From Breznakia blatticola (GTDB lineage: Bacteria; Bacillota_I; Bacilli_A; Erysipelotrichales; Erysipelotrichaceae): a DNA stretch of 30,757 bases. Positions 1 through 30,757 of the stretch are shown one piece after another. Position 1 is the first letter of the stretch, and every line of letters begins with the position of its first letter. Made by a program: the position numbers and the translations under genes. Location: contig NZ_SODD01000029.1 of NCBI RefSeq assembly GCF_004365815.1, positions 1 through 30,757 of the forward strand. Reading direction: 5' to 3'. The notes below the pieces were generated by a model, which was not told the DNA's origin, did not search any database, and saw only the letters and a program-made list of their open reading frames with translations.

Positions 1-25
1 ATACACTACAAAAAAGTGTGAAACT

Positions 26-70
26 AAAAATGGCTAAAACCTTATGAATAAAGGGCTTAGCCATTTTTTA
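26..70. terminator. Stem-loop flanked by an A-run and a T-run (bidirectional-type intrinsic terminator)
   Basis: ATGGCTAA (30-37) pairs with TTAGCCAT (57-64). AAAAA precedes it and TTTTTT follows. There is no ORF in nt 1-238. Confidence 0.4.
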
Positions 71-200
71 TGCTTTTTTAACTTCTAAAGTCAAGATCCT
101 ATATCCTTCTCATTTTATACTATTTACGCATGTTTTACAATATTTCACGTATTTCTCGAACGACAATGCACACTTCACGATTTTTCGATATTTTCCAATA

Positions 201-229
201 ATAAAAAGTCCGCTTGTATAAACGAACTT
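201..229 (-). terminator. Probable intrinsic terminator of the VanZ-like gene
   Basis: AAGTCCG (206-212) and CGAACTT (223-229) form 6 of 7 pairs. On the minus strand TTTTTAT follows. It lies 10 nt after the stop at 239. Confidence 0.35.
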
Positions 230-238
230 ATCTTCTCT

Positions 239-859
239 TTATTGTTGTTTTGTCTTTATTCTTGATCGTTTACATATCATACCTTCGACCAAATGATATG
301 GTTTTATGCATAACATACCAAGTCCAATACCAATTGCATATAAGCTAATATCACTTAAATCAAATGAACCACGACTTAACACATATTGTAACACTTCCAT
401 CAAGATACCAAAGCTTAGACATGAAAGATATAACATCCATTTCCTTTTGACAATTGGTTGTAAGACTAATGGTGCAGGAACAAACAACAAAATATTTAAT
501 ACTACCAATTGTACCAAGTATTGATAACCAGACTGCAAGTCATCAATAAATGCAAATGGATTAAATCCATTACTAATCAGTCCTTCAACATAGATTTGTC
601 TACGTGCCAAAAGTAGTACAGCTACAATCAAGAAGTAGCCCAAACAAACCATTCGTTTCTCAAAAGCATTCCAACCGATGCAAACATACGAAATAAATGC
701 ATATACAAATACACACATACTACCAACGATAATTGCATATTGCATCCAATTCGGATTATTAAATCGCATCAGTTCCTGAATAATTGGATAACATAGAAGT
801 ATTCCTACTACACAGGCAATGCCAAACAGATGTTTTTTATTATTCAAAAAATCTCTCAT
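239..859 (-). CDS. VanZ-like integral membrane protein
   Basis: Multi-TM ORF with the C-terminal motif SRGSFDLSDISLYAIGIGLG, resembling the VanZ R..s.D..D...N..G..G signature. The ORF extends to 895, but the ATG at 859 is preceded by AGAGGA 6 nt upstream, so I call that start. Confidence 0.5.
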   Translation of the reverse strand: MRDFLNNKKHLFGIACVVGILLCYPIIQELMRFNNPNWMQYAIIVGSMCVFVYAFISYVCIGWNAFEKRMVCLGYFLIVAVLLLARRQIYVEGLISNGFNPFAFIDDLQSGYQYLVQLVVLNILLFVPAPLVLQPIVKRKWMLYLSCLSFGILMEVLQYVLSRGSFDLSDISLYAIGIGLGMLCIKPYHLVEGMICKRSRIKTKQQ

Positions 860-944
860 CGTACGTCCTCTATGCATATATACTACCATATTCATTTTTA
901 TTTACGTGAACATACAATGATTTTCTTGTGTTATTTTTTGTTGG

Positions 945-1244
945 TTATTTTGAAAGTAATTGCTTTAACTCATCTACTGATGCAACTTTTCCAGAGATAA
1001 TTACCTTTCCTTTATAGACAAGTGCAGGTGTCGACATAACTCCATAACTCGCAATTTCTACCATATCAGTTACTTTCTCAATATCTGTAGATAGATCTAA
1101 TTGTTGCAAAGCTTGTTTTGCATTTGTTGCAAGTTCATTGCATTTTGCACATCCAGAACCTAAGACTTTCACTTCTGCTCCTTTTACACTTTCCATTTGT
1201 CCATCGATACCTGATGGCTTTACATTCTTTTTAAATAGTTTCAT
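945..1244 (-). CDS. Small thioredoxin-fold redox-active disulfide protein (CxxC)
   Basis: The 99-aa ORF has VKVLGSGCAKC followed by a ...STPALVYKGKV thioredoxin-like core. SD AGGAGGAG overlaps the stop of the upstream permease. This is the usual third member of ArsR/permease/thioredoxin-like trios. Confidence 0.75.
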   Translation of the reverse strand: MKLFKKNVKPSGIDGQMESVKGAEVKVLGSGCAKCNELATNAKQALQQLDLSTDIEKVTDMVEIASYGVMSTPALVYKGKVIISGKVASVDELKQLLSK

Positions 1245-1253
1245 ACGCTCCTC

Positions 1254-2183
1254 CTAAAATATATATTGAAACACATTGAATAAATAACCAATAATCATAA
1301 TTGAAATACCAACAATAGCGATAAATGTTGCTAATAATTGTGGTTTTACTGCACGTTTAAGCATAATCATTGATGGCAAAGATAATGCAGTAACTGCCAT
1401 CATAAAAGATAAAACCGTTCCTAATCCAACACCTTTTGCATATAATGCTTCAGCAATTGGAATCGTTCCAAAGATATCTGCATACATTGGAATTCCGACA
1501 ATGGTTGCTAGAATTACTGAAAATGGATTGTCTTTGCCAAGAATGGACTGGATAAAAGATTCAGGTAATACGTTATGTATCAAAGCACCAATACCAACCC
1601 CAACCAAGACATATGGAAACACTTTTTTAAAGGTTGATACAACTTGTTCTTTGGCAAAATCAATCCGCTCTTTATAGCCTACGTTCACATCATCGATTGT
1701 TACATTTGGTGCATCCTTAATAAAGGATTCAACATATTTCTCCATTCCTAGCTTTTCGATCAACAGTCCTCCTAATACTGCAATAATAAGTCCAGCAAGC
1801 ACATAGACAACTGCAATCTTCCAACCAAAGATTGACATCAACAACACCAAAGAACCTAAGTCCACCATCGGTGAAGAAATCAAAAATGAAAAGGTAACGC
1901 CTACTGGTAAACCAGCACTTGTAAATCCCATAAAAATAGGAATCGATGAACAACTACAAAATGGTGTAATCGTACCCAACAAAGCACTTAATATATTTGC
2001 CCATATCCCACGAAATCTTGATAGTATCTTTTTTGTCCGTTCTGGTGGAAAGTAACTTTGAATGTATGATATTCCAAATATCAATACAGATAACAGCCAT
2101 AGTATCTTAATCACATCATAGATAAAGAAATGTATACTTGCTCCCAGTGTTTCGTGAATATTGATACCAACTAATTCAAGCAT
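1254..2183 (-). CDS. ArsP/DUF318-type permease (COG0701 family) with a vicinal-cysteine TM motif
   Basis: The 309-aa polytopic ORF contains TPFCSCSSIP and SFLISSPMVDLGSLVLL, motifs typical of this permease family. The reading frame continues upstream to an SD-preceded ATG at 2244-2246 but is cut by an in-frame TGA at 2196-2198 (see findings). Confidence 0.8.
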   Translation of the reverse strand: MLELVGINIHETLGASIHFFIYDVIKILWLLSVLIFGISYIQSYFPPERTKKILSRFRGIWANILSALLGTITPFCSCSSIPIFMGFTSAGLPVGVTFSFLISSPMVDLGSLVLLMSIFGWKIAVVYVLAGLIIAVLGGLLIEKLGMEKYVESFIKDAPNVTIDDVNVGYKERIDFAKEQVVSTFKKVFPYVLVGVGIGALIHNVLPESFIQSILGKDNPFSVILATIVGIPMYADIFGTIPIAEALYAKGVGLGTVLSFMMAVTALSLPSMIMLKRAVKPQLLATFIAIVGISIMIIGYLFNVFQYIF

Positions 2184-2257
2184 TGATCCAACCAGTCAGT
2201 TTAACCATTGCATTCCTAATATTTCATTTTGTATAAAATCCCACATATTCTCTCCTT

Positions 2258-2304
2258 ATATCGATTATCATCGATATGTAGATTATACACATTATATCGA
2301 TATA
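2258..2304. promoter_or_regulatory. Palindromic ATCGAT-core operator candidates (ArsR/SmtB-type)
   Basis: ATATCGAT-TATC-ATCGATAT lies at 2258-2277 and the perfect 12-bp palindrome TATATCGATATA at 2293-2304. One sits in the promoter spacer and the other between the -10 and the SD. Confidence 0.45.
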
Positions 2305-2310
2305 CGTCAA
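2282..2310 (-). promoter_or_regulatory. Sigma-A-type promoter for the permease/thioredoxin-like genes
   Basis: On the minus strand, TTGACG (2305-2310) is followed by a 17-nt spacer and TATAAT (2282-2287). It lies about 35 nt upstream of AAGGAGAG and the ATG at 2246. Confidence 0.55.
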
Positions 2311-2334
2311 TATGTATTATAAAAGAAAAGAAGC

Positions 2335-2625
2335 TTATGCTTCCTTACAACATGTACCATCAAACAATTCCAGTAAATCATTACGTGTTTTTGCACACAC
2401 ATCCTTACTAATTGTATAGTTTATCCATTTCCCTTTTTTTGTTGCTGTTACTAATCTTGCATCCGTTAAGATCTTCATATGATGTGATAATGTAGACTGT
2501 ACAATATTCAAATCTTGTAATAAATCACAAGCACATCGTTCACCTTGTGTTTTCAGTATCGAAAAAATCTTGATTCTATTTTCATCACTCAATGCTTTCA
2601 TAACTACAATCAATTGTTTATCCAT
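2335..2625 (-). CDS. arsR: ArsR/SmtB-family metalloregulatory transcriptional repressor
   Basis: The 96-aa winged-HTH ORF has ERCACDLLQDLNIVQSTLSHHMKIL (CxC metal site plus the recognition-helix pattern) and a C-terminal CC pair. Confidence 0.85.
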   Translation of the reverse strand: MDKQLIVVMKALSDENRIKIFSILKTQGERCACDLLQDLNIVQSTLSHHMKILTDARLVTATKKGKWINYTISKDVCAKTRNDLLELFDGTCCKEA

Positions 2626-2645
2626 ATGTATACCTCATTGTCCTA

Positions 2646-2674
2646 AATATAACGAAAAGTATAGTTGATGTCAA
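2646..2674 (-). promoter_or_regulatory. Sigma-A-type promoter of arsR
   Basis: On the minus strand, TTGACA (2669-2674) is followed by a 17-nt spacer and TATATT (2646-2651), about 20 nt upstream of the arsR SD. Confidence 0.5.
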
Positions 2675-2743
2675 ACATACAAATGAAATAGTCATTCTTC
2701 ATAAAAAAACACCTAGTGTAAGTACTAGATGTTGTAAATCATA

Positions 2744-3124
2744 TGGTGGAGCTGAGGAGAGTCGAACTCCTGTCCAAAAATAGCCTCGTGTACAAACGTC
2801 TACAGTTTAGTTTGTTTATATAAGAGTTAGATTGAAAACAAACAATCGAGTCTAACAATTTGGTTTATTCAATTTCAAGGATGTAGCTAAACCAAATACA
2901 TCCCCTATCTTCCTAGTTATACGAGTTTAGCAAGTGGAAAGATACACTCACCAACAAGGCTGCAAACCAGTTGTTAGGTTAAATTAAGCAGCGAAAGCTA
3001 CGCTTTGGTTAGCACCAAAGAAGCTTGATAATTTGTTTTTTCCAGTTAAATTGGATTGATGGTTACGCCATCAGCCGACTGCAGTTCATACTAGACATAT
3101 CCCTGTCGAAACCATGACAGCCCC
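2744..3124 (-). ncRNA. ssrA: tmRNA (transfer-messenger RNA)
   Basis: The minus strand begins GGGGCUGUCAUGGUUUCGACAGGG and ends GGACAGGAGUUCGACUCUCCUCAGCUCCACCA. The internal tag frame at 2984-3043 encodes GKNKLSSFFGANQSVAFAA followed by a stop. It lies directly downstream of smpB. Confidence 0.95.
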
Positions 3125-3135
3125 ATGTCGTAGAT

Positions 3136-3165
3136 AGTATAACACTATCTATATTTCTTTGCCAA
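3136..3165 (-). promoter_or_regulatory. Candidate ssrA promoter inside the 3' end of smpB
   Basis: On the minus strand, TTGGCA (3160-3165) is followed by an 18-nt spacer and TGtTATACT (-10 at 3136-3141). It ends 11 nt before the mature 5' GGGG. An 8-bp hairpin (3131-3151) overlaps it. Confidence 0.45.
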
Positions 3166-3591
3166 CTTTTGCATCATACGACTTGCATCACGATCTTTTT
3201 CCGTTTGACGCTTATCATATAAGTGTTTCCCCTTTGCTAAAGCAATTTCAAGTTTTGCTTTACCATGGTGAATATATAACCGTAGTGGCACAACGGTATA
3301 TCCTTGTAGTTTTACCTTTTGTTGGAGTTTCTTAATCTCATGCTTATGCAATAAGAGTTTTCTTTCTCTAGTCTCATCGTGATTGAAACGATTTCCATAT
3401 TCATATGGAGGAATGTGCATATTTTTAATATATGCTTCACCATCAATAAATGTGATGAAGCTTTCTTTCAATTGCACAGATCCTTTACGGATACTTTTAA
3501 TCTCTGTTCCATGCAAAACAAGGCCAGCTTCAAACGTGTCCTCAATGAAATATTCATGCTTTGCTTTTCGATTGACAGTGATTACTTGCAT
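3145..3591 (-). CDS. smpB: SsrA-binding protein SmpB
   Basis: The 148-aa ORF has the typical NRKAKHEY...GTEIKS...LLLHKHEI sequence. SD AGGAGG is present. It lies adjacent to tmRNA. Confidence 0.95.
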   Translation of the reverse strand: MQVITVNRKAKHEYFIEDTFEAGLVLHGTEIKSIRKGSVQLKESFITFIDGEAYIKNMHIPPYEYGNRFNHDETRERKLLLHKHEIKKLQQKVKLQGYTVVPLRLYIHHGKAKLEIALAKGKHLYDKRQTEKDRDASRMMQKLAKKYR

Positions 3592-3599
3592 ATTTCCTC

Positions 3600-4742
3600 C
3601 TAGTAAACTACTTCTATTTTATCATTCATGACTTGATTAAGTAAATCAATAAAATACTGACGTTTCATATCCAATCCTTTTTGCGTTAAGGTATGAACAC
3701 TTGCCATTTCATCCGTATAGTCTTTTAATGCATAGACTTTATAGTTATGGAATGCATTGGTGATTTGTGTAATCGTCGGAATGAATTTCACATCTTTGAA
3801 TGTTACTTCTTTTGTTTTGGTGTCATAGCTCATAGTAAAACTTGCTAGACCACCTAACATATTGTCATTTCCATCTTGTGCAGATAGAAAGTTTCCTAAT
3901 GAATAATAGGTTAGTGTTGTATTTCCATTTTTACCAGTGAGAATATCTCCAGTTTGAATGACATGTGGATGTCCACCAATAATAACATCAGCACCTGCAT
4001 CACTTAAAAACTGTGCAAGTTCTTTTTGTTCGTCATTTGGTTCAAAGTGGTATTCTTCACCCCAGTGCATACTTACCATTTGAATATCACTATTTGCATT
4101 TGCTTCTTTCATGTCTTTAGCGATAATCTCTTTATCGATAAGATTGATTAGATATGATTTTCCTTCTGGTAATTCAAAGCCATTCAGTCCATATGTATAA
4201 CTTAGAAATGCGACTTTCACACCTTTGATTTCACGGTATCGAATTCGTGATTCATTTGCATCTACTTGCATTCCTGTTTGCATAAGGTCCAATTGCTTTA
4301 AATAGTTGTATTGATTGATGACACCTTGTTCACCACGATCATAACTATGATTACTTGCTGTATTGATCCAGTTAAATCCAGCACCTTTTACATCATCTAA
4401 GATTTCATATGGACCATTGAATTGTGGATAATGACTTAATCCTAGTTCATCACCAGCTGCAAGCGTTTCTTGGTTGATGTAAGAAATATCCTTTTGGATA
4501 TATGGAAGCATTGGTTCATACATCTCATCAAAGCCATAACTACCATCTGCTTTTTTTGCATAATAGTATACTGCTTCATGGATTAGATTATCACCAACTG
4601 CAGATACACTAATATCCACCACTTTACCTTCTTCTACTGGTTTGTTGGTATCTTTTGATGTATCATCTTTCTTTGTATCTGATGGATTTGAACCACAAGC
4701 AACTAACATACACATGATGACTATGACTACCAATTTTTTCAT
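3600..4742 (-). CDS. CapA-family (PGA_cap metallophosphatase-like) lipoprotein
   Basis: The signal peptide carries the lipobox LVAC-GS. CapA-type motifs are GDNLIH, NTASNHSYDRG, HWGEEY and IIGGHPHVIQ. SD AGGGGGA is present. Confidence 0.8.
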   Translation of the reverse strand: MKKLVVIVIMCMLVACGSNPSDTKKDDTSKDTNKPVEEGKVVDISVSAVGDNLIHEAVYYYAKKADGSYGFDEMYEPMLPYIQKDISYINQETLAAGDELGLSHYPQFNGPYEILDDVKGAGFNWINTASNHSYDRGEQGVINQYNYLKQLDLMQTGMQVDANESRIRYREIKGVKVAFLSYTYGLNGFELPEGKSYLINLIDKEIIAKDMKEANANSDIQMVSMHWGEEYHFEPNDEQKELAQFLSDAGADVIIGGHPHVIQTGDILTGKNGNTTLTYYSLGNFLSAQDGNDNMLGGLASFTMSYDTKTKEVTFKDVKFIPTITQITNAFHNYKVYALKDYTDEMASVHTLTQKGLDMKRQYFIDLLNQVMNDKIEVVY

Positions 4743-4757
4743 CTTACATCCCCCTAG

Positions 4758-6854
4758 TTATTTCTTAACAATCACAAAATCAATTTGCTTACGCATCTTG
4801 CTAGCATCTTCGACTTTAATTAAGACTTTTTGTCCCATTTTATAAATTATACCACTTGTTTCTCCAACTAATGCTTTTGCATTTTGATCATAGTGATAAT
4901 AATCATCTTCTAAACTTGTAATATGTACAAGTCCTTCCACTGTATTTTCCAGTTCCACGAATAATCCAAAACGAGTAACTGAAGATATCACACCATGGAA
5001 CTTTTTACCAATATAGCGTTCCATATATTCACATTTTTTCATATCATCTACATCACGTTCTGCTTCAATCGCATTACGTTCCATTTTCGATGTATGTTCA
5101 CTTGCTTCATCTAAGAATGCTTCGTCTTTTTCGATCTGTTTAAGATCAGTTGTCGCCTTAAAGTAGTAACGTTTCAGCATTCGGTGGACAAGTAAATCAG
5201 GATAGCGTCGAATTGGAGACGTAAAGTGTGTATACTCTTTCAATCCCAAACCAAAGTGTCCTAAATTGACCATATCGTAACGTGCTTTTTGCATACTACG
5301 AAGCATATACGTACTTAACACATCAAAATTTTCATTCCCTTTTGCTTGCACTAATAAATCTTGTAATTGCTTTGGATAGATATTTTGTGGATCAGCTTTT
5401 AATGGATATCCTAATGCACTACTTAAGTTGGCAAATTCACGAATCTTCTTAGAATCTGGATTTTCATGCACGCGATACATACTTGGCATTTGCATATGCT
5501 TTGTATGTGAGGCAATACATTCATTTGCGGCAATCATAAAGTCTTCAATCATACGTTCTGCATCACCGCGTTCACGTAATACGATATCTTTGACTCTTCC
5601 TTTTGCATCTACAAGGATTTTGCTTTCCTTCTTATCAAAATCGATTTCTCCAAGTTTTGCTTTACGCTTTTGTAGGATCTTAGATAATTCCAACCCTAAT
5701 GTAATCATCTCTTGTACATCTTTATACTTGCGTGTGACTTTAAGATCACCTGCAAGTATTTTATTTACATCAGTATACGTCATTCGATGACTACTTTTAA
5801 TTACACTCGGTACGATACGATAATCAACAACTTCACCTACTAGGTTGATTTCCATCACACAGCTCATCGTTAATCGATCCACTTTCTCTTGCAAACTACA
5901 TACCCCATTACTTAATAGCTGAGGCAACATTGGCACAACGCGATCTACAACATATACACTTGTTGAACGTTTATATGCTTCTTTATCGATAAGTGAACCT
6001 TCGGTTACATAATGCGATACATCAGCAATATGCACTTGTAGTTCATAATTACGACCTTTCTTTTTGATGTGGATTGCATCATCTAAATCCTTTGCATCTT
6101 CCCCATCAATGGTAATAATGCACGTATCTCTAAAATCCTCGCGTCCTTTTATTTGATCAACTTCCACTGTCTCAGGTATTTGTTGGGCTGCATCAAGCAC
6201 GGCTTTTGGGAAGACTGGCTCAATATCATGCTCAAGTAAAATCGATAGGATATCCACTCCTGGATCATACTTGTATCCAAGAATTTGCAGAATGCGAATG
6301 TACATCGTTTTCCCATACTTTTCAATGAATACTTGTACCTTTGTGTCATTGACCATTTTAAAGGCATCTTTATTCACAATCTTGAATTTTTGTTCAGGCA
6401 TTGGTGTATCTGGTAAAAACCACATCCGACCATCCTTTTTCTTAATGACACCTACTAACGTGTTCTTATTGCGTGAAATAACTTTGATAATTTCACATTC
6501 CACACGACCTTCATTGTCTTGATGAATTCGAGCTAACACCTCATCTCCATCCATAATATTCTTCACTTCATAACGGTTTGCATACACACTTGTGTCTTCA
6601 TTTTCCACAAACCCAAATCCTTTTGGATTCTTTCGTAATATACCTACAAAATATCCAAGTCGTTCCAAAGGAAAATAACGGTCTTTTTCATCAGTAATGA
6701 TGATGTATTCATTTTCCAGTGAATTCAATGCTTTTAGTAAAGCTGTAAAGTCTTCGCTACTCTCTACATGGAAAGCACGTTTAAAGTCCTCTACATTCAT
6801 CCCTTTATACTTTTGGCTTTGCACCGTATCCAGGATCATGTTCATATATTCCAT
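4758..6854 (-). CDS. rnr: Ribonuclease R (3'-5' exoribonuclease, RNB family with C-terminal S1 domain)
   Basis: The 698-aa ORF has cold-shock-like GFGFV, the RNB motifs DGEDAKDLDDAI and SPIRRYPDL, and an S1 domain GLFVEL. It sits in the conserved position upstream of smpB. Confidence 0.95.
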   Translation of the reverse strand: MEYMNMILDTVQSQKYKGMNVEDFKRAFHVESSEDFTALLKALNSLENEYIIITDEKDRYFPLERLGYFVGILRKNPKGFGFVENEDTSVYANRYEVKNIMDGDEVLARIHQDNEGRVECEIIKVISRNKNTLVGVIKKKDGRMWFLPDTPMPEQKFKIVNKDAFKMVNDTKVQVFIEKYGKTMYIRILQILGYKYDPGVDILSILLEHDIEPVFPKAVLDAAQQIPETVEVDQIKGREDFRDTCIITIDGEDAKDLDDAIHIKKKGRNYELQVHIADVSHYVTEGSLIDKEAYKRSTSVYVVDRVVPMLPQLLSNGVCSLQEKVDRLTMSCVMEINLVGEVVDYRIVPSVIKSSHRMTYTDVNKILAGDLKVTRKYKDVQEMITLGLELSKILQKRKAKLGEIDFDKKESKILVDAKGRVKDIVLRERGDAERMIEDFMIAANECIASHTKHMQMPSMYRVHENPDSKKIREFANLSSALGYPLKADPQNIYPKQLQDLLVQAKGNENFDVLSTYMLRSMQKARYDMVNLGHFGLGLKEYTHFTSPIRRYPDLLVHRMLKRYYFKATTDLKQIEKDEAFLDEASEHTSKMERNAIEAERDVDDMKKCEYMERYIGKKFHGVISSVTRFGLFVELENTVEGLVHITSLEDDYYHYDQNAKALVGETSGIIYKMGQKVLIKVEDASKMRKQIDFVIVKK

Positions 6855-6875
6855 ATATTTTCCTCCTTTCTATGA

Positions 6876-6900
6876 AATAAAAAAAGACCAATAGGTCTTT
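6876..6900 (-). terminator. Intrinsic terminator after secG
   Basis: AAAGACC (6883-6889) pairs with GGTCTTT (6894-6900) around the loop AATA. A run of seven U follows on the minus strand. Confidence 0.6.
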
Positions 6901-6923
6901 CTATATTCTAATCGCAATAACTA

Positions 6924-7154
6924 CTAGAAGATTCTAATCGCAATAACTAACATAAAGAAAATAATACCCATTACAAGCGTAATTCTGGCTATTACCTTCT
7001 CAGGTCCACGTTCTTTCACATTTGCAAATAGGTTCAAACCATCTCCACCTGTAAAAGCACCACTAATTCCATCAGACTTTCCACTTTGTAATAACGAAAG
7101 GACGATAATAGCTCCAGAAACTATCATTAATAATACATCTAACATTTTATACAT
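6924..7154 (-). CDS. secG: Preprotein translocase subunit SecG
   Basis: The 76-aa two-TM ORF has the LLQSGKSDGISGAFTGG signature. SD AGGAGG is present. Confidence 0.9.
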   Translation of the reverse strand: MYKMLDVLLMIVSGAIIVLSLLQSGKSDGISGAFTGGDGLNLFANVKERGPEKVIARITLVMGIIFFMLVIAIRIF

Positions 7155-7175
7155 CCTCCTTTCATATGCCTTACA

Positions 7176-7204
7176 ATTTTAGCATATAATTTAACGTATT
7201 TCAA
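7176..7204 (-). promoter_or_regulatory. Sigma-A-type promoter of secG
   Basis: On the minus strand, TTGAAA (7199-7204) is followed by a 17-nt spacer and TAAAAT (7176-7181). Confidence 0.5.
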
Positions 7205-7300
7205 TAGGCAAGTTGTGAAACGAAATTCTAATATTTTAAAGTAATTCTACCTATCAACAAAAATAATAAATATTTACCCACCATTTCGCAAACTACTTTT

Positions 7301-7857
7301 TTATCCTTCAGGATTGTATAATATATCTTCGTATCCTTGTTCCACATACCATTCCAAGTAATCAAAGAAACCTTCATGACTCAATCCATATTCTCTATAA
7401 TATACGTTTACCCATGCCTATGCTTCTTTCATGCTTTCAATTACTTCTTCATCGCAATCAGTTTCTTCTGTTTCATAATAGTACATGCAATATGTAATAT
7501 CAATATCTTTACTATTCCTAACTTTTGCTTTTTTTCACGAGGTTTATCGAGACTATCAAATATTACAATTCTCTTATCGTCTTTGTACTCAAAACCAATT
7601 GTAATTGTTCTCTCTCCTACCCCTCGTGATAGTCTCCAATAATGTACCCCTAAATCGTTCTTTGAATCGAGAGTAACACTTATTGAAGTTGATCGAGTAT
7701 CAATTGAGTCAACTATGACTCCAGCCTTATCCATTTTCTCTTGGTACTTTTCTCCACTGAATGTTTGATTGCATCCCATCAGCATGCATATCATAACCAA
7801 TACACTCAAGATTCTTTTTTTCTCATATCCTGTTATCCCTCTTCTTACAGCACTCAC
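7301..7857 (-). pseudogene. Decayed copy of the array lipoprotein (at least 3 lesions)
   Basis: Poly(A) after the canonical ATG (7824-7826) is A7 (7815-7821), against A8 in the copy at 8972-8979. The mid-gene tract is A7 (7529-7535), one short of in-frame. An in-frame TAG sits at 7418-7420, where the other copies have GAA. Confidence 0.8.
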
Positions 7858-7876
7858 TTAAGTATATATCCACTTT

Positions 7877-8404
7877 TTATCCTTCAGGATTGTATAATAT
7901 ATCTTCATATCCTTGTTCTACATACCATTCCAAGTAATCAAAGAAACCTTCATGACTCAATCCATATTCTCTATAATATTGGTTTACCCTTGCTTCAGCT
8001 TCCTTCATACTTTCAATTACTTCTTCATCACAATCGGTTTCTTCTGTTTCATAATCATATGTACAATATGTAATATCAATATCTTTACTATTTCTAACTT
8101 TTGCATTTTTTTCACGAGGTTTATCAAGACTATCAAATATTACAATTCTCTTATCGTCTTTGTACTCAAAACCAATCGTAATTGTTCTTTCTCCTACCCC
8201 TTGTGATAATCGATGATATGCTACACCTAAATCAATCTTTGGATCGAGAGTAACACTTATTGAAGTTGATCGAGTATTAATCGAGTCAATTACGACTCCT
8301 GCCTTTTCCATTTTTTCTTGATACTTTTCTCCACTAAATGTTTGATTGCATCCCATCAGCATGCACATTACAACCAATATACTTACGATTCTTTTGTTAC
8401 TCAT
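7877..8404 (-). CDS. Lipoprotein, array paralogue (putative orphan immunity protein)
   Basis: The 175-aa ORF has a signal peptide with lipobox LMGC-NQT and SD GAGGGA. It is homologous to 9036-9563. The mid-gene A tract is interrupted (AAAAAAAT), which keeps the frame. Confidence 0.85.
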   Translation of the reverse strand: MSNKRIVSILVVMCMLMGCNQTFSGEKYQEKMEKAGVVIDSINTRSTSISVTLDPKIDLGVAYHRLSQGVGERTITIGFEYKDDKRIVIFDSLDKPREKNAKVRNSKDIDITYCTYDYETEETDCDEEVIESMKEAEARVNQYYREYGLSHEGFFDYLEWYVEQGYEDILYNPEG

Positions 8405-8455
8405 ACCCTGTTATCCCTCTTCTTACAACATTCACTTGAATGTTTATCCACTTTT

Positions 8456-8984
8456 TTATCCTTCAGGATTGTATTCAATATCTTCGTATCCTTGTTCTAC
8501 ATACCATTCCAAGTAATCAAAGAAACCTTCATGACTCAATCCATATTCTCTATAATATTGGTTTACCCTTGCTTCAGCTTCCTTCATGCTTTCAATTACT
8601 TCTTCATCACAATCAGTTTCTTCTGTTTCATAATAGTACATGCAATATGTCATATTTAAATCTTTGCTATTATAATACTTTGCTTTTTTTTTCATGAGGC
8701 TTATCCAGACTATCAAGTATTACAATTCTTTTATCGTCTTTATACTCAAAACCAATCGTAACTGTTCTCTCTCCTAACCCTCGAGATAATCGATGATATG
8801 CTACACCCAAACCGTTCTTTGAATCGAGTGTAATACTTATGGAAGTTGATCGCGTGTTAATCGCATCAATTACAACTCCAGCTTTATCCATTTTCTCTTG
8901 GTACTTTTCTCCACTGAATGTTTGATTACATCCCATCAGCATACACATTGCAATCAATACACTCAAGATTCTTTTTTTTCTCAT
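8456..8984 (-). pseudogene. Array lipoprotein split by a +1 frameshift in an A9 tract
   Basis: ORFs 8670-8984 (N-terminal half) and 8456-8716 (C-terminal half) overlap at the T9 run at 8684-8692. Removing one A gives a continuous ~175-aa paralogue (..HEKKAKYYNSKDLNMTYC..). Confidence 0.8.
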
Positions 8985-9035
8985 ATCCTGTTATCCCTCT
9001 TCTTACAACATTCACTTAAGTGTATATCCACTTTT

Positions 9036-9563
9036 TTATCCTTCAGGATTGTATTCTATATCTTCGTATCCTTGTTCCACATACCATTCTAAATAATCAA
9101 AGAAACCTTCATGACTCAATCCATATTCTCTATAATATTCGTTTACCCTTGCTTCTGTTTCCTTCATGCTTTTAATTACATCTTCATCACAATCAGTTTC
9201 TTCTGTTTCATAATCATATGTACAATATGTAATATCTATTTTCTTATTATTATATAATTCTGCTTCTTTTTTGCGATAATTATCAATACTATCAAATATC
9301 ACAATATTCTTATCTCTTTCATATATATAATCAATCGAGAATATTTTCTTCCCTATACCTCGCGATAATCGATTATATGATACTCCTAAATCGTTCTTTG
9401 GATCAATCACAATATTTATCGTGGTCGCTCTAGTATTAATTGAAGTAATTTCAATTCCAGCTTTATCCATTTTCTCTTGGTACTTTTCTCCACTAAATGT
9501 TTGATTGCATCCCATCAACATACATATCATAACCAATATACTTAAGATTCTTTTATTTCTCAT
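9036..9563 (-). CDS. Lipoprotein immediately downstream of the LXG gene (putative cognate immunity protein)
   Basis: The 175-aa ORF has lipobox LMGC-NQT. Its start lies 4 nt after the LXG stop, with SD AGGGGAG inside the last LXG codons. Its central ~90 aa diverge from the other three copies while both ends are conserved. Confidence 0.85.
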   Translation of the reverse strand: MRNKRILSILVMICMLMGCNQTFSGEKYQEKMDKAGIEITSINTRATTINIVIDPKNDLGVSYNRLSRGIGKKIFSIDYIYERDKNIVIFDSIDNYRKKEAELYNNKKIDITYCTYDYETEETDCDEDVIKSMKETEARVNEYYREYGLSHEGFFDYLEWYVEQGYEDIEYNPEG

Positions 9564-9567
9564 AGCA

Positions 9568-11301
9568 TTACTCCCCTACTTTCTTAATCATAAAATTTTC
9601 AACTCGTATTACAATCTCTTCAATTTTGTTCACATATTCTAAATCGTTATACAAATCTGCTACATCTACTTTAGGAAGTTTAATATATAATGTCCCTTTC
9701 TCATCTTCAGTATACTCACATCCAGACAAGGAATCGCACAATTTCTTTACTTCACCTTTTTTTTCCATTTTACCCACATTAATTCCATATGTTGCTATTG
9801 CATCTAACTTCTGATTATAATTATCTACTGCTATTCCTGTAGCTTCGCTAAGAATAAACTGTGTCTTATCTTTCACTGTTATACACTTCAGATCAAATTC
9901 ATCTACCAACCCTGAATTAAGTAATACATCTTCATCTGTAAATCTTGAAGTACTTGTATACTTTCCGTTTTTATACTTTTCTATTTGCTTTGAATCAATT
10001 CCATACACATTCATAATATCTGACAATGCAATTGCACCATCTACTATAGTTAGTACTCCTATCTGATCCACAAATCCGACACCATAACTCATTAACCCCA
10101 ATAGGGTATCTACTCGATCCATCATTCGTTTATTTTCTACATAATCGATTATCATTTCTTTTTCTCCTAATCGACCATGTGATTTTACTTCAAATTCCAC
10201 AGCATTGTTATTACCTGAATCTGCAAACGATACTCCAGTAAGTAATCCTTTTCCATCTATCTCGTCATATGAAAATAGCGCTTCTGTTCCTAATATACCT
10301 CTTAGATCAAATACATAATCTAATTGTATGCTCATTTCCAACATTGCTTCTACTTTTACAAATCGTTTCGCATATTTTTCCCATTCGAAATCTTTGTTGT
10401 TTACATTTAGGATTCCTTCTTCTCGTAGTTTATGTTCACTCATAAAAAGTACTAATTGAAATAGTGGTGAAGGTGAATACCCATTCTTCACCTGCGATTT
10501 TTCCGTGTCATATATTTGTGTTATGTCATATGGCACATTATATCCATACGTCATAATTAATGGCATTTCACTTTCATCAATGCGAATGATAATATCCGTG
10601 ATATTTTCGAATTCTTCACGACTAACTTCACCAATATCTTTCTTAAGTATTCTTTCGATATACTTCTTTCCTTCGTCAGTCAATTTACCATCTGCAGTAA
10701 TGTATTTAGATAAATATGCGTCTTTCGACTTTTCTACCCATGATAAATCAACATCTGTAAACTGCAGTTTTTTAGTATCAAAACTTACATCCTTTACTAC
10801 TTCGATTCCGCGCTTTAACTGTTGAATGTATATCTCTGTGTGATCATAATACTTATTTGCTTGTATGTCATAATCATAAAGATCATCTATCTTTCTTCTC
10901 AACACTCTTAAATTATATTGATATAGTTCTTCAATCCCTGCAGTAAACTGCATTGGCATACTTTCCAATTTTCTTAACATTCCGTTTATACTCATAATTA
11001 TCGTCTCAATTTCTTCCTCATTAAGATATTGATCTCCGAGCATACATGTGTATAGATTTTCAGTACTTCGATTTGATCGAATCAGTTCCTCACACAACCA
11101 AATATGAATCTGATATAAATTATAATACACACTTCGTATATAACGTTTATGAGCTGCAAATGCTTGTCCTTGTAATTCTTGATTCACACAAAAAGCATCA
11201 ATCTCTTTCAATACAGATTGACTAGTTTCTTTCATTTCTCTTAATGCACTATTTAAATCACTGAATTGGTTTTGTATCTCTCTAAGATGGAAGGACTTCA
11301 T
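9568..11301 (-). CDS. LXG-domain polymorphic toxin candidate (T7SSb substrate) with an unassigned C-terminal domain
   Basis: The helical N-terminal ~200 aa carry L43-Q-G45 in the context QELQGQAFAAHKRYI. SD GAGGAGG is present. It is preceded by two small overlapping helical ORFs and followed by lipoprotein genes. No signal peptide is visible. Confidence 0.75.
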   Translation of the reverse strand: MKSFHLREIQNQFSDLNSALREMKETSQSVLKEIDAFCVNQELQGQAFAAHKRYIRSVYYNLYQIHIWLCEELIRSNRSTENLYTCMLGDQYLNEEEIETIIMSINGMLRKLESMPMQFTAGIEELYQYNLRVLRRKIDDLYDYDIQANKYYDHTEIYIQQLKRGIEVVKDVSFDTKKLQFTDVDLSWVEKSKDAYLSKYITADGKLTDEGKKYIERILKKDIGEVSREEFENITDIIIRIDESEMPLIMTYGYNVPYDITQIYDTEKSQVKNGYSPSPLFQLVLFMSEHKLREEGILNVNNKDFEWEKYAKRFVKVEAMLEMSIQLDYVFDLRGILGTEALFSYDEIDGKGLLTGVSFADSGNNNAVEFEVKSHGRLGEKEMIIDYVENKRMMDRVDTLLGLMSYGVGFVDQIGVLTIVDGAIALSDIMNVYGIDSKQIEKYKNGKYTSTSRFTDEDVLLNSGLVDEFDLKCITVKDKTQFILSEATGIAVDNYNQKLDAIATYGINVGKMEKKGEVKKLCDSLSGCEYTEDEKGTLYIKLPKVDVADLYNDLEYVNKIEEIVIRVENFMIKKVGE

Positions 11302-11530
11302 TTTCTGTTTCCTCCTCTTTACTTATTTCTCTTTCTATCTCTTCTAACTCTTGACTTACTTTATTCATTGCCCTTTTATGAATATCCAAGCTTTCTTTTG
11401 ACATATTCCCACTGTCAGTCAAAGGAAATATCTCATAAAGATTTGCAAACAATTCATTGCTTTCCTTTAATAATTCTCTTAGTTCTTCAAGTTTCCCTTT
11501 TTGTATATACAACACATCTTTACTATTCAT
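11282..11530 (-). CDS. Small alpha-helical LXG-associated protein (Lap2/DUF3958-like)
   Basis: The 82-aa ORF is rich in charged residues and predicted helical. It shares an ATGA overlap with the upstream ORF and overlaps the LXG start by 20 nt, suggesting translational coupling. Confidence 0.55.
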   Translation of the reverse strand: MNSKDVLYIQKGKLEELRELLKESNELFANLYEIFPLTDSGNMSKESLDIHKRAMNKVSQELEEIEREISKEEETENEVLPS

Positions 11531-11790
11531 TTTCCAATTTCATCTCCAATCTTCGTATCAAGATTTTTAAAGCTTTTGGAAATAGTTTCTACTTTACCCA
11601 TATCTCTTTTAAAGTAATTATGAATACTTTTGTGTATAGTAAAAGTTTCATTTGCTTGAAATGAAATTCTTTCTTGTGTAGATAGAGTAGTAGCAGATGA
11701 ATATTTTACTTGATTGATAGTTGTTTTTACTTTAGCTTGTAGTTTATTAAGAAAACTACTTATATACTTATGATTAACTCGAACTGACAT
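11527..11790 (-). CDS. Small alpha-helical LXG-associated protein (Lap1/DUF3130-like)
   Basis: The 87-aa ORF is the first gene of the operon, with SD GAGGGGA. It contains YFKRD (YxxxD) and FKNLD (FxxxD) near the C-terminus. Confidence 0.55.
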   Translation of the reverse strand: MSVRVNHKYISSFLNKLQAKVKTTINQVKYSSATTLSTQERISFQANETFTIHKSIHNYFKRDMGKVETISKSFKNLDTKIGDEIGK

Positions 11791-11820
11791 TCTTTTCCCC
11801 TCATATCATTTAATTATATA

Positions 11821-11848
11821 ATTATAACAGTTGAGATTTTTTCGTCAA
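11821..11848 (-). promoter_or_regulatory. Strong sigma-A-type promoter of the LXG operon
   Basis: On the minus strand, TTGACG (11843-11848) is followed by a 16-nt spacer and the extended -10 TGtTATAAT (-10 at 11821-11826), about 25 nt upstream of the first SD. Confidence 0.6.
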
Positions 11849-12235
11849 TGTTCGTTTACTTTGCTCAATCATTTCATAACGACTAAAGCGGTAATTTTTA
11901 CAATTGTGAAACTGATGGTTTTTTATCATTTTCTTGATTACGACTCAACGGTAAGAAGAAAAAAGACACAATTGGCATTGCTAAATATAGCACCATAATA
12001 ACATCGTGTGCACCGTTTGCCTGCACGATTTAATAACATGTCAAACGAGTAAAACTTTATGATTCAATACATATTCCTTATAATCACACCTACAACTACA
12101 TCATTATCCTAATCATTTGTCTCTTTTATAACAGCACATACAATGTAACACACTACTATCTATATTATTAAGTTTTACATTTCTCCATATTCTCCAATCA
12201 TATTTATAGTATTTCTTTTTTAGAATATCAGCTAA

Positions 12236-12266
12236 ATATAAAGAAAACGACCACCGAAGTGATCGT
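12236..12266 (-). terminator. Intrinsic terminator of eno
   Basis: On the minus strand, ACGATCAC-TTCG-GTGGTCGT forms 8 pairs with one G-U, followed by TTTTCTTTAT. It lies 20 nt after the eno stop. Confidence 0.65.
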
Positions 12267-12285
12267 CTCTATTGATGAATGTAAA

Positions 12286-13662
<1,377 letters not shown>

Positions 13663-13771
13663 GGTAAATGAAATCATTTTCCAAATAATAGTTATTTTTT
13701 TCACAAAAAGAAATCAATTCCTTCCTAAAATCCTCAAAACACGTGTATTTATGCGTTTTATTATACATTTT

Positions 13772-13800
13772 ATAAAGAAAAAGCAAGACGAATCTTGCTT
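13772..13800 (-). terminator. Intrinsic terminator of the M3 peptidase gene
   Basis: AAGCAAGA (13781-13788) pairs with TCTTGCTT (13793-13800) around the loop CGAA. A U-rich tail follows on the minus strand. It overlaps the stop codon. Confidence 0.65.
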
Positions 13801-15493
13801 ATAGTTTTGTATCATCAATTGTATCGTAATACTGTGAAATCTTATCCATTACATCAGCTAAACATCCTTCTGAGAATGGGTCTTTTAGGTTTGCTTTTGC
13901 GACAATTTGTCTAAATGGTAAAGTACCACCTAACTTACAAATTTCATAGTAATCTGAAAATGCATTTGCATCTTTATTTTGAAGGCGTAGCCAGAATTGT
14001 AAAGCAACTACTTGTGCCAATGTGTAATCTACATAATAGAATGGATCAGAGAAAATATGCGCTTGTCTAAACCACCATGTTCCTTTATCTAAGAAAGGAA
14101 TATCACTATAGTCTTTATGTGGTAAATATTGTTTTTCTAATTTCCTCCACGCTGCTTTTCTTTCAGAAGGCGTCATTTCTGGATTTGCATATACTTCATG
14201 TTGGAAGTGATCCACAGTAATTCCATAAGGTAAGAATTTTATAGCACCGCCTAAATGTGTATAGTAGTATTTTTCTACATCTTCTTCAAAGAATTTAGGC
14301 ATCCAAGGCCATGCAAAGAATTCCATACTCATTGAATGAATTTCCGCGCTTTCATACGTTGGCCAAATACAATCACTAGGTTTAATATTTCTAGATGAAT
14401 ACACTTGGAATGCATGTCCAGCTTCATGAGTTAAAACATCTACATCTCCAGCAGTTCCATTAAAGTTACTAAAGATAAATGGACTTGCATAATCGGAGAT
14501 AAACGTACAGTATCCACCACCACGTTTTCCAGGTTTTGCCACTAGATCAAGTAATTCATTGTTTACCATGTAATCAAAGAATTCACCAGTTGGCTCACTC
14601 AATTCATGATACATATTTTGTGCGATTTTCACCATTTGATCTTTATCATATTTTGGTGTTGGGTTTCCCGTTGTAAATTCATATCCATTGTTGTAAACCG
14701 CAAGTGTATTCACACCTAAACGTTTCTTCTGTGCATCATATAAACGTGTAGCTACAGGTACAACATCGCTAAGAATTTGTTTACGGTACGTTGCAACATC
14801 ATCCGCATTATAATCAAAACGATTCATACGTACATATCCAAGTTCAATAAAATTATTGAATCCTAATTCTTTGGCAATTTTTGCACGAACTTTCACTAAT
14901 CGATCATAGATATCATCGATTTCACTCTCGTGTTCTTCCATATAGCCCCAGTATGCTTTATGCGCACCTTCACGTGTTGCAACATCTGGATCATCCATCT
15001 TTCCACCTAAGCTTGCAAGTGTATATGTTTCACCTTCAAATTCAATTTGCGCTTTTGCAATTAGTTTCTCATATTCACTAACTAAACGGTTTTCTTCTTG
15101 CAGGTCTCCTACGATTTTTTCATCATATGACTTTAATGCATTTTCCGCTTTCCAGAAATAGGTCATTGGAACTTCATTTTCTAGTTCTGGACGGAATGGA
15201 CTATCTAATACAATTTTACTAATCTTAGAGCTAATCCCCATTAAAATTGGAATATGCTCATCCCAAAATGTGTTTTCTGCATCATAAAATGCATCAGTTG
15301 TGTCAATGGTATGACGAACATGCATTAATGAATACATACTTTCTGCATGAGATAAAACTTCATCTGCTTTATCAAATGCTGTTTTAAATACCTCATATGT
15401 ATCTGCATGTTTTAGTTGTTCGACAAGTTTGTCAATTTCACTTTTTAACGTATCAAAATTCGTACGTTCATATTTGTAATCCTTAAATTTCAT
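13799..15493 (-). CDS. M3-family oligoendopeptidase (PepF-like)
   Basis: It carries the zinc motif LTHEAGHAFQ (HExxH) and a downstream glutamate in ESAEIH. The length and layout are typical of PepF/M3B. I call the ATG at 15493 (SD AGAGGTG 5 nt upstream) rather than the GTG at 15502. Confidence 0.85.
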   Translation of the reverse strand: MKFKDYKYERTNFDTLKSEIDKLVEQLKHADTYEVFKTAFDKADEVLSHAESMYSLMHVRHTIDTTDAFYDAENTFWDEHIPILMGISSKISKIVLDSPFRPELENEVPMTYFWKAENALKSYDEKIVGDLQEENRLVSEYEKLIAKAQIEFEGETYTLASLGGKMDDPDVATREGAHKAYWGYMEEHESEIDDIYDRLVKVRAKIAKELGFNNFIELGYVRMNRFDYNADDVATYRKQILSDVVPVATRLYDAQKKRLGVNTLAVYNNGYEFTTGNPTPKYDKDQMVKIAQNMYHELSEPTGEFFDYMVNNELLDLVAKPGKRGGGYCTFISDYASPFIFSNFNGTAGDVDVLTHEAGHAFQVYSSRNIKPSDCIWPTYESAEIHSMSMEFFAWPWMPKFFEEDVEKYYYTHLGGAIKFLPYGITVDHFQHEVYANPEMTPSERKAAWRKLEKQYLPHKDYSDIPFLDKGTWWFRQAHIFSDPFYYVDYTLAQVVALQFWLRLQNKDANAFSDYYEICKLGGTLPFRQIVAKANLKDPFSEGCLADVMDKISQYYDTIDDTKL

Positions 15494-15560
15494 ACATTTC
15501 ACCTCTATGTTCCATTATACTCAATTTTATAGTTGATTTATACAAACTTGCAAAAGAATT

Positions 15561-15588
15561 GAAAAAAGACTACAGCGAACTGTAGTCT
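15561..15588 (-). terminator. Intrinsic terminator closing the opp operon
   Basis: A perfect 9-bp stem AGACTACAG (15567-15575) / CTGTAGTCT (15580-15588) closes the loop CGAA. Six U follow on the minus strand. Confidence 0.75.
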
Positions 15589-15775
15589 ATCCAAACATCC
15601 ATAAAAATAATTGAATGATAATAAAGAAAAAGAATATAACAGCTAAGACAACAGGAATGATGACACTTGCCGCAGCAATCAAGATGGCTAGAAAGTCACC
15701 TTTTTCAAGGTTTGCTTGCTTTCCTTCTTGAATCTCTTTCTTTTTTAAGATATCTCTAATCTTCGGTTTTGACAT
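15587..15775 (-). CDS. Small single-TM membrane protein encoded at the 3' end of the opp operon
   Basis: The 62-aa ORF starts at the ATG at 15775 (SD AGGTGA 5 nt upstream). It has a charged N-terminus followed by the strongly hydrophobic stretch LAILIAAASVIIPVVLAVIFFFFIIIQLFLWMF. It overlaps the oppF 3' end by 20 nt and lies upstream of the operon terminator. Confidence 0.5.
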   Translation of the reverse strand: MSKPKIRDILKKKEIQEGKQANLEKGDFLAILIAAASVIIPVVLAVIFFFFIIIQLFLWMFG

Positions 15776-16784
15776 TAAATTCACCTGCGAAATGACATTT
15801 TACAAAGTGATCTGGAGCGACTTCTTTTTCCACTGGATCAGTTTGCTTACAAATATCTTTTGCAAATGGACAACGAGGATGGAATTTACATCCACTTGGC
15901 AAGTTTACGTTACTTGGAATTTCCCCTTTAATCATCGACATTTCCAAATGTTCATTTGGATCTGGCTTAGGAATCGCTGCCATTAATGACATTGTGTATG
16001 GGTGTTGTGGATTGTTGAAGATTTGATCTTTATCAGCAATTTCCACAATACTTCCTAAGTACATAACTCCAACACGATCACTGATGTGTTTTACAACACT
16101 CAAGTCATGTGAAATAAAGATATAAGAAATCTTTTGTTCTTCTTGTAAATCCATCATTAAGTTCAAGATTTGTGATTGAATCGATACGTCAAGCGCACTA
16201 ACTGGTTCATCACAAATAATGAATGTTGGATCAAGTGCTAATGAACGTGCAATCCCAATACGTTGACGTTGCCCACCAGAAAATTGGTGAGGGTAACGAT
16301 AACAGTAGTAAGGTGGAAGACCACATTTTTTCATTAGTTCAAGAACGTGTTCTTTTAGTTCATTTCCACGTTTAAAGTATCCATGAGCAACTAAAGGTTC
16401 ACTAAGAATATTATAAATATTCATTCTAGGGTTTAATGAAGAATATGGATCTTGAAAAATGAATTGCATATCTTCACGAAGTTTACGCATTTCTTTTCTT
16501 GATTTTGCCAGTACATTTTCACCTTTGAAAATAACTTCTCCGCTTGTTGGTTCATGAAGACGGATAATCGCACGACCTAGCGTAGATTTCCCACATCCTG
16601 ATTCACCTACAAGTCCTAACGTTTCACCTTCGTATAGTCTGAAGCTTACACCATCAACCGCTTTTACGAATTGTTTATTGAAACGTCCTTTTCCAACAGG
16701 GAAATGTTTTGTTAAGTTCTTAACTTCCAAAATGACTTTTTTGCCATTTGGTCCAACTTGAACATCTTTAACTTGTTCGCTCAT
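15756..16784 (-). CDS. oppF: Oligopeptide ABC transporter ATP-binding protein OppF
   Basis: Walker [10 protein letters not shown], the signature FSGGQRQR and Walker B IICDEP are present. The Cys-rich C-terminal oligopeptide-ABC extension reads GCKFHPRCPF...C. Confidence 0.9.
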   Translation of the reverse strand: MSEQVKDVQVGPNGKKVILEVKNLTKHFPVGKGRFNKQFVKAVDGVSFRLYEGETLGLVGESGCGKSTLGRAIIRLHEPTSGEVIFKGENVLAKSRKEMRKLREDMQFIFQDPYSSLNPRMNIYNILSEPLVAHGYFKRGNELKEHVLELMKKCGLPPYYCYRYPHQFSGGQRQRIGIARSLALDPTFIICDEPVSALDVSIQSQILNLMMDLQEEQKISYIFISHDLSVVKHISDRVGVMYLGSIVEIADKDQIFNNPQHPYTMSLMAAIPKPDPNEHLEMSMIKGEIPSNVNLPSGCKFHPRCPFAKDICKQTDPVEKEVAPDHFVKCHFAGEFNVKTED

Positions 16785-17800
16785 TATTTCCCCTCCTTCT
16801 TATTTAAATCAACATCTTCATATAAGAAACAACTTACATGGTGACGTGATTTGATTTTACATGTTGGAGGTTGTGATTCACGACATTTATCCATTACATT
16901 TGGACAACGGTCTGCGAAGTAACATCCTTTTGGTAAATATAAAGAGTTTGGTACAGAACCTTCGATCGTTGCTAAACGACCTCCTTCTGTATTAAGTGAA
17001 GGCATACTTGCCATTAACCCTTTTGTATATGGGTGTTTAGGGTTTGCAAACAATTCCTTAACTGGAGCTGTTTCCACTACTTTCCCTGCATACATAACGT
17101 TAACGTTATCTGCCATTTGCGCAACAACCCCAAGGTCATGCGTAATTAACATAATTGAAGTTCCAAGTTTCTTTTTCAAATCATTCATCAATGAAAGAAT
17201 TTGTGCTTGGATTGTAACATCTAATGCCGTTGTTGGCTCATCAGCAATCAACAGTTTTGGGTTACATGCAAGAGCCATCGCGATCATTACACGTTGACGC
17301 ATTCCCCCAGACAGTTGGTGAGGATAGTCCGTTACAACTTTTTCAGGACGTGCAATACCAACAAGTGTTAGCATTTCAACAGCACGTGCCTTAGCTTCTT
17401 CTTTTGTTACATCTTCGTGAAGCAATACAGCTTCCATAATTTGATCCCCAATTTTAAATACTGGGTTCAGTGAAGTCATTGGTTCTTGGAAAATCATTGA
17501 AATTTCATTTCCACGAATGTCACGAATTTCTTCATCAGACATTCCTACCATGTTTTTTCCTTCGTATTCGACAATACTTCCATCTACAATTTTCCCTGGT
17601 TCATCAACTAAACCAAGAATAGACATTGCAGTTACACTTTTTCCACATCCAGATTCACCAACGATTGCTAGTGTTTCGTTTTCATACATACGGAAGTTGT
17701 TTCCATCAACTGCCTTTGAAACTCCTTTTTCTGTGTAGAAATATACTTTTAGATCTCTAACATCTAATAATTTCTTGTTTCTAACTAATTCTGCCATCAT
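16784..17800 (-). CDS. oppD: Oligopeptide ABC transporter ATP-binding protein OppD
   Basis: Walker A GESGCGKS, the signature LSGGMRQR and Walker [12 protein letters not shown] are present. The C-terminal Cys motif reads GCYFADRCP. The second ATG at 17797 is an equally possible start. Confidence 0.9.
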
Positions 17801-17806
17801 ACACCT

Positions 17807-18727
17807 CTATCGTACATCTTTAGGATCAAGCGCGTCACGTAGACCCTCTCCAACTAGGTTAATGGAAATAACCGTTAAGAAACACATAACACCTGCTGGC
17901 ATCCATGTCCAAGGCATGTTTTGGAAACGTGAAATATCACGTGCAAGTTGCATTAAGTTTCCCCATGTCGGTGTTGGTTCTGTAACTCCCATCCCTAAGA
18001 ATGATAGTCCAGCTTCTGTTAAGATTGCACTTGCCATCGATAATGTAGCATTTACAATTACAATTGATAGTACGTTTGGAATCAAGTGTTTAAAGATTTT
18101 TGAGAAATCGCTTAACCCTAATGATTCACAAGCTTGCATAAATTCTTGTTCACGAAGTGATAAGATTTGCCCACGTACCAAACGCGCAAGCGTTGGCCAT
18201 GATAATAACCCAATCAAGAATGAAACAACAATCATTTTAATATTACCTTCTACCCACATCATCGTTGCTCCTAAGGCAATGATCATTGGTGTAAATGGTA
18301 ATGAATAAATAATTTCAGTAAAACGCATCAATAAGTTGTCAATTAGACCACCATAGTATCCTGCTGCTCCACCAATAATTACCCCTAATAATACAGTAAT
18401 TACAGCTGATACAACCCCTACTAAGATTGAAATACGTCCCCCTAGCAACAAACGGAATAGAACATCACGTCCTTGTTCATCTGTTCCTAGTAAGTGTGAT
18501 AAACTTGGTCCTTGCCCTTTAGCAGCGAAATCGAAATCATTAACGCTTTGTCCCATAATAATCGGTCCAAAAATAACCGCAAATACAATAATCACAAATA
18601 AAATAAGTCCTGCCATCGCAATTTTGTTTTTCTTAAATTTGTTCCACGCGATTCGCCACGGTCCAAGGACTTCTTGATCTTCTTCTCTTACAACCACATT
18701 TGGTTCAATAACTTGATCTTTACTCAT
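17807..18727 (-). CDS. oppC: Oligopeptide ABC transporter permease OppC
   Basis: This is a BPD-type permease with the EAA-loop region ESLGLSDFSKIFKHLIPN. I call the ATG at 18727 (SD AAGGGGGA) rather than the ORF maximum at 18781, which would overlap oppB. Confidence 0.88.
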   Translation of the reverse strand: MSKDQVIEPNVVVREEDQEVLGPWRIAWNKFKKNKIAMAGLILFVIIVFAVIFGPIIMGQSVNDFDFAAKGQGPSLSHLLGTDEQGRDVLFRLLLGGRISILVGVVSAVITVLLGVIIGGAAGYYGGLIDNLLMRFTEIIYSLPFTPMIIALGATMMWVEGNIKMIVVSFLIGLLSWPTLARLVRGQILSLREQEFMQACESLGLSDFSKIFKHLIPNVLSIVIVNATLSMASAILTEAGLSFLGMGVTEPTPTWGNLMQLARDISRFQNMPWTWMPAGVMCFLTVISINLVGEGLRDALDPKDVR

Positions 18728-18737
18728 ATGTCCCCCT

Positions 18738-19718
18738 TTACTCCGTTTTGATTCGTGGATCGACCACAGAATATAATACATCAGATAATAAGTTACCTAA
18801 TAACATCAATACAGCAGAGAATAATAACACAGCTGTTGTAACACTTAAGTCACGTGAGTTAATAGCTTCAATTAAAATCCATCCTAAACCTGGCCACAAG
18901 AAAACCGTTTCCAAAATCATTGCTCCACTGAATAGTGAAGGAATGTATGAACCAAGTAAAGTAACTAAAGGAATGAGGGCATTCTTAAAGGCATGACGGT
19001 AAATCACGACTTTTTCTTTCAATCCTTTCGCACGTGCTGTACGAATGTAATCTTGATTAATTACATCAATCATCGCATTACGAACATATCTCGATAACGA
19101 TGAGAAACTACCGAACGCAAGTACAATCACTGGAATTACCATGTGACTAGCAACATCGGCTAAGTTTGCAAAAATATTTGGATATCCAAAGGCTGCTTGA
19201 ATTGGATCACGCATACCGTTCATTGGTAATAATCCAAGTTGCAACGATAAGAAGAATACGAGAACTAACCCAAAGAAAAAGGTTGGTACTGATATTCCAA
19301 ATAAAGAGAATACGGTCCAAAAGTTATCAAATTTGGAGTATTTCTTTGTTGCTTGTTTGATTCCAATAGGAATGGAAACCAAAACTGCTAAAATAAGTGA
19401 AATTACATTTAATAAGAATGTATTCCAAATGTATTCACCAATTAATTCGGTAACTGGTTTTTTGTATTTAATTGACTCTCCTAAGTCACCTTGTACTAAA
19501 CGCCCTGCCCAACGAATGTATTGCTCATGCATCGGTCCGTTTAACCCCAACTGTTCACGGATTACTTCTTTTTGTTCAGGCGTAACTTTCGACCCCATAC
19601 CTAAATATGCGTTAACAGGATCCCCCGGCATACTTCGGACGGTCGCAAAAATCAATATTGAAATGATGAATATAACGGGAATCATATTCAACAAACGTTT
19701 CAATATGTACTTTATCAT
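18738..19718 (-). CDS. oppB: Oligopeptide ABC transporter permease OppB
   Basis: The N-terminus MIKYILKRLL...IFATVRSMPGDP is typical. The EAA-loop region reads RTARAKGLKEKVVIYRHAFKNALIP. SD AAGGAGG is present. Confidence 0.9.
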   Translation of the reverse strand: MIKYILKRLLNMIPVIFIISILIFATVRSMPGDPVNAYLGMGSKVTPEQKEVIREQLGLNGPMHEQYIRWAGRLVQGDLGESIKYKKPVTELIGEYIWNTFLLNVISLILAVLVSIPIGIKQATKKYSKFDNFWTVFSLFGISVPTFFFGLVLVFFLSLQLGLLPMNGMRDPIQAAFGYPNIFANLADVASHMVIPVIVLAFGSFSSLSRYVRNAMIDVINQDYIRTARAKGLKEKVVIYRHAFKNALIPLVTLLGSYIPSLFSGAMILETVFLWPGLGWILIEAINSRDLSVTTAVLLFSAVLMLLGNLLSDVLYSVVDPRIKTE

Positions 19719-19770
19719 AATAACCTCCTTTATGTTTCTAATCTAAATATACGCATTCCTTATTATATCA

Positions 19771-19803
19771 AAAACAGGAAAATAGGGAAAGATATTCTTT
19801 CCC
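19771..19803 (-). terminator. Intercistronic stem-loop between oppA and oppB (partial terminator or mRNA stabiliser)
   Basis: GGGAAAGA (19785-19792) pairs with TCTTTCCC (19796-19803). A U-rich tail follows on the minus strand. This is a common arrangement that raises oppA transcript levels over the permease genes. Confidence 0.55.
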
Positions 19804-19831
19804 CATTTTATCGTTTTCTAAATTCTAAACC

Positions 19832-21556
19832 CTATTTCATTTTTGCATCTTTTAATGCAGCAGTCCAGTTGTAGAATGTGTTAGTTTTAAATCCTTCGAT
19901 TTTGTCTTTGTTGTACATATCAAAGTATGTGTTTCCATATACTGGAACCTTAACACAAAGTTCTCCAAGTTTAACAGCGATTTTGTTGTACACTTCTTTT
20001 TGTGCATCTTCATCTAATGTACGAAGAGCTTCATCAAGTAATGCATCTAATTCAGGATCGCTAATTCTTGAAAGGTTATCTCCACCGTTTTTAGCTTCTG
20101 TTGAGTGGAAAGATGAGAAGATATCAACTTCAGTAGTTGTCCATGATGTTGCCATGAAGAAGATGTTCCATTCATTTAATGCATCATCACTGTATACTTT
20201 GTCTAATAATGTGTTGAAGTCAACAGTTGCGATTTTTACATCAGCTCCCATTTCTCCCCAGTTCTTTTGCCACATAGGGATAATGTTAGAAAGGATATCG
20301 TGGTCTTTGATTGTTAACGCTTTAATTTCTAAACGTTGTCCATCTTTAACACGGATTCCATCTGCTCCACGAACCCATCCAGCTTCGTCTAATACTTTGT
20401 TTGCTTTATCTAAATCGTAGTCAAAGCTATCTAATCCAGCGATTTCTTCAGTTCCACGTACGATGTCTCCCATGCTTGATCCTGGGTTTGCGTACATTTG
20501 AGGAACGTAAGCACCTACACCAGGAATTCCTTTACAGTCTGGACATTCGTAGTAAGAATCTACGAACGCTTGACGGTCAAATCCGTACATCATAGCTTTA
20601 CGTACAGCTACATCACTTGTTACACCTGATGCAGTGTTCATTTCAACGTATCCCATACCTGCACGTGGGTAAGTAGAGAAATCTACGAAGTCAGTTCCAG
20701 AAGCTGGTCCAACTTTTTTAGGTTCGATCATACCTGCAAGCATGTCTACTGATTTGTTTTTTAATTCTGTCCAGTCAGTTGTCATTTCTACTGGTTTAAT
20801 AATTACTTTAGCGATTTCGAATCCTTCACCCCAGTAACTTTCGCTCTTTTCGAATACAGCACCTGTTGCAGCATCCCAAGATTTCATTACGTAAGGTCCA
20901 GTTCCGTTTGGTTCACCCATTGCATCTTTAACTACTTTAACATCACCAAATGCGTAGTCAGCGAAGTCTTCAGCGTTAACGATTGCTTGTTTAGCAACTG
21001 TTAATAAGTTATCTGAACGTGCTTCAGTAAATGTAAATTGAATTTCTGTATCAGAAATAACTTTAATTCCTGTGAAGTCTTCTAATTTACCTGAACCACC
21101 TTCATATTTTTTAGTATCTGGGTTCATTACCCCACGGTAAGCGTCAAGTCCTTCTAAGTAAAGAACTTTTGCTGAGTAACGTCCATCGTATGATGGGTCT
21201 GCTAATACTTGGAAAGTAAATGCAACGTCATCTGCAGTTAACGGATCACCGTTAGAGAATTTAATATCTTTTTGTAATTTAAACGTAATTGTTTTTCCAT
21301 CTTCGCTAATTGTTGGTTCTTCTTTAGCTAATTCTGGAACTAATACGTCATCTTTGTCATAATCCATTAATGAATCATAAGCTAAATCTACAACGTATCC
21401 GTCGTAACTACTTGCGTAGTATAGTGGAGAGAATGTCCCTGTTAATTTCTCTGCTCCCATCACAAATGTGTCTGAGCTTTCTGATGATGATCCTCCACAC
21501 GCAACAAGCGTAATCATCATCGCGAAACAAGATAATAATGTTAATACTTTTTTCAC
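19832..21556 (-). CDS. oppA: Oligopeptide-binding lipoprotein (family 5 SBP), OppA-like
   Basis: The signal peptide carries the lipobox LVAC-GGSS and the protein is a ~570-aa family-5 SBP. I call the GTG at 21556 (10 nt after GAGGAGG) rather than the TTG at 21565 (1 nt after the SD). Confidence 0.88.
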   Translation of the reverse strand: MKKVLTLLSCFAMMITLVACGGSSSESSDTFVMGAEKLTGTFSPLYYASSYDGYVVDLAYDSLMDYDKDDVLVPELAKEEPTISEDGKTITFKLQKDIKFSNGDPLTADDVAFTFQVLADPSYDGRYSAKVLYLEGLDAYRGVMNPDTKKYEGGSGKLEDFTGIKVISDTEIQFTFTEARSDNLLTVAKQAIVNAEDFADYAFGDVKVVKDAMGEPNGTGPYVMKSWDAATGAVFEKSESYWGEGFEIAKVIIKPVEMTTDWTELKNKSVDMLAGMIEPKKVGPASGTDFVDFSTYPRAGMGYVEMNTASGVTSDVAVRKAMMYGFDRQAFVDSYYECPDCKGIPGVGAYVPQMYANPGSSMGDIVRGTEEIAGLDSFDYDLDKANKVLDEAGWVRGADGIRVKDGQRLEIKALTIKDHDILSNIIPMWQKNWGEMGADVKIATVDFNTLLDKVYSDDALNEWNIFFMATSWTTTEVDIFSSFHSTEAKNGGDNLSRISDPELDALLDEALRTLDEDAQKEVYNKIAVKLGELCVKVPVYGNTYFDMYNKDKIEGFKTNTFYNWTAALKDAKMK

Positions 21557-21598
21557 TTTGTTCAAGCCTCCTCTTTATATAATTCCTTGAATGATATC

Positions 21599-21627
21599 AT
21601 TTTACAATGTTTTTGAAAGTAATACAA
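21599..21627 (-). promoter_or_regulatory. Candidate oppA promoter
   Basis: On the minus strand, TTGTAT (21622-21627) is followed by a 17-nt spacer and TAAAAT (21599-21604). Confidence 0.4.
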
Positions 21628-21743
21628 CACAATTACGTAATTAGTTTCATTTTTTACATCAATTAATGTAATTTTTTTCAATGTTTGCAAATTATAACAT
21701 TATGTAATTATTTATGATAAAGTATTTACAGAGGTGATAACAT

Positions 21744-23237
21744 ATGAATTTAGAGACATTAAGAAACAACTATGAAACTTACAAAAACAAGGTTGCTGCA
21801 TATGGACTTGCACAAAATTCCATTCATTTTGATTTAGCAACTAGTGCACCAGAAGATGGAAAACCATATCTTGGAGAAATGAGTTCTATCCTATCTGGAG
21901 AAATTTTCAGTTACATTACAGATGCACAAAATGTAAAGATGATTGAAGACTTGCGTGATACAACAGATGATCCATTAGAAAAACAAGAATGTGAACTGCG
22001 TTTACGCGATTTATACAATACTGTGAAAATACCAAAGGATATTTACATTGATTATCAACTAGAACTTGCCAAAAGCCAACGCATTTGGGAAGAAGCAAAA
22101 GAAACAAATAATTGGCCACTATTTAAAGATGAACTTGTGACTGTTATTAATAAAACAAAGAAATTACATGAATACTATAATATAGAAGGAAGCGTTTATG
22201 ACTTTATGCTTGATCAATTCCAAATTGGAATGAATACAAAGAAATACGATGCCTTCTTCCAAACTATCAAAGATGAACTTGTTCCTTTTATTAAAAAGTT
22301 AAAGGAAACTACACAAATTGATGATGCTCCATTATTTGGATCATTTCCAAGTGAGAAGCAAGCACAATTTACAGAAATCTTAAAAGAAACATTAGCTATG
22401 GATCCTAAGAAAATCTACATTACCGAAAGTATCCATCCATTTACAAGTTTCTTTTCTAGCCAAGATGCACGATTCACAACACGATACCATGAAAATAGTT
22501 TAATGAGTGCAATCTTATCAACTATCCACGAATATGGACATGCACTATATGTATTGCAAGTAAATCCTGCATATGAAAGAACTACATTCTTTAGCTCTAT
22601 TGGATTTGCCATGCATGAAAGTCAATCGCGTTTACTAGAAAACCATGTAGGGCGCGCAAAAGGATTCTGGCAATTAAATTATCCAAGTTTACAAGCATTA
22701 TTTAATGATGATCTAAAAGATGTAACATTTGATGCGTTCATGAAAATGATCAACAAAGCAAATCCAAGTTTAATTCGAATTGAAGCCGATGAACTTACAT
22801 ACCCTTTACATATTCTCATTCGTTATGAACTTGAAAAGATGATTTTCAATGAAGATATTGATTTAGATAACCTGGATGTATTATGGGCTGATAAATATGA
22901 AGAGTATTTAGGTGTTCGCCCTAGCAATGCAAGTGAAGGTATCTTACAAGATATGCACTGGTCGGCTGCATACTTTGGATACTTCCCTACATATGCTTTA
23001 GGTAGTGCGTTTGCTGCACAGTTCTACAACCAAATGGACAAAGACTTTGATGTACAAGAAACAATTGCACAAGGTAACTTTACAAAAGTACAAGATTGGT
23101 TAGCTACAAATATTCACCAATATGGTGCAAGCAAAACAAGTGATGAAATTATCCAAGAAGTATGTGGTGAACCATTTGATGCACACTACTATACAGACTA
23201 CTTAATCAAGAAATTTAGTAGGCTATATAATATATAA
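21744..23237 (+). CDS. M32-family metallocarboxypeptidase (Taq-type carboxypeptidase)
   Basis: Motifs HEYGHALY (HExxH), HESQSR and IRIEADELTYPLHI are characteristic of M32. SD GAGGTG is present. No signal peptide is visible. Confidence 0.88.
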   Translation: MNLETLRNNYETYKNKVAAYGLAQNSIHFDLATSAPEDGKPYLGEMSSILSGEIFSYITDAQNVKMIEDLRDTTDDPLEKQECELRLRDLYNTVKIPKDIYIDYQLELAKSQRIWEEAKETNNWPLFKDELVTVINKTKKLHEYYNIEGSVYDFMLDQFQIGMNTKKYDAFFQTIKDELVPFIKKLKETTQIDDAPLFGSFPSEKQAQFTEILKETLAMDPKKIYITESIHPFTSFFSSQDARFTTRYHENSLMSAILSTIHEYGHALYVLQVNPAYERTTFFSSIGFAMHESQSRLLENHVGRAKGFWQLNYPSLQALFNDDLKDVTFDAFMKMINKANPSLIRIEADELTYPLHILIRYELEKMIFNEDIDLDNLDVLWADKYEEYLGVRPSNASEGILQDMHWSAAYFGYFPTYALGSAFAAQFYNQMDKDFDVQETIAQGNFTKVQDWLATNIHQYGASKTSDEIIQEVCGEPFDAHYYTDYLIKKFSRLYNI

Positions 23238-23251
23238 AAAAGGAGCGACAC

Positions 23252-25255
23252 ATGAGAAAGATTGAATTACGCGATTTCTTAGATTTTAAACATCTAAGTC
23301 AATTGAAAGTAAAAGATAAAAATGCGATCTATGTTGAAACAGTAATGAACGCTGATGACAACGTGTATGAAAGTGATCTTTATCAAATTAGTGAGATTAC
23401 GATCAAAACTGAAGACAATACGTTGTATCACACAGGAGATAGCAAACGTAAACGTCTAACAAATTCCAAAGATGTTAGCAACTTCATCTACACAGATAAA
23501 GATACCATTCTATTTGCAAGTATGCGTGATCCTAAAGATAAAGAGCGCGCAAAAAACGGTGAAAGTTTCACAAGTTTTTATGAATTACACACAAAAGGTG
23601 GAGAAGCAATAAAAGCTTTTGAAATTCCTTTTCCAGTAAGCGATATTAAATTCATTGATAGTAATACATATATCGTAAACGTAAGTTATGACTTGCGTTA
23701 TACACCTATGTTAGAAGATGGCAAAAAAGAAGAAGTAGCAAAAGCAAAGAATGCCAACAAAGACTGGGAAGAACTGACAAAAATCCCATTTGTTCAAAAT
23801 GGTGGTGATTATATTGGTTATGCTGTATCACGTTTATATCTATATACACGCGACACAAACAAACTTACAGCAATCACTAACACATATGAAAATGCCTATA
23901 TCTTAGATGTCTCTAAAGATAAAGAAAAAGTACTCTTCGCTACAAGCAAAGACGTCGCAAAACCAAGTATGAAAGAAGGCTTAAGTCAAGTAAACCTTAA
24001 AGACTTAAGTGTTGAAGAACTCGTGAAGGAAAGTGAATACAGTATTGCAACTGCATTCTATCGTAGTCATGACATCCTTGTTCTTGCCAATAAGGAAACA
24101 CCTTACGGAATTAACGAGAACGTAAAATTCTTCAGCTATGCAAATGAAACAATGACCCTTCTTTCAAATCCAGATCGTGCATTTGGAAACAGTGTAGGAA
24201 GTGATGTTCGCTATGGTGGCGGATTCAACATGAAAATGTTGAACGATACACTGTATATTCTTTCTACAGAAACATGTACATGTAACTTATACAAGTTAAC
24301 AGCAGACAATCACTTTGAACTGGTACTAGATGTTGATGGAAGTATTGATGCATTTGATACGGAAGATGGTCAAGATTTCTATTACATTGGACTTATTGAA
24401 CAAAACTTACAAGAAATCTACAAAAATAAGAAAGCAATCACACACATCAACACAACGCTTGATGATGCATACGTTGCTACACCTGAAATCGTAACGTATA
24501 AAAATGAAGATTATGATATGGAAGGATATGTCTTATTACCAAAAGACTATGATCCTGCTAAATCATATCCTGCTATTTTAGATATTCATGGTGGTCCAAA
24601 AACCGTCTATGGAAAAGTGTATTACCATGAAATGCAAGTATGGGCTAACCAAGGGTATTTCGTCTTCTTTACAAACCCAAGAGGAAGTGATGGTCGTGGA
24701 AATGATTTCATGGATATCTTTGGTAAATATGGAACAATTGATTATGATGACTTAATGGTTTTCACAGATGAGGTACTAAAAAAATATCCTGCCATCGATA
24801 CAAATCGTTTAGGTGTAACTGGTGGAAGTTATGGTGGGTTTATGACCAACTGGATTATTACTCACACGGATCGTTTCAAAGTTGCAGCAACCCAACGTTG
24901 TATTTCTAACTGGGTAAGTTTCTATGGAACAAGTGATATCGGTTTCTACTTTGCACCTGATCAAAACAAGGGAGATATCTTTAGTGATAAGGGAATTGCC
25001 AAACTATGGGAACACTCTCCACTAAAATATATCAGCAATGTAAAAACACCAACTTTGATTATTCACAGTGATAAAGATTACCGTTGTCCACTTGAACAAG
25101 CAGAACAATTATTTACTGCATTAAAAGTTCTTGGTGTAGAAAGTAAAATGGTTGTCTTCCACGGAGATAACCATGACTTATCACGTTCAGGAAAAATCCA
25201 AAGCCGCATAAAACGTCTATCTGAAATTACAGATTGGATGAATGCACATCTATAA
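23252..25255 (+). CDS. S9-family serine peptidase (prolyl oligopeptidase / acylaminoacyl-peptidase type)
   Basis: An N-terminal beta-propeller-like region is followed by a C-terminal alpha/beta hydrolase. The nucleophile motif is GGSYGG, the Asp lies in HSDKDYRCP and the His in HGDNHDL. SD AAGGAG is present. Confidence 0.88.
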   Translation: MRKIELRDFLDFKHLSQLKVKDKNAIYVETVMNADDNVYESDLYQISEITIKTEDNTLYHTGDSKRKRLTNSKDVSNFIYTDKDTILFASMRDPKDKERAKNGESFTSFYELHTKGGEAIKAFEIPFPVSDIKFIDSNTYIVNVSYDLRYTPMLEDGKKEEVAKAKNANKDWEELTKIPFVQNGGDYIGYAVSRLYLYTRDTNKLTAITNTYENAYILDVSKDKEKVLFATSKDVAKPSMKEGLSQVNLKDLSVEELVKESEYSIATAFYRSHDILVLANKETPYGINENVKFFSYANETMTLLSNPDRAFGNSVGSDVRYGGGFNMKMLNDTLYILSTETCTCNLYKLTADNHFELVLDVDGSIDAFDTEDGQDFYYIGLIEQNLQEIYKNKKAITHINTTLDDAYVATPEIVTYKNEDYDMEGYVLLPKDYDPAKSYPAILDIHGGPKTVYGKVYYHEMQVWANQGYFVFFTNPRGSDGRGNDFMDIFGKYGTIDYDDLMVFTDEVLKKYPAIDTNRLGVTGGSYGGFMTNWIITHTDRFKVAATQRCISNWVSFYGTSDIGFYFAPDQNKGDIFSDKGIAKLWEHSPLKYISNVKTPTLIIHSDKDYRCPLEQAEQLFTALKVLGVESKMVVFHGDNHDLSRSGKIQSRIKRLSEITDWMNAHL

Positions 25256-25260
25256 ACCTA

Positions 25261-25286
25261 GAGACCGCAAGGTCTCTTTTCATTTG
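25261..25286 (+). terminator. Intrinsic terminator after the S9 peptidase gene
   Basis: AGAGACC (25261-25267) pairs with GGTCTCT (25272-25278) around the loop GCAA, followed by TTTCATTT. Confidence 0.65.
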
Positions 25287-25360
25287 TCTTACTAACTGTT
25301 TTATAAACATCGGCATATAATAAAACTAAGGATATTTATAAAATAAAGGAGGAATTATAA

Positions 25361-26767
25361 ATGAAGAAACGTTATGAAGGTGATTGTACAACCATCCTTG
25401 TTGGAAAGAAAGCAAGCATTGATGGTTCAACTATGATTGCCCGTAATGAAGATGGACATGAAGCAATCGGTCCAAAACAATTTATTTTAGTAAAACCTGA
25501 GGATCAACCAAAACACTACAAAGCTATCTTAAGTAAATTGGAACTTGATTTACCAGATAACCCACTACCTTATACATGTATGCCCGATGCAACAAGAGAA
25601 AGAGGAATTTGGGGAGAAGCGGGAATCAATAGTAGAAATGTTGCAATGAGTGCAACCGAAACAATTACTACCAATGCCCGTATCTTAGCAGCTGACCCCT
25701 ATGTTGAAAATGGCTTTGGTGAAGAAGATATTTTCACCTTAGTTCTACCATATATTCATAGTGCAAAAGAAGGAATCTTACGTATGGCGAAACTACTTGA
25801 AACGTATGGAACCTATGAACCAAATGGTATTGCCTTTAGTGATGCCGATGAAATATGGTGGATTGAAACCATCGGTGGACATAACTGGGCAGCTATTCGC
25901 GTACCTGATGATTCATATGTAGTAGCAAGTAATCGATTTGGAATTGATCAATTTGATTTTAATAGCCCAGATTGTATGTATTCTAAAGGTTTACCTAAAC
26001 TTATTGATGACTACAAGTTAAATCCATTACCTAATGGACCACTAAACTTACGTAAAATATTTGGTAGTTATCTAACAAAAGATCACCACTACAACAACCC
26101 TCGGGTTTGGTATGTACAACGCTATTTCAATCCAAAGATTGAACAAGACCCACAAGATGGAGACATTCCATTTGTGCGTAAAGCAGATCAATTGATAACA
26201 CCAGAAGATATCAAATTCTTACTGAGTTCGCATTATGAAGACACACCATTTGACCCATACGATTTAGCTAGTCCAAATCGTCGTTTATTCCGCCCAATTG
26301 GAATCAATCGAAACCACTGTGCCCATATACTACAAATTCGTAACGATGTGCCTAGTGAACTTGCTGGATTGCATTGGGTAGGATTTGGACCAAACAGTTT
26401 TAACAGTTTTGTTCCTTTCTATAGTAATATAAGTGAAACACCAACCCGCTACAAGGATACAACTGGAACTTGTGATATGAATAATATGTATTGGTTAAGT
26501 TGTAACCTCGCTTTATTAGGTGATGCAAATTATGACTTATACAAAGATAGTCATACAAAATATTTACTTGATGCGACTGCAAGTTATCGCAAACGCATTC
26601 AAGATGCAGATAAGGAAGCAATGAATATGGATGATGTTCAAGCATACTTAGAAACAGTGAATCGCGAACAATCTGAAGACTCTTATGATCGTGCAAATGC
26701 GCTACTTCAAGAAATGATGGAAGTAGGAACTACACACATGATTCTTCGCTATACACAAGGCGATTAA
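25361..26767 (+). CDS. C69-family dipeptidase (PepD/dipeptidase A type)
   Basis: The N-terminal nucleophile context is GDCTTILVGKKASIDGSTMIARNED. The ORF is 468 aa. SD AAGGAGG is present. Confidence 0.85.
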   Translation: MKKRYEGDCTTILVGKKASIDGSTMIARNEDGHEAIGPKQFILVKPEDQPKHYKAILSKLELDLPDNPLPYTCMPDATRERGIWGEAGINSRNVAMSATETITTNARILAADPYVENGFGEEDIFTLVLPYIHSAKEGILRMAKLLETYGTYEPNGIAFSDADEIWWIETIGGHNWAAIRVPDDSYVVASNRFGIDQFDFNSPDCMYSKGLPKLIDDYKLNPLPNGPLNLRKIFGSYLTKDHHYNNPRVWYVQRYFNPKIEQDPQDGDIPFVRKADQLITPEDIKFLLSSHYEDTPFDPYDLASPNRRLFRPIGINRNHCAHILQIRNDVPSELAGLHWVGFGPNSFNSFVPFYSNISETPTRYKDTTGTCDMNNMYWLSCNLALLGDANYDLYKDSHTKYLLDATASYRKRIQDADKEAMNMDDVQAYLETVNREQSEDSYDRANALLQEMMEVGTTHMILRYTQGD

Positions 26768-26786
26768 AACCTTCTTAATAACACAC

Positions 26787-26816
26787 AAAAGCACACCGCG
26801 TGATGTGCTTTTTGTT
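26787..26816. terminator. Bidirectional terminator shared by the convergent dipeptidase and regulator genes
   Basis: AGCACA (26790-26795) pairs with TGTGCT (26804-26809). AAAA lies upstream and TTTTGTTTG downstream. Confidence 0.6.
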
Positions 26817-26836
26817 TGTTATTAACTATGCTGTAA

Positions 26837-27871
26837 TTATTTTATATCACTCAATAAATCATGATACGCTTCGTTTCCTTGTAAGAATTCAAAACTATCA
26901 ATATCTCTAAAGTTTTCAATCAGCATATCTTTAACTTTCATTAAATGCTTTGCATCAATTTCTTTAAAGTTCATATGCTTGTATAATTTTCGCTTTGTAA
27001 ATTGATCCATATGTGTGACACTATCCAACATTCCTTTCATGATTTCGATGCACTTTTGTTCATCCTTTTTCACGATAGCAAGTTCCAACTGACAAGATAG
27101 TTCATAGTATGTTCCCATTTCAAACACTTTAGCAAGTTCCACTTGTTTGTTTACATACACTTGTGCAAGATCATAATCCTTAGCTTCCATAGCAAGTATA
27201 TATAAACCCTGAACATATGCATTTGTGCTTTGATACGATTGAAATACAAGTTCTTCTAGTTTGCGATATGCTTCATCTATTTCACCTGTTTTGGCACATA
27301 ACTGAGCTTCTTTTCGTTTGCGTTCTAAAGGGTTGGATTCAAAGTATGATACATATTGTTTTGCCTTTTCGTAATTTTCTGTTTGATATGCATGTTGATA
27401 CAACATATTTGCAGCTTGTTGCACAATTTCTAGGTTTGTACTTTGTAGTAATCCTTCTAAGTGCTCAAGTATGAAAGCAGTATACGACTCTACATCTTCA
27501 TGTTGTAAAAGATACGAGTAAAAAACAATACAAACAAAAAGGATAAACTTTTCACTTCGTGGATACCTTTGAAATTGTTTTTGTATCCAATCGAAAATAT
27601 CATTTAATTCGTCATCTTCCATCATCGTTTCTAATGTGCGAAGTAAATCACGAATTTCTATATCACTTAAATCCTCTTTATAGTCCAACAGTGTATCTAT
27701 GTCAATTTCTAGTAATCTAGCGATTGGTGCCAAAAGTGTGATATCTGGTAAACTATGTCCATTTTCCCATTTGTTAACCGCAGGTGTACTAACACCTAAT
27801 CGTTTTGCCATCTCTTCTTGTGTAAGACTTTTTTCTTTTCGATACGTTCGTTTAACTGTTCCTATATTCAT
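26837..27871 (-). CDS. XRE-family HTH regulator with a long TPR-like helical C-terminal domain (RRNPP-like architecture)
   Basis: The N-terminal HTH reads LTQEEMAKRLGVSTPAVNKWENG. About 280 aa of helical-repeat region follow. I call the ATG at 27871 (SD AAAGGTGGA) rather than the ORF maximum at 27904. Confidence 0.8.
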   Translation of the reverse strand: MNIGTVKRTYRKEKSLTQEEMAKRLGVSTPAVNKWENGHSLPDITLLAPIARLLEIDIDTLLDYKEDLSDIEIRDLLRTLETMMEDDELNDIFDWIQKQFQRYPRSEKFILFVCIVFYSYLLQHEDVESYTAFILEHLEGLLQSTNLEIVQQAANMLYQHAYQTENYEKAKQYVSYFESNPLERKRKEAQLCAKTGEIDEAYRKLEELVFQSYQSTNAYVQGLYILAMEAKDYDLAQVYVNKQVELAKVFEMGTYYELSCQLELAIVKKDEQKCIEIMKGMLDSVTHMDQFTKRKLYKHMNFKEIDAKHLMKVKDMLIENFRDIDSFEFLQGNEAYHDLLSDIK

Positions 27872-27983
27872 AATATCCACCTTTACTACTTTTATCTTAC
27901 ACATCTGTACTTAATTACGCAATTTCCTATTTGTTAACTTTACATCAAATTTCTTAACTATTCGTTACATAGTTCTTTCACAT

Positions 27984-28019
27984 TATAAAAAGCAACCGGC
28001 CTATTTGACTAGTTGCTTA
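27984..28019 (-). terminator. Possible terminator of the MBL-fold gene
   Basis: AAGCAAC (27990-27996) pairs with GTTGCTT (28013-28019). The loop is large (16 nt). TTTTTAT follows on the minus strand. The right arm lies in the last codons of the CDS. Confidence 0.35.
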
Positions 28020-28636
28020 CTTGCTCTTCCATGTCCATAGTATATTGTATGAGCATGTGTATGCTTTATGCGTTTTACACTATCTTGCGCTTGTTGTTCA
28101 TCTTCATAACACCACGTTGTACCTGGTATTGTAATATTTTGCATTGCATCACCAACAAATAGTTCCCCACTGGATAATACAACACCAATCGAACCTTGTG
28201 TATGTCCTTTTAATTCGATAATGTGACCATCAATATCTACTCCAAGTTCAGATAGACGCATTCCTTCTTTCAAAATAACATCTGGTACCATGCAATTTAC
28301 ATCATATTTTTGTACATTGTGGTTTGCTACCCATGTATACGCCTTCCCCCAAATCCCTTTACCGAAAAGTTTACGTTTTTCATTTGTTTTTATGAGTGAA
28401 ACATCTTCACCACCTATACCTACCTTACAGTGAAGTTTATTTGCTAAGTAAGCAGCATTCTGACAATGATCAAAATGACCATGTGTCAATACAATGAATT
28501 TTACATTTGCTTTCTTACAACACGCCAATACTTTTTCCTTATATTTTTCTGTACCTGTATCTATTAGAATACTTCCGCTTTTGGCATATACAATATACAC
28601 ATTCGCTGTTCCACAGCTTACTTTTTCTATCTTCAT
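28001..28636 (-). CDS. MBL-fold metallo-hydrolase
   Basis: The motif LTHGHFDH (HxHxDH) and downstream His/Asp ligands are present. I call the ATG at 28636 (SD GGGTGAGGAA) rather than 28654. Confidence 0.8.
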   Translation of the reverse strand: MKIEKVSCGTANVYIVYAKSGSILIDTGTEKYKEKVLACCKKANVKFIVLTHGHFDHCQNAAYLANKLHCKVGIGGEDVSLIKTNEKRKLFGKGIWGKAYTWVANHNVQKYDVNCMVPDVILKEGMRLSELGVDIDGHIIELKGHTQGSIGVVLSSGELFVGDAMQNITIPGTTWCYEDEQQAQDSVKRIKHTHAHTIYYGHGRASKQLVK

Positions 28637-28665
28637 ACATTCCTCACCCTTCATTTCACTGAGAA

Positions 28666-28674
28666 ATTATACCA
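28666..28674 (-). promoter_or_regulatory. Extended -10 element (TGgTATAAT) upstream of the MBL-fold gene
   Basis: TGGTATAAT on the minus strand lies about 30 nt upstream of the ATG at 28636. No good -35 is visible. Confidence 0.4.
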
Positions 28675-28740
28675 TATTTATATACGAGCTTAGTCTACTT
28701 TTTAAAACTAATCTTTCCATTACATATCTAACTTTTATCG

Positions 28741-28821
28741 TAAGCGTAAAACAATTAGCGCTACCTGAAAAGACTGAGGTGGCAGTATTTTGACGTTCAA
28801 CCTCAGTCTTTTTTACGCTTA
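28741..28821. terminator. Nested inverted repeat with a terminator-like core
   Basis: The outer arms are TAAGCGTAAAA (28741-28751) and TTTTACGCTTA (28811-28821). The inner arms are AGACTGAGGT (28771-28780) and ACCTCAGTCT (28800-28809). A-rich sequence lies 5' and T6 lies 3' on the plus strand. Confidence 0.5.
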
Positions 28822-28823
28822 AC

Positions 28824-28829
28824 TTGGAC
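28824..28829. repeat. Target-site duplication, left copy (TTGGAC)
   Basis: TTGGAC directly abuts the left inverted repeat. The identical hexamer abuts the right inverted repeat at 30663-30668. Confidence 0.75.
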
Positions 28830-30662
28830 CCTAAACTTCCCATAAAAAGATAACTAAACAGCAAAAAGAAGCATATTACTCCCCAACTTTGTTAAGTCGT
28901 TGTGTATATGCTTCTACTTCTTTATTATCTATTCCAAATGGCTTTAGTATTTCCTTTTGCTTTTTCGTGATTCCATATCGTCTAATATATTCACTATTTA
29001 TATTTCGGCTGACTTCTACTTTGTTCATTTCATTTATTATCGCTGGAATCGTATATTGTTTTCTATTTTTCTTACGTAGACCTTTTGTCTTCACATAGAT
29101 ATCATTTCTTACAATATTCGCTAGAAACGTCACAAACGTTTTCGCCTCAAGCGATACATCATCATGTACTCCAAATCCGTCATATCCTAAATTACTTTTC
29201 AAACTTCTAAATAGTTTTTCCACTGTATCTCTATCTCGATAAATTGTAAGAGCTTCTTCTGCACTCATTTCCTTTGAAGTGACCAAAACAAAATATCCCA
29301 TTGCATCTATTTCTTTTTGTATTTTATCTGTCCTTTTCGTATATTTCTTTAAATATCCATTATCGTCATATGTAATTTTAAAACCCTTTTCAAATCGCTT
29401 TAAATCTTCTCTTTTGCTTAACATCGTTTTAGATGTTTTTTCTTCTAATTCTTTTTCCATTTTTTGATATACATTTAACAATCCCAACCTCTGATTATTT
29501 GCTTTCTCTCCATCATAATAAACATGCACATAATATTGATCTTCACTGTTTTTATATAGTTGCTTTTTTACTGTTTTCCCATATACACCATACGGTTCTA
29601 TATAGTATGCTACTTTATCTGCTATTTTTAAACGATTCTCCTCGATTGCTTCTTTTATTGCTGTTTGATTTGTCTTCACCATCATGACCAAATCATACCC
29701 TTTTCTAGCTATATAACCTAGGTTGTCACTACTAAAATATCCTCTATCAAGAATTAATCCAATCCCTTCATATCCATATCCAATTGCTTTATCTACCATA
29801 TATTTTAATTGACTATTATCATTAATACTTCCAGGATACTGTTCATAGTACAATGGTGTCCCTGTTTCTTGGTCAATTGCATAACTTAAATTCACTATTG
29901 GTACTTCATCATCTGCTTTTGCATGTCCAAACTCCGCAAGTTCGATACCTTCACTACATGTATTCATATTTGTGCTATCGTAGCTTATATATACAGTTTT
30001 CGCATGATTCATTTGGTTCCATGAATGTAGAAAAAATTCTCTATCTTTTAAAGAAATTCTTTCTTTAAACATTCTGCCAATTGTCGTATCACTATAGATC
30101 TTATCACTATATATTGGCACTCTACGCATTAGTGTTGGAAAGTATTGCATAACAGTAGATTCATTAATAATCATATATTGAATGAGATCCTTTATTAAAG
30201 GTGAATCATCCTCAAAGATTGAATCAATCAAATCACCAACTTCCAAACTTTGAAGTACCTTATCAATAATCATTGTATTACCGATAGACAACGTGTCTGA
30301 ATGTTGCAAGGGTTCCAACAATTCAAACCATTCAGGAAAAAACTTACGAGCATTATCATTGGGAATCATAAGATTATCATCAATAGCTTTACCAATCGAT
30401 ACACGTTTATTTTGGTTGTGTTTTTTCTCTTTGATATAAACTTTTTTAGCAGTGATATACACATATCCATTTGGATAAACAATAGAACCTTCAGGTCTTT
30501 CAACCTTGATATTATCATAGAACATAGCGACCTCTTTTTTTAGTTATCTTTATAACTAAATTATATCATAAGTCAAGCAATAAAAAAAGCGGAAAAACAT
30601 GAATATTCTCACATTTTTCGCGTTTTATTTATTATTAGTTATCTTTCTTTGGGAAGTTTAGG
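28830..30662 (-). mobile_element. Complete IS4-superfamily insertion sequence (IS1634-family-like), 1833 bp
   Basis: The terminal inverted repeats at 28830-28856 and 30636-30662 match at 25 of 27 positions (CCTAAACTTCCCA...GATAACTA). It has a single 549-aa DDE transposase ORF and is flanked by the 6-bp direct repeat TTGGAC. Confidence 0.85.
28876..30525 (-). CDS. DDE transposase, IS4 superfamily (IS1634-like)
   Basis: The ORF is 549 aa. LILDRGYFS provides the DDE Asp context, and YRDRDTVEKLFRSLK fits the IS4 Y-x2-R-x3-E-x6-K signature. SD AGAGGT is present. Confidence 0.85.
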   Translation of the reverse strand: MFYDNIKVERPEGSIVYPNGYVYITAKKVYIKEKKHNQNKRVSIGKAIDDNLMIPNDNARKFFPEWFELLEPLQHSDTLSIGNTMIIDKVLQSLEVGDLIDSIFEDDSPLIKDLIQYMIINESTVMQYFPTLMRRVPIYSDKIYSDTTIGRMFKERISLKDREFFLHSWNQMNHAKTVYISYDSTNMNTCSEGIELAEFGHAKADDEVPIVNLSYAIDQETGTPLYYEQYPGSINDNSQLKYMVDKAIGYGYEGIGLILDRGYFSSDNLGYIARKGYDLVMMVKTNQTAIKEAIEENRLKIADKVAYYIEPYGVYGKTVKKQLYKNSEDQYYVHVYYDGEKANNQRLGLLNVYQKMEKELEEKTSKTMLSKREDLKRFEKGFKITYDDNGYLKKYTKRTDKIQKEIDAMGYFVLVTSKEMSAEEALTIYRDRDTVEKLFRSLKSNLGYDGFGVHDDVSLEAKTFVTFLANIVRNDIYVKTKGLRKKNRKQYTIPAIINEMNKVEVSRNINSEYIRRYGITKKQKEILKPFGIDNKEVEAYTQRLNKVGE

Positions 30663-30668
30663 TTGGAC
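30663..30668. repeat. Target-site duplication, right copy (TTGGAC)
   Basis: Identical to 28824-28829 and immediately outside the right inverted repeat. Confidence 0.75.
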
Positions 30669-30757
30669 AAAACATTCTCTAGGTAAACTTGGGTTTGTTG
30701 GCAACAGCCGCTCTACGCTAACACCAGGATCCCTTAGTGCACCTATCACATATGTTA

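Follow-up and report, generated by a model that had tools for sequence, protein, structure and literature searches.

A strain-variable locus between eno and secG of Breznakia blatticola that probably encodes a T7SSb-type LXG toxin and its immunity proteins

TelC of Streptococcus intermedius is a T7SSb LXG lipid II phosphatase that is accompanied by LapC1-LapC2 and TipC (PMC9600955; PMC6193138). Its locus is ordered as Lap1, Lap2, the LXG toxin, and then immunity paralogues, and the FxxxD motif carried by Lap1 is needed for LXG export (PMC9600955). The operon contains several immunity paralogues, and the immunity protein is tethered outside the membrane (PMC9600955; PMC6193138). Extracellular immunity is also found for TslA, a T7SS phospholipase of Staphylococcus aureus acting outside the cytoplasm, whose immunity lipoprotein, TilA, occurs in tandem arrays of variable copy number that include diverged copies (PMC10730906). 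EsxX, TspA, and TelE, in turn, are LXG toxins that depolarise the membrane; their toxicity is exerted from its outer side, and their immunity is membrane-located (PMC12744356).

The locus presented here lies in a window of 30,757 nucleotides, the whole stretch of DNA that was analysed, and shares with the TelC locus its gene order and with both TelC/TipC and TslA/TilA the multiple, externally tethered proteins encoded next to the toxin gene. Its host, Breznakia blatticola, is a cockroach-gut bacterium. We consider it probable that the locus constitutes a toxin-immunity island of T7SSb type, mobile and variable among strains, that is built around an LXG polymorphic toxin. All genes of the region are on the minus strand, with the following flanks and limits:

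2744-3124, minus strand: tmRNA, flank on the secG side
3145-3591, minus strand: smpB, flank on the secG side
PGA_cap gene, minus strand: flank on the secG side
4758-6854, minus strand: rnr, flank on the secG side
6924-7154, minus strand: secG, flank on the opposite side from eno
7223-12236, minus strand: whole island, 5,014 bp, missing from the empty-site contig (L005)
11863-12236, minus strand: leader of 374 bp, in the insert and outside the conserved module
12269-12244, minus strand: eno terminator, flank
12286-13599, minus strand: eno, housekeeping flank

The first-pass annotation had placed a self-contained block of about 5 kb among these housekeeping genes, all of which were located, and had proposed to compare the eno-secG interval across strains. 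In a near-identical strain (L005), this interval has no counterpart of the 5,014 bp: eno is 100% identical to the window up to position 12237, and after a further 13 nt the contig resumes with secG-rnr from window position 7222 at 98% identity. Given this empty site, the block between eno and secG is a discrete, strain-variable insert. The empty-site contig sets its ends at 7223-12236, compared with the 7205-12235 given earlier. The 374-bp leader is absent from the empty site, is not common to the module locus of a second Breznakia genome (L001; GCA_029893515.1), and had no match in an Rfam search. In that second genome, the module, with an identical promoter, is set between amylase and Cys/Met-metabolism genes, and a paralogous module (EDD63_10121/10120) is present elsewhere in the same B. 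blatticola genome. The module itself comprises the following features:

11821-11848, minus strand: module promoter (TTGACG, 16 nt, TG-n-TATAAT); the region has no better site
11527-11790, minus strand: ORF87, Lap1-like (DUF3130-like) candidate helper of 87 aa, from its FxxxD motif and orthologue matches to DUF3130
11557-11571, minus strand: FxxxD motif of ORF87, F74-K-N-L-D78
11282-11530, minus strand: ORF82, small charged protein of 82 aa in the Lap2 position, with an ATGA overlap with ORF87
9568-11301, minus strand: putative LXG polymorphic toxin of 577 aa without signal peptide, from homologues and predicted structure
10777-11301, minus strand: predicted LXG targeting domain, aa 1-175, from AlphaFold2 (AF2) helices, Foldseek, and the LxG motif
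11167-11175, minus strand: LxG motif, L43-Q44-G45
9568-10746, minus strand: C-terminal region, aa ~186-577, presumed toxin, common only to P0001, P0003, and P0004
9652-9816, minus strand: hypervariable toxin patch, aa 496-550, from a three-allele comparison and dS
9036-9563, minus strand: lipoprotein copy 1, 175 aa, lipobox LMGC, type I, intact, presumed cognate immunity protein
8456-8984, minus strand: lipoprotein copy 2, type II, disrupted by an additional A
7877-8404, minus strand: lipoprotein copy 3, 175 aa, type II, intact
7301-7826, minus strand: lipoprotein copy 4, type II, decayed pseudogene

The earlier reading of the operon, with its own near-consensus promoter, two translationally coupled small ORFs, and lipoprotein genes starting 4 nt after the 577-aa ORF, agrees with the coordinates. 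Of 12 consensus positions, the promoter has 11. It is 100% conserved in the second Breznakia genome, to which homology begins at window position 11862, 14 nt ahead of the -35 hexamer. ORF87 and ORF82 overlap by 4 nt (ATGA), ORF82 and the 577-aa ORF by 20 nt, and the first lipoprotein ATG follows the toxin stop codon by 4 nt, a spacing that suggests translational coupling. Judging from the sequence, one sigma-70-type promoter would drive the module as a single operon.

The 577-aa protein had been described as having an LxG-type N-terminus and no signal peptide, and both the motif and a hydrophilic N-terminus were found. A direct match to the Pfam LXG profile (PF04740), which had been put forward as a check, was sub-threshold (18.4 bits, E 0.002; cut-off 26.5 bits), but homologues and structure support the assignment. 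An exhaustive search returned 74 homologues, 70 of which match aa 1-200 only; PF04740 is matched by 38 of the 40 top aligned homologues, whose C-termini carry HNH, deaminase, EndoU, or TNT domains, and, above the cut-off, by a full-length homologue (P0004; 32.7 bits). The nearest relatives are named 'T7SS effector LXG polymorphic toxin' by NCBI; of 40 relatives, all have L43 and at least 90% have G45. AF2 predicts long helices in the N-terminal region (block-mean pLDDT ~76-95, mostly >85), and the top PDB matches of this model in Foldseek are chains 8gmh_A and 8gmh_B of the TelA-LXG/LapA3/LapA4 complex. By its homologues and predicted structure, the 577-aa protein is therefore a divergent LXG protein. 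Its nearest N-terminal relatives, the LXG toxins of the Bacillus cereus group and Listeria (25-28% identity over aa 4-200), likewise have polymorphic C-termini; these are nucleases, deaminases, and TNT domains with cytoplasmic targets, to which the Breznakia C-terminus is unrelated.

The DUF3130, TIGR04197, and DUF3958 profiles, suggested earlier as a test of the two small ORFs, matched none of the window ORFs. ORF87 nevertheless appears Lap1-like: F74 and D78 of its FxxxD motif are invariant across five positional orthologues, those in L003 and L004 give sub-threshold DUF3130 matches (E 9e-5 and 1.4e-3), and hhalign returned E 0.0048 across the motif region. The Lap1 motif DxxTxxxGN is absent from ORF87, in contrast to the TelC locus, as is a DUF3958 signal from the ORF in the Lap2 position. 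ORF82 has no sequence similarity to DUF3958 or to the Lap2-position ORFs of related loci, and would be Lap2-like by position only; a genuine DUF3958 gene stands upstream of P0002, the closest outside LXG relative. Both ORFs are 95% identical to their counterparts in L001, with a dN/dS of 0.5 for ORF87.

No T7SS apparatus genes were found in the window, as had been stated before, or in the related loci compared. Alternatively, the module could be an LXG cassette, orphaned or in decay, whose product has ceased to be secreted and which is kept only as a recombination reservoir or immunity island. Two routes lead to this state, namely a genome without a working T7SSb, or divergent Lap and LXG proteins that no longer engage one. 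The sub-threshold LXG domain fits such decay, as do the length of ORF82, ~25-40 aa below that of the Lap2-position ORFs in L003, L004, and L002, and the loss of two of the four lipoprotein copies to pseudogenes. Against this, three loci in two genomes all keep intact versions of ORF87, ORF82, and the 577-aa gene, dN/dS is 0.1-0.5 throughout the module, the FxxxD and LxG motifs are retained, the near-consensus promoter is fully conserved, and the lipoprotein copy adjoining the toxin gene is intact. We therefore regard an orphan cassette as unlikely.

The first-pass annotation had judged the toxin and its partners to be unlike any described pair, and the C-terminal region indeed has no match in Pfam, NCBIfam, or PDB, and no recognisable catalytic motif or known fold; neither TelC nor any PDB entry matches it in sequence or fold. 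Among 1.84 billion representatives, these ~390 aa have only two distant relatives (P0003 and P0004). The AF2 model shows a confident helical bundle in the first half of the region and pLDDT <50 over aa 329-435. A single Gly-rich segment of moderate hydrophobicity (aa ~400-435; Kyte-Doolittle hydropathy of at most 1.68) is reminiscent of EsxX, TspA, and TelE, but there is no regular GxxxG glycine zipper; the presumed immunity protein is a lipoprotein rather than a polytopic membrane protein, and no cytoplasmic ExiAB-like neutraliser is encoded in the island.

Sequence variation is concentrated at the distal end of the gene. In a comparison of three Breznakia alleles, the bin aa 501-525 contains 11-15 differences in 25 residues, and the bins before aa 500 contain at most five, mostly 0-2. 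Synonymous divergence jumps at aa 496 (dS 0.44 over aa 496-550 vs 0.06-0.08 upstream) and stays high through the lipoprotein genes, so that the patch is likely a recombination breakpoint. The 577-aa protein might instead be a non-toxic T7SS-type substrate, such as a surface or nutrient-acquisition factor, with the lipoproteins as its surface docking partners. While a C-terminal region without a toxin-family match or obvious catalytic residues, starting with a bundle that is not enzyme-like, would suit this role, polymorphic toxin systems have this architecture and gene order, the module is duplicated and variable in presence and location, and an allele-specific hypervariable tip next to diverged, partly decayed paralogues bears the marks of conflict systems. 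A non-toxic role is, in our view, very improbable.

Downstream of the toxin gene, four lipoprotein genes had been annotated in tandem. The array does consist of four ~580-bp repeats, 85-90% identical, of which only copies 1 and 3 are intact. Copy 2 has a +1 frameshift in an A9 run (8692-8684), and deletion of one A restores a 175-aa ORF; in copy 4, two A-runs (A7 at 7821-7815 and 7535-7529) are each one A short, and there is a TAG at 7420-7418. Downstream of the P0004 gene, a 189-aa lipoprotein is encoded that is collinear with those of Breznakia (hhalign E 1.6e-4 over 155 columns), and the P0003 gene (L003) is followed by two tandem paralogues with an N-terminal TM anchor, as in TipC; the similarity of these anchored proteins to the Breznakia lipoproteins is not significant. 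The latter also differ from known immunity proteins, as TipC does not match them, and neither DUF576 (TilA) nor the lipase family of TslA, which has the reverse domain order with its LXG-like domain at the C-terminus, matches island proteins.

In three diverged lineages, the toxin gene thus adjoins a downstream membrane-tethered gene, and we infer that the lipoproteins are immunity proteins for the toxin. Could the toxin instead be directed at the insect host or at the interior of target cells, the lipoproteins being co-encoded surface receptors, adhesins, or antigens? The cytoplasm is where the majority of characterised LXG toxins act, nucleases and NADases among them; domains of this kind occur on the relatives, and the first accounts of S. 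aureus DUF576 lipoproteins presented them as host-interaction factors (PMC10730906). However, no candidate cytoplasmic immunity ORF was found in the module, the adjacency of toxin and tethered protein persists across the three lineages, the close spacing of the two genes suggests coupling, and divergence rises together in the toxin 3' end and the lipoprotein genes, as expected of a toxin-immunity cassette. An intracellular or host target consequently seems improbable to us.

Taken together, gene order, FxxxD motif, LXG homologues, and downstream tethered proteins bear out the Lap1-Lap2-LXG toxin-immunity layout proposed at first, and a secreted toxin with surface immunity remains our preferred reading. 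In the cytoplasm, ORF87 and ORF82 would dock onto the long LXG helices, and the T7SS ATPase EssC would recognise the three-protein complex, allowing export without a Sec signal. As in TelC/TipC and TslA/TilA, the site of toxin action is probably external to the membrane, given that every known relative of the domain, both distant ones included, is followed by an exported, externally tethered protein (lipoprotein or N-terminal TM anchor) and that the module has no cytoplasmic immunity gene; aa ~186-577 may thus attack related bacteria nearby, at the outer face of their membrane or at their cell envelope. The lipoproteins would bind and neutralise the incoming toxin at the cell surface, and diverged paralogues of two sequence types may widen protection to the toxin alleles of kin strains, which would differ mainly in aa 496-550, a 3' segment that is swapped and varies together with the immunity genes. 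The island would thereby represent a known type of kit, composed of an LXG toxin, two helpers, and surface antidotes, with a toxic domain and antidotes that match nothing described.

The block between eno and secG is a real, strain-variable LXG toxin-immunity cassette whose toxin domain and immunity family match nothing described. An exact SecG protein match led to a 3-kb contig of a different sequencing run (L005), in which eno is 100% identical up to window 12237 and is followed, after 13 nt, by secG-rnr at 98% identity from window 7222 onward. Since eno is joined to secG in this contig, one strain has the 5,014 bp at 7223-12236 and another lacks them; the block is thus a strain-variable insertion. 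The first-pass annotation, which was read from the sequence alone, had placed a self-contained LXG toxin-immunity block at 7205-12235 and proposed to compare the eno-secG interval across strains. That comparison bears out the insertion and shows the predicted limits to be nearly exact, and homologues, fold, gene order and the empty site together make the core reading essentially right. The features of the insert and its flanks, whose genes are all on the minus strand, are as follows in the order of transcription.

12286-13599, minus strand: eno, with a stem-loop terminator at 12269-12244
11863-12236: leader of 374 bp, non-coding, within the insert and outside the conserved module
11848-11821, minus strand: promoter-like site, TTGACG, 16 nt, TG-extended TATAAT
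11527-11790, minus strand: ORF87, with a 4-nt ATGA overlap with ORF82
11282-11530, minus strand: ORF82, with overlaps of 4 nt (with ORF87) and 20 nt (with the LXG gene)
9568-11301, minus strand: 577-aa ORF (toxin), with a 20-nt overlap with ORF82
6924-7154, minus strand: secG, followed by rnr, the PGA_cap gene, smpB and tmRNA
3600-4742: PGA_cap gene (poly-gamma-glutamate capsule synthesis-like), between rnr and smpB, interrupting the otherwise conserved secG-rnr-smpB-ssrA order

The same module occurs in another Breznakia assembly, GCA_029893515.1 (L001), flanked there by an alpha-amylase gene and a Cys/Met-metabolism gene and containing two lipoprotein genes. Homology between the two copies (92%) has sharp borders; it begins at window 11862, which is 14 nt before the -35 hexamer, and ends at about 7293. 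The module promoter is identical in both; it is the best such site in the region and agrees with the consensus at 11/12 positions, in line with the near-consensus promoter that had been predicted. The leader is absent from the L001 copy and gave no Rfam match, no convincing ORF and no match to anything. The B. blatticola genome itself has a second copy on a different contig (locus EDD63_10119-10123), where EDD63_10121/10120 encode a 94%-identical paralogue and its own lipoprotein. We found no integrase and no PADLOC match to a defence system. Terminal repeats or a target-site duplication were considered at the island borders, and comparison of the window with L001 and L005 revealed no obvious example of either.

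Sequence and a structural model identify the 577-aa protein as a divergent member of the LXG proteins. Its direct score against the Pfam LXG family (PF04740) is 18.4 bits (E 0.002, aa 3-82), under the gathering cut-off of 26.5, and it has no NCBIfam match; the original LXG assignment is therefore not carried by this score, but it stands on homologues, motif and fold. When 1.84 billion representatives were searched exhaustively with HMMER, 74 matches were returned, 70 of which cover aa 1-200 only, in proteins of varied total length. PF04740 is matched by 38 of the top 40 aligned homologues, and C-termini among these 40 are of HNH, EndoU, deaminase, colicin-DNase or TNT type. Such unrelated C-termini on homologues of one N-terminus are the hallmark of polymorphic toxins. 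With 32.7 bits, the full-length homologue P0004 exceeds the LXG cut-off, and PF04740 is also carried by P0002, the closest outside LXG relative. Among named relatives, the nearest come from Listeria and the Bacillus cereus group and bear the NCBI name 'T7SS effector LXG polymorphic toxin'. The LxG motif itself corresponds to L43-Q44-G45; L43 is invariant and G45 present in at least 90% of a 40-sequence alignment. An AF2 model places five long helices at aa 6-38, 46-88, 95-113, 121-150 and 153-171, with a block-mean pLDDT of about 76-95 (mostly above 85). Its best Foldseek matches in the PDB are 8gmh_A and 8gmh_B (probability 1.0, target-normalised TM-score 0.60-0.63, E 0.01), which belong to the TelA-LXG/LapA3/LapA4 complex and share the elongated helical LXG fold of the model. 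Among PHROGs, matches are confined to the LXG N-terminus (window 10777-11301; phrog_24213, E 4e-15; phrog_22940, E 2e-11, both annotated without a function); toxins of this LXG subtype are therefore found on phage or prophage genomes as well.

LXG toxins of the T7SSb are preceded by small helper proteins, Lap1 (DUF3130/TIGR04197) and Lap2 (DUF3958), and a Lap1-Lap2-LXG layout had been proposed here. The two small ORFs are indeed translationally coupled through their ATGA overlap, and the gene order holds. Neither ORF87 nor ORF82 matched DUF3130/TIGR04197 or DUF3958 in the HMM searches that the first-pass annotation had suggested, and Pfam and NCBIfam scans gave noise only. The loci of P0002 and of the distant toxin homologues P0003 and P0004 (L002, L003 and L004) therefore served as bridges to classify them. 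In L002, the LXG gene comes after a 110-aa ORF and an authentic DUF3958 gene (E 5e-13). Against DUF3130, for which the cut-off is 25, the small ORFs in first position before P0003 and P0004 reach 23.1 bits (E 9e-5) and 19.2 bits (E 1.4e-3), respectively. Alignment of ORF87 to the profile of its L003/L004 orthologues (hhalign, E 0.0048) falls exactly on the FxxxD region, F74-K-N-L-D78, in which F and D are invariant in 5/5 aligned first-position ORFs. FxxxD near the end of Lap1 helix 2 is required for LXG export (Klein et al., PMC9600955). The Lap1 side of the layout is thus supported by FxxxD, but not by the second Lap1 motif, DxxTxxxGN, of which an alignment of positional orthologues shows only the Thr (T34) conserved in ORF87. 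ORF82 is shorter than its positional counterparts; it has no Pfam match, BLASTP against the DUF3958 protein of L002 was empty, and hhalign against Lap2-position ORFs found no detectable similarity (E 0.35). A small ORF between the lap1 position and the LXG gene is present in L001-L004 as well, and position, coupling and conservation make ORF82 a candidate for the Lap2 role.

Beyond the LXG domain, the toxin is very rare: aa ~200-577 are common only to P0001, P0003 and P0004, which form three 50%-identity clusters among 1.84 billion representatives, and a profile search with the toxin family alignment recovered no further members. Sequence and profile searches of this region against Pfam, NCBIfam and the PDB found nothing and Foldseek gave no credible match, in agreement with the earlier view that the toxin domain resembles none described. 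PDB sequence searches with toxin, toxin-family, Lap-like and lipoprotein profiles were likewise empty, and LapA3, LapA4, TelC and TipC were not recovered by them. The AF2 model contains a confident helical bundle (aa 187-330), a stretch of very low confidence (aa 329-435) and a moderately confident alpha/beta unit (aa 470-576). The sole hydrophobic segment of the C-terminal region falls in the poorly modelled part, with a maximum Kyte-Doolittle value of 1.68 in a 19-residue window from aa 408; its glycines are irregular and a conserved DxxD lies just upstream. The region has no invariant His, Cys, Lys or Arg. As the putative activity we slightly favour, on weak grounds, damage to the membrane rather than an enzyme acting on a precursor of the envelope. 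A glycine-zipper pore-former was considered and dropped, as Gly spacing is irregular in aa 402-434, and so was a disulfide-activated toxin, as the Cys pair of the hypervariable patch is conserved in neither P0003 nor P0004.

Downstream of the toxin gene lie four tandem repeats of ~580 bp with mutual identities of 85-90%. The ATG of lipoprotein copy 1 is 4 nt past the toxin stop codon, as had been reported, with a GGGGAG ribosome-binding site within the last toxin codons. The four repeats had been read as four lipoprotein genes; the tandem arrangement stands, but copies 2 and 4 are disrupted. Copies 1 and 3 are intact (175 aa each) and 100% identical to EDD63_12914 and EDD63_12911. Copy 2 is one A too long in a single A-run (A9 at 8692-8684), and taking out one A in silico gives back a complete 175-aa lipoprotein. 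In copy 4, two A-runs are each one A short, and there is a TAG codon as well. All frameshifts in the two copies sit in poly-A runs, at 8684-8692 (A9) and at 7815-7821 and 7529-7535 (A7 each), where A8 is in frame. Copy 2, which is otherwise intact, could be switched on by slipped-strand phase variation or by transcriptional slippage.

The Breznakia lipoproteins start with a classic lipoprotein signal (MRNKRILSILVMICMLMG-C) and belong to a family that has only seven members in 5.8 billion clusters, every one of them from Breznakia. They have no match in Pfam, NCBIfam or the PDB and fall into no described immunity family, TipC and DUF576 included, so that the partners, too, are as unlike known ones as had been suspected; an AF2 model (pLDDT 40) was too low in confidence to use. 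In L004, the gene of P0004 is followed by that of a 189-aa lipoprotein (...IVTG-C) collinear with the Breznakia lipoproteins (hhalign E 1.6e-4, 155 columns, probability 50%). In L003, P0003 is followed by two tandem paralogues of 163/164 aa with an N-terminal membrane anchor (an uncleaved hydrophobic N-terminus), whose sequence similarity to the Breznakia lipoproteins is not significant. A gene for an exported protein downstream of the toxin is therefore kept in three lineages. All three have an externally exposed, membrane-tethered partner and none has a cytoplasmic candidate, which speaks for a toxin that would act outside the membrane. Both forms of the partner have precedents: immunity to TelC is provided by TM-anchored TipC paralogues (PMC6193138) and immunity to TslA by TilA lipoprotein arrays (PMC10730906).

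Substitutions among the three Breznakia toxin alleles are concentrated at aa 500-550. Between the window and L001 (9165-10553), dS is 0.06-0.08 for toxin aa 1-495 and 0.44 for aa 496-550 (window 9652-9816), a jump of about six-fold at codon ~496, and it is still 0.3-0.5 in the lipoprotein genes (window 7301-9563); dN/dS is below 1 everywhere. A dS jump that is sustained downstream looks like a recombination breakpoint within the toxin gene, and the toxin tip and the immunity genes appear to travel together, as expected of a polymorphic toxin cassette. The lipoproteins themselves are of two types, set apart by aa 37-112: copy 1, P0077 and the second L001 gene belong to type I, and copies 2-4 and the first L001 gene to type II.

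On the secG side, the stretch that separates the last lipoprotein repeat from secG (window 7155-7300) contains no predicted terminator, so that transcripts started at the island promoter may run on into secG-rnr. A secG promoter-like site (7204-7176) is kept in the filled and the empty site alike. Elsewhere in the window, a compact three-gene unit adjoins the tmRNA gene, the sole Rfam match, and encodes an ArsR-family regulator, an ArsP_1 permease and a small thioredoxin-fold protein (945-2625). A dense peptide-catabolism neighbourhood at 13799-26767 comprises an M3 oligoendopeptidase, a five-gene Opp-type ABC transporter, an M32 carboxypeptidase, an S9 prolyl oligopeptidase and a C69 dipeptidase. 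A 549-aa DDE transposase (PF01609) is encoded at 28876-30525, about 230 bp from the contig end, and is probably the cause of the assembly break.

T7SSb apparatus genes (essC, essB, esaA, esxA) are found neither in the window, as already noted in the first-pass annotation, nor in loci L001-L006, and our literature search on Breznakia and on T7SS of Erysipelotrichaceae returned nothing informative. The architecture of the island is of the well-understood polymorphic-toxin type and not a new kind of system. What may be new lies in its parts: we propose tentatively, and with somewhat less than even confidence, that the C-terminal ~390 aa represent an undescribed, envelope-acting T7SS toxin fold in Erysipelotrichia, neutralised at the surface by a new lipoprotein family whose effective copy number is modulated by slippage in poly-A runs.

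To our knowledge, T7SS-mediated antagonism is unstudied in Erysipelotrichia, including insect-gut Breznakia, and few LXG toxins are known to act outside the cytoplasm. Examples of the latter are TelC (PMC6193138), TslA (PMC10730906) and the membrane-depolarising EsxX, TspA and TelE (PMC12744356). The island adds a candidate to this group, with an unmatched toxin domain and immunity family, and a natural pair of an island-positive strain and an island-negative one, the latter of the kind found in run SRR35247381, is there for competition experiments. If our reading is true, T7SS-type antagonism would extend to an insect-gut lineage of Erysipelotrichia.

Follow-up and report, generated by a model that had tools for sequence, protein, structure and literature searches.

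A mosaic tandem lipoprotein array, a likely immunity locus, behind an LXG-like toxin candidate of Breznakia

What does a string of four paralogous lipoprotein genes do directly behind the gene of an LXG-like protein, and why are these genes alike at their ends and different in the middle? The locus lies in a 30.7-kb stretch of Breznakia DNA (30,757 nucleotides, hereafter the window). We regard it as likely that the array provides immunity at the end of an LXG polymorphic-toxin cassette that is compact, restricted to the genus and of the type VIIb secretion kind; the lipoprotein copies are most likely antidotes anchored at the cell surface, and recombination reshuffles them.

Anatomy and distribution of the cassette

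The features of the cassette, all on the minus strand, are given here in the order in which they would be transcribed (toxin subregions after the toxin gene).

11821-11848, minus strand: cassette promoter, TTGACG-16 nt-TATAAT with a TG extension
11527-11790, minus strand: 87-aa small ORF in the Lap1 position, with FKNLD (FxxxD motif) near its C-terminus
11282-11530, minus strand: small ORF of 82 aa, Lap2 position, with a 4-nt overlap with the ORF before it
9568-11301, minus strand: LXG-like polymorphic toxin candidate, 577 aa, with an orphan C-terminal region
10000-10107, minus strand: hydrophobic glycine-rich toxin segment, aa 399-434, with a peak Kyte-Doolittle 19-residue window of 1.68 centred at residue 417
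9679-9786, minus strand: hypervariable patch of the toxin, aa 506-541, in which two cysteines, C522 and C528, are invariant
9036-9563, minus strand: copy A, intact 175-aa lipoprotein with a class I core, starting 4 nt past the toxin stop codon
8985-9035, minus strand: spacer 3' of copy A, holding the GAGGG ribosome-binding site of the next copy
8456-8984, minus strand: copy B, pseudogene or off-state with a class II core and a single +1 frameshift in the A9 run at 8684-8692
8405-8455, minus strand: spacer equivalent to 8985-9035
7877-8404, minus strand: copy C, intact 175-aa lipoprotein with a class II core
7827-7876, minus strand: spacer equivalent to 8985-9035
7301-7826, minus strand: copy D, pseudogene with a class II core and three lesions

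The promoter is the best promoter-like site between 6850 and 12300, with 11 of the 12 consensus positions, and is kept in a second genome, L001, whose homology to the window starts near 11862, ~14 nt farther upstream. L001 also keeps the order and spacing of the genes, down to the 4 nt between the toxin gene and the first lipoprotein gene, and the locus tags of the annotated B. blatticola genome are compatible with this order. The cassette was seen only in these three Breznakia lineages, one of which has it at another place in the chromosome, and scans of genome, metagenome and viral contigs with the lipoprotein or the toxin gave no matches. No T7SSb core genes (EssC and partners, EsxA) lie within the 30.7-kb window. 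An apparent repeat of the att-like or direct type at the cassette borders of both genomes, TTTGCGAA...GGTAAA, was rejected as no better than chance (p = 0.34 by shuffling).

The two overlapping small ORFs are kept in the three genomes, and the 87-aa orthologues of B. blatticola and unclassified Breznakia fall into one 90% cluster. An FxxxD motif has been described for Lap1 (PMC9600955); within 87 residues it is not rare, with a chance occurrence estimated at ~0.2, and neither small ORF matches DUF3130, TIGR04197 or DUF3958 in Pfam/NCBIfam at E ≤ 1.

In the 577-aa protein, residues 8-191 align to a protein annotated with PF04740 (27% identity; E = 1.3e-10 in the database search and 1e-17 pairwise), and the N-terminal LXG domain is assigned through this homologue, the direct Pfam match reaching only 18.4 bits (E = 0.0022) where the curated threshold is 26.5. 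A search with the C-terminal region alone (residues 200-577) returned relatives in Breznakia only; the non-LXG part has no other relatives among ~15 billion predicted proteins and no match in Pfam, and the protein as a whole has none in the PDB (phmmer and profile, E ≤ 10). Its AlphaFold2 model is unusable (pLDDT 35). Across the three toxins, the segment at aa 399-434 is near-invariant; two positions vary, each by one conservative change. The patch at aa 506-541 differs in all three, the remainder being ~96% conserved; it has dS 0.56 and dN 0.26, against dS 0.05-0.12 upstream of it (0.05 for the rest of the toxin), and the dS of the patch is comparable with that of the lipoprotein (0.5-0.7).

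The array itself was first proposed from the sequence alone as four head-to-tail units of ~579 bp, a layout that we confirm for 7301-9563 on the minus strand, with spacers of ~51 bp; TRF did not report it because its period limit was 500 and the unit period is ~579 bp. The three spacers are 84-92% identical, and the 3' block, the spacer and the next 5' block form a single unbroken conserved junction of ~340 bp. By tblastn, the window contains no further toxin or lipoprotein fragments. Copy number varies: the window has four units, of which two are intact, L001 has two, and a single one is annotated for B. blatticola. The short palindromes pointed out in the spacers are present (8427-8444 and 9010-9025), but they are no more frequent than expected by chance: 3 were observed, simulations gave 1.7 ± 1.5, and 27% of the simulated sets reached 3. 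As regulatory elements they were rejected: their frequency is that of chance, no T-run follows any of them, and none was called as a terminator.

As read from the sequence, the lipoprotein has a K/R-rich N-terminus, an uncharged hydrophobic stretch and a lipobox, LMG-C19; MRNKRILSILVMICMLMG-C19 conforms to the PROSITE PS51257-type rule in a by-hand check. It thus carries the signal peptide and lipobox cysteine of an Lgt/Lsp substrate, and the cysteine and lipobox are invariant in all seven copies compared, i.e., the four of the window, the two of L001 and the one annotated in B. blatticola. The 157 mature residues end in a strongly acidic half (pI 4.05), of which the C-terminal 57 residues are the most conserved part of the protein. 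An exhaustive HMM search with the mature profile found family members only, with no relatives beyond Breznakia among ~15 billion predicted proteins, and phmmer and profile searches gave no meaningful match in Pfam, NCBIfam or the PDB. As neither the lipoprotein nor the C-terminal region of the toxin has homologues outside Breznakia, nothing of that kind anchors their activity.

Divergence along the units and reassortment of core modules

Identity along the aligned units is distributed as follows.

Copy A against B, C and D: 0.89 in columns 1-100; 0.67-0.70 in columns 101-300; 0.91-0.93 in columns 346-530
Copies B, C and D among themselves: 0.84-0.88 in columns 1-100; 0.82-0.89 in columns 101-300; 0.91-0.94 in columns 346-530

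The sequence-only reading, i.e., conserved ends, a variable centre and copy A as the most different copy, holds in these identities and in Fisher tests: divergence is non-uniform for A against each other copy (p = 2e-9 to 4e-10) and more weakly so for B-C (p = 0.007) and B-D (p = 0.0003), and the C-D pair displays no non-uniformity along the unit (p = 0.68). The extent of the ends had been overestimated. The signal peptide and the first mature residues are conserved, over 18 of the latter and not ~25, and the C-terminal block, given as the last ~65 residues, is truly uniform only from near residue 119, because B and D have MTYCMYYYE where A and C have ITYCTYDYE. Furthermore, the 3' part is not near-identical in DNA, as had been stated, but 91-94% identical, with longest exact shared stretches of 45-101 nt.

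Synonymous divergence separates the two ends from each other. Between A and C, dS is 0.25 in the 3' block and 0.74 in the core, i.e., ~three times lower in the former, but the 5' end, with dS 0.64 and dN/dS 0.10, shows no drop. Homogenisation of the ends by gene conversion, as originally suggested, is therefore upheld for the 3' block, with whose low dS it is compatible, and not for the 5' end, whose dS is as high as that of the core and which is thus conserved at the protein level alone; it is maintained by purifying selection that acts on the signal peptide and the N-terminal helix.

The question then is whether purifying selection, acting unevenly on a duplicated gene, might account for the whole mosaic, with no gene conversion, no specificity role and distal copies that are decaying. 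The near-equal dS of 5' end and core would be in agreement with this, as would the frame-disrupted copies B and D and a core dN/dS of 0.27-0.72, which is below 1 and so does not demonstrate positive selection; moreover, PHI is not significant within the four copies of the window (p = 0.35). The same explanation is at odds with the threefold lower dS of the 3' block and with the 101 identical nt that B and C have in common there despite differing elsewhere, and a general decay of distal copies does not square with copy C, which is intact and has a dN/dS of 0.15-0.17 in its C-terminal part. A recombination signal emerges when the two units of L001 are added to the four of the window, PHI becoming significant for these six DNA units (p = 0.001) with shared tracts at p = 0.0005-0.006. 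In addition, the variable region comprises at least three modules (aa 37-62, 63-95 and 96-118) that assort independently among the seven copies of the three genomes, such that the copies group differently from segment to segment. Taken on these observations, selection alone is quite an unlikely explanation, and the notion of a variable module within a constant scaffold gains support, with several modules reassorting in place of one.

Reassortment also bears on which copy goes with the toxin. The copy next to the toxin gene had been read as cognate and the distal ones as orphan immunities against other toxin alleles, but position follows no fixed rule: in L001, with a toxin 93% identical to that of the window, the order is reversed, the proximal copy having a distal-type core and the distal copy an A-type core. 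Of the three distal copies of the window that had been read as orphan immunities, two are pseudogenes, and class II has no known alternative toxin allele. Exactly one intact A-type (class I) copy is annotated in each of the three genomes, and since class I is thus present and intact in every toxin-bearing genome, it is probably the cognate partner of the toxin.

Broken copies and homopolymer tracts

Only A and C contain intact 175-aa ORFs. Copy B is split into ORFs of 104 and 86 aa by the +1 frameshift in its A9 run, and removal of one A restores a 175-aa reading frame. Copy D is disrupted by an A7 run at codons 3-5 (7815-7821; A8 in copy B) that breaks the ATG frame, by a 1-nt deletion at 7529-7535, and by a TAG stop at 7418-7420. 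Along the array, A tracts encode Lys-Lys, and the genome is AT-rich.

These lesions raise the possibility that the tracts are reversible slipped-strand switches, as in the variable lipoproteins of Mycoplasma, with copy B in its off-state. Erysipelotrichia are related to Mollicutes, and the pattern has some appeal: the sole lesion of B is A9 in place of A8, changes of ±1 in A runs make up three of the four lesions found in B and D, all three runs of at least 8 nt in the 30.7-kb window fall within the cassette, and 5 of its 15 runs of at least 7 nt fall within the 2.26-kb array. These counts are non-independent, however, because the tracts are paralogous; Lys-Lys codons in an AT-rich genome speak against a switch as well, homopolymer sequencing error is possible, and the nonsense codon of copy D indicates decay rather than switching. 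We thus consider switching highly improbable.

Immunity function and relation to known systems

An immunity role for the lipoproteins is suggested by their position and by analogy with three T7SS systems. In Streptococcus, the TelC-TipC cluster runs from lap1 and lap2 through the LXG toxin gene to a series of immunity paralogues, TelC being an LXG lipid II phosphatase (PMC6193138, PMC9484751); the cassette has the same order, with its two small ORFs in the Lap1 and Lap2 positions, the LXG-like toxin candidate and the lipoprotein copies. TipC is an outward-facing, membrane-anchored immunity protein with a predicted lipoprotein signal, as proposed here for the Breznakia protein; in the tipC genes a variable centre is flanked by homology blocks on the 5' and 3' sides, and paralogues recombine (PMC9484751); only TipC1 among them protects (PMC6193138). 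The Breznakia array shares this block pattern, the recombination between copies and the variable copy number, and would likewise have a single cognate paralogue. In contrast, neither the lipoprotein nor the toxin resembles the solved structures of these proteins in sequence (PDB, E ≤ 10), and the lipoprotein is short, acidic in its C-terminal half and restricted to one genus. TipC itself, a crescent fold (PDB 6DHX), was not matched by phmmer and profile searches against all PDB sequences at E ≤ 10. The AlphaFold2 model of the lipoprotein is unusable (pLDDT 50), and Foldseek with this poor model listed no TipC among the 50 best matches (best E = 0.4). The low-confidence secondary structure, i.e., an N-terminal helix, about six strands and two C-terminal helices, resembles the TipC layout, which we take only as a lead.

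In S. aureus, arrays of TilA, tandem non-identical DUF576 lipoproteins, neutralise the T7SS lipase toxin TslA, which acts extracellularly; their copy number varies and recombination across a conserved stretch shuffles their sequences, as here (PMC10730906). The conserved stretch is central in the TilA genes and terminal in the Breznakia genes, TslA has a reversed domain order with its immunity genes upstream, and copies A and C gave no match to the DUF576 Pfam model at E ≤ 1. The esaG strings that accompany the S. aureus nuclease toxin EsaD have homology blocks, which take in the 3' end and the spacer between genes, and undergo recombination-driven loss, gain and mosaic formation with pseudogenes present, again as here (PMC9484751). 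EsaG differs in being a cytoplasmic DUF600 protein with three homology blocks, whereas the Breznakia protein is a lipoprotein with only its 3' block clearly homogenised in DNA.

The lipoproteins might instead have a surface or accessory role and only accompany the LXG gene, e.g., as a receptor or maturation factor for the secreted protein or as variable surface antigens. They have no homology to any known immunity family, and the acidic C-terminal 57 residues, being the most conserved part, could serve a function unrelated to specificity. Against this, the lipoprotein gene starts 4 nt past the toxin stop codon in both the window and L001, in B. blatticola the locus number adjacent to that of the toxin gene belongs to a lipoprotein of the same family, and varying copy number with pseudogenes is what esaG, tipC and tilA arrays display. 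Furthermore, the variable island of the lipoprotein mirrors that of the toxin: the window and L001 cassettes are 93-100% identical per 100-bp interval outside two islands, namely the toxin patch, where identity is 0.75, and the lipoprotein core, where it is 0.70-0.75. Compared by hand, the patches of the three toxins are about equally distant from each other (roughly 50% identity) and give no co-variation signal either way. On balance, an accessory role is unlikely.

For the preferred immunity reading, we propose the following mechanism; anatomy, distribution, divergence profile and mosaicism are observed, and secretion, lipidation, immunity and the contact of core and patch are inferred. One promoter would drive the two Lap-like helper genes, the 577-aa LXG toxin and the string of paralogous lipoproteins. 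The latter would leave the cell through Sec, receive their lipid at Cys19 and stay tethered to the outside of the membrane, where they would bind and neutralise the C-terminal domain of the toxin. If the antidotes act there, this domain probably has its target in the envelope and reaches it from the outside. A constant scaffold would be formed by the N-terminal helix and the acidic C-terminal helices of the lipoprotein, with the strand-rich core (aa 37-118) as the variable part, which probably contacts the toxin; its likely counterpart is the hypervariable Cys-x5-Cys patch at aa 506-541. Two old core lineages may be distinguished, class I as the probable cognate and class II as facultative, recently duplicated and mostly decaying in the window. 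Homologous recombination across the junction of 3' block, spacer and 5' block, with exact matches of 45-101 nt, would alter copy number, swap core modules and partly homogenise the 3' block. A bolder version, in which toxin and lipoprotein are a new envelope-acting T7SS toxin fold and a new lipoprotein immunity fold, specificity resides in two co-inherited islands (aa 506-541 and aa 37-118) and A8/A9 slippage switches immunity copies, strikes us as rather improbable in this combined form.

To our knowledge, only few T7SS toxins that act on the envelope from outside are known (TelC, TslA), and if the proposed functions are right, the cassette would add a previously undescribed toxin-immunity pair from a genus of insect-gut Erysipelotrichaceae. 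The array pattern is already published for tipC and esaG arrays, and the protein families are found nowhere else; recombination driven by homology blocks in immunity arrays would thereby be extended beyond staphylococci and streptococci, with no new principle. With its small size and with variation limited to two short islands, the cassette makes a handy system for mapping the residues that determine toxin-immunity specificity.

Anatomy of the lipoprotein array and its cassette

The head-to-tail arrangement of four ~579-bp units recognized in the sequence-only reading is borne out on the minus strand at 7301-9563, with inter-unit spacers of ~51 bp; the array had gone unreported by Tandem Repeats Finder because its period exceeds the 500-bp limit of that program. 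It closes a compact cassette on its 3' side.

Elements of the cassette, in order of transcription
11821-11848: near-consensus promoter
between the promoter and the 577-aa gene: two overlapping small ORFs of 87 aa and 82 aa
9568-11301, minus strand: gene for a 577-aa LXG-like protein, the candidate toxin
9036-9563, minus strand: lipoprotein unit A, toxin-proximal, intact, 175 aa
8456-8984, minus strand: unit B, +1 frameshift
7877-8404, minus strand: unit C, intact, 175 aa
7301-7826, minus strand: unit D, three lesions

Copy A starts 4 nt past the stop codon of the 577-aa gene, whose product is homologous over residues 8-191 to an LXG-domain protein, with a direct Pfam match under the curated cut-off. 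Only A and C, two of the four copies, are intact lipoprotein ORFs, a point that had been overlooked. Copy B carries one surplus A in an A9 run (8684-8692), deletion of which yields the full 175-aa frame. In copy D, the ATG frame is broken at an A7 run in codons 3-5 (7815-7821; A8 in B), and a further 1-nt deletion (7529-7535) and a TAG stop (7418-7420) follow.

All three homopolymer runs of at least 8 nt in the 30.7-kb window lie inside the cassette (8684-8692, 8972-8979 and 9757-9764), two in copy B, one of these being the frameshift site, and the third in the hypervariable patch of the toxin. Runs of at least 7 nt number 15, five of them in the 2.26-kb array, a count of paralogous and non-independent tracts; further runs are at 7529-7535, 7815-7821 and 8106-8112. 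This clustering could reflect slippage proneness or a phase switch. The short spacer palindromes pointed out earlier are present, but at a frequency no higher than in simulated sequence of equal composition, and no terminator-like sites were found in the array spacers.

Mosaic divergence and recombination

Divergence is not uniform along the aligned units. When A is compared with B, C and D, identity starts at 0.89 (alignment columns 1-100), sinks to 0.67-0.70 over columns 101-300 and recovers to 0.91-0.93 over columns 346-530. This contrast between core and ends is significant whenever A is one of the pair (Fisher p = 2e-9 to 4e-10); the pairs B-C and B-D show it less strongly, and C-D does not show it. 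The mosaic is therefore real, and chiefly one of A versus the three distal copies. The proposal that both ends were homogenised by gene conversion holds in part: for the A-C pair, synonymous divergence (dS) falls from 0.74 in the core to 0.25 at the 3' end, but is 0.64 at the 5' end, where dN/dS is 0.10. The homogenised appearance thus looks confined to the 3' block, whereas the 5' end is maintained by purifying selection.

Our comparison took in seven copies (B and D after conceptual repair) and three genomes: that of the window, a second Breznakia genome (L001, GCA_029893515.1) and a third lineage, B. blatticola, represented by its protein entries. At residues 63-95 the core occurs in two versions, class I (window A, L001 distal and B. 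blatticola) and class II (window B, C and D and L001 proximal). Residues 96-118 form three groups that cross this class boundary, copy A is unique at residues 37-62, and the signal peptides follow yet another grouping. Recombination is indicated by the PHI test on six DNA units (p = 0.001) and by a number of tracts shared between pairs of copies (p = 0.0005-0.006); PHI restricted to the window's own units does not reach significance (p = 0.35). The longest exact inter-unit matches, of 45-101 nt, all lie within the 3' block and are of sufficient length for homologous recombination by the figures of 40-70 nt quoted in PMC9484751. 3' block, spacer and next 5' block form a continuous conserved junction of ~340 bp, in which a crossover would transfer an entire core and alter the number of copies.

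Two variable islands and the probable cognate immunity protein

The L001 cassette, with two lipoprotein copies, reaches from a point ~14 nt before the promoter to shortly after the last lipoprotein gene. Its chromosomal site is a different one, with an alpha-amylase gene on one side and a Cys/Met-metabolism (PF01053) gene on the other, and a search for repeats flanking the cassette found none. Upstream of the PF01053 gene, L001 10600-10900 has, by eye, a long structured-looking leader that may be a riboswitch or T-box.

Identity between window and L001 (100-bp windows) is 93-100% over the first 2 kb of the cassette, drops to 0.75-0.88 in a short toxin stretch, returns to ~0.90 and, in the lipoprotein core, falls again, to 0.70-0.75. 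Residues 506-541 (9679-9786) make up the toxin stretch; here all three known toxins differ around two invariant cysteines, the rest of the toxin being ~96% conserved. The dS of this patch, 0.56, contrasts with 0.05-0.12 elsewhere in the gene and exceeds that of the first 350 codons ~10-fold, pointing to the exchange of a segment and not to point mutation alone. The patch matches the lipoprotein genes (dS 0.5-0.7), so that toxin tip and lipoprotein genes share an older or imported history, unlike the conserved trafficking part. Polymorphic toxins and their immunity genes usually show such a split history, and this shared divergence is the best evidence, albeit indirect, that lipoprotein core and toxin patch may be functionally linked.

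The idea that the proximal copy is cognate and the distal copies are orphan immunities does not hold as a fixed rule: L001 has its class II copy next to the toxin gene and its class I copy farther away, the reverse of the window order, and position hence does not define the toxin partner. A single intact class I copy is annotated in every one of the three lineages; class II is missing from the annotation of B. blatticola and is represented by one copy in L001 and by one intact copy and two pseudogenes in the window. This distribution fits class I as the putative cognate immunity and class II as facultative.

Orphan status, proposed mechanism and chromosomal setting

Both proteins are orphans. 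A search of 5.8 billion clustered proteins returned three relatives of the lipoprotein outside the window, all from Breznakia, and a profile search run exhaustively against 1.84 billion representatives added none. For the toxin, two orthologues are known at 93-94% identity, one in B. blatticola and the other in several unclassified Breznakia assemblies, which are also the only relatives of residues 200-577. Pfam, NCBIfam and PDB searches gave no meaningful match, nor did Foldseek with the lipoprotein model, and the AlphaFold2 models (pLDDT 50 for the lipoprotein and 35 for the toxin) are not usable; function is consequently read from anatomy.

By analogy with known systems, we infer all functional steps: the LXG protein would be exported by the T7SSb together with two helpers, its C-terminal domain, with a hydrophobic segment rich in glycine (aa 399-434; Kyte-Doolittle 1.68) and a Cys-loop, would act on the envelope, and the lipid-anchored protein would bind it outside the membrane. 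The array shows the pattern published for tipC, with a predicted lipoprotein signal, 5' and 3' homology blocks, recombination between paralogues, up to 15 copies, and a variable centre that maps onto the toxin-binding face (PMC9484751); protection in TipC arrays comes from the first paralogue alone (PMC6193138). TilA proteins, tandem DUF576 lipoproteins that neutralise the T7SS lipase TslA, likewise undergo recombination over a conserved stretch (PMC10730906). The Breznakia proteins behave like these families without being detectable members of either. The earlier observation is confirmed with corrections and its interpretation, a variable specificity module in a constant scaffold, partly supported. 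The significance lies in two orphan proteins with variation limited to two small islands, and not in a new principle.

The cassette is flanked by enolase (eno) and its terminator (12244-12269) upstream and by secG, rnr, smpB and tmRNA (tag peptide GKNKLSSFFGANQSVAFAA) downstream, and splits this housekeeping block (2744-7154 and 12286-13599). No T7SS core genes are present in the 30.7-kb window. An apparently non-coding segment of ~420 bp (11863-12285) between enolase terminator and cassette promoter has no L001 counterpart and no Rfam match, and may be the leftover of an insertion event. No intrinsic terminator was found between array end and secG (7155-7300), and cassette transcription may therefore read through into secG; a promoter-like site for secG with a TG extension lies at 7176-7204. 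Close to the contig end, a DDE transposase gene (PF01609, 28876-30525) is consistent with an assembly break at an insertion sequence.

Follow-up and report, generated by a model that had tools for sequence, protein, structure and literature searches.

Why are two of the four neighbouring lipoprotein genes of Breznakia blatticola out of frame at the same poly(A) tract, and do these breaks represent a switch or decay? This question was addressed for positions 1-30,757 of contig NZ_SODD01000029.1, in the following referred to as the window, i.e., the complete stretch of 30,757 nucleotides analysed, to which all coordinates refer unless stated otherwise. The genome assembly is a draft comprising 98 contigs and 2.46 Mb at 34% GC. 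On the minus strand, the genes constitute a tandem array of four head-to-tail units of ~578 bp, which follows an LXG-like toxin gene. The unit product is a 175-aa protein featuring a lipoprotein signal peptide (MRKKRILSVL..MLMGC), and the intact gene measures 528 nt. The array belongs to the following module:

12286-13599: eno, flanking the module
7223-12236, minus strand: accessory island of 5.0 kb with a promoter, two small helical-protein genes, the LXG-like gene and four lipoprotein copies
11821-11848, minus strand: promoter-like site TTGACG-16-TGnTATAAT ahead of the first small ORF, matching 11 of 12 consensus positions and the best of the region
11527-11790, minus strand: 87-aa small helical protein from the ORF list, by its position a putative Lap/WXG-like partner
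11282-11530, minus strand: 82-aa small helical protein from the ORF list, likewise a putative partner by position
9568-11301, minus strand: 577-aa LXG-like protein, the presumed toxin of a type VII secretion system (T7SS)
6924-7154: secG, flanking the module on the other side

Family searches returned no match for the 87-aa protein and no significant match for the 82-aa protein. For the 577-aa protein, the Pfam LXG model aligned to residues 3-82 with an E-value of 0.0022 and 18.4 bits, which is below the cut-off of 26.5 bits; its paralogue on contig C1 of the same genome scored 16.5 bits against the same cut-off. T7SSb core genes are encoded in the genome, namely WXG100 (62.6 bits, C69) and YukC/EssB (261 bits, C84). 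Between the promoter-like site and secG, no terminator-like site was found on the minus strand, the first one being located at 6902-6881, past secG; therefore, the lipoprotein copies are probably co-transcribed with the toxin gene.

Within the array, two copies are intact and two are broken:

9036-9563, minus strand: copy 1, intact, 175 aa, adjoining the toxin gene, with a 'SIDY' core and A6G at the tract site
8456-8984, minus strand: copy 2, 529 nt, with a single +1 lesion and every other part intact
8972-8979, minus strand: 5' A8 tract of copy 2, in frame (ATG AGA AAA AAA AGA = MRKKR)
8684-8692, minus strand: A9 tract of copy 2, for which A8 is the in-frame state, at codons ~97-100 in a variable, K/E-rich stretch
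7877-8404, minus strand: copy 3, intact, 175 aa
8105-8112, minus strand: interrupted tract A7T of copy 3 (GAA AAA AAT), in frame
7301-7857, minus strand: copy 4, a pseudogene with three lesions, 526 nt (528 minus 2) from the displaced ATG at 7824-7826 to the stop
7815-7821, minus strand: 5' A7 tract of copy 4, -1 relative to the A8 of copy 2 and of the C1 paralogue, with the ATG out of frame with the gene body
7529-7535, minus strand: A7 tract of copy 4, -1, at the site homologous to the A9 of copy 2
7418-7420, minus strand: in-frame TAG in the C-terminal segment of copy 4, at a codon that is GAA or GAG in the other copies

The sequence and a four-copy alignment agree with the original prediction in all coordinates and tract lengths (A9, A7, A7T and the 5' A8/A7). 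Indels between copies are confined to the A tracts, and the segments flanking the tracts in the broken copies translate to the complete family sequence. The A9 tract breaks copy 2 into ORFs of 104 aa (8670-8984) and 86 aa (8456-8716), and the intact C1 paralogue carries a post-ATG A8 identical to that of copy 2. One-base changes in both directions at one homopolymer bear out slipped-strand mispairing, the mechanism that had been put forward. Equally, the copy at 7301-7857 is dead whatever its tract does, as predicted, in view of its second slip and the in-frame TAG at 7418-7420.

Two further observations concern the sequence at the runs. The -1 slip in copy 4 creates, in the incoming frame, GAA AAA AAG at 7527-7540 (minus strand), which includes the classical A AAA AAG -1 ribosomal-frameshift heptamer; a -1 shift at this site would reach the correct downstream frame, which is moot given the two other lesions. 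Copy 2 alone features CAT for CGT at 8693-8696 (minus strand), providing a new ATG that opens the downstream frame right at the run (MKKKAKYYNSKD..). A split gene using this ATG was considered and is unlikely, as the C-terminal piece is devoid of a signal peptide and has no evident ribosome-binding site.

Frame breaks at homopolymers may also originate from assembly or sequencing, in which case the true tracts would be A8 and both genes would be intact except for the TAG in copy 4. Homopolymers are the classic place for length miscalls, the tandem repeat region is difficult to assemble, and the array is known from a single assembly. However, frame breaks are not commoner at long runs elsewhere in the 2.46-Mb draft: when every A/T run of at least 5 nt was scanned for one-base changes fusing two 60-codon frames, candidates amounted to 2.0, 2.4, 2.1 and 1.7% of A5, A6, A7 and A8 runs, respectively, i.e., a flat distribution. 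Moreover, 12.9 kb around the C1 paralogue were compared to a 96.4%-identical Breznakia genome and revealed eight indels, none of which breaks an ORF. An artefact would require three miscalls within 1.5 kb, in opposite directions, and copy 4 additionally bears a substitution-type lesion, the TAG. Homopolymer sequencing error, named in the original prediction as the alternative, is thus made unlikely by the genome-wide run scan and the 12.9-kb comparison, and we infer that the array is free of assembly error at the tracts. Chimeric mis-assembly as source of the tracts was ruled out, A9-GCA and A7-GCA being found in no other copy.

Provided that the tracts are real, their distribution among relatives indicates how they arose. 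In the five intact relatives, the tract site reads A7T (copy 3), A6G (copy 1) and A7G (C1 paralogue), and there is no run in the two copies of the other Breznakia genome (..ACTAAAGAA.. and ..GCTAAAGAA..). Accordingly, the tract is not maintained among homologues, being interrupted or absent in five out of five intact relatives, and an uninterrupted A8 as the in-frame state at the mid-gene site is specific for the two broken copies, of which one is shifted by +1 and one by -1. The mid-gene tract falls into alignment columns 94-110, where the protein is rich in K/E and least conserved. Both tracts result from the AAA codons with which lysine is written in this genome of 34% GC. Three of the five in-frame-A8 tracts of the family are shifted, as compared to at most three of approximately 55 A8 tracts in long ORFs genome-wide, an excess with a Fisher p-value of ~0.005 in a post hoc comparison. 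Since indels are expected to concentrate at the longest run, two lesions at one site need no selection.

The original prediction went further and proposed that the A9 copy may be a phase-variable on/off gene. Copy 2 would then be a contingency gene in which reversible A8/A9 slippage during replication toggles one orphan immunity lipoprotein in some cells. Surface lipoproteins are typical phase-variable products, and the bidirectional changes at one tract demonstrate that the tract does slip. Furthermore, copy 2 harbours a single lesion and thus is otherwise intact, which does not apply to copy 4 with its second slip and TAG. A/T runs of contingency loci usually reach 9-10 nt or more for high-frequency slippage; the A9 of copy 2 is at this threshold, and the A7 of copy 4 as well as the in-frame A8 are below it. 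A run of 9 nt represents the length at which slippage becomes appreciable in many bacteria, which places copy 2 at the lower edge of slippage-prone lengths (PMC1088944), and homopolymer slips were proposed as regulators in streptococcal T7SS loci (PMC9900821).

Against a switch, none of the intact relatives has conserved the tract, which is accounted for by AAA codon use in a variable stretch and lies mid-gene. The sister broken copy, copy 4, is irreversibly dead, and there is no evident benefit of silencing one among several co-transcribed presumed immunity genes. The genomic background likewise argues against this reading, since MutS and MutL are intact and no other long run in the genome splits a gene. 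The genome contains 23 A/T runs of at least 9 nt, among which the A9 of copy 2 is the sole one splitting a recognisable gene; the four other frame-break candidates at runs of at least 8 nt resemble ordinary gene boundaries. Only three runs of at least 9 nt lie deep within long ORFs (C11:51843, C41:18018 and C47:13825), and a T14 run at C30:9702-9715 is not located in any long ORF. The ratio of run counts per added base is 0.35-0.38 at shorter lengths and decreases to 0.12 and 0.10 for runs of 8 and 9 nt, respectively, corresponding to an ~8- to 10-fold drop at 8 and 9 nt versus ~2.7-fold at shorter lengths. This depletion is in line with the selection against slippery runs that Baranov et al. 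described (PMC1088944). With long runs sharply depleted and one of the 23 runs of at least 9 nt splitting a gene, the genome does not possess a 'phasome', and a setting favouring slippage, comprising several such loci and often weak or absent mismatch repair, was not encountered in this genome. Hence, the predicted phase-variable gene finds no support in the testable features (conservation, length, codon usage and other loci), and a contingency gene is considered slightly less probable still than a sequencing or assembly artefact.

The age of the breaks was estimated from pairwise comparisons between copies, for which each piece was translated in its own frame. The dN/dS values were 0.07-0.35 for pairs involving copy 2 and 0.09-0.35 for pairs involving copy 4, as compared to 0.06-0.41 for pairs of intact copies. 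Copy-unique changes, given as synonymous/non-synonymous, amounted to 7/6 in copy 2 and 4/4 in copy 4, and to 4/2, 5/3, 7/7, 8/14 and 5/8 in the intact copies. Because dN/dS of the broken copies matches that of the intact pairs and their unique changes do not exhibit a non-synonymous excess, the breaks are recent. The substitution pattern thus indicates that the broken copies were under purifying selection until recently. Long-standing pseudogenes were rejected, as an excess of non-synonymous or unique changes was not observed. For copy 2, a dN/dS like that of intact copies and no sign of drift are also what a gene in the OFF state would be expected to show. Recent purifying selection therefore suits a young pseudogene and the OFF state of a switch equally, and it does not discriminate between them.

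Another way in which copy 2 might remain functional is expression despite the frameshift, in which the RNA polymerase would slip, or the ribosome slide, on the A9 run and a minority of in-frame product would result, as in the case of Citrobacter rodentium tssM1. Transcriptional slippage on A9 and T9 runs was reported for several bacteria (PMC1088944), and an A11 run rescues tssM1 at ~20% (PMC4256274). However, for the A9 run to be rescued, one A has to be lost or two have to be gained, and in A/T runs transcription errs overwhelmingly by single insertions, deletions being rare (PMC5574713). Moreover, programmed slippage would be recognised by a conserved A/T run of at least 9 nt and an extended frame conserved beyond it. 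The A9 run is present in one copy only, is not conserved and gives no sign of selection for the run. Expression of this kind is regarded as the least probable of the readings considered here.

A broader version of the switch would combine slippage at the DNA or RNA level, such that A8/A9 variation in copy 2 acts stochastically and a minority of cells displays an extra orphan immunity lipoprotein against a rival's toxin variant; its chances are slim, falling between those of the contingency gene and of expression through the frameshift. If true, the copy 2 switch would represent bet-hedging in type VII secretion warfare. To our knowledge, bet-hedging of that kind has not been described for immunity genes.

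Slippage decay, which is the preferred reading, presupposes that the copies are redundant, and their distribution bears on this point. The function of the lipoproteins is presumed from gene order: at three loci (window, C1 and L008), they accompany the LXG-like toxin and hence are presumed to be its immunity proteins. Searches of Pfam, NCBIfam and PDB sequences did not match the lipoprotein to any family, and an AlphaFold2 model of an intact copy reached a mean pLDDT of 38.9, a quality that permits neither a fold search nor a confident placement of the tract in a linker. Among 5.8 billion proteins, the only relatives are the C1 paralogue and two copies in 'unclassified Breznakia' assemblies; in total, the protein search returned seven database proteins, each from this genome or assigned to Breznakia. 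A second carrier of the array was detected neither among 60 related species genomes nor by an exact-sequence look-up, and in the 5.8 billion proteins all matches originated from this genome and one other Breznakia lineage, in which the locus is the paralogous one. Similarly, metagenome and genome collections contained no further carrier when screened for a conserved 44-nt DNA pattern or scanned with protein profiles.

The accessory character of the module became apparent from a conspecific strain without the island. Logan contig L014 (run SRR35247381) fuses window positions 12758-12237 to 7222-4754, and at this empty site (L014 1-536) eno and secG are separated by just 13 nt. Identity of L014 to the window is 100% on the eno side and 98.06% on the secG-rnr side. 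Since the conspecific strain lacks it, the 5-kb LXG module is accessory in the species. At the paralogous locus, one lipoprotein copy is present in this genome (C1) versus two in the other Breznakia genome, a difference of 577 nt. The missing island and the differing copy number at the paralogous locus together indicate that the copies are dispensable and in flux.

Several features of the related loci were observed in addition. The second, near-identical LXG module is located at G000 C1:16967-19223 (L002, L013), adjoining a gene for a PLP enzyme of Cys/Met metabolism, and its counterpart in the 96.4%-identical Breznakia genome is L008 5768-9104. The toxins of the window, C1 and L008 are ~96% identical except for one hypervariable patch near the C-terminus at aa ~505-540 (window 9568-9800), which includes a 2-aa indel. 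The lipoproteins feature two core types, namely 'KKIFSIDY.YE.DKNIVIFDSIDN', found in copy 1, C1 and Bb, and 'ERTITIGFEYKDDKRIVIFDSLDK', shared by copies 2-4 and Ba. Together, the two core types and the variable toxin patch hint at matched toxin-immunity specificities. Furthermore, the 3' third of the gene (last ~100 nt; window 8453-9040 and all copies) is almost identical in DNA sequence among all seven copies, those of the other genome included, and the middle part diverges. This pattern suggests that the copies evolve in concert or that the C-terminal part, which is acidic and helical, is under very strong constraint.

Based on these results, the frame breaks are interpreted as real, recent slipped-strand indels in redundant copies of a presumed immunity lipoprotein, i.e., as decay and not as an evolved switch, with a probability of roughly 0.6. 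In the proposed course of events, AAA codons would write both the Lys-rich start of the signal peptide (MRKKR) and the Lys/Glu-rich variable stretch (..EKKA..), thereby generating A runs. Point changes may then have chanced upon an uninterrupted A8, at which the gene would be most liable to indels. Spare copies in an accessory island presumably experience weak selection, and one-base slips would not be purged under such relaxed conditions. Decay would be progressive, with copy 4 having arrived at three lesions and copy 2 at one so far. Back-slippage from A9 to A8 in copy 2 would be physically possible, incidental and of low rate.

The array accordingly provides an example of spare presumed immunity genes in polymorphic-toxin islands that would die first at the longest A run written by low-GC codons. 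For annotation, it follows that the database 'proteins' of 104 aa, 86 aa and 117/138 aa are fragments of two pseudogenes. The case also cautions against reading every homopolymer frameshift as phase variation. If tract heterogeneity were demonstrated, copy 2 would be the first immunity gene of a T7SS toxin known to be phase-variable.

Arrays of orphan immunity genes are known to follow T7SSb toxins; examples are the esaG/DUF600 arrays behind EsaD in Staphylococcus aureus and TipC, which follows the LXG toxin TelC of Streptococcus intermedius. The Breznakia module resembles these arrays in having small helical-protein genes before the toxin gene and several paralogous candidate immunity genes after it, in a copy number that varies between strains, and in the fragmentation of some copies. 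As for TelC/TipC, the partner is exposed outside the membrane, here in the form of the presumed immunity lipoprotein. In contrast to this shared organisation, the Breznakia lipoprotein has no detectable sequence relationship to either DUF600 or TipC.

Poly(A)-controlled surface lipoproteins of mycoplasma are an example of contingency loci. Like simple-sequence contingency loci (Moxon and colleagues, reviewed in PMC10710837), copy 2 is a surface lipoprotein gene whose coding region contains a mononucleotide run, and the length of this run sets the frame. Unlike in such loci, the Breznakia run is short and not conserved among homologues, and the genome is mismatch-repair-proficient without other loci of this type; its intact MutS and MutL also distinguish it from the classical poly(A)- and poly(G)-switching organisms.

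Citrobacter rodentium tssM1 is comparable in that a secretion-system-associated gene is interrupted right after a poly(A) run (PMC4256274). The tssM1 run, which is conserved and 11 nt long, is rescued by insertion of an A and is needed for function (PMC4256274), whereas the run of copy 2 comprises 9 nt, is not conserved and would require a disfavoured deletion.

The closest parallel to the lesions themselves is found in group B streptococci, in which slip-strand frameshifts occur at homopolymers of T7SS genes, namely at a Gn run in essC and an An run in esaA (PMC9900821). As in the Breznakia array, one- or two-base changes in homopolymer length truncate genes of a T7SS locus, and the authors of that study raise the question of regulation (PMC9900821). 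The streptococcal cases concern machinery genes and are documented in many closed genomes (PMC9900821), whereas spare downstream copies in one genome are affected here. Slip-strand breaks at homopolymers in T7SS loci are thus already known, and the Breznakia array is a further instance.

Follow-up and report, generated by a model that had tools for sequence, protein, structure and literature searches.

A Breznakia LXG protein with a candidate envelope-acting payload and predicted surface-anchored partners

The C-terminal two-thirds of an LXG protein from Breznakia blatticola, a payload of 386 aa encoded in the window analysed here (the whole stretch of 30,757 nucleotides), is on balance best read as a toxic enzyme that acts on the envelope and belongs to a new family; it would be delivered by the LXG/T7SSb route and accompanied by outward-facing immunity partners. 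T7SSb would export the LXG toxin together with two small Lap-type partners encoded upstream, and the immunity proteins would be the membrane-anchored, outward-facing products encoded directly downstream, predicted to be lipoproteins in Breznakia and proteins with an N-terminal transmembrane (TM) helix in the other clade of the family. Since neutralisation would be placed on the outer surface of the membrane, the toxin's own site of action most likely lies there as well, and its target could be a lipid-linked wall precursor, peptidoglycan or membrane lipid head groups. Rather than a pore, it would be a soluble enzyme able to do its chemistry without His or Cys, and its specificity probably resides in a short C-terminal patch of the toxin (aa 507-541) and in the variable N-terminal half of the lipoprotein. 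What the sequences show is the layout of domains, a cassette kept across the family, the topology predicted for the partners, the pattern of variation and a lack of known folds or motifs; from these we infer secretion, toxicity, immunity function and the site of action and, by analogy and from absent features, the enzymatic nature of the payload. Exported immunity combined with extracellular action has precedents in TelC/TipC (PMC6193138), TslA/TilA (PMC10730906) and the Lipocone toxins (PMC12419801).

Nearly all characterised T7SSb/LXG toxins work inside the target cell. The very few that operate in the wall zone, namely the lipid II phosphatase TelC and the TslA-type lipases, have exposed envelope weak points of Gram-positive bacteria. 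The payload could represent a new envelope-targeting activity, together with a new inhibitor family, flagged by two independent types of anchored immunity protein. Immunity-protein topology can help to sort unassigned polymorphic-toxin domains, with the caveat that unassigned C-terminal domains are common on LXG proteins. More tentatively, and short of probable in our estimate, aa 192-577 might found a new fold or family of envelope toxins that work from outside, without His/Cys chemistry, and have surface lipoproteins of a new family as their inhibitors; if so, they would join TelC and the TslA-type lipases as only the third or fourth kind of T7SSb toxin with extracellular action.

The LXG cassette and its relatives

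Table 1. Positions of the cassette features in the window
Feature	Position	Strand	Basis
Promoter-like site (TTGACG, 16-nt spacer, TG-TATAAT)	11821..11848	-	consensus match only, 11/12 positions
Lap1-like small helical protein, 87 aa, FxxxD (FKNLD, aa 74-78)	11527..11790	-	alignment with L002/L003 equivalents
Lap2-like small helical protein, 82 aa	11282..11530	-	position and size
LXG protein, 577 aa	9568-11301	-	ORF call
LXG domain, aa 1-191, LxG motif L43-Q-G45	10729..11301	-	Pfam LXG and homology to P0002
Payload, aa 192-577 and stop codon	9568..10728	-	full-length conservation within family
Gly-rich hydrophobic stretch, aa 399-426	10024..10107	-	KD19 profile and alignment
Hypervariable patch, aa 507-541, with C522-x5-C528	9679..9783	-	column variation and dS
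Lipoprotein copy 1, 175 aa, putative cognate immunity protein	9036..9563	-	ORF, lipobox
Lipoprotein copy 2, split in two ORFs by +1 A in poly-A tract	8456..8984	-	
Lipoprotein copy 3, 175 aa, intact, 74% identical to copy 1	7877..8404	-	
Lipoprotein copy 4, degraded: post-ATG indel, -1 A in poly-A tract, in-frame TAG	7298..7857	-	

Judged by sequence, the window protein is placed in the LXG class by transitive homology via a second protein, P0002, and not by the curated Pfam cutoff. Its own match to Pfam LXG (PF04740; E 0.0022, 18.4 bits) lies below the gathering cutoff of 26.5, P0002 scores above that cutoff with 29.6 bits, and aa 8-191 of the window protein are homologous to P0002 (E 1e-17). 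The LxG motif of the window protein aligns with LRG in P0002 and with LVG in P0010, a payload relative, and PHROG families 24213 and 22940 match aa 5-165.

The two small genes upstream resemble those of the Lap type. The residues F74 and D78 of the Lap1-like protein are invariant in the alignment of the window, L002 and L003 sequences, and the L003 and L002 equivalents match Pfam DUF3130 with 26.6 bits (cutoff 25) and 23.1 bits, respectively; the window protein has no Pfam match of its own. The role of FxxxD in Lap1 and the targeting of LXG toxins to T7SSb by Lap1/Lap2-type proteins have been described (PMC9600955). The Lap2-like protein of the window likewise has no Pfam match, and its equivalents in L002 and L003, which match DUF3958 weakly (E 0.02-0.09), align poorly with it. 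The Lap2-like gene overlaps both of its neighbours, and only 4 nt separate the toxin stop from the start of the first lipoprotein gene. The promoter-like site lies between the terminator-like hairpin of eno (12269-12244) and the first small gene, ~30 nt 5' of the latter. T7SSb core genes (EssC etc.) were absent from the window and loci L001-L003.

The payload family is very small, with P0001, L001:7678-9417, P0010 and P0011 as the only relatives, and no further family loci were found in genome and metagenome contig collections. P0010, encoded at locus L002, is a relative with 25% identity to the window toxin, and the cassette order of L002 matches that of the window: a Lap1/DUF3130 gene with the invariant FxxxD, a Lap2-like gene, the toxin and two tandem partners. 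The cassette occupies three unrelated contexts, namely the eno/secG interval in the window and other places in L001 and L002, and two diverged toxin/partner pairs are present in the same Breznakia genome, the paralogous pair being P0001/P0005.

Anchored partners and their linkage to the toxin

The region downstream of the toxin is an array of four tandem 579-bp lipoprotein units (7298-9563) with gaps of ~50 nt between them, two of the units being intact and two frameshifted; the unit length exceeds the maximum TRF period of 500, and the array was found by a separate repeat search. The original prediction described the downstream partners as lipoproteins with a conserved extra cysteine pair, and the sequences agree with both points. 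The N-terminus of copy 1, MRNKRILSILVMICMLMGC, fits the PROSITE PS51257-type lipobox rule and thus predicts a lipoprotein, the lipobox Cys is kept in all copies and orthologues, and the C-x10-C pair (YCTYDYETEETDC) occurs in every intact copy. The C-terminal third of the lipoproteins is almost invariant and the N-terminal half (aa ~35-115) is variable.

The lipoproteins have no match in Pfam, including DUF576. One source labels the lipoprotein fragment P0008 'Beta-lactamase inhibitor (BLIP)'. BLIP and BamE are in the same fold class, and neither the Pfam BLIP nor the SmpA_OmlA (BamE) model matches any lipoprotein at E up to 10. The AlphaFold2 (AF2) model of the lipoprotein (pLDDT 46) shows, at low confidence, ~four strands after a single helix, and Foldseek returned nothing with it.

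In L002, the toxin is followed by two tandem proteins of 163/164 aa with a strong N-terminal TM anchor (KD19 2.83) and no lipobox, and these have no detectable homology to the Breznakia lipoproteins (BLASTP E >= 4, hhalign probability 0.6%). Since the partner sequence differs and the anchor is kept in both clades, it is the trait of a membrane-anchored, outward-facing partner that appears to be conserved.

The partners also evolve faster than the toxins, with identities of 74-84% versus 90-94%. Among the three Breznakia toxins, 26 of the 53 variable columns fall in aa 507-541, which is probably the immunity-specificity region. The dS of toxin aa 501-545 (0.49) matches that of the lipoprotein genes (0.32-0.50), unlike the upstream part of the toxin (0.05-0.10), so that the hypervariable tip appears to move with the putative immunity gene as one linked module. 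The tandem amplification and fast evolution of the partners resemble those of immunity arrays. The earlier argument from exported partners to an envelope target is strengthened by the anchored-partner trait, kept at 25% identity, and by the linked dS of tip and lipoprotein genes; the speculation that a stretch of the payload is membrane-active is not supported, as detailed below.

The payload and its hydrophobic stretch

Similarity to another LXG protein extends to ~aa 192, and the family-specific region begins there; this moves the start of the unassigned region upstream from the aa ~330 first proposed. Residues 192-577 have no match in Pfam, NCBIfam, PHROGs or PDB sequences (the latter searched with a single sequence and with a profile), and tblastn of plasmids and phages gave no match to the payload family. 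Searching 5.8 billion proteins by word index brought back the family alone, and HMMER, run in full over 1.8 billion representative proteins, found nothing outside it. Regular expressions detected no HExxH, GxSxG, P-loop, HNH-like, HKD, GDSL or glycine zipper motif in aa 190-577. The regular-expression results and the Pfam, NCBIfam, PHROGs and PDB searches agree with the original view that aa 330-577 has no recognisable catalytic signature. Among the four sequences, aa 190-577 contain neither an invariant His nor an invariant Cys, while acidic residues such as E289, D332, E380, D395, D436, D467, D500, D546 and D549 are invariant; as the sequences form only two clades, invariant residues of the payload family carry little information.

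Some local motif likenesses were considered and rejected. Against a PBP/beta-lactamase-like SxxK reading of the conserved S288-E-x-K291, the Ser sits mid-helix in the AF2 model, SxN/KTG is not conserved and there is no PBP or beta-lactamase Pfam match. A lytic-transglycosylase reading of 'GLM' and 'YN' fails on the spacing of the motifs and on the lack of any SLT match up to E 10.

The AF2 model of aa 190-577, built from the 4-sequence alignment, reached a pLDDT of 53. The values stay below 35 over aa 326-463 and are highest, at 67-84, in a small alpha/beta subdomain at the C-terminus (aa ~470-572). Foldseek with this model returned nothing at E <= 0.001 against PDB and BFVD, and no fold is assignable to the payload because AF2 failed on the core region. 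The remote-homology and Foldseek searches, which the original prediction had named among its checks, assigned no known cytoplasmic-toxin fold to the C-terminal region, on this poor model. A toxin of unrecognised fold that acts in the cytoplasm, with surface partners that block its binding or entry or are not immunity proteins at all, would fit the poor models of payload and lipoprotein, the size of the alpha/beta subdomain, which is typical for such toxins, and the fact that nucleases, NADases and the like make up most of the characterised LXG toxins. We nevertheless consider it unlikely, given that the exported partner lies directly 3' of the toxin in both clades, that no cytoplasmic immunity ORF is found between or after toxin and partners (gaps of 4 nt and ~50 nt), that the pre-export self-protection required in the cytoplasm of the producer is not encoded, and that the payload lacks nuclease, ART, NADase and deaminase motifs as well as any invariant His or Cys.

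The choice between an envelope-acting enzyme and a pore touches on the Gly-rich stretch, aa 399-426 (TLLGLMSYGVGFVDQIGVLTIVDGAIAL), whose residue numbers had been given correctly and whose nucleotide position is corrected from ~10015-10107 to 10024-10107. No other segment of the LXG protein is as hydrophobic (KD19 1.68), but 756 of 2000 composition-preserving shuffles (38%) reach this value; the summed Hessa-scale energy of the stretch is +6.7 kcal/mol, and two Asp lie inside it. As a hydrophobic feature, the stretch is within chance. Only LGLM[ST]Y (aa 401-406) is common to both clades; the remainder is not conserved, and the other clade has a 6-residue deletion within the stretch and a KD19 of only 1.09. 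The GxxxGxxxG pattern is absent from aa 190-577 (regular expression).

These features bear on a membrane-permeabilising toxin, in which the segment centred on LGLM[ST]Y would insert and depolarise the membrane like TelE, EsxX and TspA, and the anchored partner would intercept it at the surface. Such a toxin would share with these three the LXG delivery and a Gly-containing hydrophobic C-terminal segment, here the top hydrophobic window of the Breznakia proteins; the invariant LGLM[ST]Y, the lack of a confident globular AF2 fold in aa 326-463 and the predicted membrane anchoring of the partners are consistent with it. However, the payload has neither a glycine zipper nor TM-grade hydrophobicity, and the shuffles, the Hessa energy, the two Asp and the deletion with low KD19 in the other clade all argue against insertion. 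Moreover, each partner is predicted to combine one anchor with a soluble domain, and the cassettes of either clade contain no DUF4176 chaperone, DUF5085 or multi-spanning immunity protein, unlike those of known depolarisers (bioRxiv 10.64898/2026.03.12.711312). The suggestion that the stretch is membrane-active is therefore not supported, and we rate this reading a little below the cytoplasmic one.

Least probable of all is a secreted LXG-type protein that is not antibacterial and serves wall remodelling, adhesion, nutrient capture or host interaction with the lipoproteins as receptors or co-factors: the near-invariant C-terminal third of the lipoproteins, unusual for pure immunity, would fit a conserved second function, and the family is very rare, but the polymorphic toxin-immunity layout (Lap1-like, Lap2-like, LXG and a coupled, fast-evolving, amplified partner with decaying copies, together with a hypervariable tip and several insertion sites of the cassette) and the two diverged toxin/partner pairs in one genome speak against it.

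Comparison with known toxin systems

As an envelope-acting enzyme, the payload would find a close organisational likeness in TelC/TipC of Streptococcus intermedius, a lipid II phosphatase and its immunity protein, with which the cassette has in common the N-terminal LXG domain, the upstream Lap1 (DUF3130, FxxxD) and, judged by position and size, Lap2 (PMC6193138, PMC9600955). Both payloads are ~350-390 aa long and start near residue 200, and TipC, like the putative immunity proteins of the cassette, is membrane-anchored with an outside inhibitory domain and has extra paralogous copies downstream, the topology being a predicted one in the present case. TipC has an N-terminal TM anchor, which is the topology of the L002 partners, whereas the Breznakia partners are lipoproteins, and no TipC chain was among the PDB sequence matches.

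Membership in prok-TelC itself was rejected. An HMM from 26 published cores scores <= 0.7 bits on all family members (hmmsearch), the hhalign probability is 0.2%, DFxHQS and DDYKADLD are both missing, and there is no invariant His. An apparent counterpart of the TelC motif DDYKADLDAVN, DLYNDLEYVN, was dismissed, D552 and L553 being not conserved in the other clade.

TslA/TilA, the T7SS phospholipase of Staphylococcus aureus and its partner, would share with the cassette its extracellular lipoprotein immunity, encoded in variable tandem arrays beside a T7SS toxin (PMC10730906). In TslA, however, the lipase is N-terminal and the LXG-like part C-terminal, whereas the window protein has the reverse order, with LXG at the N-terminus, and its payload has neither GxSxG nor an invariant His for a Ser-Asp-His triad. 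Unlike TilA, the window lipoproteins match neither DUF576 nor any other Pfam family.

The Lipocone toxins with BamE-like immunity (Burroughs and Aravind 2025, PMC12419801) differ in their canonical His, which is not conserved in the payload family, and the family is absent from the supplementary sequence lists of that study (PMC12419801). Of the Lipocone families, which also include CapCone, Min-Wnt and prok-SAA, the profile test covered prok-TelC. Fast-evolving TM or lipoprotein immunity would be common to the Lipocone systems and the cassettes described here, and the BLIP label on P0008 and the low-confidence model of the lipoprotein, with its helix and ~four strands, may hint at a further likeness.

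Cassette layout and genomic setting

The 577-aa toxin gene lies in a compact series of genes that overlap or are separated by 4 nt (see the table), and this layout gives good evidence that the series is likely a real, if putative, LXG polymorphic toxin–immunity cassette. Since the Pfam LXG score of the toxin (18.4 bits) falls under the 26.5-bit cutoff, its LXG membership is one of transitive homology: P0002, another LXG protein that scores above the cutoff and carries an unrelated payload, is similar to the toxin over aa 8-191 (E 1e-17), where the similarity ends, and the LxG motif of the toxin (L43-Q-G45) aligns with LRG and LVG of its relatives. The payload, placed at aa 330 by the original prediction, therefore occupies aa ~192-577 (386 aa); the toxin domain of TelC comprises residues 202-552 (PMC6193138). 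Of the two genes upstream of the toxin in the distant clade, the first matches DUF3130 (Lap1) with 26.6 bits at locus L003 (cutoff 25) and 23.1 bits at locus L002, and the second matches DUF3958 (Lap2) only weakly. The 87-aa protein of the window aligns with these Lap1 proteins and keeps invariant the FxxxD motif (FKNLD), which is required for LXG toxin export (PMC9600955). No T7SS core genes were found within the window or any related locus.

Positions of the cassette elements and of nearby housekeeping genes
Feature	Position	Strand	Remark
Promoter-like site, strong	11848-11821	-	first element of cassette
87-aa gene	11527-11790	-	second in cassette order
82-aa gene	11282-11530	-	after 87-aa gene
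577-aa toxin gene	9568-11301	-	after 82-aa gene
Four tandem 579-bp units, 175-aa lipoprotein each	7298-9563	-	last in cassette
tmRNA, tag peptide GKNKLSSFFGANQSVAFAA	2744-3124	-	housekeeping block
SmpB	3145-3591	-	housekeeping block
RNase R-like gene	4758-6854	-	housekeeping block
SecG	6924-7154	-	housekeeping block
Enolase	12286-13599	-	housekeeping block

The cassette, inserted between eno and secG, is flanked by enolase with a terminator-like hairpin and by the housekeeping block secG-rnr-smpB-tmRNA, and its GC content is somewhat lower (29-33% vs about 36%). The same cassette occurs in unrelated contexts at L001, in another Breznakia genome, and at L002, on a metagenome contig, and thus behaves as a mobile island. 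The window spans an entire 30,757-bp contig of Breznakia blatticola (Erysipelotrichaceae), and its lipoproteins are EDD63_129xx proteins (100% identity). A 144,587-bp contig of B. blatticola carries a second, diverged toxin (P0001, 94% identity) with its own lipoprotein (P0005, 79% identity), so that one strain holds two toxin/immunity alleles. About 6 kb past the cassette end, with housekeeping genes between, lies the gene for a VanZ-like protein (239-895, minus strand; PF04892, E 1e-09), whose family has been grouped in the Lipocone superfamily alongside TelC (PMC12419801); it is probably unrelated to the cassette. A DDE transposase (PF01609; 28876-30525, minus strand) at the contig end may be the reason for the assembly break there.

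Sequence and predicted fold of the payload

The payload is a true orphan. The only relatives recovered, by word-indexed searching of 5.8 billion proteins and by scanning 1.8 billion representatives in full with HMMER, were the paralogue P0001 (94% identity), the L001 orthologue (about 90%) and two metagenomic proteins of the distant clade, P0010 and P0011 (25-28%, alignable full-length); scans of collections of genomes, metagenomes, plasmids and phages yielded no others. No match in Pfam, NCBIfam, PHROG or the PDB sequences covered anything past aa ~190. The lack of a recognisable catalytic motif, originally noted for aa 330-577, was borne out by regular-expression searches, which found none of the motifs sought, and no glycine zipper, in that region or in aa 190-577. 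AlphaFold2 on the 4-sequence alignment (mean pLDDT 53) gave moderate confidence for a helical part (aa ~190-326) and a small alpha/beta C-terminal part (aa ~470-572) and no usable model for aa 326-463, including the hydrophobic stretch; Foldseek with this model returned nothing at E <= 0.001 from the PDB and BFVD.

Across both clades, 90 positions of aa 190-577 are invariant in the four sequences, and none is His or Cys. If the payload is enzymatically active, this pattern, in four sequences, argues against classes generally known to depend on these residues, namely Ser-His-Asp lipases, HNH/His-Me nucleases, papain/NlpC-P60/CHAP enzymes, zinc amidases, peptidases, deaminases, colicin-M-type phosphatases and canonical Lipocone phosphatases. 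The conserved, SxxK-like motif SExK (S288-E-H-K291; 10429-10440), present in both clades, was rejected as a PBP/beta-lactamase-type nucleophile, being mid-helix in the model, with no conserved SxN/KTG and no family match. Membership of the TelC family was ruled out as well: a prok-TelC profile of 26 core sequences from the Lipocone paper source data (PMC12419801, supplement 19) scored <= 0.7 bits against every family member when hmmsearch was run with its filters switched off and reached a probability of 0.2% in hhalign, and a local likeness (DLYNDLEYVN vs DDYKADLDAVN of TelC) does not extend to the second clade.

Anchored partners and the proposed site of action

As originally described, the downstream partners of the Breznakia toxin are predicted lipoproteins with a lipobox (MRNKRILSILVMICMLMGC), which conforms to the PROSITE-type rule, and with a C-x10-C pair, which all intact copies retain. 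Two 163/164-aa genes in tandem follow the toxin gene in the distant clade, the first overlapping it. Their products are predicted to be anchored by a very strong TM helix at the N-terminus (Kyte-Doolittle KD19 2.83, Hessa sum -2.7 kcal/mol) and to be soluble for the rest, a topology equal to that shown experimentally for TipC, with its N-terminal TM anchor and soluble body (PMC6193138). No homology was detected between these partners and the Breznakia lipoproteins (BLASTP E >= 4; hhalign probability 0.6%). Since the partners are predicted to be anchored in both clades and share no recognisable sequence, the toxin has kept an outward-facing, anchored partner across 25% identity, and this retention is the strongest new support for action outside the membrane. 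The site of action has been read from immunity topology for TipC (PMC6193138) and TilA (PMC10730906), an argument made explicitly in PMC12419801 (section 30). The originally proposed target outside the membrane is thus strengthened by the TM-anchored partners of the distant clade but unproven, and we lean, if cautiously, towards a toxin that acts there. Because outward-acting LXG payloads are few, though unassigned ones are common, the toxin is of moderate interest.

Such a toxin could be a pore or an enzyme. The Gly-rich hydrophobic stretch that had been proposed as membrane-active (aa 399-426, nt 10024-10107) does exist but is not statistically remarkable, its Kyte-Doolittle maximum of 1.68 being reached in 756 of 2000 shuffled versions of the protein. 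The stretch also holds two Asp and sums to +6.7 kcal/mol on the Hessa scale, which together with the shuffle test and the lack of a glycine zipper weakens the membrane-active reading. The membrane-depolarising LXG toxins TelE and EsxX contain a glycine zipper and are accompanied by a DUF4176 chaperone and by DUF5085 and/or multi-spanning membrane immunity proteins (bioRxiv 10.64898/2026.03.12.711312); the window cassette and its relatives show none of these. The toxins TelC and TslA, whose immunity proteins combine one anchor with a soluble domain, are enzymes. By this analogy and these absent features, an envelope-acting enzyme is favoured over a pore.

One source names P0008, a lipoprotein fragment, 'Beta-lactamase inhibitor (BLIP)', and BLIP resembles the BamE fold class. 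The BLIP and BamE Pfam models matched no lipoprotein copy at E up to 10. Fast-evolving, membrane-anchored BamE-like immunity proteins are paired with lipid-head-group-targeting toxins (PMC12419801). The AF2 model of the lipoprotein, one helix followed by about four strands, was unusable (pLDDT 46), and Foldseek with it found nothing.

Variation, probable recombination and possible decay of copies

Identity is 90-94% among the toxins vs 74-84% among the lipoproteins, and 26 of the 53 variable columns of the three Breznakia toxins fall in aa 507-541 (9679-9783), a patch that includes the clade-specific pair C522-x5-C528 (9736-9717 region). Synonymous divergence of the window toxin gene from its L001 counterpart is 0.05-0.10 over aa 1-500 and 0.49 over aa 501-545, the latter as high as in the lipoprotein genes (0.32-0.50); dN/dS is 0.26-0.41, below 1 throughout. 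A recombination breakpoint may thus lie near aa 500, and we read the jump as probable recombination moving toxin tip and immunity gene as a unit rather than as positive selection. This reading ties the lipoproteins to the toxin and, judged from three toxin–lipoprotein pairs, marks aa 507-541 as the likely specificity surface. Exported proteins of Firmicutes seldom carry Cys pairs; those conserved in the toxin patch, in the lipoproteins (C-x10-C) and in the L002 partner (4826-5314; C32 and C162) may form extracytoplasmic disulfides.

Lipoprotein variation lies mostly in the N-terminal half (aa ~35-115), and the C-terminal third (aa ~120-175; 9036-9200; …YYREYGLSHEGFFDYLEWYVEQGYEDIEYNPEG) is near-invariant in all copies and species, a pattern unusual for a protein that serves immunity alone and one that may point to a further, conserved contact or function. 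Lipoprotein copies 2 (8456-8984) and 4 (7298-7857) are broken at the same A8-10 homopolymer, by +1 A and -1 A, and in copy 4 there are also an in-frame TAG and an indel right behind the ATG; decay of orphan immunity genes, slippage-prone tracts or sequencing errors in the homopolymer may account for this.
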